Shown here piece by piece: positions 1 through 48,483 of a DNA stretch of 48,483 nt (the stretch's first letter is position 1; every line of letters starts with the position of its first letter). The stretch lies in assembly GCA_041743065.1 (NCBI GenBank), contig JBGTNO010000018.1:1-48483 (forward strand), in the 5' to 3' direction. The translations under genes were made by a program, and so were the position numbers. Below the pieces are notes generated by a model, which saw only the letters and a list, made by a program, of their open reading frames with translations, was not told where the DNA came from and did not search any database. The DNA is from Chthoniobacterales bacterium (GTDB lineage: Bacteria; Verrucomicrobiota; Verrucomicrobiia; Chthoniobacterales; Chthoniobacteraceae).

Positions 1-376
1 GGCTAATATCTCGAATTTCTCGCCTTTCGGCTCCGGGAACCATTTCAAGACCCTGGGAAACTCGAGCTCTCCAACGAGATCCTCGCGCCATTTCCGCAAT
101 GTCTAGCCATTCTGATTTATCTGGAGATCCAACACCGTTGGGTGAGGTGTGTCAATAGCTGACCGCCAGCCTCCTCCTCTTGTTCAGAGCGATCAAGTCC
201 CACGCCCAAGCTTTCAATAGACCAAGGGCTTCGTGGGAGGTGTGCCTGAAACACCGAAATATCCGCCGTGAAATATCCTGCGGGTGTGACGCTTCAACGT
301 GCGTGGCTGCGGTGTTCGTTCTTTTTTGTCATATAGAGCGGCGCAGGCAATCTATGTAAGACCTGCGCCGCCATTT

Positions 377-450
377 CGCGGTCATCGTTCAAGAGCAGGA
401 TGCCTGGTTGCCAATCAGGCGATGCCGGTGCAATTCCGGCTGACCGCACC
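377..450 (+). tRNA. tRNA-Gly(GCC), non-canonical T-loop
   Basis: Acceptor GCGGTCA/TGACCGC; anticodon arm CCTGG-TTGCCAA-TCAGG; T arm GCCGG-TGCAATT-CCGGC; A73-CCA encoded. D-loop AAGAGCA lacks GG. Confidence 0.75.
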
Positions 451-473
451 ATTTTTCACTCATCATTATACCA

Positions 474-547
474 TACGGCGGGCGCCAGCTTGCGCAGCTC
501 GGTCTCCAAAACCAAGTGGGCTCGGGGCAGCACCGAGACGCCGTGCC
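474..547 (+). tRNA. tRNA-Trp(CCA), non-canonical T-loop
   Basis: Acceptor ACGGCGG/ACGCCGT (7:66 G.A); anticodon loop CTCCAAA; T arm CTCGG-GGCAGCA-CCGAG; G73-CCA. D region is irregular. Confidence 0.6.
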
Positions 548-559
548 ACTATTCAAAAA

Positions 560-632
560 TCGCGGGGGAGCCAGATGGGAAGGCAGCGGCCTCATAAGCC
601 GTCAACGAGCGGGTTCGATTCCCGCCCCCGCC
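560..632 (+). tRNA. tRNA-Met-type (CAU), canonical T-loop
   Basis: Anticodon arm GCGGC-CTCATAA-GCCGT; canonical T arm GCGGG-TTCGATT-CCCGC; D-loop with GGG. C1xC72 mismatch followed by 6 bp (initiator-like). A73 is followed by TCA, not CCA. Confidence 0.6.
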
Positions 633-643
633 ATCAATTTTAA

Positions 644-718
644 AGGGCCGCTAGATTAGTCAGGAAATCAGCCGGTTTGCACCCGGCAGTGCGGGGAGCA
701 TAGCCCCGGCGGTCCACC
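644..718 (+). tRNA. tRNA-Ala(UGC), non-canonical T-loop
   Basis: Acceptor GGGCCGC/GCGGTCC with G3.U70; D arm GATT-AGTCAGGA-AATC; anticodon arm GCCGG-TTTGCAC-CCGGC; T arm CGGGG-AGCATAG-CCCCG; A73-CCA. Confidence 0.8.
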
Positions 719-728
719 ATTTTTGTTA

Positions 729-840
729 AATCGCGGGAAGGTTGAGAACCCGACGCAACTGCGCCTTCGATGGACGCGGAGCGCATTCTGCGTAGCCGCC
801 GGAGCGGCAAAACCCGGGGAGTTTGGCTCCCGCCGATGCC
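729..840 (+). ncRNA. oversized tRNA-like unit, fold ambiguous
   Basis: 112 nt ending GCCGATG-CCA. Contains D arm GCGG-AGCGCATT-CTGC (775-790) and hairpin GCCGC-CGGA-GCGGC (794-807), homologous to unit 1796-1869. Acceptor pairing only 5/7; no 7-nt anticodon loop found. Confidence 0.3.
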
Positions 841-853
841 ATAGCGTTTCCCT

Positions 854-926
854 CTGTGAAGGGATGCGCTATCGCGCAGGCGTTCATAAGCTCTCTTATC
901 GTGGTGCGACTCCACGTCCCGCAACC
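854..926 (+). tRNA. degenerate tRNA-like unit with CAU loop
   Basis: T arm CGTGG-TGCGACT-CCACG; A73-CCA; loop TTCATAA. The anticodon stem has 2 mismatches and the acceptor needs a 2-nt bulge. Confidence 0.35.
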
Positions 927-934
927 ATTTCAGA

Positions 935-1022
935 TGCGGCGGTAGATCGCTAAAGACGCGAACCGGTCTGTAAAACCGGAGTCCTATCGGGCCGGTCGGG
1001 AGCGTTACCCGGACGCCGCACC
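935..1022 (+). tRNA. tRNA-Tyr(GUA), class II
   Basis: Acceptor GCGGCGG/ACGCCGC (7:66 G.A); anticodon arm CCGGT-CTGTAAA-ACCGG; 16-nt variable arm; T arm TCGGG-AGCGTTA-CCCGG; A73-CCA. Confidence 0.7.
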
Positions 1023-1023
1023 A

Positions 1024-1099
1024 CGGTCGTGGAGAGGATCAGCAGACTCGCCTGCCCGTCAAGCAGGAGACAGCGGGGGCAGCACCCGTCACGACCGCC
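1024..1099 (+). tRNA. tRNA-Asp(GUC), C33
   Basis: Acceptor GGTCGTG/CACGACC; anticodon arm CCTGC-CCGTCAA-GCAGG; T arm GCGGG-GGCAGCA-CCCGT; G73-CCA. Confidence 0.8.
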
Positions 1100-1108
1100 A
1101 TTTTCAGA

Positions 1109-1183
1109 CTTCCCCGTAGCTCAGCAGAAGAGCGCCGCTCTGCGAAGGCGGAGGCCGCTGGTGCGACTCCAGCCGGGGAAACC
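1109..1183 (+). tRNA. tRNA-Arg(GCG)
   Basis: Acceptor TTCCCCG/CGGGGAA; D arm GCTC-AGCAGAA-GAGC; anticodon arm CCGCT-CTGCGAA-GGCGG; T arm GCTGG-TGCGACT-CCAGC; A73-CCA. Confidence 0.8.
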
Positions 1184-1188
1184 ATTTA

Positions 1189-1263
1189 TCGGGCACGAGG
1201 AAGATAGCAATCCGCGCCGCTTGGGACGGCGAGACACCCGGAGCGTAACCGGGGTGCCCGACC
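1189..1263 (+). tRNA. tRNA-Pro(UGG)
   Basis: Acceptor CGGGCAC/GTGCCCG; anticodon arm CGCCG-CTTGGGA-CGGCG; T arm CCCGG-AGCGTAA-CCGGG; A73-CCA. Confidence 0.8.
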
Positions 1264-1272
1264 ATTTTCATT

Positions 1273-1337
1273 TGCTCCCGTGGCCGAGCAGAACAGAGGC
1301 ATCCGTCTTCTAAACGGAACAACGCAGGTGCAATTGC
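1273..1337 (+). pseudogene. 3'-truncated tRNA-Arg(UCU)-like unit
   Basis: 5' acceptor strand GCTCCCG; D arm GCC-(12 nt)-GGC; anticodon arm TCCGT-CTTCTAA-ACGGA; T-like hairpin CGCAG-GTGCAA-TTGCG. No complementary 3' strand before the next unit. Confidence 0.4.
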
Positions 1338-1416
1338 GGCTCCAGCCGCTATGCAATTTCCGCTCCGCGCCATGAGGGGGTGTGCTATCGCACCGGGCGT
1401 TCCTGCCGGGAGTGCC
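1338..1416 (+). pseudogene. degenerate tRNA-like unit, anticodon not assignable
   Basis: 3' end CGGGAGT-G-CCA pairs 6/7 with GCTCCAG (1338-1344) and 7/7 with GCTCCCG (1273-1279). Internal arms are poorly formed. Confidence 0.3.
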
Positions 1417-1431
1417 ATTTCAAAATTCCAA

Positions 1432-1506
1432 TTCCTCTCAATGCACAAAGTGTGCAGCCCGCCTGTTAAGCGGTGTGAGCCTGGTGCGATTCCAGGGGGA
1501 GGAGCC
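1432..1506 (+). tRNA. tRNA-Asn(GUU)
   Basis: Acceptor TCCTCTC/GGGAGGA; D arm TGCA-CAAAGTG-TGCA; anticodon loop CTGTTAA; T arm CCTGG-TGCGATT-CCAGG; G73-CCA. Confidence 0.8.
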
Positions 1507-1510
1507 ATTT

Positions 1511-1598
1511 TGGACAGTCAACCGGACCAGCGTGCCGGCGCCGGCCTGAACCCGGATGGAGCCGCAAGGCTTGAGGAGCATGTCCTCGGCTGTCCGCC
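1511..1598 (+). tRNA. tRNA-Ser(UGA), class II, C33
   Basis: Acceptor GGACAGT/GCTGTCC; anticodon stem CCGG/CCGG with loop CCTGAAC; variable arm AGCC-GCAA-GGCT; T arm TGAGG-AGCATGT-CCTCG. G73 is followed by CCC, not CCA. Confidence 0.65.
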
Positions 1599-1601
1599 CT
1601 T

Positions 1602-1725
1602 TTCCCGCGGTGTAACAGGCACACCTCGCGATTTCATAAATCGCAGATCTGGGTGCGATTGCCGCTTTAGGTTCGAAAGTAATTCAGGGGGGCTAACTCG
1701 CGTTGGCCGGTTCCCGGCGGGATCC
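1602..1725 (+). ncRNA. oversized (124 nt) tRNA-like unit with CAU anticodon arm
   Basis: Anticodon arm GCGAT-TTCATAA-ATCGC; T-like arm around TGCGATT with a G.G closing pair. 3' end GGCGGGA-T-CCA (1715-1725) pairs 6/7 with TCCCGCG (1602-1608). Confidence 0.35.
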
Positions 1726-1732
1726 AATTTCT

Positions 1733-1795
1733 CGCCCGCATGGTGCAAAAGCAGCACGTCTGGTTCTCAGCCAGAATGCTATGCGCGGAAGCGCT
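1733..1795 (+). pseudogene. tRNA-Glu(CUC)-like 5' body without own 3' acceptor strand
   Basis: GCCCGCA; D arm GTGC-AAAAGCA-GCAC; anticodon arm TCTGG-TTCTCAG-CCAGA; then GCGC-GGAA-GCGC hairpin in place of a T arm. Confidence 0.4.
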
Positions 1796-1869
1796 CACCT
1801 GCAACGCGGAGCGGTGACTGCATGGCGGCAGGAGCCGCAACACTCGGAGCATTACCAGGTGCGGGTGCC
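1796..1869 (+). ncRNA. anticodon-less tRNA-like RNA
   Basis: Acceptor ACCTGCA/TGCGGGT (7 bp); D arm GCGG-AGCGGTGA-CTGC; T arm CTCGG-AGCATTA-CCAGG; G73-CCC. The anticodon position holds GCGGC-AGGA-GCCGC (5 bp plus tetraloop). Confidence 0.45.
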
Positions 1870-1874
1870 CCTTT

Positions 1875-1948
1875 CCCCTCCATAGCTCAAAAGCAGAGCA
1901 CCCGGCCGATAACCGGGCGACCGGGGAGCATTACCTCGTGGAGGGACC
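1875..1948 (+). tRNA. tRNA-Ile(GAU), C33
   Basis: Acceptor CCCTCCA/TGGAGGG; D arm GCTC-AAAAGCA-GAGC; anticodon arm CCCGG-CCGATAA-CCGGG; T arm CGGGG-AGCATTA-CCTCG; A73-CCA. Confidence 0.8.
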
Positions 1949-1952
1949 ACTC

Positions 1953-2027
1953 TGGCTGCGTAGCTGAGAGAGATTAGCGCCTCGCTGAAGACGAGGAGAG
2001 TCCGGCGCGATACCGGACGCAGCCACC
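1953..2027 (+). tRNA. tRNA-Phe(GAA)
   Basis: Acceptor GGCTGCG/CGCAGCC; anticodon arm CCTCG-CTGAAGA-CGAGG; T arm TCCGG-CGCGATA-CCGGA; A73-CCA. Confidence 0.8.
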
Positions 2028-2036
2028 ATTTTTCAT

Positions 2037-2111
2037 CGCGTCATTGGTGTAACAGCAAGCACGGCGGTCTTCCAAACCGCGGGCGTCGGGGCAGCACCGG
2101 CATGGCGCACC
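2037..2111 (+). tRNA. tRNA-Gly(UCC)
   Basis: Acceptor GCGTCAT/ATGGCGC; D arm GTGT-AACAGCAA-GCAC; anticodon arm GCGGT-CTTCCAA-ACCGC; T arm GTCGG-GGCAGCA-CCGGC; A73-CCA. Confidence 0.8.
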
Positions 2112-2120
2112 ATTTTTCGA

Positions 2121-2197
2121 TTCCTCCGTGGCAGAGGTCAGCAATGCACTCCTCTCGTACAGGAGATCATGCCGGGGCAGCGCCGGCCGGAGGATCC
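2121..2197 (+). tRNA. tRNA-Thr(CGU)
   Basis: Acceptor TCCTCCG/CGGAGGA; anticodon arm CTCCT-CTCGTAC-AGGAG; T arm GCCGG-GGCAGCG-CCGGC; U73-CCA. Confidence 0.8.
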
Positions 2198-2204
2198 ATT
2201 TTAG

Positions 2205-2280
2205 TGGAGGTCGTGATGTAACAGCCAGCATTCGATCCTGTGAAGATCGCTGAGCGGGGGCAGCACCCGTCGACCTCCCC
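2205..2280 (+). tRNA. tRNA-His(GUG) with encoded G-1
   Basis: G-1 (2205) lies opposite C73 (2277). Acceptor GAGGTCG/CGACCTC; D arm ATGT-AACAGCCA-GCAT; anticodon arm CGATC-CTGTGAA-GATCG; T arm GCGGG-GGCAGCA-CCCGT; CCA. Confidence 0.8.
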
Positions 2281-2290
2281 ACTTTCATAA

Positions 2291-2366
2291 GCGCGCACAA
2301 GGCAAAGTCGTCGAACCGGCGGTCTGCAAAACCGCTTTACCCGGTGCGAGTCCGGGGTGCGCGTCC
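2291..2366 (+). tRNA. tRNA-Cys(GCA)
   Basis: Acceptor CGCGCAC/GTGCGCG; anticodon arm GCGGT-CTGCAAA-ACCGC; T arm CCCGG-TGCGAGT-CCGGG; U73-CCA. Confidence 0.75.
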
Positions 2367-2371
2367 ACTTT

Positions 2372-2442
2372 TGGGGCCATCACTGAAGAGCAGGATGGCG
2401 CATTCGCATTGCGTTGATCGGGGTGCAATTCCCCGTGGCTCC
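2372..2442 (+). tRNA. tRNA-Ala(CGC)
   Basis: Acceptor GGGGCCA/TGGCTCC with G3.U70; anticodon arm GCGCA-TTCGCAT-TGCGT; T arm CGGGG-TGCAATT-CCCCG; A73; no CCA. D stem is weak. Confidence 0.65.
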
Positions 2443-2451
2443 AGTTTTTTA

Positions 2452-2526
2452 TCGGGCACGAGGAAGACAGCAATCCGCGCCGTTCGGATCGGCGAGACAC
2501 TCGGGGCAGCACCGAGGTGCCCGACC
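2452..2526 (+). tRNA. tRNA-Pro(CGG)
   Basis: Acceptor CGGGCAC/GTGCCCG (same as 1189-1263); anticodon arm CGCCG-TTCGGAT-CGGCG; T arm CTCGG-GGCAGCA-CCGAG; A73-CCA. Confidence 0.8.
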
Positions 2527-2538
2527 ACTTTTCGAAAA

Positions 2539-2610
2539 CTCCGCCAAAGCGTAGGCAGCGACGCACCCGGTCGGTAACCGGGAGAGGCCGGTGCATGCCC
2601 GGCTGGCGGA
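2539..2610 (+). tRNA. tRNA-Thr(GGU), C33
   Basis: Acceptor TCCGCCA/TGGCGGA; D arm GCGT-AGGCAGCG-ACGC; anticodon arm CCCGG-TCGGTAA-CCGGG; T arm GCCGG-TGCATGC-CCGGC. U73 is followed by CGC. Confidence 0.7.
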
Positions 2611-2623
2611 TCGCTTTTCAGAA

Positions 2624-2761
2624 TCCCGGGGAAGAGCACCGGTCGCTCGTCAGCCTCAGAAGCTGGAGGCAGTTGGTTCGATTGCCAGCGTCTTCCGACG
2701 CTGCCCTTTGGGCTGTGCTGTCGCACAGGCTGTCTCGCCACTCGCTCCAACCCCCGGAACC
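2624..2761 (+). ncRNA. oversized (138 nt) tRNA-like unit with CAG anticodon arm
   Basis: D arm GAGC-ACCGGTC-GCTC; anticodon arm TCAGC-CTCAGAA-GCTGG; T arm GTTGG-TTCGATTG-CCAGC; then hairpins GCGTC-TTCC-GACGC and TGTGC-TGTC-GCACA. 3' end CCCCGGA-A-CCA pairs 6/7 with CCCGGGG (2624-2630). Confidence 0.35.
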
Positions 2762-2767
2762 ACTTTT

Positions 2768-2843
2768 ACGCTCCGTAGCATAACGAGCAGTGCGGCGGTC
2801 TCATAAGCCGTCAGGTGCTGGTGCGATTCCAGCCGGAGCGACC
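2768..2843 (+). tRNA. tRNA-Met/Ile2-type (CAU)
   Basis: Acceptor CGCTCCG/CGGAGCG; D arm GCAT-AACGAGCA-GTGC; anticodon arm GCGGT-CTCATAA-GCCGT; T arm GCTGG-TGCGATT-CCAGC; A73-CCA. Confidence 0.8.
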
Positions 2844-2849
2844 ATCTTT

Positions 2850-2941
2850 GGGAAGTTAAAGCGGACAAGCGAGCCGCCGCCGGTTGGAAGCCGGACAGAC
2901 CTCGACTTCGAGGTTGTGGAGCATGCCCACTGACTTCCGCC
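2850..2941 (+). tRNA. tRNA-Ser(GGA), class II
   Basis: Acceptor GGAAGTT/GACTTCC; D arm GCGG-(9 nt)-CCGC; anticodon loop TTGGAAG; variable arm ACCTCG-ACTT-CGAGGT; T arm GTGG-AGCATGC-CCAC; G73-CCA. Confidence 0.75.
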
Positions 2942-2946
2942 ATTCT

Positions 2947-3088
2947 TGGGTCGCAAGCATTGCAGTGATGCAGCGGTTTGACGCTCCGGCGTCCATGCTG
3001 TCAGTGCTCCGCGCCTTTGGAGAGGGGCGCTGCGCGCGCCCTGCATTCTTAAACCGCAGAGCGCGGGGCAGCACCGTGGCGACCCACC
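2947..3088 (+). ncRNA. oversized (142 nt) tRNA-like unit, no clean anticodon loop
   Basis: GGGTCGC (2947-2953) pairs with GCGACCC-A-CCA (3078-3088). D arm GCAT-TGCAGTG-ATGC; T arm CGCGG-GGCAGCA-CCGTG (3061-3077). The interior holds hairpins GACGC-TCCG-GCGTC and GCGCC-(10 nt)-GGCGC. Confidence 0.3.
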
Positions 3089-3093
3089 ATTCT

Positions 3094-3236
3094 TGGAAGC
3101 TGAACCGGACAGCCGAGCGCAGCGAGACAGCCAGCCTAACTTCCTTTCAAAACAATGCGGGCAACCGTGCCGGGACTGTTTCGAAAACAGATCGTTCCGC
3201 CTTGCGGAATGGGGAGCATGCCCTCCGGCTTCCGCC
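3094..3236 (+). tRNA. oversized unit containing a class II tRNA-Ser(CGA)-like body
   Basis: From ~3155: D arm CGG-(9 nt)-CCG; anticodon stem CTGT/ACAG with loop TTCGAAA; variable arm TTCCG-CCTTG-CGGAA; T arm GGGG-AGCATGC-CCTC; G73-CCA. The only complementary 5' strand (GGAAGCT) sits 54 nt upstream at 3094-3100. Confidence 0.45.
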
Positions 3237-3244
3237 ACTTTTTT

Positions 3245-3321
3245 CGCCAGCGTGGATGGACAAGAAATCTCACCGCTTTTGTAAAGCGGAGGATGCGGGA
3301 GCGTTACCCGCCGCTGGCTCC
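3245..3321 (+). tRNA. tRNA-Thr(UGU)
   Basis: Acceptor GCCAGCG/CGCTGGC; anticodon arm CCGCT-TTTGTAA-AGCGG; T arm GCGGG-AGCGTTA-CCCGC; U73-CCA. Confidence 0.75.
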
Positions 3322-3329
3322 ACTTCCAA

Positions 3330-3403
3330 TTGCCCCGTGATGTAACAGCAGCATAACCGGCTCTGACCCGGTTCGCGTTGGTGCGAATCCAGCCGGGGCA
3401 GCC
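3330..3403 (+). tRNA. tRNA-Gln(CUG)
   Basis: Acceptor TGCCCCG/CGGGGCA; D arm ATGT-AACAGCA-GCAT; anticodon arm ACCGG-CTCTGAC-CCGGT; T arm GTTGG-TGCGAAT-CCAGC; G73-CCA. Confidence 0.8.
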
Positions 3404-3417
3404 ATTTCTCCAATTCC

Positions 3418-3501
3418 TGCGCCGGTAGATCATCAGCAGATCGCCGCACCGATCCGCCGCGGCGGACGGAGGCAGGCGGGGCAGCACCGCCCCGGCGCAC
3501 C
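3418..3501 (+). ncRNA. anticodon-less tRNA-like RNA with extended central helix
   Basis: Acceptor GCGCCGG/CCGGCGC; D arm GATC-ATCAGCA-GATC; T arm GGCGG-GGCAGCA-CCGCC; A73-CCA. The central arm is a long helix (3448-3468, one bulge) capped by tetraloop CGCG; there is no 7-nt loop. Confidence 0.45.
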
Positions 3502-3509
3502 ATCTTCAA

Positions 3510-3585
3510 CGCTCCCGTAGCTCAACGTATAGAGCACCGCGCTTCGAACGCGGAGGTTGCAGGCGAAATTCCTGCCGGGAGTGCC
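3510..3585 (+). tRNA. tRNA-Arg(UCG)
   Basis: Acceptor GCTCCCG/CGGGAGT; D arm GCTC-AACGTATA-GAGC; anticodon arm CCGCG-CTTCGAA-CGCGG; T arm GCAGG-CGAAATT-CCTGC; G73-CCA. Confidence 0.8.
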
Positions 3586-3592
3586 ACCCTTC

Positions 3593-3667
3593 TCCCGGCG
3601 TAGCCCAATGCAGAGACAACGAGTTCAGACCTCGTTCAGTGCGGGTGCAAGTCCTGCCGCCGGGACC
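3593..3667 (+). tRNA. tRNA with Leu anticodon CAG, class I architecture
   Basis: Acceptor CCCGGCG/CGCCGGG; anticodon arm ACGAG-TTCAGAC-CTCGT; 5-nt variable loop; T arm GCGGG-TGCAAGT-CCTGC; A73-CCA. Confidence 0.7.
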
Positions 3668-3672
3668 ATTTT

Positions 3673-3747
3673 CGCTCCCGTAGCCCAACGCAGCAGAGGC
3701 AGCCGGCTTAAACCCGGCCAAGTGTCGGTGCGAATCCGACCGGGAGC
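3673..3747 (+). tRNA. tRNA with Leu anticodon UAA, class I architecture
   Basis: Acceptor GCTCCCG/CGGGAGC; anticodon arm GCCGG-CTTAAAC-CCGGC; 5-nt variable loop; T arm GTCGG-TGCGAAT-CCGAC; A73; no CCA. Confidence 0.7.
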
Positions 3748-3755
3748 ACGAGTTA

Positions 3756-3830
3756 AGCCCGCGTAGTCCAACGCAGAGACATCCGCCTCAAAAACGGACC
3801 AGTGCAGGTGCAAGTCCTGCCGCGGGCACC
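3756..3830 (+). tRNA. tRNA with Leu anticodon CAA, class I architecture
   Basis: Acceptor GCCCGCG/CGCGGGC; D arm GTC-(8 nt)-GAC; loop CTCAAAA on stem TCCG/CGGA; T arm GCAGG-TGCAAGT-CCTGC; A73-CCA. Confidence 0.7.
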
Positions 3831-3832
3831 AA

Positions 3833-3923
3833 AGGAACGTGAACCGGACAAGCGAGCCGGGATTCTTTGCTAAGGAAATCGATCCGCGCTGCGGATTGGG
3901 GAGCATGCCCTCCGCGTTCCGCC
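3833..3923 (+). tRNA. tRNA-Ser(GCU), class II
   Basis: Acceptor GGAACGT/GCGTTCC; D arm CCGG-(9 nt)-CCGG; anticodon loop TTGCTAA; variable arm ATCCG-CGCTG-CGGAT; T arm GGGG-AGCATGC-CCTC; G73-CCA. Confidence 0.75.
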
Positions 3924-3936
3924 ATTTTCTCCGTAA

Positions 3937-4017
3937 CGACCTCTCGTGGTGTAAAGCAGCACGAACGTCCTATGCCCGTTGAACCTGAGACGCGGGTACG
4001 AGTCCTGGCGGGAGGTC
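3937..4017 (+). tRNA. atypical tRNA-like unit, possible UAU anticodon, C33
   Basis: 10-bp terminal helix GACCTCTCGT/GCGGGAGGTC; D arm GTGT-AAAGCA-GCAC; stem AACG/CGTT with loop CCTATGC; 12-nt variable region; T arm CGGG-TACGAGT-CCTG; no CCA. Confidence 0.4.
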
Positions 4018-4028
4018 TTTTCCTTTAC

Positions 4029-4104
4029 TGCCCGTGAATGCAAAGAGCCGAGCGCCTCGCCTTTCAAGTGAGACCTAGCCGGTGCGAGTCCGGCCACGGG
4101 TGCC
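4029..4104 (+). tRNA. tRNA-Glu(UUC)
   Basis: Acceptor GCCCGTG/CACGGGT; anticodon arm CTCGC-CTTTCAA-GTGAG; T arm GCCGG-TGCGAGT-CCGGC; G73-CCA. Confidence 0.75.
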
Positions 4105-4111
4105 ATTTTCA

Positions 4112-4187
4112 TGCTCGCGTAGCCCAACAGTAGAGGCACTGCGTCGAGAGCGCAGCCAGTGCGGGTGCGAATCCTGCCGCGAGCACC
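4112..4187 (+). tRNA. tRNA with Leu anticodon GAG, class I architecture, C33
   Basis: Acceptor GCTCGCG/CGCGAGC; anticodon arm CTGCG-TCGAGAG-CGCAG; 5-nt variable loop; T arm GCGGG-TGCGAAT-CCTGC; A73-CCA. Confidence 0.75.
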
Positions 4188-4194
4188 ATTTGAA

Positions 4195-4268
4195 GGGGCC
4201 GAAAGCATTAAAGTGATGCAACGGACTTTTAATCCGTCGAACGGGGAGCATTACCCCGGCGGCCCACC
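4195..4268 (+). tRNA. tRNA-Lys(UUU)
   Basis: Acceptor GGGCCGA/GCGGCCC (7:66 A.G); D arm GCAT-TAAAGTG-ATGC; anticodon arm ACGGA-CTTTTAA-TCCGT; T arm CGGGG-AGCATTA-CCCCG. A73 is followed by CCT. Confidence 0.7.
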
Positions 4269-4269
4269 T

Positions 4270-4343
4270 TTCCCGAGTCGTCTAATAGGAGGACGCCTGG
4301 CCTACACCCAGGAGTCGGGGGAGCATAACCTCCACGGGCGACC
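4270..4343 (+). tRNA. tRNA-Val(UAC)-like, C33, weak acceptor
   Basis: D arm GTC-(9 nt)-GAC; anticodon arm CCTGG-CCTACAC-CCAGG; T arm GGGGG-AGCATAA-CCTCC; A73-CCA. The 5' acceptor strand pairs only 4 bp. Confidence 0.55.
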
Positions 4344-4598
4344 ATCTTTCCACTGGACTCAGTTCCAGCAGCCGACCGGCATCGCCGGATCCGGTTCTGC
4401 ATATCGGGAGTCCAGTGTCTGGCAAATCGGCGCAAGCCGACTGGGTTCGACTCCCATCATACGGGTCCGTGACGGTGACCAGCCCGGACCCAGTCGGGGC
4501 AGCCGCGACGCAGCCTGCGCGGGAGAGCCATTGCACTTTCGCCCGTTGCCGAGCCGCGGTCGCCGTCACGGGCCACAACTTTCAACCAAGGAGGAAAC
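4344..4598 (+). other. structured non-coding leader between the array and the first CDS
   Basis: 9-bp helix ACTGGACTC (4351-4359)/GAGTCCAGT (4407-4415) enclosing two hairpins. TCGGC-GCAA-GCCGA hairpin, then a canonical T-arm-like TGGG-TTCGACT-CCCA (4441-4455). GGGTCC/GGACCC helix (4462-4490). The ...GGGAGAG-CCA motif ends at 4529. RBS AAGGAGG at 4587-4593. Confidence 0.4.
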
Positions 4599-5405
4599 AT
4601 GAACATCGAATACATCATCGGCGGCATCATGGTCGCCATTGCCATCGCAGTGGCGGTTCGCACCGTGCGTGCCCGCTACCGTCACGAATACGTCGTCGCC
4701 GAAGGTTCCGTCGCGCTGATCTACCACGAGGGCAAACTCGCCGGTCGATGGGACGCGGGCCGCCACGTCCGCTGGGGCCGCCATTACCGCGTCGATCTAA
4801 TCGACGTGCGTAAGACGCTGCTCCAGGTCCAGGGTCAGGATGTCCTCAGCGCCGACAATGTCGGCGTGAAGGTCAGCCTCGTGCTCACGACTCAGATCGT
4901 CGATCCAGTCAAGAACGTGCAGAGCGTGGACAACTACGTTCTGCATCTCTACAGCGCCGCGCAGTCGGCGGTTCGCGCCGTCGTTGCGGGCGTCGCGATG
5001 GACTCGCTGCTCAACCAGCGGGTCGCCATCAGCGGCCAGCTTCTCGAACTGCTGGCACCCCAGGCCGAGGAAATCGGCGTGAAGGTGCACGCAGTCGAAG
5101 TCCGCGACGTAATGCTGCCGGGCGACCTACGCCGCGCCTTCTCCGAAGTGCTGAAGGCGAAGCAGGAGGGCCAGGCAGCGCTGGAACGTGCCCGTGGCGA
5201 GTCGGCCGCACTCCGCAACCTTGCAAATGCGGCGCGTCTCATCGAGAGCCAGCCGGGCGTGGCAACGCTGCGCTTCCTGCAGACGCTCTCCGGCAACGAC
5301 GCAAAGCAGATGGTTGTGATGAGCGACATGTCTGCTTTCGCGCCAGTGTTCAAGGGCCGCTCCGGAAGTCGGTCGGCAACTGAAACCGAGTCGGAGGAAA
5401 CCTAA
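4599..5405 (+). CDS. SPFH/band-7 (slipin-like) membrane protein
   Basis: N-terminal hydrophobic helix, then an SPFH core (VDLIDVRK...QDVLSADNV...AVEVRDVMLP...KAKQEG). ATG preceded by AAGGAGG. Confidence 0.8.
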   Translation: MNIEYIIGGIMVAIAIAVAVRTVRARYRHEYVVAEGSVALIYHEGKLAGRWDAGRHVRWGRHYRVDLIDVRKTLLQVQGQDVLSADNVGVKVSLVLTTQIVDPVKNVQSVDNYVLHLYSAAQSAVRAVVAGVAMDSLLNQRVAISGQLLELLAPQAEEIGVKVHAVEVRDVMLPGDLRRAFSEVLKAKQEGQAALERARGESAALRNLANAARLIESQPGVATLRFLQTLSGNDAKQMVVMSDMSAFAPVFKGRSGSRSATETESEET

Positions 5406-5509
5406 GATGCGAGGGAGGAAGGCACGCCCCGGCGGGGATTCGTCTCCGCCGGGGTGATGCGGCCCCCAAGCAATCAACCCCAATCACCAACATAGAAAGG
5501 AGGTTCCCC

Positions 5510-6286
5510 ATGCATGGGAACGAAGTCCTCAAGCGCGTCCGCCACGCGCTCGCTCAGGTCGAGGCCGAGCGGAACGTGCGCGTGCTTTTCGCGTGCGAGA
5601 GCGGCAGTCGGGCGTGGGGCTTTGCCTCGCGTGACAGCGACTACGACGTGCGCTTCCTCTACGTCCACCGGCGAGACTGGTATCTTTCAGTCGAGGATCG
5701 GCGCGACGTCATCGAACAGCCCATCGCCGATGATCTCGACGTGAGCGGCTGGGAGCTGCGCAAGGCGCTGCGGCTGCTCCGCAAGAGCAATCCGCCGTTG
5801 CTTGAGTGGCTGAAGTCACCGGTCGTGTATCGTCACGATCCGGTCTTCGCCGCCGAGTTCGGCGCGCTGGCGGCGGAGTTCTATTCGCCACGGCGCTGCT
5901 TCGCGCATTACCTGCACATGGCCTTCGGCAACTGGCGCGACTATCTGCGCGGTCGCGAGGAAGTGAGTCTGAAGAAGTATCTCTACGTCTTCCGTCCGCT
6001 GCTCGCGTGCCGCTGGATCGAGCGTCAGCTCGGTCAGGTGCCGATGCTCTTCGCGCAACTCGTGGAGAGCGTGCTCGACGAAGCCGACGTGCGCGCCGCC
6101 CTCGCGGAACTCGTCGCGCGCAAGCAGGCCGGCGAGGAGCTGGCTATCGCGCCTTCGGTCGAAGCGCTTTCGCGTTTCATCGAGGACGAGCTGCCAAGGC
6201 TCGAGGCGCTCAACGAGCCAGACGATGCCAAGGGCGAAGTGGAGGAGCTGAACGGCTTCTTCCGCCGCTACGCGCTCGCGGCTTGA
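5510..6286 (+). CDS. Pol-beta-fold nucleotidyltransferase, RlaP/COG3541-like
   Basis: N-terminal motif LFACESGSRAWGFASRDSDYDVRFLY is typical of the RNA-ligase-associated Pol-beta NTase family. Good RBS (AAAGGAGG). Confidence 0.65.
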   Translation: MHGNEVLKRVRHALAQVEAERNVRVLFACESGSRAWGFASRDSDYDVRFLYVHRRDWYLSVEDRRDVIEQPIADDLDVSGWELRKALRLLRKSNPPLLEWLKSPVVYRHDPVFAAEFGALAAEFYSPRRCFAHYLHMAFGNWRDYLRGREEVSLKKYLYVFRPLLACRWIERQLGQVPMLFAQLVESVLDEADVRAALAELVARKQAGEELAIAPSVEALSRFIEDELPRLEALNEPDDAKGEVEELNGFFRRYALAA

Positions 6287-6500
6287 CCACGCAACTGACG
6301 CCGTCCGGAGCCATCCGTTCCGGGCGGCGTCCTCATTTTCCACGAATCCAAACCTCAACCCATCCACATCAATGCAATCACATAAATCCATCTCCAAGCC
6401 GGGAGTCTCGCTGAGGCTCTCGAACCAAACTCAATCAGTCCGCGACGACATCCGCTCCGGCTTTCTGCCGGTGCCACGCGCGCGGTCAAAAACATAAAGT

Positions 6501-7307
6501 ATGAACTCAAAAACGATTGCGAATCAGTTCGCCCGCATGGACGCACGGTTCCGTGTCGTTCGTCCAGATGACCTGCCGCGGCGGCGTCAGCGCACCGACT
6601 ACGCGCTCGATATTGTCACCGATAAGCAGGGCCAACTTTTCGAGATGCAGCTTAGCGCTGAACGCGAGGCACAGCTCGAAATCGACGTGCTTCAATGCGA
6701 GCATCACGACCGGCATTTGCTCCTGCTTGTGAAAACGCCGGAGGCGAAGGATCGCTTCCTGTGCGGACACGACGAGCGGGAGTGGTTTGTCGCCGCGGTG
6801 CCCGGCGGTGCGTCAAGCGTGGTGCAGGCGAAGGTCGCTCTGCAACCAAGTGGAGCACGAGCCGCCGCCGATAGCGCCGGGCTAAACCTGCGTCAGCGCA
6901 CCCGCCGGCACAACCGAGCCTTCATCCGTCAGGGTGAATGGTTCTTCGTGCCCGTGCCGGAACTGCGCGTGGATGAAAAGTTCATCCTGCGCAACGAGCC
7001 GATCAGTCGCGGCGGCGGAAAGCCGCACCTCGTCGCTGAGCTTCACCGCTCCGGTGGCGAGAAGGTGTGGGTCTGCTCGCGTTATCCGAACGGTCTGACC
7101 GAATCGGACTACAAGCGGACGCTCGCGGACAACCGCGAGGCGAAGCGCTGGGGCTGGCAGCAGCGCGTCCGCAATGCGGGCGTGTTTGCGCGCGGTACCG
7201 TGCGTCACCGCGACCACGCGACGATCACGCTGCACAAGTGGCACCAGGTCTGGATGAACACCGAGAACACGACTCGTCAAATGGCGAACGTCGCATTCCT
7301 CGACTGA
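6501..7307 (+). CDS. hypothetical protein, no recognisable domain
   Basis: 268-aa ORF with coding-like composition, located between the NTase and rtcB on the same strand. Confidence 0.55.
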   Translation: MNSKTIANQFARMDARFRVVRPDDLPRRRQRTDYALDIVTDKQGQLFEMQLSAEREAQLEIDVLQCEHHDRHLLLLVKTPEAKDRFLCGHDEREWFVAAVPGGASSVVQAKVALQPSGARAAADSAGLNLRQRTRRHNRAFIRQGEWFFVPVPELRVDEKFILRNEPISRGGGKPHLVAELHRSGGEKVWVCSRYPNGLTESDYKRTLADNREAKRWGWQQRVRNAGVFARGTVRHRDHATITLHKWHQVWMNTENTTRQMANVAFLD

Positions 7308-7443
7308 GGAATGGCTTCAACGCAGCCGGGGAGGGTGACAAGCCTTCCCCGGCTGCATCTTTTCGACATAAAGAACAGACACCGCTGCGCACTCGGAGTG
7401 TGTCCGCACACCGCGCTCCTACTTTTCAATACGAACCACATCC

Positions 7444-8838
7444 ATGAACAACCAAGACCTCATCCGTCTCGGCGTGCCGCAGGGCGACGCCTTGAAACTG
7501 TCTCACGAACACATGCGCCGCCTGTTTGCTGGTGGACTCGATCGCGAGCAGGTCGAGGCCGAGATCTGCGACATCGTCGCAGATCCGCCGGCTTTCTTCG
7601 CCGACGAACTGCGTGCACCGCTGGCTCGTGCCCTCTACCGGCCGGCTTTTACGCCGCGCGCGGAACTCGCGCCGTGGCGTCAGTGGGGCGAGGGCCTTGA
7701 AGCCGAGGCGGTGAAGCAGATGGCGAATGCATGTGCGCTGCCGGTCGCGGTGGCGGGCGCGCTCATGCCGGATGCGCACGTCGGCTACGGCCTGCCGATC
7801 GGCGGCGTGCTCGCGACGGATAACGCGGTGATTCCTTACGCCGTCGGCGTGGACATCGGCTGCCGTATGAAAATGACCGTCTTCGATCGGAAGGTGAACA
7901 CGATTTCCGGGCAGAAGGATCGTCTCGCGAACATCATCGAGAGCGAGACGCGCTTTGGCGTGGGCTGTGAGTTCAAGCAGCGCCGCGAGCATGACGTCAT
8001 GGATGAAGACTGGGGCGTTTCCCCGGTCACACAGCGTCTCCGTGACAAGGCTTGGGCTCAGCTCGGAACGAGCGGAAGCGGCAATCACTTTGTGGAATTC
8101 GGAACTTTCACGGTGTCGGAGCCGGTGCTTGGACTGGATCCTGGAGAATACGTGGCGCTGCTCTCGCACAGCGGGTCCCGCGGCACCGGCGCTCAGGTTT
8201 GCCAGCATTACAGCCGCCTCGCTATGGATCGTCACGCGGATCTGCCAAAAGAGCTGAAGCATCTCGCGTGGCTCTCGCTCGATGAAGCCGCTGGCCAGGA
8301 ATACTGGGCCGCAATGAATCTGATGGGGCTCTACGCCGCGGCGAACCACGCGCTCATCCACAGGCACATCGCACGCAAACTCGGCGCGCATGTGGTCCTC
8401 GACATCGAGAACCACCACAACTTTGCGTGGAAAGAGCGCCATGAAATCGCCGGCGTGGAACGTGAAGTGATCGTCCACCGCAAAGGCGCGACCCCGGCGG
8501 GCGCTGGAGTGCTGGGTATCATCCCTGGCTCGATGGCGTCGCCCGGCTACGTCGTACGCGGCAAAGGCGAGCCGGAATCGCTGACCAGCGCTTCCCACGG
8601 AGCCGGCCGCGTGATGAGTCGGACGAAGGCGATGCAGTCCTTCACGTGGAGTGCCGTAAAGAAACTCCTCTCCGAGCGCGACGTGACGCTGCTCTCCGCG
8701 GGCCTCGATGAAGTGCCCGGCGTTGACAAGGACCTCGCACCAGTGATGGCCGCGCAAACCGACTTGGTCGAAGTGCTCGGTCGATTCGACCCGCGCCTGG
8801 TGAAAATGTGCCCGAGCGGCGAACGTGCGGAGGACTGA
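7444..8838 (+). CDS. rtcB: RNA 3'-phosphate/2',3'-cyclic phosphate ligase RtcB
   Basis: Motifs GSGNHFVEFG, HSGSRGTG, NHHNFAWKE, HRKGATPA, SASHGAGR. Confidence 0.9.
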   Translation: MNNQDLIRLGVPQGDALKLSHEHMRRLFAGGLDREQVEAEICDIVADPPAFFADELRAPLARALYRPAFTPRAELAPWRQWGEGLEAEAVKQMANACALPVAVAGALMPDAHVGYGLPIGGVLATDNAVIPYAVGVDIGCRMKMTVFDRKVNTISGQKDRLANIIESETRFGVGCEFKQRREHDVMDEDWGVSPVTQRLRDKAWAQLGTSGSGNHFVEFGTFTVSEPVLGLDPGEYVALLSHSGSRGTGAQVCQHYSRLAMDRHADLPKELKHLAWLSLDEAAGQEYWAAMNLMGLYAAANHALIHRHIARKLGAHVVLDIENHHNFAWKERHEIAGVEREVIVHRKGATPAGAGVLGIIPGSMASPGYVVRGKGEPESLTSASHGAGRVMSRTKAMQSFTWSAVKKLLSERDVTLLSAGLDEVPGVDKDLAPVMAAQTDLVEVLGRFDPRLVKMCPSGERAED

Positions 8839-9426
8839 ATGATGAGTGACGTACTGAACAAAACCACAGTGCTGGTGCTGAATCGAAACTGGCAGGCGAT
8901 CCACGTCAAAACGCCAACCCAGGCATTTTGCATGATGGCCGCCGATGTGGCGACCGCCCTCGACATCGAGGACACCGGCGGCATGCGTCCAGTGAAGTGG
9001 ACCGAGTGGCTCACTCTGCCGGTGCGCGCGGACGATAACTCCGTGCGCACCGTGCATGGGGCCGTGCGTGTTCCCACGGTCCTCGTGCTGGCGAACTACG
9101 CGAAGGTGCCGAAGCGGCGCCCGAAGTTCTCCGCGAAGAACATCTGGCAGCGGGACGGTGCGACCTGCCAGTACACGGGGCGCAAACTCGCGCCCCACGA
9201 AGGCAACATCGATCACGTAGTGCCTCGTTCACGCGGCGGTAGAACCGCTTGGGAGAACTGCGTTCTCGCCCACCGCGAGATCAACTCGCGAAAGGCAGAC
9301 AGGTTGCCCGAAGAAATCGGCCTGCGTCTGCGTCGGCAACCCGCCGCGCCACGAGAACTGCCTGCCACCATGCATATTCGCAATGCGCACAGCGTACGCG
9401 ACTGGGAGCATTTTCTGAAGTCGTGA
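8839..9426 (+). CDS. HNH endonuclease
   Basis: CQYTG...IDHVVPRSRGG...NCVLAHREINSRK (HNH/His-Me finger). The start abuts the rtcB stop codon. Confidence 0.8.
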   Translation: MMSDVLNKTTVLVLNRNWQAIHVKTPTQAFCMMAADVATALDIEDTGGMRPVKWTEWLTLPVRADDNSVRTVHGAVRVPTVLVLANYAKVPKRRPKFSAKNIWQRDGATCQYTGRKLAPHEGNIDHVVPRSRGGRTAWENCVLAHREINSRKADRLPEEIGLRLRRQPAAPRELPATMHIRNAHSVRDWEHFLKS

Positions 9427-9674
9427 TCCGGAGAAGCTTGCGCCCAGACCTGCGCAAATCGCCGAAGTTCAATAATTGTGGCGATATAAGAGGAAAAGGA
9501 ATAGTCCTTCTGAATCTGTGAAACGACTGTAGGGGTTGGGGGAGAAGCTGCGATCTGCGGCATATACTGAACGGACCCTAACCCGAGAAGCCTTCCCAGG
9601 CTTGTCGCTTGTGCCGGATCTCTCAACGATGCACGCTCGTTCCGACAGTGATGATAATCCGATCAATTCGCGTA

Positions 9675-10945
9675 ATGGAACGTCTGGCCCTCGCTGCTTT
9701 GATGCTCTTTGCCGTGATGCCTGATGCGGCCGTTGCCGAAACGAGAATCGCGGTAGCAGCGATCAACGAGCTGGGCCTCGAACTCCAACGGAACCTTCCG
9801 GGCGGGAACGAAAATCTGTGCGTTTCCCCGTACTCGATCCAGAATGCTTTGGCCATGACGTATGCCGGGGCGGATGGCGAGACCCGCACTGAGATGGGGA
9901 AGGTCCTTCACTTCCCAGAGGAGGAGGCTGCGCTGCACGATTCTTTCGACGCCTTGCGAGGTGAGATCGAGAAATCATCGGCTGAAACGGTCAAGCTGGC
10001 GCAGAAGTCGAAGAAATGGGGGGGGCCAGCAGTCCTATCGAGATCCATCTGGCCAACGCACTTTTTGGGCAGACCGGTTACGATTTCCGGGAATCCTTTC
10101 TAGAGCTTGTGAAGGAACACTATGGCGCGGGGTTGGGAAGACTCGACTTTGCGGGTGATGGTGGCAAGGCGGCGTCGGAGCGGATCAATCGATGGGTCGA
10201 ATTGCAGACCAAGGGGCGCATTGCCAACCTCCTTGAGGATTTGGACCCGCAAAACCGCCTGATTCTGGTCAATGCGATCTATTTCAAAGGACCGTGGGCC
10301 AGTGAGTTCCCCGCCACGGCCACGAAACCGGCGCCGTTTCACGTGGATGGCGGAACGCCGGTGAATGTGCCGACGATGAAGCTCCAAAGTCAGTACGGTT
10401 ACGCGAAGCGGGATGGTTACGTGGCGCTGAGCATCCCTTACGTCGGCGACGAATTGCATTTTCTGATTCTCTTGCCCGATGACCTCAAGGGACTCCCTGC
10501 CCTGGAGGCGCGGCTCACCGCGGAGATCGTGGCCGATTGTGCCGAGTTGGAAGCGGCAGAAGTGGAGGTATGGCTCCCGCGTTTCAAGCTCGAGCCGCCG
10601 ACGCTGGATTTGAAACAGTTCCTACAGGAAATCGGGATGAAAGCAGCGTTTGATCAGCCACCTGGCAGCGCCAACTTTGATCGGCTCGCCCCGCGGCGGG
10701 CCGACGATTACCTTTTCATTTCGGAAGTTTCGCACAAGACGTTCATTGCGGTAGACGAGCGTGGCACCGAAGCGGCGGCCGCGACTGCCGTTCGCATGCT
10801 GGCGTTCGGAGCGCCGCCCGAGCCACCCAGACCCATCGTCGTGAGGATCAATCGTCCTTTTTACTACGCCATTCAGCACCGACCCACCGGAGCCTGCCTC
10901 TTCATGGGGAGAGTGGTGGATCCGCGGCCGCCATCAACGCACTGA
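9675..10945 (+). CDS. secreted serpin, reading frame interrupted at a G8 tract
   Basis: Signal peptide MERLALAALMLFAVM; SPYSIQNALAMTYAGA; FKGPWASEF; C-terminal NRPFYYAIQH...FMGRVVDP. Frame changes at G8 (10018-10025); one extra G restores a single ORF. Confidence 0.8.
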
Positions 10946-10949
10946 TGCG

Positions 10950-13208
10950 ATGATGAACGTGCCTCGGGAGCTTTTAATTGTGTGTGCCTGCGCTGCTCTG
11001 TGCAGTGTCAGCGTAGCAGGGGCTGAGTCAGAGTCCGATCTTAGGGAGTGGGTACGGAAGGCCGTGGCTGACCCTCGCGTGTTCGTAATGAATCCGCCCG
11101 CGGAACTCGGCGCATACGCCGGGCTTTCGCCGGAACAGTTGCAGCAACGGATGACAGGTATTTTCCGTGATGGGAGCGTCCTGATGCTCTACCCGAACGG
11201 GCTTCCGTTTCAGTTCGAGTCCCGTTCCGACCATAAGGCCGATGGTCCGCGGAAAGTCTGGCATCCAAGCGGACAAATTGCGGTGGATGAAACCTGGAAT
11301 TCGGAAAAACTGGTGACGGGAAAATACTTCGACGCGGATGGGAAACTGCTCGCCGAAGTTCAGAACGGAAGCGGCACGAGGATCGACTTCTCTCCGGAGA
11401 GCGTGGAGAGCGGGCTCGTCCTTCAAGGCAAGGCGGAATACGCACACGGAGTGAAACACGGACGCGAGATCCGATTTCGCGATCACGTTCGTGGCGAGAT
11501 CGACTCGGAAACATTTTTCGAGCAGGGGCAGAAGCACGGAACGGAAAAGCGATGGATGCCAAATGGCCAGTTGAACTTCCAGATCGTCTGGTCCGATGGG
11601 CAGAAAAACGGCGAAGAGCTTTACTGGCACTCCAATGGTCTTCTCCAGTCGCTGGCGCACCACGAGAATGGGAAGCAGGTTGGAGTCAGTTGCCGATTCT
11701 ACCAAAATGGGCAGAAGTCCGAGGAAATCTTTCGGGAGGGCGAACGCTGGCGCTCAGAGTCCAGGTGGTATCCGGAAGGTGCCTGGATGCTTTACAAGGA
11801 GTTTGCTGCCGACTCCGGAAGGACGGCTCGCGCGTGGAGTTTCGATCGTGACGGGAAGGGAAATGGCCGGATAGAGAACGGCGCGGGCAGTCTCGTCGTG
11901 CTCGCGGAACCGATGGATGATTTTCGCCCCGCGGAGGAGTATCGGCTGGAGACTTACGAAGAGGGCCGGACGAAGCAGGGAGCGGCATTCCCAACTTTGA
12001 AGTGGACTTCGATGGCAGGTAAGGGTTCCGCGCGAAAAGTTGAATTCACGACGGCCGTGGCGGGTCCGCCATGGAAGAGCGTAACGGCCGAGATCCAACT
12101 GCCGGAGGGATTCCACTCGGATGGCCCCCTGAGATTCGAGTCGGAGGATCTTTCGACCGACCGTCCGAAATTCGGGCCGGTGGACATTACCTTTCCCGGC
12201 GGCGATTCGTGGACCGGCGTCCTTTACGCGATCACCACGGCAGCAACGGATGGAGGATCCTATCACATTAAACAGATCCTCCTGGAGAGCCGTCCAAAAC
12301 GAGAACGTTCGGAGCCGAAGTCCACGCCGAAGTCTAAACCCGAACCGCGTGAGTCCCGCTCATGGAATCGCGACAAGCGCTCGATCGAAGTGGGCGGACA
12401 GGAGCTGCGGCGCCGCGACGCCATAACCGGTTGGCACTTGAGCAAACAGGAATGGCTACTCTTTCGCGCCCCGCCTCTCCTCGTGCATCAACGCGGTCCG
12501 GAAGAGCCGTGGCGTGTCGTTCGCGAGATACCGTTTGGGCCCGCAGGAATGGCGATTCTCCCAGACAAATCGTTGATTTTGTGGGGCACCGAGCCGACGG
12601 GAACACCCGAAGACGGAATCCCCTACCATGTCGAGCGATCCGTGGACAGCGGGGGCACCTGGAAACCGTTCGATATTCCGAAGATGGACTATCTACTAGG
12701 CATCGCCTGCCCAAACCGCGTTCTGGTCGTCACTGGTGTGCGCTTGCCCAAAGACGGTGTGCCGGAGGGGAAGGACTGGTTCCAGCTCCCACGCTCGTTT
12801 TTCATATCGAGCGACGACGGAAAGCATTTCGTCGAGCAGGTGGGTCCCAGCTTCGTGGCGATCGGGACGATCGAATCGCGCTCGATCGCACCCGACGGCC
12901 GCCGGCGCGCCTACATCGAGGTCGCGAGCTGGCTCGATACGTCCTACGCCGTTTATGTGGCGGACGGACCGGACGAGATCCCCCGCGTCGTGCAGAGCAC
13001 CGGAGTTCAGCCCGCAGTAGTCTGGTCGGGGAACTCGCGAATCCTGGCGCTCCAAGCGAACGGGAGATATTTCGCCAGCTACGATTTTCAGACTGGCCAA
13101 TTCGAGGAGTTTACCCAAGGGTCCGCGTCCCCGACTTTGGGAAAGGAACGGGAGGCGGCGGACGCGGTGCATGAGAAGATTGCCGCGCTGCTCGAAACCA
13201 ACCGGTAG
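10950..13208 (+). CDS. secreted MORN-variant repeat protein with C-terminal BNR/beta-propeller-like region
   Basis: Signal peptide; repeated W.PNGQ/W.SNG...G motifs (YwqK/MORN_2-like); Asp-box SVDSGGTW. Confidence 0.6.
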   Translation: MMNVPRELLIVCACAALCSVSVAGAESESDLREWVRKAVADPRVFVMNPPAELGAYAGLSPEQLQQRMTGIFRDGSVLMLYPNGLPFQFESRSDHKADGPRKVWHPSGQIAVDETWNSEKLVTGKYFDADGKLLAEVQNGSGTRIDFSPESVESGLVLQGKAEYAHGVKHGREIRFRDHVRGEIDSETFFEQGQKHGTEKRWMPNGQLNFQIVWSDGQKNGEELYWHSNGLLQSLAHHENGKQVGVSCRFYQNGQKSEEIFREGERWRSESRWYPEGAWMLYKEFAADSGRTARAWSFDRDGKGNGRIENGAGSLVVLAEPMDDFRPAEEYRLETYEEGRTKQGAAFPTLKWTSMAGKGSARKVEFTTAVAGPPWKSVTAEIQLPEGFHSDGPLRFESEDLSTDRPKFGPVDITFPGGDSWTGVLYAITTAATDGGSYHIKQILLESRPKRERSEPKSTPKSKPEPRESRSWNRDKRSIEVGGQELRRRDAITGWHLSKQEWLLFRAPPLLVHQRGPEEPWRVVREIPFGPAGMAILPDKSLILWGTEPTGTPEDGIPYHVERSVDSGGTWKPFDIPKMDYLLGIACPNRVLVVTGVRLPKDGVPEGKDWFQLPRSFFISSDDGKHFVEQVGPSFVAIGTIESRSIAPDGRRRAYIEVASWLDTSYAVYVADGPDEIPRVVQSTGVQPAVVWSGNSRILALQANGRYFASYDFQTGQFEEFTQGSASPTLGKEREAADAVHEKIAALLETNR

Positions 13209-13216
13209 CACTTCCG

Positions 13217-13921
13217 ATGTTCACGGTCGTGCGCGGCGCGACGTGCCCCGCAATGTTGCCTTTCGCCATCTGGTGCGCGAGCTTTGCCGCGAGCATATAT
13301 ATGAGGTTCCATCCAATACTCCTTCTGCTGGCGATCACCGTATTGCCGCACACTCGCGCCGTGGGTCGCGAGTCGGTGAACGTGAACTACATGCTACGAG
13401 GCTACTGCTTCGCCGGAAGCCGTCCGGATAAGGACGCATTTGGTGGCTACGGTGGATCCGATAATCTACCCAGAAAACTCAGCGACCTGACTGTGGGAAG
13501 GGAAGGAAAGCTTTCCCTCATCGCGCTGCCGGACGAGGTTGTTCCCTTCGGCAAGTCCCACCAAGGATTTCGACTCATCCTTGTCAATCGCACCGATGGG
13601 GAAGCTCAGTTTGCGGCTTCTGACTCGCGACTTCCGATCGTCATGGAAGCGATGGATCGCGATGGGCGGTGGCGTCCGATCGAATACCTGCCCTCAAGCG
13701 GGTGTGGCAATAGCTATCATCGTGTATTTCTACCGCACAATCATTCCTGGGAGTTTATTGCGCCGAAATTTGAAGGTCGCTGGGATACGAAGTTGCGCTT
13801 CGTCCTCCAAGGGGAGAAGCCGATCTACTCGAATACATTCGAGGGGAGCATCAATCCCGGGCAGTTCACGGTAAAGCAGGGCTACGAGCCGACCGGTTTA
13901 ATGGACCCATACAACGACTAA
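13217..13921 (+). CDS. hypothetical exported protein
   Basis: N-terminal hydrophobic segment; no recognisable motif. Confidence 0.5.
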   Translation: MFTVVRGATCPAMLPFAIWCASFAASIYMRFHPILLLLAITVLPHTRAVGRESVNVNYMLRGYCFAGSRPDKDAFGGYGGSDNLPRKLSDLTVGREGKLSLIALPDEVVPFGKSHQGFRLILVNRTDGEAQFAASDSRLPIVMEAMDRDGRWRPIEYLPSSGCGNSYHRVFLPHNHSWEFIAPKFEGRWDTKLRFVLQGEKPIYSNTFEGSINPGQFTVKQGYEPTGLMDPYND

Positions 13922-13979
13922 GTATGGGCCACTGGCAGTCATGCTCCTGGCAGCGTCAACGCGTTTCAGGTAAATCGAA

Positions 13980-14651
13980 GTGAATCACGATTTCGATCAC
14001 GACGGATTTGCGATTGTCCCTGGCGTGATGGAGGCCGGATTGCGGCAGGAGGTGCTGGACACTCTCGGGCCCGCGGACGGCGCGGGTCGGCGTGGCCTCC
14101 TGAACCTTCCAGTTGTGGCCGGGTTCGCTCGTCTTAAGCGAGTCCTCGATCTCGTCCGTCCGCATGTGCGGGAAGAGCCTTTCCCGGTCCGCGCGATCTA
14201 CTTCGACAAGTCGCCTGGGAAAAACTGGCTGGTCTCGTGGCATCAGGATCTGACGCTGTCGGTTCGGGATCGCGCCGAGGTTCCGGGCTTTGGTCCGTGG
14301 AGCAATAAGGACGGCATTCCTCATGTTCAGCCACCAGTCGAGTTTCTCGAGCGAATGCTCACTGTCCGGCTTCATTTGGATGATGCCGGTGAGGAGAATG
14401 GCGCGCTGCGCGTCGTACCCGGTTCACACCGTCTTGGACGTCTTTCCGCCAAGCAGATAGAGGAGGTGCGGGCGCGAGAGCCGGATGTTCTTTGCGCCGC
14501 TTCTGCGGACGACGTGCTGCTCATGCGGCCGTTGCTTCTTCATGCGTCGAGTCGTTCGACAAGCTCCCGCCATCGCCGCGTTCTGCACATCGAGTATGCC
14601 GACTTCAACCTTCCGTCCGGTCTCATGTGGCATGAAGCCGTGCGGGGATAA
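13980..14651 (+). CDS. phytanoyl-CoA dioxygenase (PhyH) family Fe(II)/2OG oxygenase
   Basis: WHQDLT...VRLHLDD...LRVVPGSHRLG...LLHAS. GTG start. Confidence 0.75.
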   Translation: MNHDFDHDGFAIVPGVMEAGLRQEVLDTLGPADGAGRRGLLNLPVVAGFARLKRVLDLVRPHVREEPFPVRAIYFDKSPGKNWLVSWHQDLTLSVRDRAEVPGFGPWSNKDGIPHVQPPVEFLERMLTVRLHLDDAGEENGALRVVPGSHRLGRLSAKQIEEVRAREPDVLCAASADDVLLMRPLLLHASSRSTSSRHRRVLHIEYADFNLPSGLMWHEAVRG

Positions 14652-14727
14652 GCGCTCTTCTTCTGTCACGCCATGCTCTTTCCCGCGCTATTCATGTAAC
14701 GGGGCGGTCTAATTCTGAACCTGTGCC

Positions 14728-14982
14728 CTACGACTTCTCTTGCTCTTCATCGGCCCCGTCGTTGCCAATGGATTCAGTCGGGCACGAAAGACGCGCTTCC
14801 TCGGCTTTTGCAATCTCCTCCTCGGTCCTCGGTTGGCGGTGAACGTAAGTATATCCCTCGTCTTCAAATCGGACGAAGAATTCGGGCGCTTCGGAGCGGC
14901 AGAGATCACAATCGATGCACGTGTCATCGACGTAGTAGCGTCCGGGGACATTCTGTTCTGCAATGTTGTTTAGATCAGCCAT
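14728..14982 (-). CDS. ferredoxin (4Fe-4S type)
   Basis: YYVDDTCIDCDLCRSEAPEFF...LSCP cysteine pattern. Confidence 0.8.
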   Translation of the reverse strand: MADLNNIAEQNVPGRYYVDDTCIDCDLCRSEAPEFFVRFEDEGYTYVHRQPRTEEEIAKAEEARLSCPTESIGNDGADEEQEKS

Positions 14983-15020
14983 GCCATGAATCTAGTGGCT
15001 TGCCAAAAATGATGGAAATT

Positions 15021-15041
15021 CATTAGTCGTATATCTTAATG
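15021..15041. promoter_or_regulatory. candidate LysR-type binding site in divergent intergenic region
   Basis: Inverted repeat CATTA-N11-TAATG in the AT-rich spacer between the ferredoxin gene and the LysR gene. Confidence 0.35.
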
Positions 15042-15051
15042 TATTTTATGA

Positions 15052-15966
15052 ATGAATTATCTGGCGACTACTCCATTTGATATTTACGAGCTGCACCTCT
15101 TTCGGTTGGTCGCCCAGCATGAGAGTTTTACGAAAGCAGCGGAGGTGGCTGGCCTCACGCAAAGCGCCATCACCCGCCAGATTCAAGGCATGGAACAGAG
15201 CCTTGGTGTTCGATTGCTGGAACGCACCACCCGCAGCGTCCGGATGACTCCTGCCGGCGAGTTCCTGTTCAGCGAAGCCACCAGGTTGACTGGCGATGTG
15301 GAGCGCTCGCTACGGCAGTTCCGAGAGGATTTTGCGGGGGCTCGTCGGGAGGTTCGATTTGGCGTTTCACGGAGTATCGGCCTCGCCTATTTGCCCGGAT
15401 TCTTCCACGCCAACCTCCGGAATGAGCCTCAGGTGGCCTGTCGCGTGTCCTGTCAAAACAGCGTCGAAATTCTCGCGGCACTTGAAGCTGGTGACTTGGA
15501 TCTCGGTGTACTTTGCCCGCCAAAGCGGCTTCCGCGCACGCTGGGGATCACGCATACATTCGAAGATGCGTTCACGTTGATTGCTCCCGCCGAGGCGGCG
15601 AGGACGTATCGGTTCTCGTCGAAGTCGGGCAAGGGGCGAGAGGAATGGATTGCGGGGCAAAGTTGGCTGTTGCTCGACGAGTCTTCAAACACAGGGCAGA
15701 AGCTTCACCAATGGATGACCGCGAACGGATGGGCCGTCGCGCCTACGATGCAACTCGACAGCTTTGATTTGATCATCAATCTCGTCGCTCTCGGCATGGG
15801 CGTGAGTTTCGTGCCGATTCGAGCGTTGGCGCTGTACGGCAGGAAGAAGCAGATCCAAAGGCTCGAAACGAAAGGACGGTTTACTCGAGAACTCGTAGTC
15901 CTGATGCGTCGCCAGCGGAACATCCCGGAACATCTGGCGAGTTTCATTTCGAACGTCCTGTTCTAA
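15052..15966 (+). CDS. LysR-family transcriptional regulator
   Basis: N-terminal HTH LFRLVAQHESFTKAAEVAGLTQSAITRQIQGMEQSLGVRLLERTTR plus a substrate-binding domain. Confidence 0.85.
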   Translation: MNYLATTPFDIYELHLFRLVAQHESFTKAAEVAGLTQSAITRQIQGMEQSLGVRLLERTTRSVRMTPAGEFLFSEATRLTGDVERSLRQFREDFAGARREVRFGVSRSIGLAYLPGFFHANLRNEPQVACRVSCQNSVEILAALEAGDLDLGVLCPPKRLPRTLGITHTFEDAFTLIAPAEAARTYRFSSKSGKGREEWIAGQSWLLLDESSNTGQKLHQWMTANGWAVAPTMQLDSFDLIINLVALGMGVSFVPIRALALYGRKKQIQRLETKGRFTRELVVLMRRQRNIPEHLASFISNVLF

Positions 15967-16010
15967 ATCCAGCGCATCACTCGCGGAAAAAGTAGCCGCG
16001 TTCGACTCCG

Positions 16011-16224
16011 TCAAAAGCAGCCTGACTTCATGCAGCAATGCTTGAATTTGCGCATCGAACCACATGGGCACGGATCAATGCGGCCGAGTTTCTCGACCAG
16101 TTCTTTGTTGCCGCCGACGATACGCACGCCCTTCTTGACGCGCGTTTCCGATGGGAACCCTTTACGACGCTTGCTCGTGCGTTCGAAAAGAGGGGCCTTC
16201 CGCGTGGATGTCGATATTTGCCAT
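16011..16224 (-). CDS. small SEC-C motif protein, frameshifted (not in the ORF track)
   Basis: ATG at 16224 preceded by AAGGAGG ([11 protein letters not shown]...). The +1 frame continues ...[53 protein letters not shown]. The frames join at the C4/T4 run near 16173-16182. Confidence 0.55.
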
Positions 16225-16381
16225 ATTCGCCTCCTTGTTCGTCTGCCGAAGAAAAACTGGCGAGGATGCAGCAGTCAAGTCACGGCCCGTCGAGCCAGCG
16301 GTTCCGTTGTTCTTGAGGGAGCAGGGATCGTTCTGTGCGAAATATATCGGATGGAAAAAGCAAGGGGGGCTTCCGTAATTT

Positions 16382-17839
16382 CTACCAGACGGTGATCTGC
16401 CATTTTCGAGTGTCCTCATCCTCGCTGACCGCAATGACGATCCTTCCATGCGCAGTGAGGATTACATGACGAGGGAAATGCAATGTGGATCCTTCCCCCC
16501 GTGGTTGTGGGCGTTTCCCTGTTCCGGCTTCAACTGTATCGTTTTGCCAGAGCGTTCGCCATGGAGCGACCTTCTTGTGCCCCTCCATGTCTCGAAGAAT
16601 CAAGGCAATGCCGTTCCGCTTGGACGGGCCGGGCAGGACCGCGTTGATGCGCTCGTCGCGGCGCCCGAGCCAATCCTTGCTCTGAATTTTTCCGTTCACT
16701 CCCGAGATGGTTACACACAGCGGTCTTTCAAATCGGATTACCTCGCGCTCGGGAAACCACATGCCTTCCTCATAGTGCCAGCGCCACCAACGAGTGATGA
16801 CTTCCTCATCGGCGTGGCGTCCCCACAACTGGATCGTATTCGAACCTCCCAATGTCATCTCGGTCAATCCGCCGTTGTACATCCCTGCAAATGACTCCGA
16901 CGAGCGCCAGCGCTCTTTTCCGTCGGTCAGGTCAAAGGAAACCACCTCAATTTCCATCCGCCCTCGTGACACGGTGCTCCAGAACACCACGATCTGCCGA
17001 TTCTCCTCGTCCACGATCCATCGAAGGATTGGAAGACCACGTTCGTTTTCACGAAGGACGCGGCGCTCCCAGATCACACGACCATCGGTTGCCACAAAGC
17101 GTTGTATTAGCCACGGAAAACTCCGTTCTCCGCTTCGGGGTGCAGCGATCACTGCCGCATCGCCGCCCTCGAGCGGATGGATCGAAGCCCTTCGATCATT
17201 CGCATCCTCAGCCTCATTCACACTCACATTCCAGATGGATGAGCCATCAGAGGATGTGAGCAGGGCGATAAAACGTTGATACTGATCGCCAGAGATCTTG
17301 CGTATCCCGGAAATCCATATTCGGCCCTGTTTATCAGGGACCGGTTCGGCGACCAGTCCTGACTGATTGCCTCCCGACAATGTGGTCCAACGCCAAAGCG
17401 GGCGTCCGTCGCTCCCAGCAAGCTTTTCGATGACCGGGTGGCTGCCGCTTCCGACTGCCCAGTAGTCCCATCCGACGAACACATCCCCCGTCGTATCCAC
17501 TGCGAGCAGCGGCGACTTGCTCATGTTCGGAAGCGCCCTGTCATACCGCTCCTCCCAAAGTCGCTTACCATCCTCGGATCTTAAACTTACTATGCAGAGA
17601 TCGCGACCGGAACCATCCTTTCGATAATATCCGCCCGCGACGACGAACTCTGGCCCTCCCGGAGCACGGCCTGAGGCCAACGCCAGGACTGCACCATCCC
17701 CCTCCTGCTCATCGACCCAAATGAATTCGTGTGAGCCTCGCGTGCTGAGACGCCATAGACCTATCGACGCAATCAGTGCGATGGCCATGCAGACCAACAG
17801 GCTCCGATCACGCCTCTGAGCCACAAGCGATTTACTCAT
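16382..17839 (-). CDS. membrane-anchored PQQ-like beta-propeller repeat protein
   Basis: N-terminal TM helix; repeated G(K/R)xxW motifs (GKRLWEE, GRPLWRW, GSSIWNV, GRVIWER, GKERWRS). Confidence 0.6.
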   Translation of the reverse strand: MSKSLVAQRRDRSLLVCMAIALIASIGLWRLSTRGSHEFIWVDEQEGDGAVLALASGRAPGGPEFVVAGGYYRKDGSGRDLCIVSLRSEDGKRLWEERYDRALPNMSKSPLLAVDTTGDVFVGWDYWAVGSGSHPVIEKLAGSDGRPLWRWTTLSGGNQSGLVAEPVPDKQGRIWISGIRKISGDQYQRFIALLTSSDGSSIWNVSVNEAEDANDRRASIHPLEGGDAAVIAAPRSGERSFPWLIQRFVATDGRVIWERRVLRENERGLPILRWIVDEENRQIVVFWSTVSRGRMEIEVVSFDLTDGKERWRSSESFAGMYNGGLTEMTLGGSNTIQLWGRHADEEVITRWWRWHYEEGMWFPEREVIRFERPLCVTISGVNGKIQSKDWLGRRDERINAVLPGPSKRNGIALILRDMEGHKKVAPWRTLWQNDTVEAGTGKRPQPRGEGSTLHFPRHVILTAHGRIVIAVSEDEDTRKWQITVW

Positions 17840-18867
17840 CTGAAGGCCCCGCGAATGTAGGCGCGATCATCGTGTCCGTAATCTAGTTCGCCTGATTGCG
17901 TTCGCGTTGCACCGAAAAGACCGCATTGGAGTTCGATGACATTCTCCACAGCGCCGAAACCGTGCCATGCACGATAGACCTCGCGCACCTCATACGTCGG
18001 TCCCAACCCCTCATTGAATACCGCGTTCTCCAATATCCACCATCCTGTCTCGATGGTCTTACGCTCTCCCTTGGTTTCGGCTGCGACGCTTTTGAATGGA
18101 GTTGCGATCCGGTAGTAGAAGCCGGGCGGCGAGTTGTGCGTGAACTCATAGACCGGAAGCGCGACTTCCAATTCGTACGATGGAGTGATCTCGTCCGGGG
18201 CCGAGGCGAGGTATGCGCGACGCGGATTTCGGCCCCTATAAATCAAATGGAGCGGGCCGGTAACCCTGGCCCCTGCGTTTTCGGCGGCGCGCCGGATCTC
18301 AGCCGCGAAATGGTTGGCGAACTCGGACGCTGTCCGGTCGTTCACGAGGCGCGACACGCATAGGAGATGCATGGGGGGAACTTCGCGGAGGATCGTATCG
18401 TCGATGGCGCCGTGGCTTTCCAATAGCTCTCGAAGATCCGATGCGAGATTCATTCTGGCGAGGGGGTGACCGGCGGCGTTGGCATTAGCTCCGCGGTTCA
18501 GCAGCATTTCGGCTGTCGCGATATAGCCTCGCCCGATCGCGAGTGCGAGCGGACTGCGGATGTCGCTTTCACCAGTTTCAATGTCCGCTCCATGATCGAG
18601 TAGGTAGGCTGCAACCGCCGTATGCCCCTCGATCACGGCTGAATTGATGGCTGACATTCCGAAGGCATGGTCGCCCCGCTTTGGCCATGCGTCCGCTCGG
18701 GCTCCGCGATGTTCGACCAGTCGGCGAACTTCCGCCAAATCGCCTCGCTGAGCCGCGGCGCTTAGGTCCCACTGAACCTGTTCCGCCGCCGCAGTTCGCC
18801 ACCACAGAGCCCCGCCAGCCCCGAGCAGGCAGACACCGAGAACGATCAAGATCCTTCGGCTTCGCAT
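17836..18867 (-). CDS. ankyrin-repeat protein with C-terminal GyrI-like domain
   Basis: Start chosen at MRSRRILIVLG (TM helix). Ankyrin repeats (LLDHGADIE...LLNRGANANA). The upstream ORF extension overlaps the neighbouring gene. Confidence 0.6.
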   Translation of the reverse strand: MRSRRILIVLGVCLLGAGGALWWRTAAAEQVQWDLSAAAQRGDLAEVRRLVEHRGARADAWPKRGDHAFGMSAINSAVIEGHTAVAAYLLDHGADIETGESDIRSPLALAIGRGYIATAEMLLNRGANANAAGHPLARMNLASDLRELLESHGAIDDTILREVPPMHLLCVSRLVNDRTASEFANHFAAEIRRAAENAGARVTGPLHLIYRGRNPRRAYLASAPDEITPSYELEVALPVYEFTHNSPPGFYYRIATPFKSVAAETKGERKTIETGWWILENAVFNEGLGPTYEVREVYRAWHGFGAVENVIELQCGLFGATRTQSGELDYGHDDRAYIRGAFR

Positions 18868-18868
18868 T

Positions 18869-19639
18869 CTACGTCTCAACTTCCTGAGTATTTCCCGTTT
18901 TGCAGCAGGGCTCGCCCAGCGCGAAGTCCGGCACCGCGTGCCACTCGTGTGGAATGTTTCGCATGAGCAGCGCACAATCGAACTGAACGCTGCCTTTGGG
19001 AAACAGGGTCGCGTCGGCGAAGTAGCTCGAATGTATTTCCGTGAGATCCAGCGCTTCCACCTTCCATGCACGAGTGCGAAGCGAGATTCCGTCGAGTCGA
19101 TTCGAACCGCGCGTGACAGAATAGCCTAGCGAACCGCTCTCGAAGAATGCCGATGCTTCGGCCAGTGATCCGAAGCCTGAAGCAGAAGGCAGAACCGAGG
19201 CTGATCTGCCTTTGACTTTCACGGCCACCTTCCCGTCCCGCGATTTCATTTCGAGGTCTACCGAATCGTCGTCACCTTTAACGACGAAATCTGCGAGGTG
19301 ATGCTCTCCGGGGAAAAGACGCCCGCCCGCTAGATGGTTCAGCCAGGAGCCGGTGTCCCGCCTCGGGATGAAAACGCCTTCATGTTCGGCACCGTCGGAG
19401 TCGGTCCATCGTACCGCGATCCGATGCGCGGCGTTCTCGCTGCTGACGCCAAGAAAGGCTGGCGCGAGCTTCGGCCGAATCTGTTCGAGACGGATCAGGC
19501 AGATGCCGGCAATAGCTGACCCGGCATGAAGCTTCGGCTCGAATCCGGGCGGCAGGTGCCTCCTCATCACATCCGAATCAACCCGGAAATTCGCCAGGAT
19601 ACGTCGGTGGATGATGCCCTTGATGATCGGCAGTTTCAT
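18869..19639 (-). CDS. DUF2071-like protein
   Basis: Start chosen at MKLPIIKGIIHRRILANFRVD; family assignment is from memory only. Confidence 0.45.
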   Translation of the reverse strand: MKLPIIKGIIHRRILANFRVDSDVMRRHLPPGFEPKLHAGSAIAGICLIRLEQIRPKLAPAFLGVSSENAAHRIAVRWTDSDGAEHEGVFIPRRDTGSWLNHLAGGRLFPGEHHLADFVVKGDDDSVDLEMKSRDGKVAVKVKGRSASVLPSASGFGSLAEASAFFESGSLGYSVTRGSNRLDGISLRTRAWKVEALDLTEIHSSYFADATLFPKGSVQFDCALLMRNIPHEWHAVPDFALGEPCCKTGNTQEVET

Positions 19640-19736
19640 GGCTGGGAAGGAAATCCTGGCGTCGAGCGAGAGCCGTCTCTTCGTCCTCATCGAACTCGCC
19701 CGACAGCGATTTCTTTGTCTATGATGCCCCGCCAAA

Positions 19737-21137
19737 ATGCTTCTGACAATCGCCACCACACACCAACCGGCAACGGATCTCGGGCATCTGCTGCGAAAGA
19801 ATCCAGCGCGGATGCAGAGCTTCCAGCTCAGTTTCGGCCAGGCCCACGTATTCTATCCGGAGGCAACGGAAGGGAGTTGCAAGGCTGCGCTGCTTCTGGA
19901 AATTGATCCGGTTGGGCTTGTTCGGGGGCGTCACGGACCAGCGGGGGAAGGCCGCTCGCTCGAGCATTACGTAAATGACCGTCCGTATGTGGCTTCATCA
20001 TTTCTGAGCGTCGCGATCGCCGAAGTCTTCGGGAGTGCGTTGTCGGGTAGAAGCAAAGAGCGTCCTGAACTGGTCAACTCGCCACTGCCGCTCGCGGCTT
20101 CTATCGCGGCTTTGCCTTGCCGGGGTGGCGAAGCGTTCCTGCGCCGGCTGTTCGAGCCGCTCGGCTACCGGTTAAGCGTTACAGGGCATCCGTTGGATGA
20201 AAATTTTCCAGACTGGGGCGAGAGCCCGTATTTCACAGTGACGCTCGACGCGACCCTGCCGCTGCGCGTGCTGCTCTCGCACCTTTACGTGCTCATTCCG
20301 GTGCTGGATAACGACAAGCACTACTGGGTCGGCGATGATGAGGTGGACAAACTTCTGCGCCATGGCGAAGGCTGGCACGGCACGCATCCAGAGCGCGACT
20401 TGATCACTCGCCGCTATCTCAAGCACCGGCGAAGTCTGGTTGACGACGTTCTGAGCCGACTGACTGAAGAGGACAACCCCGATCCCGATAGTGCCGAACA
20501 GATTCATTCGCAGGAAGAGGCGCAGTTCGAGGAGAAGATCAGTCTGAATGAACAGCGGCTCGGCGCGGTGCTCGCGGAGTTGAAACGCAGCGGCGCCAAA
20601 CGGGTGCTCGACCTCGGCTGCGGCGAGGGTCGGCTCGTGCGTGCGTTGCTCAAGGAAAAGCAGTTCGAGGAAATCGTCGGAATGGATGTTTCGTACCGCG
20701 CCCTCGAAATCGGTCGCGAACGGCTTGATCGCCTTCCGCCGATGCAGCAGAATCGCATCCGGCTAATTCACGGCTCACTGATCTATAGGGACATACGACT
20801 TGCTGGCTATGATGCGGCCGCCGTCGTGGAAGTGATCGAGCATCTCGATCCGCCACGGCTCGCGGCGTTCGAGCGCGTGCTATTCGAATGCGCGAAACCC
20901 GCGACGGTCGTTCTCACGACCCCCAACGCGGAATACAACGTGAAGTGGGAATCGCTGCCAGCAGGGAAGTTCCGGCACAAGGATCACCGGTTCGAGTGGA
21001 CGCGCGAGCAGTTTCAAGTTTGGGCGAAAGGCGTGGCCGGACGCTTTGGCTACACTGCCAAGTTTTTACCTGTCGGACCGGAAGACGCCACCGTCGGCGC
21101 GCCGACTCAAATGTCTGTGTTCGTGCGATCAGACTAA
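19737..21137 (+). CDS. hen1: RNA 3'-terminal 2'-O-methyltransferase Hen1 (bacterial type)
   Basis: N-terminal MLLTIATTHQPATDLGHLLRKNP...FGQAHVFYPE; C-terminal SAM methyltransferase VLDLGCGEGRL...VVEVIEHLD. Confidence 0.85.
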   Translation: MLLTIATTHQPATDLGHLLRKNPARMQSFQLSFGQAHVFYPEATEGSCKAALLLEIDPVGLVRGRHGPAGEGRSLEHYVNDRPYVASSFLSVAIAEVFGSALSGRSKERPELVNSPLPLAASIAALPCRGGEAFLRRLFEPLGYRLSVTGHPLDENFPDWGESPYFTVTLDATLPLRVLLSHLYVLIPVLDNDKHYWVGDDEVDKLLRHGEGWHGTHPERDLITRRYLKHRRSLVDDVLSRLTEEDNPDPDSAEQIHSQEEAQFEEKISLNEQRLGAVLAELKRSGAKRVLDLGCGEGRLVRALLKEKQFEEIVGMDVSYRALEIGRERLDRLPPMQQNRIRLIHGSLIYRDIRLAGYDAAAVVEVIEHLDPPRLAAFERVLFECAKPATVVLTTPNAEYNVKWESLPAGKFRHKDHRFEWTREQFQVWAKGVAGRFGYTAKFLPVGPEDATVGAPTQMSVFVRSD

Positions 21138-22756
21138 TGAATATCCGAAACGCAATTGTCAGGATGTGCTGGCCATGGCGGCACCGCGCCGCGAGCGGAG
21201 CGGTTGATCGTGCGGCGCAGGTCTCGACTATCAAACAGCTTGGCGAGGCCGGCACGCCTTCCAGTCTCTGGCATCTTCTCGAATACCTCTCGTCGTCAGA
21301 TTCATCGGTTAGAGAAGCCGCCGGATCTTCGATCGCGCAGCAACTCGATCTGGTGCCTCCTGCGCACCTATCGAAACTTGATGAGAGTCTCCGGGCAGCA
21401 ACTGCCTCGAACTGGAATCTGGACGGATGGCGGCGCCTTACGCCAGAGCAGGTAGGTGCTTTCGCCGACGATGCAAACGCATGGGCAATGCTGGGGGTGT
21501 CCAGCTTCCATCCGAATGGATATGTCCGGGAAAAATCGGTGCGCATTCTTGGCGCCATGCGCGACCGGAAGATTCTTGGTTTTCTACTCCTTCGGGTAAA
21601 CGACTGGGTGGCTCCCATCCGTTCGATGGCGCAGAGCGAGGTGCTCGCCCGCCTGACTCAGGAGAACTCCATGATGTGGATTCAGAATCTTCCGCTTGTA
21701 ACACGCCTGGAGTCATGCGGGCGTGGAATGCATGAGACAATCGTCGAAGCTGTGTATGGCCTTCTGGTAAACTCCGAGTGCCGAGATGCCTTGGTCAACG
21801 GTATCACTTCCGGTGACCGTGACATTCGCAGAGCCTGCTTTCGGGTGGTGGAAAGAATGCCCGAAATCCAAACGCGCCCTTTGCTTGAGGCTGCCATCGA
21901 AACTCAAGATCCCATTCTCCGCTTTCGCGCCTCGCAGCGCCTTCTCCGCCAAGTTCATATCGCGGATCTCGATCGGCTCTGCGAACGCTTTTTGAGCGAT
22001 CATTTCATGCCGGTTCGTCGCGCGGCGCTTGAGAGCGCGGTTGATCGAGGCTCAGGGAAGTTGGTGGCTTTTCTGCTCGAGGCGCTCGTTGATCGACATG
22101 CCAGCATTCGGGAACTGGCCCGCTTTCACCTGGTTCGGCGACACAATATTGACGTTCGGGCTGAGTATATTCAATTGCTCAAGACTTCTCGCGGCAAGAG
22201 ATTGGCGGCGACGATCCTCGGCTTGGGCGAGATCGGCGCCCAAGAGGATTTCGACTTAATCAAACCCTACCTGCAATCACACCCAGTTCAGGTGTGTATG
22301 GCAGCAACAGTGGCGGTCGGCCGCCTGGCTCCAACGGAAGCTCTCCCTTTTCTCTTGAAGGCTTTGCAAGGAGACAGCCCCGGCATCTCCCGGCAGGCAG
22401 AGCGGGCGCTTGCCCCCCAGGCGAACTCCGTTCCATACAAGGAACTGGTATCGATATTTCAAGGGAGTCCCAAGCCACACGTGCGAAGAAATACAATTCG
22501 GCTCCTTGTCAGGGGCACTAAATGGGAACGGCTCAGCCCACTCATCAGCGCCTGCGGCGATGATGATCCACAAGTTCGAGAGATTGCGAAGGCTGCTGTT
22601 GAGAAGTGGTTGTATCGATACAACGTCAGCTTCTTGCAGCCAACTCAGCGGCAGGTCGAGTCGGCACAATCAGCGATGGCTGTGGCCGGCGACCAATTGT
22701 CCGCAGCCGTTCGCCAGAACCTTACCACCCTGCTTTGTGATTGGGAGAAACGATGA
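21137..22756 (+). CDS. HEAT-repeat protein
   Basis: Start ATG overlaps the hen1 stop (TAATG). Repeated helical HEAT-like units (VREAAGSSIAQ, VRRAALESA, IRELARFHL, VQVCMAATVAVGRL, VREIAKAAV). Confidence 0.65.
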   Translation: MNIRNAIVRMCWPWRHRAASGAVDRAAQVSTIKQLGEAGTPSSLWHLLEYLSSSDSSVREAAGSSIAQQLDLVPPAHLSKLDESLRAATASNWNLDGWRRLTPEQVGAFADDANAWAMLGVSSFHPNGYVREKSVRILGAMRDRKILGFLLLRVNDWVAPIRSMAQSEVLARLTQENSMMWIQNLPLVTRLESCGRGMHETIVEAVYGLLVNSECRDALVNGITSGDRDIRRACFRVVERMPEIQTRPLLEAAIETQDPILRFRASQRLLRQVHIADLDRLCERFLSDHFMPVRRAALESAVDRGSGKLVAFLLEALVDRHASIRELARFHLVRRHNIDVRAEYIQLLKTSRGKRLAATILGLGEIGAQEDFDLIKPYLQSHPVQVCMAATVAVGRLAPTEALPFLLKALQGDSPGISRQAERALAPQANSVPYKELVSIFQGSPKPHVRRNTIRLLVRGTKWERLSPLISACGDDDPQVREIAKAAVEKWLYRYNVSFLQPTQRQVESAQSAMAVAGDQLSAAVRQNLTTLLCDWEKR

Positions 22757-25308
22757 AGATTACGATTCCAGAGCTAGCGTTTGTGGTTCTTATCGGTCCA
22801 TCCGGATCGGGGAAATCGACGTTTGCCCGCCGTCACTTCAAACCCACGGAAGTGTTGTCCTCGGATCATTGCCGAGGGCTCGTGTGCGATGACGAGAATG
22901 ATCAGGCGGCGACGCCGGATGCGTTTGCCGTTCTGAACTTCATCGCGTCGAAGCGACTCGCCAGCGCGAAGCTGACGGTCGTCGATGCCACAAACGTTCA
23001 GGAGGAATCCCGGAAGCCACTGGTTGCGCTGGCTCGGCAGTATCACTGCCTGCCCGTCGCCATCGTTTTCGATCTCCCGGAGAAGCTGTGTCACGAGAGG
23101 AATCAGAGCCGTCCCGACCGCACGTTTGGGTCGCATGTCGTGCGGCAGCAGACTCAGCAGATGCAGCGCTCACTCCGCAAGTTACAGCGGGAAGGTTTCC
23201 GCCATGTCTTCGTTCTCCGCACTCTTGAAGAAGTCGAGGAGGTCACGATCGAACGGCAGCCGCTGTGGAACAACAAGCGGGATGAGCACGGCCCGTTTGA
23301 CATCATTGGCGATGTGCACGGTTGTTTCGACGAACTTGCCGCACTCCTGGCAGAGCTGGGCTACGAGCCGCAACCGGGCGGAAGCTACGCGCATTCTGAA
23401 GGGCGAAAACTGATCTTCGTCGGTGATCTCGTCGATCGCGGGCCGAAGATTCCCGAGGTTGTACGGCTCGTTATGGAGTCGATCAAAGCCGGGCACGCGT
23501 TCTGTGTTCCAGGTAATCACGACATCAAATTCATGCGCGCGGTGTGGGGCAAGGACGTGCAGATCAAACACGGTCTCGCCGAGTCTCTGGAGCAGTTCAA
23601 GGCGTACGAAGAACATTATCGTGGATTCAGTCGGGTGGCAGCGGAGTTCATCGACTCCCTCGTGAGCCACTACGTTTTTGACGACGGGAGGCTGGTCGTC
23701 GCCCATGCCGGGATGAAAGAGGAGATGCAGGGGCGGGGGTCTGGCCGCGTTCGGGAGTTCGCGCTTTACGGAGAAACGACAGGTGAAAGCGATGAGTTCG
23801 GTCTGCCGGTGCGCTACAACTGGGCGGCAGATTATCGTGGCAAGGCGATGGTTGTTTACGGCCACACTCCGGTGCCCGAGCCCGAGTGGCTCAATCGAAC
23901 CATCAACATCGATACGGGCTGTATTTTTGGAGGAAAACTCACCGCGCTTCGCTATCCGGAGAAGGAAATGGTCTCCGTGCCCGCGGCGCACACCTACTGT
24001 GTGCCCGCGCGTCCTTTCCTTGAGGAAGGCATCGCGGCCCCGGTGTTGAGCGCGCAGCATCAGCTCGATGATCTGCTCGACATGGAGGACGTTCTGGGCA
24101 AGCGGATCATCTCCACCCGCTTGCGTCAGAACGTTACGATCCGCGAAGAGAACGCGATCGCAGCGCTGGAGGTGATGAGCCGATTTGCGGCGAATCCGAA
24201 ATGGCTGATCTACCTGCCGCCGACGATGTCTCCGACGGAGACGACGAAAGAGCCGGGCCTGCTCGAGCATCCCGCCGAGGCATTTGCCTACTATCGGCAC
24301 GAAGGCGTAGCTCGGGTGGTTTGCGAGCAAAAGCACATGGGCTCCCGTGCCGTTATCATCGTCTGCCGAAACAGCGAGGCGGCGCTCAAGCGTTTTGGTG
24401 TCGTGGACGAGTCCGGCATCATCTATACGCGGACCGGAAGGCGATTCTTTGACGATGCGGAGATCGAGGGTGCGCTCCTTTCGAAGATCCGCGCCGCACT
24501 CGACGCGGCGAATTTCTGGGAGGAGTTCACGACAGATTGGGTCTGTCTGGACTGCGAGCTGATGCCATGGTCGGCGAAGGCGCAGGAATTGTTGCGCCAG
24601 CAATACGCCGCTGTCGGCGCCGCTGCCCGCGCATCGCTTTCGTGTGCTATCGATGCGTTGGTGTCCGCCGAGGCGCGAAGACTGGATGTCACCGATATGC
24701 TCGGACGGTCGCGCGCAAGGGACGAGGCGGCAGGCAAATATGTGGACGCTTATCGACGCTACTGCTGGCCCGTCAACTCACTTGCCGATCTCAAAGTCGC
24801 CCCATTTCATCTGCTGGCCACTGAAGGCAAAGTCCACTCGGATCGCGACCACTTTTGGCACATGGCAGCGCTGGCGAAGATCTGCACCGCAGAGCCGGAA
24901 CTTCTCCTCGCGACCGCCCACATGACGGTCGATGTCACAAGCCCTGCCAGCCAGGACGAGGGCATCGCGTGGTGGACGGACATGACGAACGCCGGCGGCG
25001 AGGGAATGGTTGTCAAGCCTCTCGACTTCGTCGCGACCGGCCGCCGGGGCCTGATCCAACCGGCGGTCAAATGCCGGGGCCGGGAATACCTGCGAATCAT
25101 TTACGGCCCGGAATACACCGCGCCGGAGAATCTCGAACGCCTTCGTTCGCGCGGTCTCGGGAGGAAACGCTCGCTCGCTCTGCGAGAGTTCGCCCTCGGT
25201 CTGGAAGCTTTGGAGCGCTTTGTGACTCGTGAGCCGCTGCGTCGCGTCCATGAGTGCGTATTTGGAGTTCTCGCCCTCGAAAGCGAGCCGGTGGATCCTC
25301 GCCTATGA
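22753..25308 (+). CDS. pnkp: polynucleotide kinase-phosphatase/ligase Pnkp
   Basis: P-loop kinase GPSGSGKST; calcineurin-like phosphatase GDVHGC...GDLVDRGP...GNHD; C-terminal adenylyltransferase with the EQKHMGSR lysine motif. The start overlaps the HEAT gene stop (ATGA). Confidence 0.85.
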   Translation: MKITIPELAFVVLIGPSGSGKSTFARRHFKPTEVLSSDHCRGLVCDDENDQAATPDAFAVLNFIASKRLASAKLTVVDATNVQEESRKPLVALARQYHCLPVAIVFDLPEKLCHERNQSRPDRTFGSHVVRQQTQQMQRSLRKLQREGFRHVFVLRTLEEVEEVTIERQPLWNNKRDEHGPFDIIGDVHGCFDELAALLAELGYEPQPGGSYAHSEGRKLIFVGDLVDRGPKIPEVVRLVMESIKAGHAFCVPGNHDIKFMRAVWGKDVQIKHGLAESLEQFKAYEEHYRGFSRVAAEFIDSLVSHYVFDDGRLVVAHAGMKEEMQGRGSGRVREFALYGETTGESDEFGLPVRYNWAADYRGKAMVVYGHTPVPEPEWLNRTINIDTGCIFGGKLTALRYPEKEMVSVPAAHTYCVPARPFLEEGIAAPVLSAQHQLDDLLDMEDVLGKRIISTRLRQNVTIREENAIAALEVMSRFAANPKWLIYLPPTMSPTETTKEPGLLEHPAEAFAYYRHEGVARVVCEQKHMGSRAVIIVCRNSEAALKRFGVVDESGIIYTRTGRRFFDDAEIEGALLSKIRAALDAANFWEEFTTDWVCLDCELMPWSAKAQELLRQQYAAVGAAARASLSCAIDALVSAEARRLDVTDMLGRSRARDEAAGKYVDAYRRYCWPVNSLADLKVAPFHLLATEGKVHSDRDHFWHMAALAKICTAEPELLLATAHMTVDVTSPASQDEGIAWWTDMTNAGGEGMVVKPLDFVATGRRGLIQPAVKCRGREYLRIIYGPEYTAPENLERLRSRGLGRKRSLALREFALGLEALERFVTREPLRRVHECVFGVLALESEPVDPRL

Positions 25309-25382
25309 ATGCTGGCTGTTCGAATAGGGGTCCGAATGAGGAGTGAGTCCTATTATTCTTGCCTACGCCCCGCAGCACCATG

Positions 25383-25470
25383 CTGGCGGAGCGGCGGGGT
25401 TGCCTGGTCACCTGAAATGCTGCGGTCCGATGAGATCCGCTTGGATACGGGAAGCGCTGCTCGCTACTCA
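25383..25470 (+). repeat. direct repeat copy 1 (see 43767-43855)
   Basis: The first 34 nt (CTGGCGGAGCGGCGGGGTTGCCTGGTCACCTGAA) are identical to 43767-43800, followed by about 50 nt of roughly 80% similarity. Confidence 0.8.
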
Positions 25471-25483
25471 TGACGACTGCAGT

Positions 25484-25516
25484 AGAAAATAAAAAAGGAG
25501 CGTCGATCAGGCGTCC
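25484..25516 (-). terminator. intrinsic terminator of the helicase gene
   Basis: On the minus strand: hairpin GGACGCC...GGCGCTCC-like (25497-25516, one bulge), followed by TTTTTTATTTTC. Confidence 0.5.
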
Positions 25517-28500
25517 TTGTAGCCCTTGCGGAGTTTCTCCGCGGTGAGCTTTTCCACTTCGCGTCCAGCGCGTTCGACTGTGTCGAAAGTTTTGGTCTGC
25601 GTCTGACCTTGGGCACCGATGCGGCCGTAGCAGACGGTGACGTTCACGCCGTCGGAGGACACTTCCCAGAATTTGGAGGAACGACCCTCAATCAATTCGA
25701 GACGACGACGTCTCCCAGTCGCGCCAGCGACACTGGGAGGTAGAGTGCTGGTCGGGGCAAGCGGAATTGCAGTCGGCCCGGTATTTCCGGGCACGGGCGG
25801 CGGGAGGTCATAATCGAGTTCGACCGTTGGCTCCACCTCGCCGCGGATCAGCCGTTTGATCCGGTCGAGCACGGCTTGGGGCTCGTGATACCAGTCGCGC
25901 GTCAGGACCAGGGCGACTTGCCAGCCAAAGGCGCGAAGGATGCCAGGTTGCGTGACGGAGCGCTCGGCGACGTTTGGATTTGCGTAGTGCCCGGCGGTGT
26001 CCACGATGATTCCCAGACAGTAGTGCCGGGAGTCACCGGTGCGCACCGCGAGATCGCAGCGGAAGCGCGATTGGCCGACGTGCTCGTCCACGACGAAGCC
26101 AGCCGCACGCAATGCCTCTGCGAGTTGCAGACTGACGGCGTCCTTGCCGTTCGCCGGTGCAAGCTGCTTGCGCGTAAGCGGGTTCAGGCTTTCGAGAACA
26201 CCGCGCGCGAGTCGCAGTTCGCCGCGGGACGAGCACTCGGAGTAGTGGAGGAAGTTCTTCAGCGCCGCTGCGCCGTCGTTGTAGTCGTTTGTGATCGCGT
26301 GATGCCGGATGCTGCTGACCACTGCCCTGTGGTGACGTGCCCGGCTAAAGATCACGTTTAGCCGCTTCTCGCCCCCACGTTGGTTGATCGGCCCGAAGTT
26401 CATTAACATCCGCCCGTTCGGATCCGGCCCATAGCAGATGCTCAGCAGAATGATGTCGCGCTCATCGCCCTGCACGTTCTCCAGGTTCTTCACGAAGAGG
26501 CCGCAAAATTGATCATCCTCCTCACGCGCGTATTCCTCCTCTAGTCGGCCGCCAAACGCCGAGTCCTCCGCGGCCAGTGTTTCGAGGGCGGATTCTATCT
26601 CACCCTGCTGCGCTTCGCTGAACGCGACGATACCGATGCTGAGTTTGGTTTCGCGCCGGAGAAGCTCACGCACGAGCTGGGCGATGTAAGCCGCCTCGCC
26701 CCCATTGCGTCGGCCTTCGTATGGGCTGCGCTCCATGAAATGAAAACTGAGCGGTCGGCCGAGGAGCGACCCGCAATTGATCGAGGCGTCTGCTGGCGCC
26801 CGGACGAGGATCTCAGCTTGCTCCGGGGCCGGTAGAGTGAGGTCAGGAATCGTGTAGAGATTGCCGGCGTAAAAGGCAGCATTACTGAAGCTGATCAGCG
26901 ATTCCGAACGGCTGCGGTAGTGCCAGGCGAGCAAGGTGGCGGACAGATTTTTCGCGCTCTGGGTGAGGAAACTGTCGGCATCGAGCGAGACCGCGACGCG
27001 CTCACCGCCTTCCTCAACTTCGAGAGTATCGTCCTCCACGGCGCGGGCGGCGGAGAAGAAATTGGTCGGCGGGAGCTGCATCTCGTCGCCTACGACAATG
27101 ACCTGCGGTGCGCGATAAAGTGCCGGCACGGCTTCCTCAACGGGAATCTGGCTGGCCTCGTCGAAGATTACCACGTCGAACAAATCAGGTGCGAGCGGCA
27201 GCGTGTCGGAGACGCTAAGCGGACTCATCAACCAGATCGGCTTGAGGTCGCGCACCACCCGTCCTGTGTCCGCGGCGGCCAAATCGCGGATGGATTTGTA
27301 GCGCATCGTTTTCCCGAATTCGTGCTCCAGATCGCGTCGCCCCGCGCTGTAACTTTTTTGAAGAGCTTGCCAGCGGCATCGAGTTGCGTGGCGGAGAGCG
27401 TGGAGACCTGGACGTGCTCGCGGAATCGATGACGGACCTCGGCGCGAATAACCGCGGCGTTCTCCGCGAGCCATTCGCGTTCCGTGGTGCCGATGCGCTC
27501 GGCGCGATGCGCCACCACGCGACCGTCGAAACGTGGGAGCCAGCGTTCGGTCCGATAAACCTGGTCGAGACTGGTGCGTGCGATCGCCGCCTCCATTTGA
27601 TCCGGCGTGAGTGTAAAAGTGCGAAGCGCGTGCGCAAAGGCCGGCGGCGTCTCCGCGAGTTCTCCCAGGAGCGGCAGCAACTCCGGAAGCGCATCCGCTT
27701 CCTCGCGCAGATCGCGAACCGCTTCACCGATTCGCGCAAGATCTTGCCGCCGGAAATCGGCCAGCAGCGTGTCGAGCACGGAGATTAATTCCCCGAGCCG
27801 CGGCGCTAGAGCGTTCAGTCGCTCGACAACGCCCCTGCCTTCCTCGGACTCCAGCAGCAAGTTACGCAACGCCGTGAGCGCTGGCATCCCGAGGTCGGGC
27901 AATTGCAGCGGGGCGATGGACTCCAGCAATTTGACCGGTTCCACGCCATACTCGGCGAAGGCCGCCTGCCGGGATTCGTCGCGGGCGGCGATAGCGGCGT
28001 ATTCCCCTTCCAACTCGGTGAGCACCTGTGAGAGCGCGGGCCGGATGGCGTGCTTGGAAAAGTCGTAGCGCGTCTCGATAGCCTTTTTAAGCTGCCACCA
28101 CGACGGCTTCACGAACCGCAGCAGTGAATTCTCGTTTGCCCGCCCCTGCGCTATGGCTGCTGGTACGTCGCCGGACGGAAGCTTCTCGCGCCAATGCGCC
28201 GTTTTCGCCTGCGCGCGCTCGACGGCCTTGTCGTACTTGCCCAATTCCACCGCGGTTTTCTCCAACGCCCTGGTGAGCTTACTTTTCGACGCGAGCAGCT
28301 CGAGCTGATCGCGCCCGGCCAACTCCGCGACCTGAGTTGCAAAAGCAACCAGCGACTCGATTTCCTCCACTGTGTCCCAGTGCTCCTCGGGCAGCCCGCT
28401 GCTCCCGAGCGCCGATTCCACACCATCGAGCAAAGTCTCAGTGCGATCCGCAAGATCGTTGAGGGTTTCCAGTGGACGCTCGGCGCGGATCACGCCATCG

Positions 28501-30974
28501 CCCAGCCAGCGGAACGGATGCGCCGCCAGGGAAGTCGTATCGGCAACCTCCGTCAACGTCTTGGCGAGGCGACGTGCGATGTCGGCATGCGTGCGCCAGA
28601 CGCCGAAGTTTGGCAGATGCTCGGCGTCGCCGACGGAAAGTTGCGGCTCGTGCTCCCGCAGTTCGACGAGCCGGTGCAGTAACTCGCGCACGGGCCACGC
28701 CACATGTTCCGGAACGCTGCGCATTGCGGCGTCGAAGCGCCGGAGCGAGTCGAGATCGTGTTCCATTTGCCGGAGCAACGCGGTGCGCCGCTCACGCGCG
28801 GCTTCGGCATTATCGGGCTCGGCGAGCCACTTCTCGTAGGTCTGCTTGAGATTCAGGACGAACCCCTTTTTGTCAGTCTGCGAGTCGTGGATGAGGCAGC
28901 AGAGTTCATCGAGCCCTTGCTGGCGCAGGCGGTGGAAGACGACATCGATCGCTGCGCGCTTTTCGCAGACAAAGAGCACCCGTTTTCCGCGCGCCACGTA
29001 GTCGGCAATGAGATTGGTGATCGTCTGTGACTTCCCCGTGCCGGGCGGACCTTGAATGATGTAGCTGCGACCGGTGCGGGCCAGCGCAACCGCGGCGGAC
29101 TGGGTAGCGTCGCCAGGCACCACTGGCCACTCGTCAACCCGCGCGAGTGCGGCAGCGCCTTCGTCATCGAGAGGGCGCGGATCGAGCGAGAAGACGCGAT
29201 CAAACGCCTCGCTCGTCAGTTCGTCATCGAGCAGTGCGCCGTAGTCCCGCACGAGCGACATCTTCCGATAGTTGAAGTTACCAACAGTGAGTGAACAGAG
29301 GTCGAAGTCCCATGAGTAGGGATTGCCGGGTCGATCTTCACGCAAAGCAAACGTCTGCCGCTCCGTCTCCACGACGGGCTCGGAGGGCAGCACAGGCGCG
29401 ACCATGTGGGGCAGACGCGCTTCCGACAGTCCACCCGCCGCGGCCCGCTGCGGCAGCGGCGCCGGCAGCACCTTTTCCCGGAAGAGCTGGAGGCCGAGCG
29501 GCCGGAAGTTCTCGCGATCGTAGCTGTAGCTGAAGCTTGCTTTGGTGCGCTTCGCCGGTGCGCGGAGCTTTTGTTTGCGCTGGAACTGAGCGAGCCGCTG
29601 GCGGGCCCGCTCGTGAATAAGTTGGATCTCGGGCTTGTCCACGAGCCGGAGCGTGACACCAGGTTCACTCGCGCGAATTTGCGCTTTGAGTTCACTATGA
29701 AATTGCTCCAGGGGCGTCTCGCGCAGATCAATGGATTCGGGCAGGCGCAGTCCGTAGAGCTGATGCAGATGATGACGCAGCGCGGGATTCACCTCTGCCT
29801 CGCTCGACGTGGGATCGAGCAGGTATTGATCGCGTACGCCCTTCTTCTTTGACAGCTCGACTGGGAGCAGCAGGAGCGGCGAGACGATGCGTTCCTGCGG
29901 CGTCTCCTTGAGGTTGTGCCAATGCAGGAACGCAATCACGAGCCGGAGCTGTGCGAAGCCATACTCGGCGCGGTCGCGGCGCGCGTCGGAGATCAGCTTG
30001 TCGAGCGCGCTGGGCAGATACGGCTGGTCCTCGAAGCGCAGCCACCGTCCGAGACTCATGGCTTTTCCGTCAATGACTTCTGCCGCCAACGCCGGATGCC
30101 AGACAAAGAGCTGCTCCAGCCGCACGCTCGCCAGATTCATAACCATCGGCACGCTTGCCACGGTGAAGTTGAGCGACGCCTGCGAGGGTTTGAAATATAG
30201 CAGCCGATTGCGGCGGGTGATTTCAAACAGCCGGTCGCGCAGATGAGTCTGCACCAGTTTGCGCCGCCCATTTAGGCCGGCCTCGGCAAAGCCGGGCAAC
30301 TTCGCCACGTCGATGTCGGGCATCTGCTCCCGGTAGTTTTCCAATCGGCGAATGAGCGACGGCAGGTCTGGCGCTCGACGATGGCGGTTAAGCTCCGTCA
30401 TTTCGACGATGACGGAGGCAAGCACCGGATGGAGCCGCGCGTTCACGCCGAATAGATTGGCTCGATGCGAAACGAATATGCTGAGGTCGTCCGCATCCGT
30501 AAAATCGAGACCGAGCGCAATGCTGGCGAGAATCTGGCCAAGCGCGAAGATGTCCGTGAACGCGTCGTGATGACCGACCAGTTCCTCCCACGTCCGATAC
30601 CCGGTGATGTAGGCAGGATGCTTCATCTCCACCTCGCCATCCGTGACCTCGAGATCGGTGTATTCTATGCCAGCTTCATCGTCGGAGGTCACGCGGGCGT
30701 GGCCAATCACGTTGAGCGCGCTGGCGACCGGTTTTTGAAGCTCGTCGATGCGCGCGAGGTTTGCGGCCGGCGCGATGGCGGTGCCATCGCAACGCAACGC
30801 TCCAGGCTCATCGACCGCAAGGGTCGCGAGGCCATGCAACGGAGCAACGAGCGACTGCTCGTGCCAGGCGGCCACCTGCCGGAAAAGTGGCAGCACCGCG
30901 GCCAGCACGTCGTCGGTCTGGAAGCCCACGCCCTCGCCGCGCTGCAGGAGTTGAAGAAACGGGGTGACGCTCAT
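25507..30974 (-). CDS. giant Upf1/DNA2-like SF1 helicase with REase-like and WGR domains, frameshifted
   Basis: Walker A IIQGPPGTGKSQT; VIFDEASQ; VVGDEMQLPP; NVQGDERDIIL; REase-like RFRCDLAV...IIVDT; C-terminal WGR (FWEV...CYGRIGAQG). The two ORFs (27228-30974 and 25507-27474) join if the A6 run (T6 at 27352-27357) is A7. Confidence 0.75.
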
Positions 30975-32239
30975 GCCTTGGCCTCCGCTTTCGCCAGCAT
31001 GGCCGTTGCTCCCTTCTTGAGCTTGTTGAACTGTCGCTTCCCGATCCCGAGTTCCTTGAGCGCCACCTTTTCAAACTGCTCCGCGATCTCCAAGCGCTCG
31101 CTCCAGTCCAGCGCGGCTGCGAGCGGAACATCCTCCAGGTCCCGGTCGATCACCGCAAAATCAAGCAGTAAGTAGCAGAGGTAATCGCGCATCGCCGCAT
31201 CGACGGTGCGCAGTTCGGTGGCGAGAGATTCATCGGGCGTGGACGCCGCCGCGAAGTCTGGAAAGAACGCCCGCGCGTGAGCGAGCACCGGGGGGCTTTG
31301 AAACCATTTCGGTCGGAGCACCTCGCCAAGAAATCGGCGCGTAAGCTTTGCCATGCGCTGCTGGCCGGCGAGATCGAGATCATCGAGGCCGAGTGGCCCT
31401 TCGATGGTGGCAGTGAGCCAAGCGTCGAGGTTGGCGTCGTTTTCTGCCCAAAGCCGCAACGCCCGCGCTCGAATAAACGTCTCGGGATGCTCCAACCCCT
31501 TGGTGGTGGCGTCTTCACGTGAGAAAATCTCGTCGGCCTGTCGCAGGTAACTCGCAGCGCTCACCTCCGGCAGCCCGGTTTCCGTTTTCACCAGCGCCGC
31601 GACCGTCGCCTCCAACTGGCCGCAGCCAACGAACGATCCGCGATCGGCAAACACCTCCGTGTAGAGGCGAAAGCGCCGCGCCGTCTGCGCATGGCTCGCC
31701 GCTGCACGCGGATCATTAGCCGCTGCCATGAGCAGGCGATCCGCGACCAAAAAATCACCGCCTTCCATTTCCCAAAGGCGAAAGTGCGCCAATTCATGGG
31801 CGAGCACCGCATCCAGCTCCGCGCCTTTCAACGTTGCGAGAATCGGCCCTGTGAAAACGATGTGCGCTTCGCCAGGAAGATGGCAAAGCATTGCGTTCAG
31901 TCCGAATCCCCCGCTCGCCTGATAAAGCGTCACCGGAGCCGTCACGCCCAACCGCTCTGCGACTACAACACAACGCTCGGCCAGGTCCGGATGCGCGTCC
32001 GCATCCAGCCGATAGTTCGCCTTCAACAACCCGGTGCGCATCTCGCCGGCAAATTCTCCGCGCACTTTCGCCGAAGATCCCCACTGCCACAGCTCCGGCT
32101 CGGTTGATTTCAGATAGGCCACGACCTCCCGCTGATAAGGAAGAGGGATAAGCCGGATCGGTACTGGTGGATCAACATTGGTCACGGAGCGCAGATTAAC
32201 TATCAGGGGAATCCGCTCTTTGGAAGCTGCCCATCGCAT
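30971..32239 (-). CDS. M48-like zinc metallopeptidase (soluble)
   Basis: HELAH motif in LAHELAHFRLWEMEG. The stop overlaps the helicase start (ATGA). Confidence 0.6.
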   Translation of the reverse strand: MRWAASKERIPLIVNLRSVTNVDPPVPIRLIPLPYQREVVAYLKSTEPELWQWGSSAKVRGEFAGEMRTGLLKANYRLDADAHPDLAERCVVVAERLGVTAPVTLYQASGGFGLNAMLCHLPGEAHIVFTGPILATLKGAELDAVLAHELAHFRLWEMEGGDFLVADRLLMAAANDPRAAASHAQTARRFRLYTEVFADRGSFVGCGQLEATVAALVKTETGLPEVSAASYLRQADEIFSREDATTKGLEHPETFIRARALRLWAENDANLDAWLTATIEGPLGLDDLDLAGQQRMAKLTRRFLGEVLRPKWFQSPPVLAHARAFFPDFAAASTPDESLATELRTVDAAMRDYLCYLLLDFAVIDRDLEDVPLAAALDWSERLEIAEQFEKVALKELGIGKRQFNKLKKGATAMLAKAEAKA

Positions 32240-32325
32240 CCGCGGGTCGCTTTATCGACTCTAGCTCGGCGATTTGTTGGAGAGTAGGACTGACATTTGC
32301 AGGCTGAAGCCGCAATCTGCCGACC

Positions 32326-32622
32326 ATGTGGCTCTTCACCAAGCGCGGTTTCTACAGCATCGTTCAGAAGAAGAAGGGCGAGTTCCACATCCGCGCCCGG
32401 GTGAAGCCCGACCTCGGGAATCTGAAGGATCTTGCCGGAATCAAAGAGAAGATCGTCACAACACGGGATGCGGATTACCGCTACCGCCTGGTGGTCGGAC
32501 CCGAGGAGATCGGCTGGGTCATGGAGCGCCTGGGGCAGGACATCGATTACGCGAACTTCAAATCCAAGGTCGCCTCGGATCCCGAACAACGAGACAAGCT
32601 CGGCGCCTATCATGAGATTTGA
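32326..32622 (+). CDS. hypothetical small protein
   Basis: 98-aa ORF with lysine-rich, coding-like composition; no recognisable motif. Confidence 0.45.
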   Translation: MWLFTKRGFYSIVQKKKGEFHIRARVKPDLGNLKDLAGIKEKIVTTRDADYRYRLVVGPEEIGWVMERLGQDIDYANFKSKVASDPEQRDKLGAYHEI

Positions 32623-32869
32623 GGCGCAATGTACGGGGTGCAGCGAAGAGCGGAGGCGAGTTGAGGAGTAGAACTCAGGTTCAGCCGCGGCGTGAACGCG
32701 AAAAGATCGAAGCTCGGCCTCCCAAAAATCTGGACGACGACATCCCCGGCACGGGCGGTGCCGGAGAAGAGGCGCGATGGGTAGCTTCCTGGGAACGAAA
32801 ATCACAAAGTATCGACTGGTGCCAACACTTTCTGTCGGGTGCCTGCCGCCATAAGGTCGGGCCTGAGAG

Positions 32870-33758
32870 ATGACGCTGATTGCTATACGGTGGATACGAA
32901 GCCTCCTGGCTGTCGCGGCTTTGTGTTTTCTCGGAGGAATCGGATTCATGCTCTACGTAGGTCATCAGCTTGTTGCGCCAGTGCCCCGGGTCATCGGCCC
33001 TCCCCCCACCTACTTGGGCGGAGAGACCGTCCGGTTCCAAAGCGAGACTGGGAGTCAGGTCGCGGGTTGGCTCACGGAGAGAGAGGGCGCCTCTTGGCGC
33101 GATTCTCCTTTTGCATGCGATCCGGGCTGACCGGCGGAGCATGGCGGACCGAGCCAGGTTTCTACGTGATCAGGGCTACCACACACTCTGCATCGATCTC
33201 CAAGCCCATGGAGAGAGCGCAGGTGAGCACATCACGCTGGGGCATCTTGAGTCGATGGATGCGGCGGCCGGAGTGGCGTATCTGCGGGGTCGCTATTCGC
33301 TGCCAGTAGCCGTCATCGGGACCTCGCTTGGAGCAGCCGCGGCTCTCATGGCCGACTACGATCGGCCACCTGAGGCAATGGTCGTGGAAGCTGTGTTTGC
33401 CGATGCCGAAACGGCTGTCGGCAATCGACTCGAAATGCGTTTCGGTCGCTATGGACGCCTCTTATCACCCATGCTCACGTGGCAGATCAGATTGTTCCTG
33501 GGCATCGACGAAGACAGGTTGAATACCGTTCGAGCTGCGGAGAAGGTCGATCAGCCGATCTTTGTCCTCTATGGCAGCGAGGATCGGCACGCCCGGCCCG
33601 TCGAGGCCAAGGCCATATACGCGGGTGTCAGAGGGCCGAAAAAGATTTGGGAGGTCTTGGGTGCCGCCCACGTCGATCTCTATCGATTCGCTGGCGAAGA
33701 TTACGAGAAGCGCGTGGGCGAGTTTATCGCCACCTACCTCCGACCCGGATATGAATGA
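32870..33758 (+). CDS. alpha/beta hydrolase, reading frame interrupted
   Basis: TM helix plus ...VAGWLTEREGA in one frame. GAILLLHAIRADR...GHGESAG...IGTSLGAAAA (nucleophile elbow)...GSEDRH...AAH in another. Frames join near 33075-33095. Confidence 0.65.
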
Positions 33759-33882
33759 CGAGTCTTCCATTCTGTCGCTCGCCCCACCCATAATTCCATC
33801 CGTCATGATCGCTCCAACCTCAACCCTCATTCAATGCCTCGCTTACGCTCAGGCGTAAGTTGACTCGACGTTCGGCAAAAAA

Positions 33883-34449
33883 ATGAGCCATCACCGCAAA
33901 CTTTGGAGTATCTTGGCAGCGTTCATCGTTGGGGCGCTCGTCTCGTGTGATCCTCCATCTTCGGCGGAACCCGAGACAAATGAACAGGCTGGTTCGACAC
34001 CCGATCTTGAGCAGATCGCGAAACTCCAAGGCGATGTCACGTTCACCTTGGAAAATGGTGAAGATCTAAACCGTGAACACCCGGACACGTTCTGGATTCC
34101 TCCGAAAGAGCGTCGGGAGAATCTCGTCAAAGATGATCTGGTGAAACTGGTCTTCAGCTTAACCGATGGAGAACAGACACAGGGAGAACGGATGTGGGTC
34201 ATCGTGAAAAGTGGTGATGAATCAGCTTATACAGGGACTCTCGACAACGACCCCTACTCTACGGACCAGATTAAGGCAGGGCACGAGGTCTCATTCGAGC
34301 CGCGGCACGTGATTGAAATATTCGAGGACGGGAGCGCGAATACCCAAAATGCCGAACTAAACGGCGCTGACCAACTCGCCGACTCTCCTGAGTCGAGGTC
34401 GGAGGCCGGTCAAGACCGGGATCTCCCATCGGAGGGCCGCCCCCAATAG
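33883..34449 (+). CDS. DUF2314-like lipoprotein
   Basis: Signal/lipobox-like N-terminus (...GALVSC); FWIPPKERRENL...GERMWVIV...YTGTLDNDPY. Confidence 0.55.
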   Translation: MSHHRKLWSILAAFIVGALVSCDPPSSAEPETNEQAGSTPDLEQIAKLQGDVTFTLENGEDLNREHPDTFWIPPKERRENLVKDDLVKLVFSLTDGEQTQGERMWVIVKSGDESAYTGTLDNDPYSTDQIKAGHEVSFEPRHVIEIFEDGSANTQNAELNGADQLADSPESRSEAGQDRDLPSEGRPQ

Positions 34450-34501
34450 CGAACGGCAGTTCTCGGACATTGGCAATGACTCATGACACGAGGGACTATC
34501 C

Positions 34502-35215
34502 ATGATGCACGAGGCATCACGAGTCTGTAGACTTGACCGCGCATGGCTCGCCTTTCTGGTGGTTTCAGGCGGCTTGTTGAGCGCGTGTCTTGCAGCAACC
34601 GTTTTCGACGCGACCGTCTTCCTTTCTGGCATTCTTTGCGTCGGTCTAATGGCGATTGGTCGACGTGAAGGGTATCTCATTGGACTCTACAACAGTCTCT
34701 CCTATTCCATCCTGGCCTACGGCAACGGACTCTACGGAGAAGTCTATCTCAATCTCCTTTTCTTTGTCCCAACCAGCCTCATCGGTTACGTAATATGGTA
34801 TCGGCACACGAGACAGGACAGAACAGTGGAGATGAGGCAGCTTGGCTGGCCGGCTCGGTTCACAGTCGCAGCCATCTGCATTGCCTGCACAGTGGGACTT
34901 GGGCTTCTTCTGGGTCTGAATCCTCGCCAGAACACGCCTTTCATTGACGCAACCACCAACGTACTTTCCGTGGTGGCTACTTTCCTGATGATGTGGCGCT
35001 ACAAGGAGCAGTGGCTGCTTTACATTCTGCTCAACATCGTCACGATCGGAATGTGGTTCCTTCGCTTCAGAGCCGGGGGAGCGGCGGCAGACTTGATGAT
35101 TCTGATGTGGTCTCTGTTTCTCTTGAACGCTCTGTTTGGGTATTGGCGGTGGCACGTGGGAACGAAGAGAGTAGGTGTAACGAACACTGAGGCGGGGACA
35201 TGCAACGTGGTTTAA
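34502..35215 (+). CDS. pnuC: nicotinamide riboside transporter PnuC
   Basis: Multi-TM protein with PnuC-like motifs (GREGYLIGL...YGEVYLN...W.RH...QNTPFIDATT...WRYKEQW). Confidence 0.75.
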   Translation: MMHEASRVCRLDRAWLAFLVVSGGLLSACLAATVFDATVFLSGILCVGLMAIGRREGYLIGLYNSLSYSILAYGNGLYGEVYLNLLFFVPTSLIGYVIWYRHTRQDRTVEMRQLGWPARFTVAAICIACTVGLGLLLGLNPRQNTPFIDATTNVLSVVATFLMMWRYKEQWLLYILLNIVTIGMWFLRFRAGGAAADLMILMWSLFLLNALFGYWRWHVGTKRVGVTNTEAGTCNVV

Positions 35216-36258
35216 CCCTGGGCAAGTTCGCCCCTTTCCATCGGGGGCACCAGATGCTTATAGAAGCCGCGCTGTCCGAGGTGGATGAGTTGGTCGTCAT
35301 AGTCTATGCCACGGACCTGATCGATGTGCCTCTCCAGGTCCGCGCCGGGTGGATACAAGAGCTGTACCCGACGGTCCGAGTAATTGAGGCATGGGACGGT
35401 CCGGACGGTTACGGTGACACCCCGGAGATCTGTCGCGAGCAGGAAACCTACATTCTCAAGAAGCTCAACGGGCTTCGCATCACTCATTTCTACTCCAGTG
35501 AATTTTACGGTGACCATGTCAGCCGGTCTCTGGGTGCGGTAGACCGGAGGATCGACGAGGCACGCACGGTCGTTCCAATCAGTGGGACGGCTCTCCGCGA
35601 GGACTACTTTGCCGGGCGACAATACATTGCCCCGATGGTGTACGCTGACCTGATTACCAAAGTCTGCTTCATGGGCGCGCCCTCGACTGGCAAGACAACC
35701 CTCACCCAAACCCTGGCCGAGCAGCACAGTACGGTGTGGATGCCAGAATACGGCGCGGAGTACTGGCTTGAGCACCATGTTGACCGGCGAATCACGCTGG
35801 AACAGTTTGAGGAAATCGCGCCAGAGCACAACAGCAGGGAGGATGCGCTGGTGCGAGAGTCCCGCCGGTATCTCTTTTGTGATACGAACCCGATCACAAC
35901 GTACGTTTTTGCCAAGGACTACCATGGCCGGGTCGGGCCGGTTTTGACCCGCTTGGCAATAGAGGCAGAAAAGCGATACGACTTGCTCTTCGTGTGCGGC
36001 ACCGAAATCCCTTACGCCGACACATGGGATCGTAGTGGAGATCAGAAGAGGAAGTGGTTTCAGGACCAAATCTTCGGTGATCTGGCGGAAAGGCGGTTGC
36101 CTTTCTTCAGAGTCAGCGGAACACTGGAGGAACGAGTATCGCAGGTGGACGAAGTCCTTCGACAGCACCGGAAGTTCGGCAATGTGCTTGATATTCAGAA
36201 AGCGACCGAGCTTCGCGGCCGTGAAGCGGGCGTGAGCGTCCCGCCGAGCGCCTCTTGA
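35200..36258 (+). CDS. nadR: NadR-type NMN adenylyltransferase / ribosylnicotinamide kinase
   Basis: GKFAPFHRGHQ (HxGH) in the N-terminal domain; P-loop GAPSTGKTT in the C-terminal domain. Overlaps the pnuC end. Confidence 0.75.
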   Translation: MQRGLTLGKFAPFHRGHQMLIEAALSEVDELVVIVYATDLIDVPLQVRAGWIQELYPTVRVIEAWDGPDGYGDTPEICREQETYILKKLNGLRITHFYSSEFYGDHVSRSLGAVDRRIDEARTVVPISGTALREDYFAGRQYIAPMVYADLITKVCFMGAPSTGKTTLTQTLAEQHSTVWMPEYGAEYWLEHHVDRRITLEQFEEIAPEHNSREDALVRESRRYLFCDTNPITTYVFAKDYHGRVGPVLTRLAIEAEKRYDLLFVCGTEIPYADTWDRSGDQKRKWFQDQIFGDLAERRLPFFRVSGTLEERVSQVDEVLRQHRKFGNVLDIQKATELRGREAGVSVPPSAS

Positions 36259-36477
36259 CGTGCGAAGGGGGGTAGCCTCTTCCAGACACACCATAGTCCG
36301 GGGAGCGATAAAACTGCATCAATGATTCCGGCGTAAGAGAGTCCTGGTGCTGCCGTCCACCGGCGTTGAATTGAAGGGACTGGCGCTCACGCGCCATCGA
36401 TGTTGTGATCCAGGGCCAGCAGCCGCTGCGAGAGGCTGCTGCAAACGGATTTCGCCCTAATCTTGCTTTTCCCGACG

Positions 36478-37737
36478 ATGAAAAATTACGACACGCCAAT
36501 CATCGAGAGCCTGGCAGACCAGGATCTCTACAAGTTCACCATGGCGCAGGCGGCCCTGCATCACTGTCCCAGTTTGCAGGTCGAGTTCGCTTATCGATGT
36601 CGCACGCCGGGGATCGATCTGCGCCATCTGGCCGACGAAATTCGCGAGCAGGTGAGGCATGTGGCGACGCTGCAATTCACTCCGGATGAGATGGAATTTC
36701 TCAGCCATCTCACCTACGTCTCGTCCGATTTCATCGATTTCCTCCGGATATTCCGGCTCAACGCCGATGCGGTTCAGATTGGCGAACGAAATGGATCTCT
36801 CGACATACGGATCACGGGCTCCCAGGTCCACGTATCGTGGTGGGAAATTTACCTCCTCTCGATCATCAGCGAACTGCACGCCCGCCGGGCGTATCCGAAC
36901 ATCGACGAAAACGAAGGACATCGCCGGCTAACGGAAAAGATTTGCGCGGCAAAGGACTGGCAGAGCGTCCAGGGTTCGGATGGAAGGAAGTTCCGCCTGA
37001 TTGAATTTGGCACTCGCCGTCGTTACTCCCGAGCATGGCAGGAGAAGGTTCTCGACCGGCTCCGCACGGACCTGGCCGAATGCCTGGTGGGCACCTCCAA
37101 CGTTAAACTCGCGAAAGACTACGGTCTCCCAGCCTTCGGAACCTTCGCGCACGAATGGTTCCAGATCTGGCAGGCGACCGATGTCCGCCTGATCGAGAGC
37201 CAGAGGCGGGCGATGGACGTGTGGGCTCGTGAGTTCCGCGGCCAGCTCGGGATTGCCCTCACCGACATCATCACGATGGACGCTTTCCTCCGCGACTTCG
37301 ACCTCTACTTCGCGAAACTCTTCGACGGGTGCCGCCACGATTCCGGCGATCCCCGGGGTTGGACCGAGAAACTGATCGCACATTATCGGCGGCTCAATAT
37401 CGATCCCCGTTTGAAATGGGCCGTCTTTTCCGACGGCCTGAACATTCCGAAAGCACTCGCTTTGTGCGAAGAGTTCGAGGGTCAGATCATGACCAGCTTC
37501 GGCATCGGGACCGACCTCACGAACGACCTCGGCGTACCAGCGTTGAGTCAGGTGATCAAGATGACCAGGTGCAACGGCCAGCCGACGGCGAAAATTTCAG
37601 ACGCGCCGGGAAAGAGCATGTGCGAGGACGCCGGATACGTGGCGTATTTAAAGCAGGTCTTCGACGTTCGAGAAAGCGAGCCGCTCCCGTCAGCACCGAT
37701 GAAGGAAGTGGGTTCCGCCAAACGCGGCGGCCTCTGA
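36478..37737 (+). CDS. pncB: nicotinate phosphoribosyltransferase
   Basis: IIESLADQDLYKFTMAQA...EFGTRRR...GTFAHEW...RHDSGDP...FGIGT. The ATG at 36478 is preferred over the upstream TTG. Confidence 0.8.
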   Translation: MKNYDTPIIESLADQDLYKFTMAQAALHHCPSLQVEFAYRCRTPGIDLRHLADEIREQVRHVATLQFTPDEMEFLSHLTYVSSDFIDFLRIFRLNADAVQIGERNGSLDIRITGSQVHVSWWEIYLLSIISELHARRAYPNIDENEGHRRLTEKICAAKDWQSVQGSDGRKFRLIEFGTRRRYSRAWQEKVLDRLRTDLAECLVGTSNVKLAKDYGLPAFGTFAHEWFQIWQATDVRLIESQRRAMDVWAREFRGQLGIALTDIITMDAFLRDFDLYFAKLFDGCRHDSGDPRGWTEKLIAHYRRLNIDPRLKWAVFSDGLNIPKALALCEEFEGQIMTSFGIGTDLTNDLGVPALSQVIKMTRCNGQPTAKISDAPGKSMCEDAGYVAYLKQVFDVRESEPLPSAPMKEVGSAKRGGL

Positions 37738-37748
37738 AACTCCCTGCT

Positions 37749-38675
37749 ATGATGACCATCTACACTTCCGCCTACGAGTATTTGCGGGAACGCGGCACCA
37801 TTGGCGGCGATCCGGCCACGGAGTGTTCCGTCAGCGTCGAACGCTTCCCGGATGGCGAGCGAGGACTTCGGCTGCGCGACGATGTATCAGGTCGGGACGT
37901 TGTGCTGATCGGCGGGACGGAGAGTGATTCCTCGACTCTGGAGCTATATGATCTGGCCTGTGCGGCGACCAAGTACGGGGCCCGCCGGCTGACGATCGTC
38001 GTCCCCTACTTCGGCTGCTCCACCCAGGAACGCGCAGTCAAAGCGGGCGATGTGGTGACGGCAAAGACGCGCGCCCGGTTGCTGTCATCTATCCCGCGAG
38101 CGGCACAGGGCAATCGCATTATCCTTTTCGACCTGCACTCGGAAGGTATCCCCTATTATTTCGAAGGATCCATCCTGGCATTTCACATGTACGGCAAGGA
38201 GTTTGTCCTGCAGGCAGCTCGCGCAATCACCGGGGGCGAAAGATTCGTCCTCGGGGCAACTGATGCGGGCCGGGCCAAGTGGGTTGAATCCCTTGCCAAA
38301 GATGCGGGCGTGGATCCGGCATTCGTTTACAAACGGCGCACAAGCGGCGCTAAGACCGAGGTGATCGGGGTCAACGCCGATGTCGAGGACACGATTGTCG
38401 TCATCTACGACGATATGATTCGCTCTGGCTCAAGTCTCGTTGGTGCCGCGGAGGCATACCTCGCGGCGGGTGCCCGCGAGATCTGGGCGATTGCTACGCA
38501 CGGTGTCTTCCCCGGAGATCAGCCCGCTTCCGCGATCCGTTCGAGCTGCATCAAAGGCATTGCAGTCACCGATTCCCATCCCAATGCTTTGCGTGCCGAG
38601 CGCATTTCGGACGGCTTCGTGCGTGTCTATCCTCTAATTCCTATCCTCAACAAAAAGCTCCTGGAACTGGGCTGA
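37749..38675 (+). CDS. prs: ribose-phosphate pyrophosphokinase-like protein
   Basis: Start at MMTIY after the pncB stop. PRPP-synthetase fold motifs (VVPYFGCSTQER, DLHS, VIYDDMIRSGSS). Confidence 0.7.
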   Translation: MMTIYTSAYEYLRERGTIGGDPATECSVSVERFPDGERGLRLRDDVSGRDVVLIGGTESDSSTLELYDLACAATKYGARRLTIVVPYFGCSTQERAVKAGDVVTAKTRARLLSSIPRAAQGNRIILFDLHSEGIPYYFEGSILAFHMYGKEFVLQAARAITGGERFVLGATDAGRAKWVESLAKDAGVDPAFVYKRRTSGAKTEVIGVNADVEDTIVVIYDDMIRSGSSLVGAAEAYLAAGAREIWAIATHGVFPGDQPASAIRSSCIKGIAVTDSHPNALRAERISDGFVRVYPLIPILNKKLLELG

Positions 38676-38884
38676 AATGCGGCCACATCCGATCGGGGCT
38701 GACGAGAGCCGCTTTAGGATGCAACCCCGTTATGGCAGGGGCCCGTGTTGATGGAAGATCCAGAGCGGCGCGCCGCTTTTTCCGAGGATGTATCCCGTGG
38801 GGGATTGGCGGCAGTCTGGCTTTCCACTGCATGCCGATAGGAGCCTGAATCAGATGAACTCACAATCTAGGAAAAGCTGCTTGA

Positions 38885-38907
38885 CTTAGTGTTTGTTAAA
38901 CACTAAG
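38885..38907. promoter_or_regulatory. perfect palindromic operator upstream of pncA (candidate NrtR site)
   Basis: CTTAGTGTTT-GTT-AAACACTAAG, 10-bp perfect arms. It lies between a TTGACT box (38881-38886) and the pncA start. Confidence 0.5.
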
Positions 38908-38921
38908 TATTCTCCCGAACC

Positions 38922-39569
38922 ATGACCGCTCTCATCCTCGTCGATATTCAGAACGATTTTATTCCCGGGGGCGCCCTGGCCGTTCCGGAAGGGGATCGAA
39001 TCGTGCCTGTCGTCAATCGCCTCCAACCGTGCTTCAACCTCGTTGTCGCCACCCAGGACTGGCACCCCGCCGATCATGGGAGCTTCGCTTCGAATCATAC
39101 CGGGCGGAGCCCTGGCGAGGTGATCGAGTTGGGGGGACTTCCGCAGATCCTCTGGCCTGCGCACTGTGTGCAGGGCACCCCGGGTGCCGCTTTTGTTCCA
39201 GGACTGGACCGACAGCGGTGGGACCACGTCTTTGTGAAAGGCACTGATCCCCTCATCGACAGCTACAGCGGGTTCTATGATAACGGCCATCGGCAGGCGA
39301 CAGGACTGGCGGACTACCTTCTCCAGCGAGGGGTGACCAATGTGTGGATCGCCGGACTCGCCACCGATTATTGCGTTAAGTTCACCGCGCTCGACGCCGT
39401 TAAACTCGGCTTCAAAACTCACCTCATTGAGGACGCCTGCCGCGGCGTCGATCTTAAGCCGGACGATGTGCCCAGGGCCATCGAGGAAATGAAAGCCGCA
39501 GGAGTCGAGATCGTCCTCTCGCAGGAAGTGCTAAACCTACACAGCCCCCGTCGCGGTGCGGGAACGTGA
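38922..39569 (+). CDS. pncA: nicotinamidase/pyrazinamidase
   Basis: ALILVDIQNDF...QDWHP.DH.SF...HCV.GT...GLATDYCV isochorismatase-fold motifs. Confidence 0.85.
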   Translation: MTALILVDIQNDFIPGGALAVPEGDRIVPVVNRLQPCFNLVVATQDWHPADHGSFASNHTGRSPGEVIELGGLPQILWPAHCVQGTPGAAFVPGLDRQRWDHVFVKGTDPLIDSYSGFYDNGHRQATGLADYLLQRGVTNVWIAGLATDYCVKFTALDAVKLGFKTHLIEDACRGVDLKPDDVPRAIEEMKAAGVEIVLSQEVLNLHSPRRGAGT

Positions 39570-39596
39570 CGATCTGGGATTGAAGGTCTGTTTCAA

Positions 39597-39965
39597 ATGA
39601 CAACCACCACGCTATTTCGGCCGGTAGGGCCACAGGAACTCGATCTGATTGCCGCGAGCGCGTACCGTGGATTTCCGCCGCGTTTGCCGGAGCAGCCAAT
39701 CTTCTACCCGGTGCTCAATGAAGATTACGCCCGGCAGATCGCACGGGATTGGAACGTCAGCGCTTCCGGTGCCGGCTATGTGACACGTTTCAACGTCAGC
39801 AGCGAGTTTCTGAGACATTATCCAGAGCAGACAGTCGGCGCTGGCATTCACCGTGAGCTTTGGATTCCGGCCGACGACTTGCCTGAATTCAACCGTCACA
39901 TCGTCGGAGTCATTGAAGTGATCGCGGAATACTTGCCCGAGCAGCCACAAAAGCTCTCGAACTGA
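39597..39965 (+). CDS. conserved hypothetical protein
   Basis: 122-aa ORF inside the NAD cluster; no motif I can name. Confidence 0.5.
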   Translation: MTTTTLFRPVGPQELDLIAASAYRGFPPRLPEQPIFYPVLNEDYARQIARDWNVSASGAGYVTRFNVSSEFLRHYPEQTVGAGIHRELWIPADDLPEFNRHIVGVIEVIAEYLPEQPQKLSN

Positions 39966-39971
39966 CCAACC

Positions 39972-40661
39972 ATGCCACATACCTACGAATTTCCACGAGC
40001 GGCCCTCACCGTGGATTGTGTCGTCTTCGGCTTCGACGAAACGGACCTGAAGGTCCTGCTCATTCGACGCGGCCTGGAGCCCTTCATGGGAAGGTGGGCG
40101 TTACCCGGCGGATTTGTACGGGTGGATGAACCGATCGAGGAAGCAGCCCGCCGCGAGCTGTCAGAGGAAACGGGACTCGAGAACGTTTTTCTCGAGCAAC
40201 TCTACACATTCGGCGCGGTAGATCGCGATCCGCGTGAACGCGTCGTCAGCGTTGCCTACTACGCCCTCGTCAAGCTGGCCGTACACCCGGCTGCCGCCGC
40301 CACCGACGCGACCGACGCCGGGTGGTTCCCTGTTGCCCGCCTCCCGAAACTTGCCTTTGACCACTCTGACATTCTGAAAACTGCACTGCACCGCTTACGC
40401 GCCAAGGTCCGGTATGAACCGATCGGGTTCGAGTTGCTGCCGGAAAGGTTTACGCTTTCCCAGCTTCAGCACCTCTATGAAGTCGTGCTGCAGGCAGAAC
40501 TCGATAAGCGCAATTTTCGCAAGAGAATCCTCGGGATGGACTTGCTGGTCGCGCTTGAAGAGCACGCGCGAACAGGCGCTCACCGACCGGCCCAACTATT
40601 TCGGTTCGATGCCAGGAAATATGCCGCGCTCAAGAAACAGGGGTTCAATTTCGAGCTATGA
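39972..40661 (+). CDS. nrtR: Nudix-domain transcriptional regulator, NrtR-like
   Basis: Nudix fold with box [24 protein letters not shown], plus a C-terminal winged-helix-like region ([14 protein letters not shown]...NFRKR). Confidence 0.7.
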
Positions 40662-41758
40662 ACATAGCGAGAGACGCCACCGCAAATACGGCATTGCCAA
40701 CAATGTCGCTGCGGATCCGTGAAGCCCTTGCCGGAGTCCTCATTGGCACCGCGGTGGGTGACTCGTTGGGATTGCCGATGGAAGGGATGTCGGCTTGCCG
40801 CCAACAGAAGCTTTTTCGGCCGCCATTAAGGCAACGTCTGGTGGGATCGTTTGGGCTGATTAGCGACGACACTGAGCACACGTTTATGCTTGCGCAGGCA
40901 TTGCTCGAAGCCGGCGATGATGTCGCAGCATTCCAGCGAGAACTTGCCCGCCGGCTCAGATGGTGGCTCGCAAGTCTGCCCGCCGGCGTCGGCTTCGCAA
41001 CTCTGCGTGCCATTCTCAAACTCTGGATCGGCATCCCGCCCGTCCGCAGCGGCGTGTGGTCTGCCGGCAATGGGGCCGCGATGCGTAGTGCTTTGCTGGG
41101 AGTCTATTTTATGAACCGCGAAGAGAAGCGGCACGAGTTCGTGCATGCGAGCACGCAGATTACCCATCGAGATCCTCGCGCTGAAATCGCCGCCCTCGCG
41201 GTCGCCGATACGGCGGCGTGGATGACAGAACCGGGAGAGGACTGGGACATCTTGCTGCAATCGCTTGCGAAGATCTCGGAGCTATCAGAATGGACCGTTC
41301 TGGTAGAGAGAATCCGCTCGGGTTTGGCCGGCGATCAAACGGTTGCGGGCTTCGCTTCCGACTTGGGAGCGGCCGGTCGCGTGTCGGGGTACGCGTTCCA
41401 CAGTGTTCCTGTCGCGATATACGCCGCGCTACGCCATCGAGAGGATTTTGAATCTGCGGTGACTGAAGCCCTGGCGTGTGGAGGCGACACCGACACGGTC
41501 GGGGCAATCGCGGGAGCGCTTGTGGCCGCGCGAGTGGGGGTGGAGGGAATCCCGCATCGCTGGCGCAGCCGCGTGATCGAATGGCCCTGTTCCATTGATC
41601 TTCTGCGACGCGTCAGTGAAAGGCTGGGCCGGCAAATGGAAAGGCGGCACCCGCTTGGCCCAATACCTTACTGCTGGCCTGCCATCCCCGTGCGCAATCT
41701 TCTTTTTCTCGCTGTAATCATGGCGCACGGAATGCGGCGCCTCTTCCCACCCTACTAA
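40658..41758 (+). CDS. ADP-ribosylglycohydrolase family protein
   Basis: [35 protein letters not shown]. The start overlaps the nrtR stop (ATGA). Confidence 0.8.
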
Positions 41759-41820
41759 CCACCACAAACGATTCATCGCACTAGAGCAATCAGTCGCCCA
41801 CAGCCTCAAGACCAATAGCC

Positions 41821-42846
41821 ATGTTTGGAATTCGCTTCATCAAAACACCGCCCACGACCTACCTGCTGCAGTTTCGCAACGGAAAAATCATCCGCGAAGG
41901 AACGGGCCTGTCATTCTTCTATTACGCACCGACCACGTCGCTGATCGCCATTCCCGTCGGAAGCGACGACGAACCGTTCATCTTCGAGGAAATGACGGCG
42001 GATCATCAGACGATCACCCTCCAGGGCCAGGTTACCTACCGGGTCGCAGATCCAAAGAAACTCGCCGGGCTCATGGACTTCACGCTGGCGCCGAACGGGC
42101 ACAGCTATGTTTCCGAAGATCCGGAAAAGTTGCCGCAGCGTGTGATCAATCTCGTTCATGTGTTCGCGCGGGCGGAGTTGGAAAAACTCCCGCTGCGCGA
42201 CGCCCTGCGTGCGGCCAGGGGCATCGTAATCAACGTCCGAAACGAGATAGCCACGTCGCCCGAGATCAGCGCGCTCGGAATCGAAGTCATCGGCCTATCG
42301 ATTCTCGCGATCAAGCCGACGCCGGAGACCGCCCGGGCCCTGGAAGCCGAGACGCGCGAACAGCTTCTGCGCGGAGCCGACGAGGCGATCTTCCTGCGCC
42401 GCAACGCCGCCGTGGAGCAGGAGCGCGCGATCAAGGAGAACGAACTCAATACGGAAGTCGCCGTGGAGAACAAGAAGCGCCAGATTCGAGAGGCTCAGAT
42501 GGACGCAGAGCGAGCCGTGCAGGAGAAGAAGCATCTGCTGGAGGACGCTGCGCTGGAAGCCGGGATCGCTCTGGAGGATAAGCGCAAAGGGCTCGTGACG
42601 CTCGCCGCGGACAACGCGAAAGCCGAGGCGGACGCCCGCGCTTATGGTGTTTCGGCGACGATGCAGGCGCTTGGCAGCGCCGACCCTCGCATCCTCCAGG
42701 CGCTCGCCAACAACGGCATGAAACCCGAACAGTTGATTGCCGTGGCGTTCCAGGAGATCGCGGCCAACGTGGATAAGATCGGGCAACTCAACATCTCGCC
42801 CGACCTTCTGCGCGAGTTGCTGCACGCCAGTGACCGCGCCGAATGA
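41821..42846 (+). CDS. SPFH/band-7 family protein (second copy in the window)
   Basis: SPFH core followed by a long Ala/Glu-rich coiled-coil tail. Confidence 0.7.
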   Translation: MFGIRFIKTPPTTYLLQFRNGKIIREGTGLSFFYYAPTTSLIAIPVGSDDEPFIFEEMTADHQTITLQGQVTYRVADPKKLAGLMDFTLAPNGHSYVSEDPEKLPQRVINLVHVFARAELEKLPLRDALRAARGIVINVRNEIATSPEISALGIEVIGLSILAIKPTPETARALEAETREQLLRGADEAIFLRRNAAVEQERAIKENELNTEVAVENKKRQIREAQMDAERAVQEKKHLLEDAALEAGIALEDKRKGLVTLAADNAKAEADARAYGVSATMQALGSADPRILQALANNGMKPEQLIAVAFQEIAANVDKIGQLNISPDLLRELLHASDRAE

Positions 42847-43799
42847 ACCGTCTGACCGACAATAAGATTGTTCTCGTTGTCCGGGCAACCCGGCTCGCCG
42901 ACCTGCGCGCACGCTTTGCGACGAAGCAGCAGGCGAAGTTCTACGTCAATCGGCTTGGCGGGGACTTCTCCGACTACGAAAGCGAAGACGGTGCATACCA
43001 GCAGGCCATCCGCCAGGCGCAGCAGACATTGTCTGAGATCGGCCGCGTCCAGACGGTGCAACGCGCAATGCTTCCAAATTTTATTTTTGGTCCGGAGGAC
43101 ATTGTCGTGGTTTTGGGCCAGGACGGCCTGGTCGCGAATACATTGAAGTATCTGGATGGCCAGCCGCTGATCGGAGTGAATCCCGATCCGAAACGGTTCG
43201 ATGGCCAGCTCCTGCCGTTTCGAGTGCAGCATCTGCGCAAGATTCTTCCCGAGGTATTTGCCCGCCGACGCGAGATCCGCCATGTGAGCATGGCGGTGGC
43301 GAAACTCAACACGGGCCTTGCGCTGTACGCGGTGAACGATCTGTTTATCGGACCGCGCAGCCACGGATCCGCCCGATATGTGATCCGCCTGGGGAAAAGA
43401 AATGAAACCCATTCCAGCAGCGGCGTGATCGTCTCTACCGGCCTCGGCTCGACCGGCTGGCTGAAGAGCCTGATTACCGGAGCTACGGGAGTGGCTCAAC
43501 TTTACGAGGCGGAGAGGGGGCGACCCGACTCTTCGACGCCAGCAGTCGTCGACCCGTCGTTCGCTTGGGATGCGCGGCATCTCATATTCACCGTGCGAGA
43601 GCCCTTCCCGACGCGCGCGACAAGCGCCACACTCCTCTTCGGACGGCTGACCGACGAGCGCCCGCTGACCATCGAAAGTCAAATGAGCGAGAACGGAGTG
43701 ATCTTCAGCGATGGGATCGAGAGCGATTTCCTCGACTTCAATTCCGGCACCCGCGCCACGATCACTCTGGCGGAGCGGCGGGGTTGCCTGGTCACCTGA
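42843..43799 (+). CDS. NAD-kinase-fold protein (GQDG variant of the GGDG motif)
   Basis: VVVLGQDGLVANT, NDLFIG and STGLGSTGW resemble NAD kinase motifs. The start overlaps the SPFH stop (ATGA). Confidence 0.6.
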   Translation: MNRLTDNKIVLVVRATRLADLRARFATKQQAKFYVNRLGGDFSDYESEDGAYQQAIRQAQQTLSEIGRVQTVQRAMLPNFIFGPEDIVVVLGQDGLVANTLKYLDGQPLIGVNPDPKRFDGQLLPFRVQHLRKILPEVFARRREIRHVSMAVAKLNTGLALYAVNDLFIGPRSHGSARYVIRLGKRNETHSSSGVIVSTGLGSTGWLKSLITGATGVAQLYEAERGRPDSSTPAVVDPSFAWDARHLIFTVREPFPTRATSATLLFGRLTDERPLTIESQMSENGVIFSDGIESDFLDFNSGTRATITLAERRGCLVT

Positions 43800-43855
43800 A
43801 TGCTGCGGTCTGATGAGATCCGCGGGATACGGAAAACACTGCTTGACTAGTCGAT
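43767..43855 (+). repeat. direct repeat copy 2 (see 25383-25470)
   Basis: Covers the last 11 codons of the NAD-kinase-like gene plus about 55 nt downstream. Confidence 0.8.
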
Positions 43856-43890
43856 ATAAGTATCTGATTACAAGTTGATTATAGAAAACT

Positions 43891-43953
43891 GTTTCATATT
43901 TCGGAGCCTAAAACGTTTCATATTTTCGGCGTTTGCCCGTTTCAATCATTCGG
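43891..43953 (+). repeat. three direct repeats phased at 24 bp
   Basis: GTTTCATATTTCGG (43891), GTTTCATATTTTCGG (43915) and GTTTCAATCATTCGG (43939), in an AT-rich stretch. Confidence 0.7.
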
Positions 43954-44519
43954 TCCTCCCACACATGGGTAATACCTAAAGTAATACACCGTCCGCCTTC
44001 GTCCGGGCAGAACTCAACTACGGGGCAGTGCGCAGCTGCAGCTCCTGAAACACACCATCCGGGAAAAAGCGCCTTGCGCAATCCGAGCTTGTTTTCGACG
44101 CAGCGGTTCCGATTCTCGAATTGCTGATCTCGTCGGAGATATCATTGGAGAGGCCCAGGCGGCTGACGACCGCATCTCACAGCAGTGAGAACTTCAAAAG
44201 ATCTCAGACCAGACCTTCAGAAACAGCGGGACATTGCCGAGCAGGCACTTGCGGCCATTCATTCCTCTTCCAACACCAAAATCAAGATGCTCCAGCGGCC
44301 GTATCAAGAACTTGAAAAGAGTGTGACTGGGGCGTGACGAATCAAAGGCTGGGAGAGAACAGAAAAAATCTCTCCTGAGCCTCATTTGTCCCGTGCGTCG
44401 GGATGCCGCTGATGTAAGCAAGAGTCATGTCGGGGCCGGAGCAAAACCGGACAGAGACGGAGCAAAGGTGGATTTCGTGGGCCGCAGCCTCGCCGGAGGC
44501 CGGAGCGTAGCGCGTCCTG

Positions 44520-45320
44520 ACCGACTTCAATGCGGGCTCGCTCGATGCGGCCACCGCCGCCTCGCATCTGGGCGTGAGCCGCTCCCGACTCTACGAGTTG
44601 CGGACGGCTTTGCTCCGCGAACGCGACGGCTTCGCGCCAAAGGCCAGCGGCGGCGACCGGCGTGGCGACTGGCCACCAGAGGACCATCGCTTCCTCCTCG
44701 AGTTCCTACCGCTCCAAAACCCGCCCAACTACCAGCTCGTCGCCGACGAGCTCCATCCACCAGGGGTGGCCCGCCGCCGCCAAGCTGACCCTCCTGCTCA
44801 CCGTCGATGACCATTCCGGCCTGAGCCTCTTCGGCCCCAGTTCCAGCCACGATCACAGCGATCCGAAAAGCGAGTTCCAACGCGCCCTGCGCGGCCTCGG
44901 CGTCGCCCATCTCGTCGCTCCCACCCCGCAGGCCAAGGGGAAAATCGAACGCCGCTTTGGCACCTTTCAGCGCCGCCTGGTGAATCTGCTCGCTCATGCC
45001 CGCGCCCAAACATGGCCCCCAAGCCGATGAGGTCCTCCAGATGGAGATCGCCCGCCAAAACCGCACCGTGAACCGCACCCTCGGCAAGGTTCCCCTCGAA
45101 ATCTGGGAGGCCTAATCGTGGCGCGGGGAGGGCCGCATGCGTCCCAGCCCACCCGCCGCCCTGCTCGATCTGCACTTCTCCCTGCGCTGCTCCCGTCGCG
45201 TCAACAACGACCACACCATCGACTTCGAGGGCCACAACTTCGAAGTCGCCTCCACTCTCCGCAAGACTGTCACCCTCGTCCATCATCCCCGCCGCCAATT
45301 CTGGGTCCTCGAACATCCTC
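44520..45320 (+). pseudogene. degraded transposase (HTH + rve integrase core + C-terminal domain) spread over three frames
   Basis: HLGVSRSRLYELR (HTH); ...FQRALRGLGVAHLVAPTPQAKGKIERRFGTFQRRL (rve core end); ...RRVNNDHTIDFEGHNFEV. These pieces lie in different frames with stops between them. Confidence 0.6.
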
Positions 45321-45495
45321 CAATGTCAGGAGCGAAGGTCTGCAGGAGCGAGTGCAGGAGCGAGGGTCAGAGCTTACTATTGACACTTTTCTCCCTCCTG
45401 GACAAGGGGGAGGGGTCAGTGCATACGCGCAGAATCGGCCGGAGGTCCGTGGCTTTCGCAGCGGAAAATGCGCCGATAATCGCAACTTTCGCAGT

Positions 45496-45673
45496 GGCGA
45501 GTATTTGAAGTCACGAGGATACAATTGTGCGTCACGCAGATGGCGGCGATGAGGAGATCATTTGGCCCAATGAGTTCGCCCTTCAATTCCAATTCATGCC
45601 GGATCGCGGCATAGTGCTCCGCGGCTGGATCGTCGAAGGGCAGAGATACGTAAAGCGCTAGTGTCTTTTGCAC
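45496..45673 (-). pseudogene. PIN-domain (VapC-like) toxin remnant
   Basis: ...AEHYAAIRHELELKGELIGPNDLLIAAICVTHNCILVTSN matches the C-terminal half of VapC. The N-terminal acidic motif is absent. Confidence 0.5.
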
Positions 45674-46234
45674 CAGCCGTCCGGCGATGCGGGTCGGCGC
45701 GGGAGTTCAATGGCGTCATGGGCGATTTCGTCCAAGGCTTTGGGCATAATGTGGGGAGGGGTCGGTCCGTGCAAATGTGGGGAGGGGTCGGTCCGTGCAT
45801 ACGTGCAGGGGAAAGGGGTCGATTATTCTTCACTGCAAAGCCGAAGAAACGGGGCAGGTTCATGCTACCGCCAGCACTTCATCGCGGTCGAGATGCAAGC
45901 AAACCACGGACGGCTTGAGGGGGAGAGCGCTCTCGTAGCCCCAAGCGCTTCGGCCACAAGCGCTGCTGTGGCGGTGGCAAAATCTCCAGCCGTGGTTTCA
46001 CGCCGGGATTGCCCTCTGTGGCAACGGTGGGACGGGCAGCAAACCGAGACGGTGATGCCAGTAATGCCAGGAACGCGGATCGAACAATCCCGGGGGAGCG
46101 TTTTGTATCGCTGCCGACATGGCCTTCTCGCCGTAAGTCGCGAGCACGAGACACACATCGTCCCAGGTTCCGAGGAAATATTTCGTTGGTTGCGCTTTCA
46201 CGGGCAAACGCATATTTATTCAGTAAAACTGAAC

Positions 46235-46846
46235 ATGCGTGCGCCTCCAGCCAACCCAGATCGCGAGCAACTCTTCGAGATCGCGGAGAGTCAGCAGGGC
46301 TATTTCACCGCGGCACAGGCGGCGGAGTGTGGCTTTGCCAGGAGCACCCACAGCTATCATGTTCAAAATGGCAACTGGGTGCGCGAGCATCGTGGCATCT
46401 ACCGGCTAAAACGATTTCCGCAAAGCGATCATGGTCAGCTCGTCCTTTGGTCACTCTGGTCGCGTGATCGCAACGGTGTTCCCAAGGGTGTCTATTCTCA
46501 CCTGACAGCACTGAGCACTAAAGAGCTATCGGATGCGAATCCTGCGAAGCTCCACATGACTGTGCCGCCCGATTTCCGGCGAAGCGGTGAGCCGCCGCCG
46601 GTTCTGATCCTGCCCAAGGCGCGGCTGTCGCCCGAGGAAATCCTGCACGAGCGCGGCTTCGATGTTACGACTCCGATGAAGGCCATCATCGACGCTGCAG
46701 CATCCGGGGACGCGAGCCGGGACATCATTCAGCAAGCGATTAGCGCGGGAAAAAGTAGGGGGCTGATTACCCGGCGTGAAATTTCCGCCGCACTTGGGGC
46801 GCCCGACCTCGATCTCTGGCTACGAAAACTCCTTCAAGCTGCTTGA
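46235..46846 (+). CDS. AbiEi-family type IV antitoxin
   Basis: QQGYFTAAQAAECGFARSTHSYHVQNGNWVREHRGIYRL. The start is taken at an internal ATG of the longer ORF. Confidence 0.65.
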   Translation: MRAPPANPDREQLFEIAESQQGYFTAAQAAECGFARSTHSYHVQNGNWVREHRGIYRLKRFPQSDHGQLVLWSLWSRDRNGVPKGVYSHLTALSTKELSDANPAKLHMTVPPDFRRSGEPPPVLILPKARLSPEEILHERGFDVTTPMKAIIDAAASGDASRDIIQQAISAGKSRGLITRREISAALGAPDLDLWLRKLLQAA

Positions 46847-47552
46847 AAGGCCAAAGCTACAGACCGCCTCGGCGTTTCGGCGCGCGCTCGAAGATCGACT
46901 GGCCGCAATCGCCCGTCGTGAGTATGTGGACCTGCAACGCATCCGCCGCCAGGTTGCTTTCGATCGGCTCCTCGCCCGGCTTTTTGCCGAGGGAAATCCG
47001 CCCTGGATTCTGAAGGGCGCATACTCTCTCGAACTGAAGCTGAACGCCGCTCGGACCACGAAAGATATCGATCTTGGTCTTGAACGCCCGCCCGTTTCGG
47101 GGGATCCGAGCCGAAGTGCCGACGCGCTTCTGGAGATTTTGCAGTCTGCGGCAGCGCGCGACCTGGGGGATTTCTTTGTTTTCAACATCGGTGAGCCGAC
47201 GATGGATCTGGATGCTCCGCCCTATGGCGGAACTCGTCACCCGGTGGACTCGTTGCTCGATGGCCGTACATTCGCGCGATTCCATTTGGATGTCGCACTC
47301 GGCGATGTGCAACGCGATCCAGCCGAAATTGTCGAGCCGCGCGACTGGCTTGGATTCGCCCGGATCCCCGCGCCGTCCATCCCGTCGATTTCGAGGGAGG
47401 AACATTTCGCTCAGAAACTCCACGCTTACACGCTGCCGCGCGAGGGGCAACCGAACTCTCGCGTCAAGGATCTGATCGATCTCGTGCTGCTGATGGATAG
47501 CGGCAGTCTCGATCCAGGGCGTCTGCAAACCGCCATTCGCGAAGTAGAGTAG
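46776..47552 (+). CDS. AbiEii/AbiGii-family nucleotidyltransferase toxin
   Basis: ILKGAYSLELKLNAARTTKDIDL...KLHAY...RVKDLIDLVLL. The start codon is uncertain; the GTG at 46776 overlaps AbiEi. Confidence 0.65.
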   Translation: MKFPPHLGRPTSISGYENSFKLLERPKLQTASAFRRALEDRLAAIARREYVDLQRIRRQVAFDRLLARLFAEGNPPWILKGAYSLELKLNAARTTKDIDLGLERPPVSGDPSRSADALLEILQSAAARDLGDFFVFNIGEPTMDLDAPPYGGTRHPVDSLLDGRTFARFHLDVALGDVQRDPAEIVEPRDWLGFARIPAPSIPSISREEHFAQKLHAYTLPREGQPNSRVKDLIDLVLLMDSGSLDPGRLQTAIREVE

Positions 47553-47665
47553 GACAGAGATTGGGAGGGCTCCAGGCTTCTGTGACATCGTAGTTTCCAG
47601 GTTTCCCTTTGCGTCTATTTCACAGCCGGCCATACCCGTTCGTCAATCTCAAGTCCCCCTCATCA

Positions 47666-47696
47666 AACCGTGCAGGCGGTTTTCCCGCACACGGCT
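47666..47696 (-). ncRNA. group II intron domain V
   Basis: Minus strand AGCCGUGUGCGG-GAAAA-CCGC(CU)GCACGGUU: AGC triad at the base and a 2-nt bulge, about 45 nt after the RT stop codon. Confidence 0.55.
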
Positions 47697-47738
47697 TTCC
47701 GAGTCCCATTCGTCGCTTCGCCTTTGGCTTCGCCTCTC

Positions 47739-48483
47739 TCATGCCTTCTTCCAGCCTGCCGTGGTCGGCAGGCTCCAGAGTCCGTATTGCTGGTGCAGCA
47801 TCGTGTTGTCGTAGTGACTGTGCAGGGCGCGGCGGCAGTTATGTTTCCTCCAGACCCACCGGCGCATCCGGTTGTCGATCCAGTATTGCATCCTTTCAAA
47901 CACGCGCACGCTGTTGCCATAGTGAAAGTAGGCGCTCCATCCGCGCACCACGGCGTTGACGTCCCGAACCACGCTGTCAATGGGTTGCCATTGCGTGCTG
48001 TGGTTTAGGATGTCCCGGAGATTCCCCCGCAGTGCGGCGCAGCTTTGCGCCGCTGGCTCCACATGTGGATAAAAGCGGCCGTTCTTATTCTTCCGGCCGC
48101 TCACCGTGAAGCCGAGGAACCTGATCCCCTCCTCCCGCACATCCACCAACCGGGTCTTGGTCTCGTTGAGAGTCAAGCCCCGGTCTTCCATCCACCGGGT
48201 GATCTGTTCCTTTACCTGCCGCCCTCGCCCTTTGGGACACAGAACGACGAAGTCGTCCGCGTAACGCTCCATTCTCACTGTCCTGCTTTCATTGATCTCG
48301 TGATCCAGCGGGTTGAGGTAGATATTAGCCAGAAGCGGCGATATGACTCCGCCCTGGGGCGTGCCCTGTCGGTTCGGCGTGATCTTCCTTTTACCCGCCT
48401 CCTCTTCCACCACCGGTGCCCGCAACCATGCACGGATCAGCGCCAGGATGCTCCCGTCACTGACCCGCCTCGCCACTTCTCTC
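47739..48483 (-). CDS. group II intron reverse transcriptase/maturase (N-terminus outside the window)
   Basis: GTPQGGVISPLLANIYL, YADDFVVLC, and a C-terminal maturase X domain (VVRGWSAYFHYGNS). Confidence 0.85.
   Translation of the reverse strand, partial: REVARRVSDGSILALIRAWLRAPVVEEEAGKRKITPNRQGTPQGGVISPLLANIYLNPLDHEINESRTVRMERYADDFVVLCPKGRGRQVKEQITRWMEDRGLTLNETKTRLVDVREEGIRFLGFTVSGRKNKNGRFYPHVEPAAQSCAALRGNLRDILNHSTQWQPIDSVVRDVNAVVRGWSAYFHYGNSVRVFERMQYWIDNRMRRWVWRKHNCRRALHSHYDNTMLHQQYGLWSLPTTAGWKKA

Follow-up and report, generated by a model that had tools for sequence, protein, structure and literature searches.

A tRNA gene array, with a proposed bracketing stem, joined to an RtcB-centred RNA-repair gene string in a Chthoniobacter-like verrucomicrobium

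Long tRNA arrays of cyanobacteria are linked to and co-regulated with rtcB, an HNH endonuclease gene, and a slipin gene, and in Anabaena the tRNA array, rtcB, HNH, slipin, GNATs, and an AAA ATPase constitute one stress-induced regulon (PMC8421152, PMC10272220). [quoted passage not shown] The only biochemistry on RlaP describes the addition of 1–2 NMP to the 3′-OH of damaged RNA, and the enzyme is proposed to refill anticodon loops that have been cleaved and have lost nucleotides (PMC12776372). In jumbo phages, tRNA supply has been discussed together with a ligase and RlaP (Iyer et al. 2021, PMC7824862). Thus, cyanobacteria and giant phages already provide the general outline of a pairing between tRNA arrays and repair genes. 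The original prediction for the locus described here, that no described locus couples an array to a repair module, was wrong, because the cyanobacterial linkage and co-regulation have been published and the RtcB/Band-7/RlaP/b7a-tRNA combination was, by the account of citing papers, predicted in 2016; the jumbo phages are a further precedent. Within this literature, which includes the 2016 paper as its citing papers represent it, we found no description of the protein that we call UNK, the leader RNA, the leader/box covariation, array tRNAs that nearly all lack both the canonical T-loop and the D-loop GG, or short-armed Leu tRNAs.

In the window (the whole stretch of 48,483 nucleotides that was analysed), which belongs to a Chthoniobacter-like, soil-type verrucomicrobium, five same-strand genes follow a tRNA array as predicted, and all five ORFs were found:

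4599–5405, + strand: Band-7/SPFH (slipin-like) membrane protein (Pfam E 2e-28)
5510–6286, + strand: RlaP Pol-beta nucleotidyltransferase (Pfam PF10127, E 4e-92)
6501–7307, + strand: UNK, a protein associated with tRNA arrays, with no Pfam or fold match (homology, AlphaFold2 model)
7444–8838, + strand: RtcB 3′-phosphate/5′-OH RNA ligase (Pfam E 1e-81)
8839–9426, + strand: HNH endonuclease of a tRNA-array-linked family (Pfam HNH E 1.7e-8)

Pfam agrees with the predicted series of SPFH, RlaP-like NTase, unknown, RtcB, and HNH, the unknown member having no Pfam match. Successive genes are separated by 104, 214, 136, and 0 nt. Band-7 has an N-terminal TM helix (residues 5–23) and a Shine-Dalgarno sequence AAGGAGG, RlaP carries the GS...DYD (GS...DxD) motif and is preceded by the Shine-Dalgarno sequence AAAGGAGG, and all of the metal-ligand and His-nucleophile motifs of RtcB align with those of the P. 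horikoshii enzyme PH1602. The HNH ATG directly follows the rtcB TGA (TGAATG), just as had been claimed, and the GGAGG for HNH sits within rtcB, an arrangement in which HNH is predicted to be translationally coupled to rtcB. The HNH protein is 30–35% identical over 84–87% of its length to array HNHs on Mycolicibacterium and Nostoc plasmids, whose arrays (32 and 24 tRNAs, respectively) have the related gene embedded in them or at their head. The context in the window is chromosome-like and cellular, with nearby genes for a LysR regulator, a serpin, a MORN-repeat protein, and a helicase; 10 kb downstream there is also a second RNA-repair system (Hen1 + Pnkp).

The stretch upstream of Band-7 contains the array and, 3′ of it, a further structured RNA:

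378–4344, + strand: long tRNA gene array of ~30 units, 17 of them confident (ARAGORN, Rfam, T-arm motif)
4196–4268, + strand: tRNA-Lys(UUU)-like penultimate array unit with a CCT tail (Rfam 35.8 bits, relaxed ARAGORN)
4270–4344, + strand: weak tRNA-Val(UAC)-like final array unit (Rfam 23.7 bits, relaxed ARAGORN)
4360–4460, + strand: structured RNA 5′ of Band-7 that includes a canonical T-arm (GGGTTCGACTCCC, 4443–4455) (conservation)

Default ARAGORN detects 12 tRNAs in the array, the addition of Rfam tRNA matches brings the confident units to 17, and counting of T-arm motifs gives ~33. With relaxed settings ARAGORN makes 25 + strand calls in the array versus 1–5 in coding controls of equal length, and an NCCA plus T-rich signature is present in 24 units; the array is real. 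The 3′ halves of its units fall into repeat families. The array had been called a complete alternative tRNA set, which proves too strong, as anticodons were found for ~16 amino acids, those of Asp, Glu, His, and Trp being the ones for which none turned up. It had also been said that several units have non-CCA tails; ~6 units, including Lys-UUU, do lack CCA, but these are a minority and most units encode it. The suggestion that RlaP restores such tails fits neither this predominance of encoded CCA nor the RlaP biochemistry, which concerns the 3′-OH of damaged RNA (PMC12776372). A Lys tRNA occupies the equivalent place 5′ of Band-7 in two other loci (L007 and L001). The element at 4360–4460 is kept upstream of Band-7 in 11 loci, with compensatory changes in the helix GCAGCC/GG..TTCTGC and in the T-arm, and its counterparts in other loci have full D, anticodon, and T arms; from this conservation it is probably a "Band-7-associated tRNA".

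The elbows of the array tRNAs are unusual. T-loops of the window units fall into classes of 13 (GTGCGA), 12 (GAGCAT), 7 (GGCAGCAC), and 1 canonical, so the canonical GTTCRA loop is absent from 32 of ~33 units, and the D-loop GG is missing from nearly all array tRNAs. Across verrucomicrobial arrays, 211 of 360 tRNAs have G55 and 60 of 63 Leu tRNAs are without the long variable arm, the Leu units of the window being short-armed at 75–76 nt, whereas the non-array tRNAs of the same loci are canonical. Since the array tRNAs are without the canonical T-loop and D-loop GG, their use in translation is uncertain. One explanation of these features is that the array RNAs do not serve translation and instead are tRNA mimics, an expansion of the Band-7-associated tRNA/Y-RNA idea, which would either divert nucleases that target tRNAs (as decoys or sponges) or be sensors or cofactors of repair proteins, with the protein genes servicing or exploiting the mimics and not the housekeeping pool. 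Consistent with this are the low Rfam scores of the array units, ~16 of 33 of which fall under the gathering score, a tRNA-like cofactor proposed earlier for RtcB/Band-7 (10.1101/312249), and the sponge role suggested for the operonic tRNAs of Anabaena (PMC8421152). However, the units retain what translation-competent tRNAs need, that is, acceptor stems, 7-nt anticodon loops, sensible anticodons, discriminator bases, and encoded CCA, and the arrays that accompany UNK on viral contigs and in Nostoc and Mycolicibacterium consist of canonical tRNAs. In addition, the joint change of T-loop and D-loop suggests an elbow that is remodelled yet folded, and not decay. We therefore consider the mimic explanation unlikely, while keeping it in view.

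UNK has no match in Pfam, NCBIfam, PADLOC, PHROGs, or the PDB, and its AlphaFold2 model (pLDDT 86.9, pTM 0.80) matches nothing in the PDB or BFVD by Foldseek. Its homologues number >5000 in 90%-identity clusters, or 2161 clusters at 50% identity, and share the invariant residues D91, E92, R143–F149, H176, H236, D238, H239, and E255. UNK is embedded in tRNA arrays both in Verrucomicrobiota and on large IMG/VR viral contigs (40–530 kb), where RtcB sometimes accompanies its relatives and where a GIY-YIG homing endonuclease and NAD-salvage genes adjoin them. NAD-salvage genes are typical of large phages. Neither cultured phage genomes nor PHROGs contain UNK. In Planctomycetota it stands by itself, which argues against a single unit.

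Locus samples for comparison were chosen on UNK or on the leader RNA described below. Of the 47 verrucomicrobial loci with UNK, 36 have at least three tRNAs, which shows the adjacency to be conserved, and all 355 tRNAs in UNK loci, over 686 kb, lie on the UNK strand with 0 on the opposite one. Among the 24 UNK loci whose flanks both span 5 kb or more, 18 have RtcB and 17 have HNH, in varying gene order. The architecture of the window is repeated in L001, where Ro/TROVE joins the gene string, and in L208. This comparison of sequences supports the view that the array and repair genes are maintained together as a single conserved unit. The unit is nonetheless separable, because the closest relative found retains only UNK-RtcB-HNH, with no array, Band-7, or RlaP within 10 kb.

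Such variation would fit a reading in which the array and repair genes are mere neighbours, independently regulated and co-travelling on a horizontally transferred island or brought together by rearrangement, and have no function in common. L013 lacks array, Band-7, and RlaP; in L009 and L007 ARAGORN detects just one tRNA beside the module within the fetched 10 kb; gene order and content differ among loci; long tRNA arrays are known to spread by horizontal transfer (PMC8421152); and strong, terminator-like hairpins with T-rich tails, which could terminate transcription and so speak against a single unit, follow Band-7, RlaP, and UNK. Two of these hairpins are conserved:

6297–6331, + strand: 15-bp GC-rich hairpin after RlaP, terminator-like or a 3′ stabiliser (structural conservation), kept as structure in L004, L006, L007, L001, and L005
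7322–7356, + strand: 15-bp GC-rich hairpin after UNK, kept as structure in relatives

Against simple neighbourhood, the association survives shuffled order across families of Verrucomicrobiota with every tRNA on the protein-gene strand, UNK lies inside arrays, the association recurs on viral contigs, an equivalent functional set is co-regulated in Anabaena, and tRNAs and protein genes are jointly bracketed by the elements considered next. On this balance we regard independent neighbours as improbable.

The bracketing elements are the following:

231–334, + strand: structured leader RNA motif of ~100 nt at the array head (covariance model R1)
305–326, + strand: leader 3′ strand, GGCTGCGGTGTTCGTTCTTTTT, complementary to 7368–7389 (box complementarity)
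7368–7389, + strand: distal box, ATAAAGAACAGACACCGCTGCG, 55 nt upstream of the rtcB ATG (complementary to the leader 3′ strand)

R1 is present as a single copy in the window (101.5 bits) and once per locus in the 32 loci selected on UNK, without exception on the + strand and before the tRNA that opens the array. In the model-fitted leader alignment 94.6% of cells pair and 16 of 24 pairs show double changes, a level of covariation reached by 0 of 500 shuffles. In an independent sample of 120 leader-selected metagenome contigs, 447 tRNAs lie downstream versus 6 upstream of the leader, which precedes non-tRNA genes in a few contigs; residues 231–334 match no Rfam family. The window leader/box duplex is imperfect, with 17 of 22 positions matching (-25.5 kcal/mol, energy rank 8 of 9612). 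In relatives the duplex is 20–26 bp long with lineage-specific compensatory changes, including full 22/22 matches in L008 and L056 and lineage-specific swaps in L032 and L022. Double changes occur in 18 of 28 pairs of the leader/box duplex, again a level that 0 of 500 shuffles reach, and a homologous box lies 3′ of UNK, 60–100 nt upstream of RtcB, HNH, or Band-7, in 17 loci. The leader/box pair thus appears to bracket the stretch from the array to UNK.

The same boxes could be read at the DNA level, as recombination or terminal repeats or duplicated operators rather than an RNA stem, in a unit that would be a mobile or viral element, or a descendant of one, with HNH as a homing endonuclease propagating the array. 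Counts of G-U versus A-C are 4:3, which does not favour RNA pairing and does not distinguish it from a DNA inverted repeat or duplicated operator. Among the CDSs of mycobacterial and phage arrays, HNH is the most widespread and a proposed driver of array diversity (PMC5966550). IMG/VR lists L208, which repeats the window's architecture, as viral, and the homing endonuclease and NAD-salvage genes beside UNK relatives point the same way. Yet in the window no integrase, transposase, or phage structural gene adjoins the unit, no match was found in GenBank phages or PLSDB plasmids, and GC content is not deviant. Moreover, the bracketed segment is never inverted, with all tRNAs on the RtcB/HNH strand, and the leader itself shows RNA-type covariation. 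We give a mobile or viral origin little credence.

The explanation that we prefer, with moderate confidence, is that 231–9426 is one conserved, stem-delimited unit that joins a long tRNA array to an RtcB-centred RNA-repair set and is expressed for supply and repair under stress; it is probably a stress-inducible tRNA supply-and-repair unit. The prediction of one functional unit thus holds as far as the conserved array/repair adjacency, the leader at its head, and the covarying box are concerned; the unit is also separable. We infer that transcription would start upstream of the leader RNA and span ~30 supernumerary tRNA-like genes, the Band-7-associated tRNA-like RNA, Band-7, RlaP, and UNK, after which the ~20-nt box would pair with the leader 3′ strand to form a long-range stem. 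This would most simply be a processing stem, as around rRNAs, separating the tRNA-bearing precursor from the rtcB-HNH messenger. Expression would set in once translation or the integrity of tRNAs is impaired, as ribotoxins, toxin RNases, or antibiotics could do; the array would raise or replace the tRNA pool, RlaP would refill nucleotides lost at broken ends, and RtcB would reseal 2′,3′-cyclic-phosphate/5′-OH breaks. Band-7 and its tRNA-like RNA may serve as cofactor or scaffold, and UNK may be a metal-dependent enzyme with tRNA ends or precursors as its substrates.

Several known systems share parts of this design. The 2016 system, as citing papers describe it, likewise has RtcB with Band-7, an adjoining tRNA-like RNA, and often RlaP, whereas the window has ~30 tRNA-like genes and not one, the leader RNA, and additionally UNK and HNH; the Ro/TROVE gene of L001 fits the interchange of Ro/YrlA with Band-7/b7a-tRNA that is reported from the same source. 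Jumbo phages share the concept of carrying their own tRNAs, RtcB/Rnl ligases, and RlaP against host tRNA nucleases (PMC7824862), but the context in the window is cellular and chromosome-like. The rtcBA and rsr-yrlBA-rtcBA operons of E. coli and Salmonella also provide RtcB-centred repair induced by tRNA damage, and the latter encodes a tRNA-like ncRNA (YrlA); in place of RtcA, RtcR, and Ro, the window has Band-7, RlaP, UNK, HNH, and dozens of tRNA genes. Bacterial 16S/23S rRNA processing stems are likewise formed by covarying complementary segments that lie kilobases apart and bracket stable-RNA genes, but the stem proposed here, deduced from sequence and open to a DNA-level reading, would also enclose protein genes. 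A further one is the Anabaena PCC 7120 L-array/TrcR translational-stress regulon (Santamaria-Gomez et al. 2021, PMC8421152), with which the window shares a long same-strand supernumerary tRNA array; cyanobacterial L-arrays also have an attached HNH of the same family and, in several cyanobacteria, rtcB adjoining or inside the array. The Anabaena genes, co-induced by translation inhibitors, are scattered and tied together by a repressor, whereas those of the window are physically one string with a structured leader RNA and complementary distal box in place of the TrcR box, which is absent from the window. Unlike the cyanobacterial system, the window includes RlaP and UNK in a host of the phylum Verrucomicrobiota, and its array elbows are non-canonical, whereas 23 of 24 units of the Nostoc array are canonical.

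The locus is, in our view, rather likely a verrucomicrobial long tRNA array (L-array) fused to a repair set centered on the RNA ligase RtcB, and it is probably a stress-inducible unit. The five plus-strand open reading frames that the original prediction placed after the array are present at exactly the coordinates it gave, and their identities are confirmed, the start of the HNH gene included. The features on which the argument turns are as follows:

231-334, plus strand: leader, a structured RNA
378-4344, plus strand: array of tRNA genes
4599-5405, plus strand: Band-7 protein gene
5510-6286, plus strand: RlaP gene
6501-7307, plus strand: UNK, a protein gene without a family match
7368-7389: distal box
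7444-8838, plus strand: rtcB
8839-9426, plus strand: HNH endonuclease gene

The window RtcB is an RtcB RNA ligase by domain and by catalytic motifs, and it is predicted to join 2′,3′-cyclic-P or 3′-P ends to 5′-OH ends. It matches PF01139 at 275.6 bits against a cut-off of 27, and its DIGC, GSGNHF, HSGSRG, HHN and SHGAGR motifs align with those of P. horikoshii PH1602, in which the residues compared were D95, C98, N202-H203, H234, H329 and H404 (the metal-binding Asp, Cys and His residues and the GMP-accepting His). RlaP matches PF10127 at 308.8 bits over profile positions 3-249 of 249, its Pol-beta GS...DxD catalytic motif is intact and reads ESGSRAWGFASRDSDYDV, and its gene adjoins an RNA ligase gene, with RtcB 1.1 kb downstream on the same strand. 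The Band-7 protein (SPFH, slipin-like; Pfam Band_7, E = 2e-28) has an N-terminal hydrophobic helix at residues 5-23 (Kyte-Doolittle 2.16) as its membrane anchor. The HNH gene begins with an ATG directly after the rtcB stop codon, and its product is 30-35% identical over 84-87% of the length to those of two array-linked HNH genes, one embedded in a 32-tRNA array on the Mycolicibacterium plasmid pCBMA213_1 and the other directly 5′ of a 24-tRNA array that a Nostoc plasmid carries. Because of these matches we place the window HNH in the array-linked HNH family of other phyla, and the locus has the linked HNH endonuclease of the all8564 type by which L-arrays are recognized. No TROVE (Ro60/Rsr) domain was found in the ten window ORFs scanned (1351-13921). 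The intergenic gaps of the string each carry a 13-15 bp GC hairpin just 3′ of the stop codon, and these hairpins, which are kept as structures in relatives, may be terminators, attenuators or 3′ stabilizers.

Upstream of these genes, in a window of ~60% GC, a dense run of tRNA genes extends from 378 to ~4344 on the plus strand. ARAGORN finds 12 tRNAs in it, and the Rfam tRNA model places five further units above its gathering score, which brings the confident units to 17. Relaxed ARAGORN makes 25 plus-strand calls compared with 1-5 in coding controls of equal length, and a count by T-arm motif class arrives at ~33 probable units within 4 kb, every one of them on the plus strand; ARAGORN at 70% thresholds is noise (~30 calls per 4.7-kb coding control) and was left out of the inventory. 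The L-array definition asks for over 20 same-strand tRNA genes at tight spacing, and the array here, at 17 confident and ~33 probable units, answers to it. The array had been taken for a complete tRNA set, but completeness is not supported, as anticodons could be assigned for only ~16 amino acids and none was found for Asp, Glu, His or Trp. The non-CCA tails ascribed to several units are real in about six of them, including a Lys-UUU unit with CCT, and do not extend to the 24 units that have CCA and a T-rich spacer. Two Pro-UGG-type units (1185-1268 and 2448-2531, plus strand) share 86% identity across 84 nt, a sign of recent duplication within the array, and the 3′ halves of the units sort into few repeat families.

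The array tRNAs are unusual at the elbow. The canonical T-loop, GTTCRA, is present in 1 of ~33 window units, while the other T-loops read GTGCGA (n = 13, with G at position 55), GAGCAT (n = 12) or GGCAGCAC (n = 7). The GG pair is absent from the D-loops, and the four Leu units are each 75-76 nt long and thus lack a long variable arm. Among tRNAs of verrucomicrobial UNK loci, 211/360 have a GTGCRA T-loop and only 59/360 the canonical one, and GTGCRA is likewise found in 276/454 tRNAs of a set selected by the leader. T-loops are canonical in the arrays of Nostoc (23/24), Mycolicibacterium (32/32), IMG/VR contigs (390/422) and a planctomycete (26/30), and in the verrucomicrobial loci themselves (numbered relatives L003-L207) the tRNAs located outside the arrays are canonical as well, including 85-nt Leu tRNAs. 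We conclude that the deviant T-loop and D-loop and the short Leu arm are a lineage-wide property of verrucomicrobial arrays, and the difference between extra-array and array tRNAs suggests a separate housekeeping tRNA set in related loci. A literature search found no paper on elbow-deviant array tRNAs.

Canonical T-loop and D-loop contacts are used by RNase P, the CCA-adding enzyme, TruB/TrmA and the ribosome, and the non-canonical loops give real weight to the idea that the array RNAs are mimics of tRNA that serve as decoys or cofactors. We nevertheless regard this idea as unlikely, because the array units retain acceptor stems, sensible anticodon loops and CCA ends. If the array tRNAs are functional, they would inform how far the tRNA elbow can be remodeled, and one could ask whether such remodeling lets tRNAs evade elbow- or T-loop-directed toxins.

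The ~100 nt just 5′ of the first tRNA (231-334) are near-invariant among loci whose proteins share only 65-76% identity, and we conclude that this conserved block is a structured RNA. The window and each of 32 UNK loci contain exactly one match to its covariance model, always on the same strand as the array and 5′ of it, with no preceding tRNA in 30/32 loci. In the model-fitted alignment 94.6% of cells pair, compared with only 29-49% in slid controls, and there are compensatory changes in 16/24 pairs. A sample of 120 metagenome contigs picked by leader sequence alone, and so independent of UNK, has 447 same-strand tRNAs downstream of the leader versus 6 upstream, with 1 on the opposite strand. 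A leader-peptide attenuator was considered, since the conserved block can be read as a Shine-Dalgarno sequence and GTG-MPETPKxPP-stop in the window and three close loci, but a leader peptide is ruled out because elsewhere the stop comes at codon 3 or is lost while the RNA structure is retained. Searching window positions 1-4700 with 4227 Rfam covariance models (E up to 1) gave no relevant match to the leader, and it was not found in planctomycete, cyanobacterial, actinobacterial or other viral loci. Six contigs (L090, L100, L107, L128, L146 and L156) carry the leader motif at 44-70 bits with no tRNA for at least 6 kb downstream, two of them with a ParB_N/RepB gene pair ~1.5 kb downstream of the leader. 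The leader may not be exclusive to arrays, with a few copies preceding other genes.

The distal box, a short element that always follows UNK and lies 60-100 nt upstream of RtcB, HNH or Band-7, has a sequence complementary to the leader's 3′ strand. The complementarity extends to 22/22 positions in relatives L008 and L056 and to 21/22 in L004 and L032, and the matches include lineage-specific substitutions that are mirrored on both sides. Double changes occur in 18/28 pairs, a level reached by 0/500 shuffles. The boxes were located by searching for complements, for which a 22-mer with at most 2 mismatches is expected ~2e-6 times per locus, and the box keeps a constant position. The window pair, 305-326 with 7368-7389, matches at 17/22 positions (-25.5 kcal/mol), and the offset of its box from UNK is that in L004. 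We read leader and box, on these alignments, as a putative long-range RNA stem that would bracket the tRNAs, Band-7, RlaP and UNK in the way that processing stems bracket rRNA operons.

The boxes could instead act at the DNA level, as an inverted repeat or as an operator present twice, since the counts of G-U versus A-C in the pairing (4:3) do not separate these readings from an RNA stem, and the locus as a whole could be mobile or viral cargo with DNA-level repeats. Such cargo is in our estimation very unlikely. An invertible DNA segment between the boxes was rejected because the inverted orientation is seen in no locus, and a search for a plasmid or phage origin by DNA identity gave no megablast match to the window. 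The long-range RNA stem is the reading that we carry forward. Inside the array, 1606-1627 (plus strand) holds a 20-nt inverted copy that is 90% complementary to the 5′ part of the leader (237-256); we rejected it as a second long-range partner because it occurs only in the window and is absent from 15 relatives, and it is probably a window-specific remnant.

Homologues of UNK number in the thousands, and the named ones are from Verrucomicrobiota. Scanning one genome per species gave 566 UNK relatives, and on the best 80 of these 566 loci, all from PVC bacteria save a few contigs that are probably mis-binned, we mapped the tRNAs and the five window proteins. The proposed adjacency of array and repair genes is conserved, with at least 3 tRNAs in 36/47 verrucomicrobial UNK loci within the best 80 of 566. 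The tRNAs in these 47 loci lie on the UNK strand in 355 cases and on the opposite strand in none, at ~1 per 1.9 kb. Where at least 5 kb is covered on both sides (24 verrucomicrobial loci from the best 80 of 566), arrays are present in 20, RtcB in 18, HNH in 17, RlaP in 9 (with RtcB) and Band-7 in 5.

A skeptic could hold that array and repair genes form a mere neighborhood. Gene order does vary among the verrucomicrobial loci, with UNK often within the array, and parts of the unit can occur apart. In the relative found to be closest, at 84% DNA identity over UNK-RtcB-HNH, the 10 kb upstream of that block lack an array, Band-7 and RlaP; two other relatives have the module with a single ARAGORN-detected tRNA in the 10 kb examined; and among planctomycete loci in the best 80 of 566, UNK stands alone among unrelated genes in 29/30. 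Set beside the strand counts and the recurrence of arrays with RtcB and HNH, a mere neighborhood has little chance of being the explanation, and we retain the fused supply-and-repair unit.

UNK, a protein of 268 aa, shows strong conservation, and its relatives form 2161 clusters at 50% identity. Family searches with Pfam, NCBIfam and PADLOC gave no match, Pfam on 47 diverse members of the family gave as its sole match a WD40 fusion in one member, and searches of the PDB by sequence and by profile were empty, as were those of PLSDB, GenBank phages and PHROGs. The AlphaFold2 model is confident and mostly beta (pLDDT 86.9, pTM 0.80), and Foldseek against PDB and BFVD found nothing for it at E up to 0.001, with TM-scores of at most 0.20. 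Assigning a function through the planctomycete neighbors was rejected because these are unrelated (CHAP, TPR, hydrolase and others). Relatives of UNK also occur on contigs classed as viral by IMG/VR (40-530 kb, GC 0.27-0.66), where 31/54 UNK loci (E up to 1e-7) have at least 3 tRNAs and UNK is embedded in same-strand arrays, with 426 tRNAs on its strand versus 11 opposite. One such contig has the order 13 tRNAs, UNK, RtcB, phosphoesterase, and on another, NAD-salvage genes and a GIY-YIG homing endonuclease precede UNK and 20 tRNAs. Owing to this conservation in both bacterial and IMG/VR arrays, UNK is the protein most consistently tied to tRNA arrays, above RtcB. Residues D91, E92, R143-Q-G-E-W-F-F149, H176, H236, D238, H239 and E255 are invariant across bacteria and viral contigs, as is a C-terminal FLD, a pattern that suggests a metal-dependent enzyme.

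RlaP adds one or two nucleotides to the 3′-OH of damaged RNA, and the proposal has been made that it thereby replaces those which ribotoxins such as RloC take out; its 3′-OH product is not an RtcB substrate, which leaves a step missing before sealing (PMC12776372). UNK, encoded between rlaP and rtcB, is an obvious candidate for making that product ligatable by RtcB.

A further RNA lies between the last array units and Band-7. This element, at ~4360-4460, has the only other canonical T-arm in the region. It recurs before Band-7 in 11 loci, where it shows compensatory changes, and several of these loci have it with complete D, anticodon and T arms. Together with tRNA-Lys-like and Val-like units it lies 140-400 nt upstream of Band-7. 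[quoted passage not shown]

The window also holds a second RNA-repair system, Hen1/Pnkp (19737-25308, plus strand), 10 kb downstream of rtcB; in Anabaena, hen1-pnkP is likewise induced late in translational stress (PMC8421152). The other features detected are:

9609-10103 and 10016-10945, plus strand: serpin in two overlapping ORFs (profile positions 2-87 and 80-370)
10950-13208, plus strand: MORN-repeat protein of 752 aa, after the serpin
19737-21137, plus strand: Hen1 (Hen1_L, E = 3e-112, and a methyltransferase domain)
20888-22756, plus strand: HEAT-repeat ORF whose called start overlaps the end of Hen1
22741-25308, plus strand: Pnkp with kinase, phosphoesterase and ligase domains (E = 2e-189)
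25507-27474, minus strand: ORF with AAA_12, MTES_1575 restriction-endonuclease-like and WGR domains, its start overlapped by the helicase-like gene
27228-30974, minus strand: helicase-like gene with matches to DUF4011 and AAA_11
30971-32239, minus strand: SprT/M48-like peptidase, upstream of the helicase-like gene
47544-47699, minus strand: group II intron catalytic domain (Rfam, 46.6 bits), near the window end

The split of the serpin (9609-10945) indicates a frameshift or pseudogene, and the two minus-strand ORFs at 25507-27474 and 27228-30974 may be one gene, since split.

Onto the anatomy, conservation and covariation observed here we would set a mechanism whose expression and biochemistry are modeled on homologues, on Anabaena and on the work on RlaP. 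The array would supply tRNAs, RlaP would refill nucleotides lost at broken ends, RtcB would reseal the breaks, Band-7 and the tRNA-like RNA would assist, UNK would act on tRNA ends or precursors, and leader and distal box would organize expression and processing. A bolder joint reading, which we put forward tentatively and think unlikely to hold in full, is that the arrays encode a structurally distinct class of tRNA whose elbow is remodeled, with G55 where pseudouridine-55 is nearly universal, that these tRNAs arise from a hybrid tRNA-mRNA precursor, bounded by a long-range stem like that of rRNA operons and gated by the new leader, and that UNK is an unrecognized enzyme dedicated to arrays in bacteria and giant phages. 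Candidate roles for UNK within that joint reading are end-healing that makes RlaP products ligatable by RtcB, or an array-specific processing nuclease. Experimental work on L-array function has so far, to our knowledge, been done almost only in Anabaena. Handles for experiments are the new leader motif with its testable long-range stem, UNK as a widespread protein that tracks tRNA arrays in bacteria and large viral contigs, and the cultured relative Chthoniobacter flavus.

L-arrays were defined by Santamaria-Gomez et al. (2021) and reported in Verrucomicrobia, Planctomycetes and other phyla; by their criteria the array genes come on top of a full housekeeping set, stay silent during standard growth and are switched on by translational stress (PMC8421152). 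Cyanobacterial arrays often have rtcB, dpsA and an HNH gene linked to them or embedded within them, and in Anabaena translation inhibitors induce the array, rtcB and the HNH gene all8564 together (PMC8421152). Of the protein genes in the arrays of mycobacteria and phages, HNH genes are the most common (PMC5966550), and the self-encoded tRNAs, RNA ligases and RlaP of jumbo phages have been discussed as a counter to host RNases (PMC7824862). RlaP itself was named by Burroughs and Aravind in 2016 for its association with RNA ligases, according to a later account (PMC12776372). The view that no such locus had been described does not survive this literature, since arrays with rtcB and HNH had been described (PMC8421152) and RtcB with Band-7 and the b7a-tRNA is cited as predicted in 2016 (10.1101/312249).

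In Anabaena the repressor TrcR controls the set, and its regulon adds a slipin (Band-7), GNAT acetyltransferases and an AAA ATPase (PMC10272220). TrcR boxes were rejected as a control element in the window, as the tandem direct repeats TGTWNWWNWNNWGTANYNWA found in the TrcR promoters are absent from it with 1 mismatch allowed. Relative L001 (3690-13000) has Ro/TROVE, AAA ATPase and GNAT acetyltransferase genes inserted in the stretch from Band-7 to RlaP, with a Ser/Thr kinase gene following, and these additions, which belong to the relative and not to the window, mirror members of the TrcR regulon. The Ro/Y-RNA/RtcB operon likewise has a TROVE gene, whereas the window string has none. The presence of array, RtcB, HNH and slipin hard-wired in one string in another phylum strengthens the supply-and-repair view. 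The linkage of tRNA arrays to RtcB and HNH is already known, as is that of RtcB, Band-7 and RlaP with a tRNA-like RNA, and what is new here is the fully fused string in Verrucomicrobiota, UNK, the leader RNA with its covarying long-range partner and the elbow-variant tRNAs.

Follow-up and report, generated by a model that had tools for sequence, protein, structure and literature searches.

The locus described here raises the question of why a gene encoding a HEAT-repeat protein should stand between hen1 and pnkp, the two genes of a bacterial RNA repair system, and whether the encoded protein takes part in the repair. The window, that is, the whole stretch of 48,483 nucleotides analyzed from a Chthoniobacterales bacterium, carries the three genes on one strand with overlaps between successive genes at both junctions, an arrangement that had been proposed in the original prediction and that was confirmed from the sequence:

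19737-21137, + strand, hen1 (466 aa)
21135-21139, + strand, TAATG junction, in which the hen1 stop codon TAA (21135-21137) shares one base with the HEAT start codon ATG (21137-21139), read from the sequence
21137-22756, + strand, HEAT-repeat gene (539 aa when read from the ATG at 21137; the ORF called mechanically begins at 20888)
22753-22756, + strand, ATGA junction, in which the pnkp start codon ATG (22753-22755) overlaps the HEAT stop codon TGA (22754-22756), read from the sequence
22753-25308, + strand, pnkp (851 aa, counted from its ATG at 22753)

The HEAT start at 21137 matches the N-termini of homologues, a Shine-Dalgarno-like motif (GGGAG) lies 7-11 nt upstream of the pnkp ATG, and no internal terminator above shuffled background was found across the three genes. 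A candidate defence helicase (PDC-S37/Hhe-like) is encoded directly downstream of the operon on the opposite strand.

Both flanking enzymes are complete. Hen1 matches the equivalog model TIGR04074 over residues 2-463 (716 bits, cut-off 340), shares 63-81% identity with thousands of Hen1 sequences and comprises an N-terminal ligase-activating domain (Pfam PF12623 Hen1_L, 2.7e-112, residues 1-242) and C-terminal methyltransferase domains at residues 290-388; it is thus a predicted 3'-terminal RNA ribose 2'-O-methyltransferase with an N-terminal domain that activates the Pnkp ligase. Pnkp matches the equivalog model TIGR04075 end to end (1447 bits, cut-off 750, 1-851 of 851) and contains the AAA_33 (3.8e-30), Metallophos (7.5e-17) and PNKP_ligase (2e-189) domains of a predicted trifunctional polynucleotide kinase, 2',3'-phosphatase and RNA ligase in one polypeptide. 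Since neither protein is truncated and both share 70-79% identity with their counterparts from two-gene operons, the HEAT gene represents an addition and not a substitute for a lost domain.

The middle protein is assigned to the HEAT repeat proteins by Pfam (HEAT_2, 5.3e-27, in three stretches; HEAT_PBS also matched) and by a PDB profile search, in which residues ~250-490 matched CpcE (6e-09) and, with values as low as 1e-37, alphaRep chains. Its AlphaFold2 model (mean pLDDT 90.7, pTM 0.79) is an all-alpha solenoid of ~34 helices with no beta strands. The best 50 of 209 Foldseek matches at E<=0.001 are generic HEAT solenoids, the nearest of them scaffold or cargo-binding HEAT proteins including PP2A PR65. 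Only repeat-level matches were obtained in Pfam and NCBIfam, with no specific family; PADLOC likewise returned HEAT-ARM_XIII (5e-16), a repeat-level match over part of a 1972-position model. Nevertheless, homologues are numerous (3,055 clusters at 50% identity, E<=1e-30), and the window protein is collinear with their family profile over its full length (676 bits) and retains every invariant position of a 15-sequence family alignment. Both the conserved full-length homologues and the confident structural model mark the middle ORF as a genuine gene. Its product belongs to a large and well defined family of ~540 aa which is unnamed and has been annotated so far only as "HEAT repeat protein".

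Members of this family are basic (pI 9.4 and net charge +12 for the window protein; median pI 9.2-9.5 and net +9 to +14 for the family), which is compatible with nucleic-acid binding. Sixty-four positions are at least 80% conserved among 152 cluster representatives, G128, R131, D156, W157 and D319 are invariant, and the family motifs comprise LLLRxNDWV (residues 150-158), CGRxDH, FMPVRR, HASIRE and GLGExG/GLGETG. The active site of AlkD, with an Asp and a Trp, is itself built on a HEAT-like solenoid, and the invariant polar and aromatic residues that crowd positions 121-200, with D319, R325 and Y344, exceed the needs of a plain scaffold. On these grounds and on that of its basic surface the solenoid could be imagined to recognize lesions or act catalytically on damaged RNA through R131, R153, N155, D156, W157, D319, R325 and Y344, in the manner of AlkC and AlkD, which are DNA glycosylases of the HEAT-like-repeat type. 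This reading is extremely improbable: Pfam detects no catalytic domain, no DNA_alkylation match and no other enzyme family in the protein, AlkD and AlkC are absent from the best 50 of the 209 Foldseek matches, and the conserved Arg, Asp and Val-Arg are in part the signature of PBS-type HEAT repeats.

How the HEAT gene is distributed was addressed by a survey of hen1-pnkp neighbourhoods. The original prediction had regarded the position of hen1 as first gene as a trait of a variant system; on the contrary, hen1 precedes pnkp in every one of the 72 surveyed loci that contain the pair, and in the literature the Anabaena operon goes by the name hen1-pnkP (PMC8421152). The two genes have no insert between them in 52 of the 72 loci and are separated by one in the remaining 20. 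The HEAT gene, whose absence from all other such loci had been named as counter-evidence, recurs in this position in six further triads (metagenome loci L007, L091, L150, L157, L164 and L165), seven with the window. Other inserts include a transposon TnpB, a DUF4143 ATPase, AAA_15+DUF3226, an SduA_C nuclease, TPR-Mrr and PhyH. The slot is also occupied by RlaP pairs, by an AAA_33 kinase accompanied by a Thg1-like protein, and by a second HEAT family, small and acidic (~290 aa, pI 4.6-5.2), which has only repeat-level similarity to the 540-aa basic one, both HEAT types being present in L165; the genes of this latter group are on the same strand, often with ATGA into pnkp. The HEAT gene is therefore facultative, as is also seen at the locus of the closest Pnkp relative (L008), in which hen1 directly adjoins pnkp, and the gap between hen1 and pnkp is a permissive, rapidly exchanging accessory slot for HEAT, TPR, RlaP, Thg1-like, nuclease and ATPase cassettes. 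Such modularity resembles the organization of defence islands.

It was originally argued from the overlapping codons that the three proteins are co-expressed stoichiometrically and probably form a ternary complex, and a dedicated scaffold can indeed be envisaged, in which the HEAT protein would be a stoichiometric third subunit whose specific protein contacts bridge or remodel the Pnkp2-Hen12 heterotetramer. The gene lies exactly between hen1 and pnkp with overlaps at both junctions, ATGA leads into pnkp in all seven triads (the hen1/HEAT junction being ATGA or an abutting TGA-ATG in the others), the PP2A scaffold subunit PR65 is among the closest folds, and Hen1 has been described in a complex of three proteins, Pnkp1-Rnl-Hen1 (PMC4411300). 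However, hen1 itself forms ATGA or GTGA at the pnkp start in 27 of the 50 loci that have only the two genes, and unrelated inserts do so in 7 of 20 (e.g., Shedu-like nuclease, DUF4143 ATPase, TPR-Mrr protein); the overlap is thus a property of the pnkp start, not specific to HEAT, and weak evidence for a complex. Moreover, the Hen1 and Pnkp proteins of triads are indistinguishable from those of two-gene operons, with which they interleave in the Pnkp tree, and the HEAT proteins diverge much faster than their supposed partners (31-36% identity among triads against 67-77% for Hen1/Pnkp), which could reflect weak constraint. Together with the association with an unrelated ligase described below, these features make a dedicated scaffold quite unlikely.

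The diversity of the slot also invites the view that the HEAT gene is mere cargo, one of the many unrelated kinds that an insertion-tolerant gap has taken up, with no role in RNA repair. Nearly identical Pnkps (distance 0.06) adjoin different inserts, HEAT in L150 and TPR-Mrr in L016, and GC3 is lower in the HEAT gene (0.61) than in hen1 (0.68) and pnkp (0.71). Most members of the HEAT family, moreover, stand alone; about three quarters of those sampled have no RNA-repair gene nearby and some are found beside relaxase or integrase genes. Against a passive cargo, the HEAT ORF is intact and conserved in the triads, and the arrangement has been kept by four diverged triads that form one clade (bootstrap 99%) as well as by three deep lineages.

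A further argument against it comes from the rest of the family, in which an RNA-repair gene lies within 5 kb in 23 of 88 loci and no other neighbour is common to several clades. In at least eight lineages (L089/90, L095, L106, L107, L113, L126, L132 and L152/154) the HEAT gene is directly upstream of the gene for the RNA ligase RtcB, with an ATGA/GTGA overlap in L090, L095, L106 and L126, a gap of ~130 nt in L154 and a 295-aa gene between the two in L113. These clusters often include an HNH gene upstream of HEAT; the L090 cluster also contains Rnl (PF09414) and an HD+AAA_33 kinase, RtcA occurs in the family clusters L089, L113 and L139, and tRNA genes precede the HNH-HEAT-RtcB clusters of L090 (seven tRNAs), L106 and L113. 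Since RNA-repair genes number just a few per genome, chance adjacency is estimated at well under 1%, and repeated independent coupling to RtcB, RtcA, Rnl, HD-kinase and tRNA arrays is hardly fortuitous. An unrelated cargo is consequently an unlikely explanation.

RtcB, HNH and tRNA genes are found, with others, upstream of the triad in the window too:

378-4188, + strand, array of 12 tRNA genes (ARAGORN)
4599-5405, + strand, Band_7/SPFH protein (Band_7, 2.2e-28), upstream of RtcB
5510-6286, + strand, RlaP nucleotidyltransferase (RlaP, 4.2e-92), upstream of RtcB
6501-7307, + strand, basic protein of 268 aa (pI 10) with no family match, upstream of RtcB
7444-8838, + strand, RtcB RNA ligase (PF01139, 1.2e-81)
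8839-9426, + strand, HNH endonuclease (HNH_4, 1.7e-08)

The window RtcB belongs to the subfamily that is coupled to HEAT elsewhere: like its counterparts in L090, L113, L154 and L106 it is 464 aa long, and it shares 62-67% identity with them. The HNH protein is 53-63% identical to those encoded upstream of HEAT in L089-L154 and is of their family. An orthologous RtcB-HNH pair and a tRNA array are located 10-19 kb upstream of hen1-HEAT-pnkp.

RtcB has no fold in common with Pnkp or Hen1. Because the same family is coupled to this unrelated ligase, a scaffold specific for Pnkp and Hen1 is disfavoured, and a substrate or process common to both systems is a more likely conserved partner of the HEAT protein than any surface of Pnkp or Hen1. 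The earlier suggestion of a scaffold or substrate selector is thus retained as regards the link to repair, which the RtcB operons support, and loses ground as regards the specific scaffold. It is an even call, in our judgement, that the HEAT solenoid assists RNA repair in bacteria as an optional accessory, most likely one that binds the substrate and presents or protects it. Encoded on one transcript with hen1 and pnkp, it would bind the item under repair (a broken tRNA, another damaged RNA or a ribonucleoprotein) and would present it to, or protect it for, the end-healing, sealing and methylating enzymes; it may additionally serve the RtcB-HNH cluster about 12 kb upstream. RNA binding, an adaptor role and any physical contact with Pnkp, Hen1 or RtcB are what we infer, whereas the gene identities, the operon structure, the recurrence of the triad, the genomic associations, the fold and the basic charge are directly observed or computed. 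A broader proposal, tentative and somewhat doubtful, is that the ~540-aa family is a general factor for the recognition and targeting of damaged RNA, a functional analogue of Ro/Rsr that serves both RtcB and Pnkp-Hen1 and chooses the RNAs to be repaired (e.g., array tRNAs).

HEAT solenoids are also classic protein binders, and the ligand might instead be a ribotoxin or a phage protein, so that binding would neutralize the target or trigger or license repair. The fast evolution of the HEAT protein relative to the flanking enzymes, the defence-type genes in the same slot of relatives and the candidate defence helicase next to the operon are in keeping with such a sensor or immunity function. It is nonetheless very unlikely, as the charge is basic throughout the family, the conserved core with its invariant Arg, Asp and Trp points to an unchanging ligand rather than a fast-changing protein target, the PADLOC match is at repeat level only and no phage-encoded family members were found. 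An accessory that handles the substrate, as preferred here, assigns a likely biological process (RNA repair) to a large unnamed protein family. The HEAT protein also offers an experimental handle on what bacterial Pnkp-Hen1 and RtcB repair in the cell and on how they find it, as a protein that accompanies two unrelated ligases could reveal the physiological RNA targets.

Several known systems can be compared with this locus. The window protein shows the tandem ~31-residue helical repeats matching HEAT_2/HEAT_PBS that define PBS-lyase-type solenoids, and it resembles such proteins (CpcE/NblB, YibA and the artificial alphaRep) at the repeat level only; what is specific to the ~540-aa family is the conserved N-terminal core (LLLRxNDWV, CGRxDH) and the genomic setting. 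A three-protein RNA repair system including Hen1 is also found in Capnocytophaga, where two proteins, Pnkp1 and the separate ligase Rnl, take the place of a single Pnkp and hen1 is located at a distant site (PMC4411300). The window locus is not a member of that system, as its Pnkp keeps the ligase domain, its hen1 and pnkp belong to one operon, and its extra protein is a non-enzymatic repeat protein instead of a ligase. Ro/Rsr, which is encoded in rtcB operons and forms a ring of HEAT repeats that binds RNA when it is damaged or misfolded (PMC3854526), provides the best functional analogy, that of a ~60 kDa HEAT-repeat protein beside an RNA repair ligase (rtcR-ro-rtcB-rtcA operons). The likeness is one of analogy and not of membership: Ro proteins have a TROVE domain, which makes up the HEAT ring, ahead of a vWA domain, whereas here no TROVE or vWA match was detected (Pfam, E<=0.01), the model has no beta strands and no Ro structure is among the best 50 of 209 Foldseek matches. 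The closest system is Pnkp-Hen1 of Clostridium thermocellum and Anabaena variabilis, which forms a Pnkp2-Hen12 heterotetramer, mends RNA cut by ribotoxins with 2'-O-methylation at the junction, and with which the window shares both full-length enzymes, all their domains, a single operon and the usual gene order. The characterized systems consist of two genes in one operon (PMC4411300), whereas here a 539-aa HEAT gene stands between them, and it is this gene, within an otherwise known Pnkp-Hen1 system, that is new.

The three genes lie on the forward strand of the window, whose source is a hot-spring metagenome represented by DNA runs only:

19737-21137, forward strand, hen1, for the RNA 2'-O-methyltransferase (466 aa; TIGR04074, 716 bits, end to end; Pfam Hen1_L)
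21137-22756, forward strand, HEAT-repeat gene (539 aa from the ATG at 21137; HEAT_2, 5.3e-27)
22753-25308, forward strand, pnkp, for the kinase/phosphatase/RNA ligase (851 aa; TIGR04075, 1447 bits, end to end; AAA_33, Metallophos and PNKP_ligase)

TIGR04074 and TIGR04075 are NCBIfam equivalog models, and the HEAT protein is matched by generic HEAT models alone and by no specific family of Pfam or NCBIfam. ORF positions, domain matches and the junction sequences (TAATG at 21135-21139 between hen1 and HEAT, ATGA at 22753-22756 between HEAT and pnkp) confirm the three-ORF layout and both overlaps of the original prediction. The position of hen1 as first gene, presented there as unusual, is ordinary since hen1 lies before pnkp, in the same orientation, in 72/72 surveyed loci with both genes; the Anabaena operon is named hen1-pnkP in the literature (PMC8421152). 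A promoter and terminator scan of window positions 19000-26000 gave no signal exceeding shuffled background, and the GC3 of the HEAT gene (0.61) is somewhat under that of hen1 (0.68) and pnkp (0.71).

The survey sample consisted of the best 80 of about 600+ genomes, that is, the loci nearest the window Hen1 (63-76% identity, many phyla), 72 of which contain both hen1 and pnkp. Inserts between the two genes are unusual in part only: hen1 and pnkp are adjacent in 52/72 loci, but 20/72 carry heterogeneous inserts in a gap of 0.5-5.7 kb, which is thus a variable accessory slot. Inserts at these loci (L numbers denote genome or metagenome loci compared with the window) are the following:

RlaP pairs (L021, L023, L032, L034), an association already known (PMC12776372)
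149-aa AAA_33 kinase with a Thg1-like protein of ~260 aa carrying Thg1 and Thg1C domains (L015, L071, L082, L084, L085)
small HEAT family of ~290 aa (L014, L064, L071, L032)
TPR+Mrr_cat, DUF4143 ATPase, AAA_15+DUF3226, SduA_C nuclease, TnpB and PhyH
four proteins without family (L009, 303 aa; L034, 361 aa; L060, 296 aa; L066, 542 aa)

Different inserts are flanked by nearly identical Pnkp sequences. The AAA_33 kinase and Thg1-like inserts, which occur in cyanobacterial and other hen1-pnkp operons, suggest that 5'-end repair has been added to the Pnkp-Hen1 system. The 540-aa HEAT family of the window occurs in 0/80 of these best Hen1 loci. As a separate observation, L041 (Abditibacteriaceae), L057 and L058 have hen1 without detectable pnkp in the downstream sequence at hand (8 kb for L041), at odds with the statement that the two genes always share an operon.

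The small HEAT proteins are acidic (pI about 4.6-5.2) and resemble the large family at repeat level only; their identity to one another is 38-72%, and they come from Verrucomicrobiota, cyanobacteria and Armatimonadota. All sightings lie between hen1 and pnkp (L014:2143-3006, L064:9389-10315, L071:9248-10168, L032:9407-12658, L165:1621-2682); one copy in L032 is fused to TPR repeats and that of L165 is upstream of a large HEAT gene. Another basic protein of ~290 aa (pI 9.8; L164:2507-3382, 291 aa, and L113:2700-3587; 37% identical to each other), without match in Pfam or PADLOC, partners large HEAT in both operon types, as hen1-x-HEAT-pnkp (L164) and HNH-HEAT-x-RtcB-RtcA (L113), x being this protein.

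The large HEAT family is abundant, and the idea that it is rare was dropped. A word-indexed protein search, made with the HEAT protein and again with the alignment as query, returned 15-16 relatives, an undercount because its prefilter scores only 8,000 candidates. An exhaustive profile search with a cutoff of E<=1e-30 recovered 3,055 cluster representatives, over 150 of which matched in full length at E<1e-125; the only name given to any of them is 'HEAT repeat protein'. A metagenome motif scan recovered 280 loci. The family is basic (median pI 9.2-9.5). Conservation reaches 80% or more at 64 positions across 152 representatives, G128, R131, D156, W157 and D319 being invariant, and peaks at residues 121-200 (motifs LLLRxNDWV and CGRxDH). 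The AlphaFold2 model of the window protein is a confident all-alpha solenoid of ~34 helices (pLDDT 90.7, pTM 0.79), for which Foldseek returned generic HEAT solenoids alone (PP2A PR65, SF3B1, karyopherins, alphaRep; TM 0.24-0.41). A catalytic HEAT protein, one of the main rival explanations, would fit the invariant residues, but these fold matches speak against it, with neither enzymes nor Ro structures among the best 50 of 209 at E<=0.001. Another main rival is a protein-binding sensor or immunity factor. The generic solenoids matched would favor it; the PADLOC result for the window protein (a repeat-level match to HEAT-ARM_XIII only) and the phage searches (no family member on viral contigs, no match in PHROGs) speak against it.

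An absence of the HEAT gene from all other hen1-pnkp loci had been named as evidence against the original prediction; six further hen1-HEAT-pnkp loci were found (L007, L091, L150, L157, L164, L165). L157 is counted as a triad with hen1 not detected and a DUF234 ATPase gene upstream of HEAT-pnkp. The hen1 gene of L164 (L164:2-2510) is interrupted by an insertion sequence with a DDE transposase (DUF772 and DDE_Tnp_1, 528-1643), and the 291-aa gene lies upstream of HEAT; HEAT-pnkp is otherwise intact. The commonest neighbor of other large HEAT members is the unrelated RNA ligase RtcB, encoded immediately downstream on the same strand, with an HNH gene upstream, and in L090, L095, L106 and L126 the stop codon of HEAT and the start codon of RtcB share an ATGA/GTGA. 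These clusters may further contain:

Rnl-type ligase and HD+AAA_33 kinase (L089/L090)
RtcA (L089, L113, L139)
tRNA genes just upstream (seven in L090; also L106, L113)

An RNA-repair gene lies within 5 kb in 23/88 large HEAT loci, and no other kind of neighbor is common to several clades. Free-standing members have no single conserved partner, only clade-specific small ORFs and ABC, HTH, relaxase and integrase genes. By our estimate, which is not a computed statistic, chance adjacency to RNA-repair genes should be far under 1%, because a genome has just a few of them.

In the window it is hen1-pnkp, not RtcB, that the HEAT gene adjoins. Positions 378-9426, upstream of the triad, form an RNA-repair and tRNA island with a GC3 of 0.75-0.82, higher than that of the triad (0.61-0.71):

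378-4188, array of 12 tRNA genes
4599-5405, Band_7/SPFH
5510-6286, RlaP
6501-7307, basic 268-aa ORF without family
7444-8838, RtcB, 62-67% identical to the HEAT-coupled RtcB subfamily
8839-9426, HNH gene abutting RtcB, of the HNH family of HNH-HEAT-RtcB clusters

Elsewhere in the window a serpin is divided into two overlapping ORFs (9609-10103, N-terminus; 10016-10945, the rest), likely by a frameshift. On the reverse strand the overlapping ORFs 25507-27474 and 27228-30974 together resemble one large helicase (DUF4011, AAA_11/AAA_12, MTES_1575, WGR), probably split by a frameshift or assembly error, with matches to PDC-S37 (4e-131), a candidate defence protein of PADLOC, and to Hhe.

The overlaps themselves do not argue for the stoichiometric ternary complex read from them earlier, as hen1 and unrelated inserts overlap pnkp too. 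The pnkp start is nearly always ATGA or GTGA, and a long upstream ORF ends in its TGA in 27/50 two-gene loci (where that ORF is hen1), in 7/20 loci with other inserts (including DUF4143 ATPase, TPR-Mrr and SduA_C nuclease) and in 7/7 HEAT triads. Coupling into pnkp thus appears, from these junctions, to be an operon-wide habit that HEAT keeps consistently (7/7 versus 7/20, Fisher p ~0.004 by our own calculation, the triads not being independent). The variety of inserts would fit a further main rival, in which the slot tolerates insertions and HEAT is a passenger there.

Among triads the HEAT proteins are 31-36% identical, versus 67-77% for Hen1 and Pnkp. In the Pnkp tree every triad Pnkp is placed among the Verrucomicrobiota, with other loci interspersed: the nearest relative of the window Pnkp is that of L008 (Chthoniobacter), without insert, and that of L150 is L016, with a TPR-Mrr insert. 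In bootstrapped NJ trees of HEAT, L150, L164, L165 and L157 form a 99% clade and the window groups weakly with L007 (23%). These trees give no support to one common origin of the triad HEATs: the seven are monophyletic in 0/100 bootstraps, deep nodes being poorly resolved. Because triad Pnkps interleave with non-HEAT loci and the HEATs are never monophyletic, the HEAT gene is facultative. Either repeated capture or an ancient linkage with frequent loss would account for this, alternatives that the poorly resolved deep nodes make indistinguishable. When contigs of source runs X1-X3 were mapped to window positions 19000-26000, the conserved parts of hen1 and pnkp recruited contigs of other community members (85-95% identity), and the HEAT segment (21106-22743) showed the strain's own contigs and depth only, with zero coverage in X3. 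Short 'joints' in this mapping look like artefacts.

The strongest signal is one well-defined, basic, seemingly non-enzymatic solenoid family whose gene overlaps indicate translational coupling to each of two RNA ligases that are unrelated to one another; RtcA, Rnl, HD-kinase, HNH and tRNA arrays accompany it as well. A dedicated Pnkp-Hen1 scaffold, the remaining main rival, is compatible with the triads, but what the two couplings have in common is more likely damaged RNA, or repair as a process, than a Pnkp/Hen1 surface. An RNA- or substrate-binding accessory of RNA repair is therefore the favored role. A search of 8.3 million papers, among which the main census of RNA-repair neighborhoods (Burroughs and Aravind, 2016, NAR 44:8525) does not figure, gave nothing on HEAT genes in Pnkp/Hen1 or RtcB operons; that census may contain an earlier mention. 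Among known systems the analogue would be Ro/Rsr, an RNA-binding HEAT-repeat protein whose gene lies in rtcB operons (PMC3854526). Pfam and fold searches do not support the large HEAT protein as a member of this ring-forming family; the likeness would be one of function, as a putative RNA binder beside RtcB.

Follow-up and report, generated by a model that had tools for sequence, protein, structure and literature searches.

A conserved two-gene module was found in the genome of a Chthoniobacterales bacterium. It pairs an M48-like peptidase with a helicase-nuclease of about 1820 residues that is assigned to the ProA/Hhe superfamily. Most likely it defends its host against phages or other invading DNA, a reading that we hold at even confidence. 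The evidence supports the view that the pair is conserved in many bacteria, corresponds to no named system and is not yet described. The initial annotation had likewise not recognised it as a named system. PADLOC contains no model that matches the peptidase, and no description was found in literature on the peptidase-helicase pairing, DUF4011, ProA/ProB or WGR with a helicase. The stretch of DNA that was analysed (the window) comprises 48,483 nucleotides.

The peptidase-helicase gene pair and its conservation

Coordinates, gene order and the ATGA overlap, as given in the initial annotation, are correct according to the ORF list and the sequence (Table 1). The overlap reads GCATGAGCG, with a GGAGG 9 nt upstream of the helicase ATG. 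The same 4-nt overlap at the first in-frame ATG occurs in 37 of 80 related loci, and translational coupling of the two genes is supported. The true start of the peptidase is probably near a GTG at about 32185, because its homologues start 20–30 residues later.

Table 1. Features of the peptidase-helicase pair in the window.
Feature	Positions	Strand	Remarks
M48-like zinc metallopeptidase gene	30971..32239	-	422-aa ORF, translated
ATGA stop/start overlap of peptidase and helicase	30971..30974	-	peptidase TGA on helicase ATG
N-terminal domain, predicted protein-kinase C-lobe fold, no catalytic motifs	30315..30974	-	residues about 1-220
DUF4011	29766..30233	-	residues 248-403; Pfam PF13195, E 2.7e-15
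SF1 helicase, start of domain 1A and subsequent insertion of roughly 500 aa	27357..29111	-	Walker A GPPGTGKS, residues about 622-696; Pfam AAA_11
Reading-frame break	27354..27359	-	A6 run; one-base deletion relative to inferred A7
Walker B (DEASQ), motif III (GDEMQLPP), domain 2A (AAA_12; QGDERD, RLNVIFSRAR)	26311..27183	-	
REase_MTES_1575 (Vsr/DUF559-like) nuclease	25852..26127	-	Pfam E 2.4e-14
WGR domain, C-terminal	25513..25704	-	Pfam PF05406, 59.9 bits; gathering score 22

The helicase gene lies directly downstream of the peptidase gene in 77 of the 80 genome loci that were seeded with the peptidase, and it is intact in 60 of the 65 that offer at least 5.7 kb of downstream DNA. Conversely, metagenome loci were seeded with the helicase. 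Given enough upstream DNA, the peptidase precedes 22 of 23 helicases of the clade, the exception being a truncated helicase remnant; it accompanies 0 of 44 ProA/Hhe-like relatives, where the N-terminal domain described below and the WGR domain are missing too. Across 62 loci, the pairwise identities of peptidases and helicases are correlated (r = 0.967). Chance falls far short of explaining the pairing, and the peptidase is strictly co-inherited with the kinase-like N-terminal domain. The clade is marked by an upstream M48-like peptidase, a kinase C-lobe-like N-terminal domain and, usually, a C-terminal WGR domain. An intact pair is present in Chthoniobacter flavus Ellin428 (L006), which is cultured and harmless. 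At locus L007 the peptidase stands without a helicase and is followed by a PurM-like gene, and at L071 the helicase is reduced to a 176-aa fragment beside the peptidase. The initial annotation had named lack of conservation of the pair elsewhere as a reason to abandon its proposal; because the pair is strongly conserved, this reason does not apply.

The same data bear on a reading in which the peptidase is an antitoxin- or maturase-like safety partner. It would restrain or process a self-damaging helicase-nuclease, so that the helicase could not be kept without it. This would fit the upstream position of the peptidase gene, the translationally coupled overlap and co-inheritance with the extra N-terminal domain. 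No intact clade helicase was seen without a peptidase, and in three cases, the window, L007 and L071, the peptidase is still there although no working helicase accompanies it. This asymmetry stems, however, from very few cases and from differently seeded sets, so that it is not statistically meaningful, and both cleavage of the helicase and complex formation are putative. We consider this reading unlikely; it is moreover compatible with the defence reading and not opposed to it.

Domain architecture of the two proteins

The motif HELAH occupies residues 148–152 of the translated peptidase ORF. In an alignment of 25 homologues, HExxH, TE..ADRG and HPE..RARA are all invariant, and HExxH is kept in 63 of 63 family members. 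Pfam PF01435 (M48) scores 23.1 bits (cut-off 20.3) over only 42 residues around HELAH; this score and the HExxH motif together place the protein in M48. A profile search against PDB sequences retrieved HtpX with an E-value of 0.0036. The AlphaFold model (pLDDT 89.7) resembles most closely the folds of BepA (6sar), Ste24 and BlaR1, all fold matches being weak (E > 1e-3). The maximum hydropathy is 1.22. The soluble, M48-like peptidase of the initial annotation is therefore supported. SprT-like PF10263 reaches 20.6 bits and stays below its gathering score of 25.6, so that the protein does not classify as SprT/Wss1; many precomputed annotations of homologues give PF10263 besides M48. With HtpX, BepA/YfgC and Ste24 the peptidase shares HExxH, a downstream Glu and an HPxxxxR-type motif. 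In contrast to these enzymes it is soluble, lacks membrane or periplasmic signals and has N- and C-terminal helical domains of its own. It forms a family apart from known M48 peptidases, with about 432 clusters at E ≤ 1e-30. In public records, the proteins of the pair appear only as "WGR domain-containing protein" or "M48 family metalloprotease".

Intact relatives of the helicase are single ORFs of 1826–1850 aa. The protein of about 1,800 aa annotated initially is not a single open frame in the window, where the gene consists of two ORFs. All annotated parts were recovered by Pfam (DUF4011, AAA_11, AAA_12, REase_MTES_1575 and WGR). In the N-terminal region of about 600 aa, whose fold had been called unclear, two domains can be told apart: a kinase C-lobe-like one (residues 2–218) and, after it, DUF4011. 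In VIA-align comparisons of the model, the top 50 chains were all kinases, with Z-scores of 12.1–14.1, rmsd values of 3.0–4.3 Å and 145–166 aligned residues. The modelled range 2–218 covers only the part from the kinase hinge to the C-terminus, for example residues 96–281 of PknB. Foldseek returned PknB, PKR, IRAK4 and AMPK, and a profile of the domain matched only kinases in the PDB (E 0.07–0.8). No HRD, DFG or Lys is conserved in the alignment of the domain, and the catalytic-loop position reads VAPL. The N-terminal domain is thus predicted to be a kinase C-lobe-like fold without catalytic motifs. An active protein kinase was rejected, since only the C-lobe is matched and no invariant residues occupy the catalytic positions.

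The Walker A sequence GPPGTGKS is found in 63 of 63 family helicases. Walker A (~640) is followed by a long insertion of roughly 500 aa, and about 570 residues lie between it and Walker B (~1271); both PADLOC PDC-S37 and NCBIfam ProA align over the Walker A/insertion region. The columns of Walker B, motif III and domain 2A are invariant in an alignment of 36 sequences; Walker B and motifs III, V and VI are present in 62 of 62 relatives, and in the window they lie in the second ORF. The nuclease motifs FRCDLAV and GIIVDT retain both of the acidic residues that are common to them and the ProA/Hhe-like relatives. As judged from these alignments, the predicted catalytic motifs of both proteins are conserved across the family.

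The WGR tail, as had been annotated, is a clear match; it also hits PDB 2ra8 (E 4.3e-9) and, weakly, the WGR domain of PARP3, and it is missing in 9 of 60 intact relatives; a copy without it occurs, for instance, in Variovorax. In PARPs, the WGR domain serves to bind breaks. The helicase resembles PARP1-3 and bacterial WGR proteins such as PDB 2ra8 in having a clear WGR domain, located at its extreme C-terminus. Unlike PARPs, it has no PARP catalytic domain, and WGR caps a helicase-nuclease.

The reading-frame break in the window

The two helicase ORFs comprise positions 27228–30974 (1248 aa) and 25507–27474 (655 aa) and overlap by 247 nt. Two relatives read FKKSYSAGRRDLEHEF across the break site in one frame, and a single added A at the A6 run restores a frame of about 1822 aa. 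The initial annotation had considered a genuine pseudogene with further disruptions; one frameshift is present, but no further stop or frameshift was detected, and over their full lengths both pieces can be aligned with relatives (74–91% identity). The same A6 was found with zero differences in independent contigs of X1 and X2, two runs from a single sequencing study, at a depth of about 5–6. X1 is possibly the source run; runs X3–X6 cover only small shares of the stretch and were left aside. Because A6 is identical in the X1 and X2 contigs, the frameshift is reproducible; a minority A7 variant is compatible with these contig data. Since the helicase is frameshifted in this genome, the local copy is probably inactive; it has probably become a pseudogene only recently, while the adjoining peptidase is intact.

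We think it unlikely that the break is unreal or harmless, that is, a homopolymer error of the assembly or a site of ribosome or RNA polymerase slippage that yields a full-length protein. It does sit within an A-run, the 5.4 kb carry no second defect, and the depth is low. Furthermore, four relatives with broken helicases all come from MAGs whose names mark long-read assemblies, so that homopolymer-type errors do occur. Against an error, two separately assembled runs agree on A6, and neither shows an indel variant. Against slippage, the position holds A5 or A2 in the relatives, so that a slippery site is not conserved. The heptamer is also out of the X_XXY_YYZ register needed for −1 frameshifting, and for slippage during transcription six A make a short run. 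A programmed −1 frameshift is therefore unlikely, the register being wrong and the site not conserved.

Distribution, possible roles and relation to known systems

The module was found in 2 of 41 close relatives, in 4 of 401 genomes of the phylum and in 298 matches among genomes of 185,579 species. In the tree, the Chthoniobacter copies adjoin those of Melainabacteria and Burkholderiales. The peptidase tree mostly tracks taxonomy (8 label changes compared with a minimum of 6), which suggests that inheritance within phyla is largely vertical. Viral contigs gave 15 pattern matches, none of which is a relative of the peptidase. In weighing the defence reading, the accessory distribution and the tree placement were counted in its favour; the mostly taxonomic peptidase tree, the lack of viral peptidase relatives and the frameshifted local helicase were counted against it.

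Only 3 of 124 nearest neighbours at 31 loci matched a defence model (PADLOC, E ≤ 1e-5), and the 80 of these neighbours that were scanned by Pfam were mostly ordinary metabolic or housekeeping genes. No third conserved gene was found, the neighbours varying by locus in size, strand and family. The neighbourhood is unlike a defence island, and the context gives a defence role no support. Repair-type genes occur near some loci: Pnkp/Hen1 in the window, HAD_SAK_2 near the pair in L065, and DnaE-type polymerase genes adjoining it in L054, L072 and L078, all of them Variovorax loci. Of 115 related loci, 8 have ADP-ribosylglycohydrolase or Macro genes at most 10 kb away, and in four such genes immediately adjoin the pair. 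An Rfam scan of positions 24000–42000 gave no family. Between 25000 and 33200 the promoter scan found no sigma-70-like promoter, and 13 terminator-like sites were counted versus 7.7 ± 3.0 in shuffles, a difference that carries no information. The ORFs at 32203–32949 (248 aa) and 25097–25471 (124 aa) have no Pfam match and no relative in 80 loci; being also Arg/Pro-rich, they were treated as spurious.

Homology alone suggests the anti-phage role. The module may work like its single-gene cousins against phages or other invading DNA: the SF1 motor would load onto an abnormal nucleic-acid structure, the WGR tail, by analogy with PARPs, would recognise nicks or ends, and cutting would fall to the Vsr-like nuclease. 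The kinase-like domain would be the target or the partner of the clade peptidase, which would serve as an obligate regulator or co-effector; here both the physical contact and the direction of regulation are putative. A more specific version is improbable in our estimate. Here the clade would be a protease-armed branch of Prometheus/Hhe, with the dead kinase C-lobe as a dock or decoy for the peptidase and WGR directed to breaks or ADP-ribose-marked nucleic acid. Proteolysis of a DNA-bound or phage protein would then be coupled to the helicase-nuclease attack.

Alternatively, the module might serve genome maintenance and not immunity, the helicase-nuclease processing broken or blocked DNA found by WGR and the peptidase clearing proteins stuck on DNA. 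In eukaryotic DNA-protein crosslink repair, SprT/Wss1-type proteases work with helicases. Break binding by WGR in PARPs, the SprT-like annotations of many homologues, the mostly housekeeping neighbours without defence islands, the repair-type genes and the largely vertical inheritance would agree with such a role. However, the occurrence of the module is very rare and patchy for a repair device, as its frequency in the phylum indicates, and it is easily lost or broken (window, L007, L071). The peptidase scores below the SprT-like cut-off and its fold matches M48, and the nearest characterised relatives are anti-phage proteins. We consider a maintenance role rather unlikely.

The clade is of interest since Prometheus and Hhe are described as defences made of one protein each, and little is understood of what triggers and controls them. 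Their sister clade, which always has a dedicated peptidase and a dead kinase lobe and usually a putative break-sensing WGR tail, offers natural "add-on" parts, which point to targeting and restraint of giant helicase-nucleases. With the intact pair of C. flavus Ellin428, this is directly testable.

The initial annotation had compared the helicase with Mokosh (MkoA/MkoB, MkoC). Mokosh combines an RNA helicase with a PLD-family nuclease, and the likeness is confined to the SF1 core, on which MkoA and MkoC of PADLOC match weakly (E 7.5e-14 to 3e-20). PDC-S37, ProA and Hhe score far higher and cover the nuclease domain too. With no PLD nuclease detected by Pfam, and E-values of 3e-20 for MkoA versus 4e-131 for PDC-S37, Mokosh was ruled out; a system of this type is extremely improbable.

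According to profile matches, the helicase is a cousin of anti-phage ProA (Prometheus) and Hhe within the same superfamily. Among known systems, Prometheus/ProA, to which PDC-S37 corresponds in PADLOC, and Hhe come nearest to it. PDC-S37 is the best PADLOC match; E-values on the N- and C-terminal ORFs are 5e-68 and 4e-131, respectively, compared to 2e-21 and 2e-68 for Hhe. The first ~220 and last ~210 positions of the PDC-S37 model are not matched by the window helicase. The "S" in this candidate name presumably means single-gene. Hhe (HheA; PADLOC PDLC02194), reportedly described by Gao et al. 2020, shares DUF4011, the helicase and the Vsr-like nuclease, and aligns over the C-terminal half; it is, however, a single gene without peptidase, kinase-like domain or WGR. 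The best NCBIfam match is NF058533 (anti-phage protein ProA), with 665.3 and 673.4 bits on the intact relatives L004 and L006 (cut-off 1500) and 442.6, 173.4 and 50.9 bits on the window pieces. NF042953 (anti-phage protein Hhe) scores 455.8 and 468.7 bits on L004 and L006 (cut-off 2000). Since these scores are far under the curated cut-offs, the function may have diverged.

Like ProA, the helicase is a giant protein with DUF4011, a DNA2/Upf1-type SF1 helicase, a long insertion and a Vsr-like REase. The ProA model aligns to residues 603–1721 of 1850 of an intact relative and matches the N-terminal ~600 aa only weakly, over a DUF4011 stretch of about 100 residues. The kinase C-lobe-like N-terminus is a feature of the peptidase-paired clade, unlike ProA. 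According to PMC13700489, the C-terminal domain of ProA is DUF3320; this domain has no match in the clade helicases, which carry WGR instead or, in 9 of 60, nothing. PMC13700489 and PMC13078230 report on Prometheus (van den Berg et al. 2024, Cell Host Microbe 32:1427), and in the former Prometheus/ProA appears as an experimentally validated single-protein defence. Set against Prometheus as given there, the clade helicase has an obligate upstream peptidase (22 of 23, compared with 0 of 44 ProA/Hhe-like relatives).

Organization of the gene pair and its frameshift

The peptidase and helicase genes follow one another in head-to-tail order on the minus strand. As the initial annotation had noted, the peptidase stop overlaps the helicase start in an ATGA. 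A GGAGG precedes the overlap. The AlphaFold model of the peptidase is confident (pLDDT 89.7), with a zincin core flanked by a helical N-terminal part and a helical C-terminal domain. In fold comparison the M48 enzymes BepA and Ste24 come out on top, with weak matches throughout (E at least 2e-3); a profile search found HtpX (E 0.0036). No hydrophobic segment was detected in the peptidase, the 19-residue hydropathy maximum being 1.22.

Features of the window
Feature	Position	Strand	Description
Peptidase gene	30971-32239	-	422 aa; HELAH at residues 148-152
Helicase ORF 1	27228-30974	-	1248 aa
Helicase ORF 2	25507-27474	-	655 aa; 247-nt overlap with ORF 1
NAD-salvage and ADP-ribose genes	34502-41758	+	PnuC-like transporter, NadR-like AAA_28/cytidylyltransferase, NAPRTase-family enzyme, Prs-like enzyme, isochorismatase (nicotinamidase-like), NrtR (Nudix + winged helix), ADP-ribosylglycohydrolase (ARH)
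ARH gene	40658-41758	+	
RNA-repair cluster	19737-25308	+	Hen1, HEAT-repeat protein, Pnkp
Genes upstream of Hen1	16382-19759	-	485-aa protein (no Pfam family), ankyrin-repeat protein, DUF2071 protein
tRNA genes	378-4188	+	twelve genes in less than 4 kb

The helicase frame breaks at a run of six A (27354-27359). In two closely related loci, L004 (a Chthoniobacter MAG; 1850 aa) and L006 (Chthoniobacter flavus Ellin428; 1826 aa), the helicase continues uninterrupted past this point, where both read ...FKKSYSAGRRDLEHEF. One more A in the window would restore this reading and give a protein of about 1822 aa; the initially proposed length of ~1,800 aa holds for the gene so restored, the gene in the window being split into two ORFs. 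No further defects are visible in the window helicase, and every segment aligns in order with its relatives. The same A6 occurs with zero differences in independently assembled contigs of two runs from one study (depth ~5-6), a contig-level comparison that is blind to minority variants and in which one run may be the window's source. Because independent contigs from two runs share the A6, the frameshift is probably real. The helicase-peptidase module has decayed in this genome.

According to Pfam, the first ORF contains DUF4011 (248-403) and AAA_11 with Walker A (622-696); the second contains, in order, the AAA_11 end with Walker B, AAA_12, REase_MTES_1575 and WGR, the latter also confirmed by PDB 2ra8 (E 4e-9). 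This order is identical in intact relatives, and the SF1 core, REase-like module and terminal WGR recognized at the outset were borne out. The N-terminal ~600 residues, previously of unclear fold, can now be assigned in part: besides DUF4011, the first ~220 residues are modelled as a protein-kinase C-lobe. The AlphaFold model of residues 1-560, built from 35 homologues, has a mean pLDDT of 72.5, with 87-94 in the best blocks of the lobe. With VIA-align, the top 50 of 48,161 chains were all kinases (Z 12.1-14.1, rmsd 3.0-4.3 Å, 145-166 residues aligned), model residues 2-218 corresponding, for example, to PknB 96-281; Foldseek and a sequence profile concur. The helicase N-terminal domain lacks a kinase N-lobe and has no conserved residues at the HRD, DFG and catalytic Lys positions; the lobe is dead.

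Conservation and co-inheritance of the pair

A peptidase-alignment scan of one genome per species gave 298 relatives. In 77 of the best 80 loci a helicase lies directly downstream, in 76 cases in consistent frame (L008 has many frame breaks). At the other three loci, a contig edge cuts L079, the helicase of L071 is reduced to a 176-aa N-terminal fragment, and L007 has a PurM-like gene after the peptidase and no helicase. In 37/80 loci there is an overlap of exactly 4 nt between the peptidase stop and the first in-frame ATG. Downstream sequence reaches 5.7 kb or more in 65 loci; 60 of them have one intact helicase ORF, and 51 of these 60 contain WGR. In four of the 65 loci the helicase is broken, all in MAGs whose names mark long-read assemblies. 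One locus of a Chthoniobacteraceae MAG has a second, different M48 peptidase, divergent and just upstream of the pair (L016, 8484-9806, minus strand; Pfam E 9e-12).

The reverse scan of metagenomes with a helicase C-terminal alignment yielded 587 relatives, of which the best 80 were kept. In group 1 (36 loci, helicase domain 2A 54-76% identical), the peptidase is present in 22 of 23 loci with at least 3.7 kb upstream, always alongside the kinase-like domain; L110, the one locus without it, holds a truncated remnant. The pairing seen in the window is conserved from both sides, and peptidase and dead kinase lobe are inherited together. In one group 1 locus (L118, 6710-10918), the N-terminal two thirds of the helicase lie on the strand opposite to the C-terminal third and the peptidase, a rearrangement that is an inversion or a misassembly. 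In contrast, none of the 44 ProA/Hhe-like loci of group 2 (domain 2A 37-43% identical) has the peptidase, the kinase-like domain, the window-type insertion or WGR.

Pairwise identities of peptidases and helicases correlate with r = 0.967 (62 loci; 0/999 permutations as high). Since linked genes share their history, this indicates co-inheritance without partner swapping, not contact. HExxH is present in 63/63 peptidases and GPPGTGKS in 63/63 helicases; all 62 relatives have DEASQ, GDxxQLPP, QGDERD and RLNVxFSR, and so does the second ORF of the window's helicase. Two acidic nuclease positions (F[KR]xD[IL]A, GI[LIV]xD) are common with ProA/Hhe-like relatives and present in the window; an Opitutaceae subclade (6/62) lacks the first. 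The pair is translationally coupled and co-inherited, with conserved catalytic motifs.

Distribution and genome context

In a set of 1.84 billion representatives, 432 clusters belong to the peptidase family at E ≤ 1e-30; almost all are ~400 aa long and unfused. Few genomes carry the module: two of the 41 nearest, L007 belonging to the only other carrier among them, and 4 of the 401 that were sampled from the whole phylum. Carriers are mostly Verrucomicrobiota, with separate clades in Burkholderiales and in Planctomycetota, the latter clade joined by one Myxococcota and one Lentisphaerota. The Chthoniobacter clade that includes the window stands beside Melainabacteria and Burkholderiales, apart from other Verrucomicrobiota (support 98), a position that suggests some transfer.

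PADLOC matched 3 of the 124 nearest neighbours at 31 loci, Pfam assigned neighbours mainly to metabolic and housekeeping genes, and the peptidase was not found in viral contigs. Genome context thus gives no support for defence.

In the window and, as a raw count, in 7/115 related loci (L012, L021, L037, L038, L040, L051, L055), an ARH gene is located no more than 10 kb from the pair. It directly adjoins the pair in four of these loci, namely L021, L037, L051 and, together with a Macro gene, L012; Macro genes occur in L012, L020 and L040, and in L046 a SIR2 gene is next after the pair. The proximity of ARH/Macro genes to a WGR-bearing pair is intriguing. In the window's own NAD/ADP-ribose run, the NAPRTase and Prs ORFs as listed overlap by ~400 nt, one start codon being provisional. 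The RNA-repair cluster, with the HEAT protein between the usual partners Hen1 and Pnkp, converges on the helicase gene, the Pnkp and helicase stops being at 25308 and 25507, respectively. The DUF2071 gene upstream of Hen1 has a counterpart (51% identical) in L027, ~2 kb downstream of that locus's pair.

Possible mechanism and relation to ProA, Hhe and Mokosh

Motor and nuclease would work in the manner of ProA and Hhe, WGR may recognize nicks or ends as in PARPs, and the kinase-like lobe could be docked on or processed by the peptidase. The peptidase may activate, restrain or complement the helicase. Three loci (window, L007, L071) retain the peptidase although they lack a working helicase, and the reverse was not seen, in numbers too small for statistics; this is a weak hint that the peptidase restrains the helicase or is required for it. 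It is homology alone that points to a putative defence function.

The initial comparison with Mokosh did not hold. For the two helicase ORFs, PADLOC ranked the candidate system PDC-S37 first (5e-68 and 4e-131) and Hhe second (2e-21 and 2e-68), MkoA of Mokosh being far lower (7.5e-14 and 3e-20); the peptidase matched no PADLOC model. The best NCBIfam model was "anti-phage protein ProA" (665-673 bits, aligned residues ~603-1721), followed by "DUF4011 domain-containing anti-phage protein Hhe" (456-469 bits). These scores, obtained with intact relatives, lie below the respective cut-offs of 1500 and 2000 bits. According to PMC13700489, Prometheus is a single-protein system. Its ProA, which van den Berg et al. 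(2024) validated in Pseudomonas aeruginosa, combines DUF4011 with a DNA2-like part that carries a characteristic insertion, and ends in DUF3320. The window helicase is therefore a cousin rather than a member: motor, insertion and nuclease are common to both proteins, whereas both ends differ and the window's helicase has a partner gene. The pair is real and conserved, a variation on the Prometheus/Hhe helicase-nuclease theme that as yet has no name.
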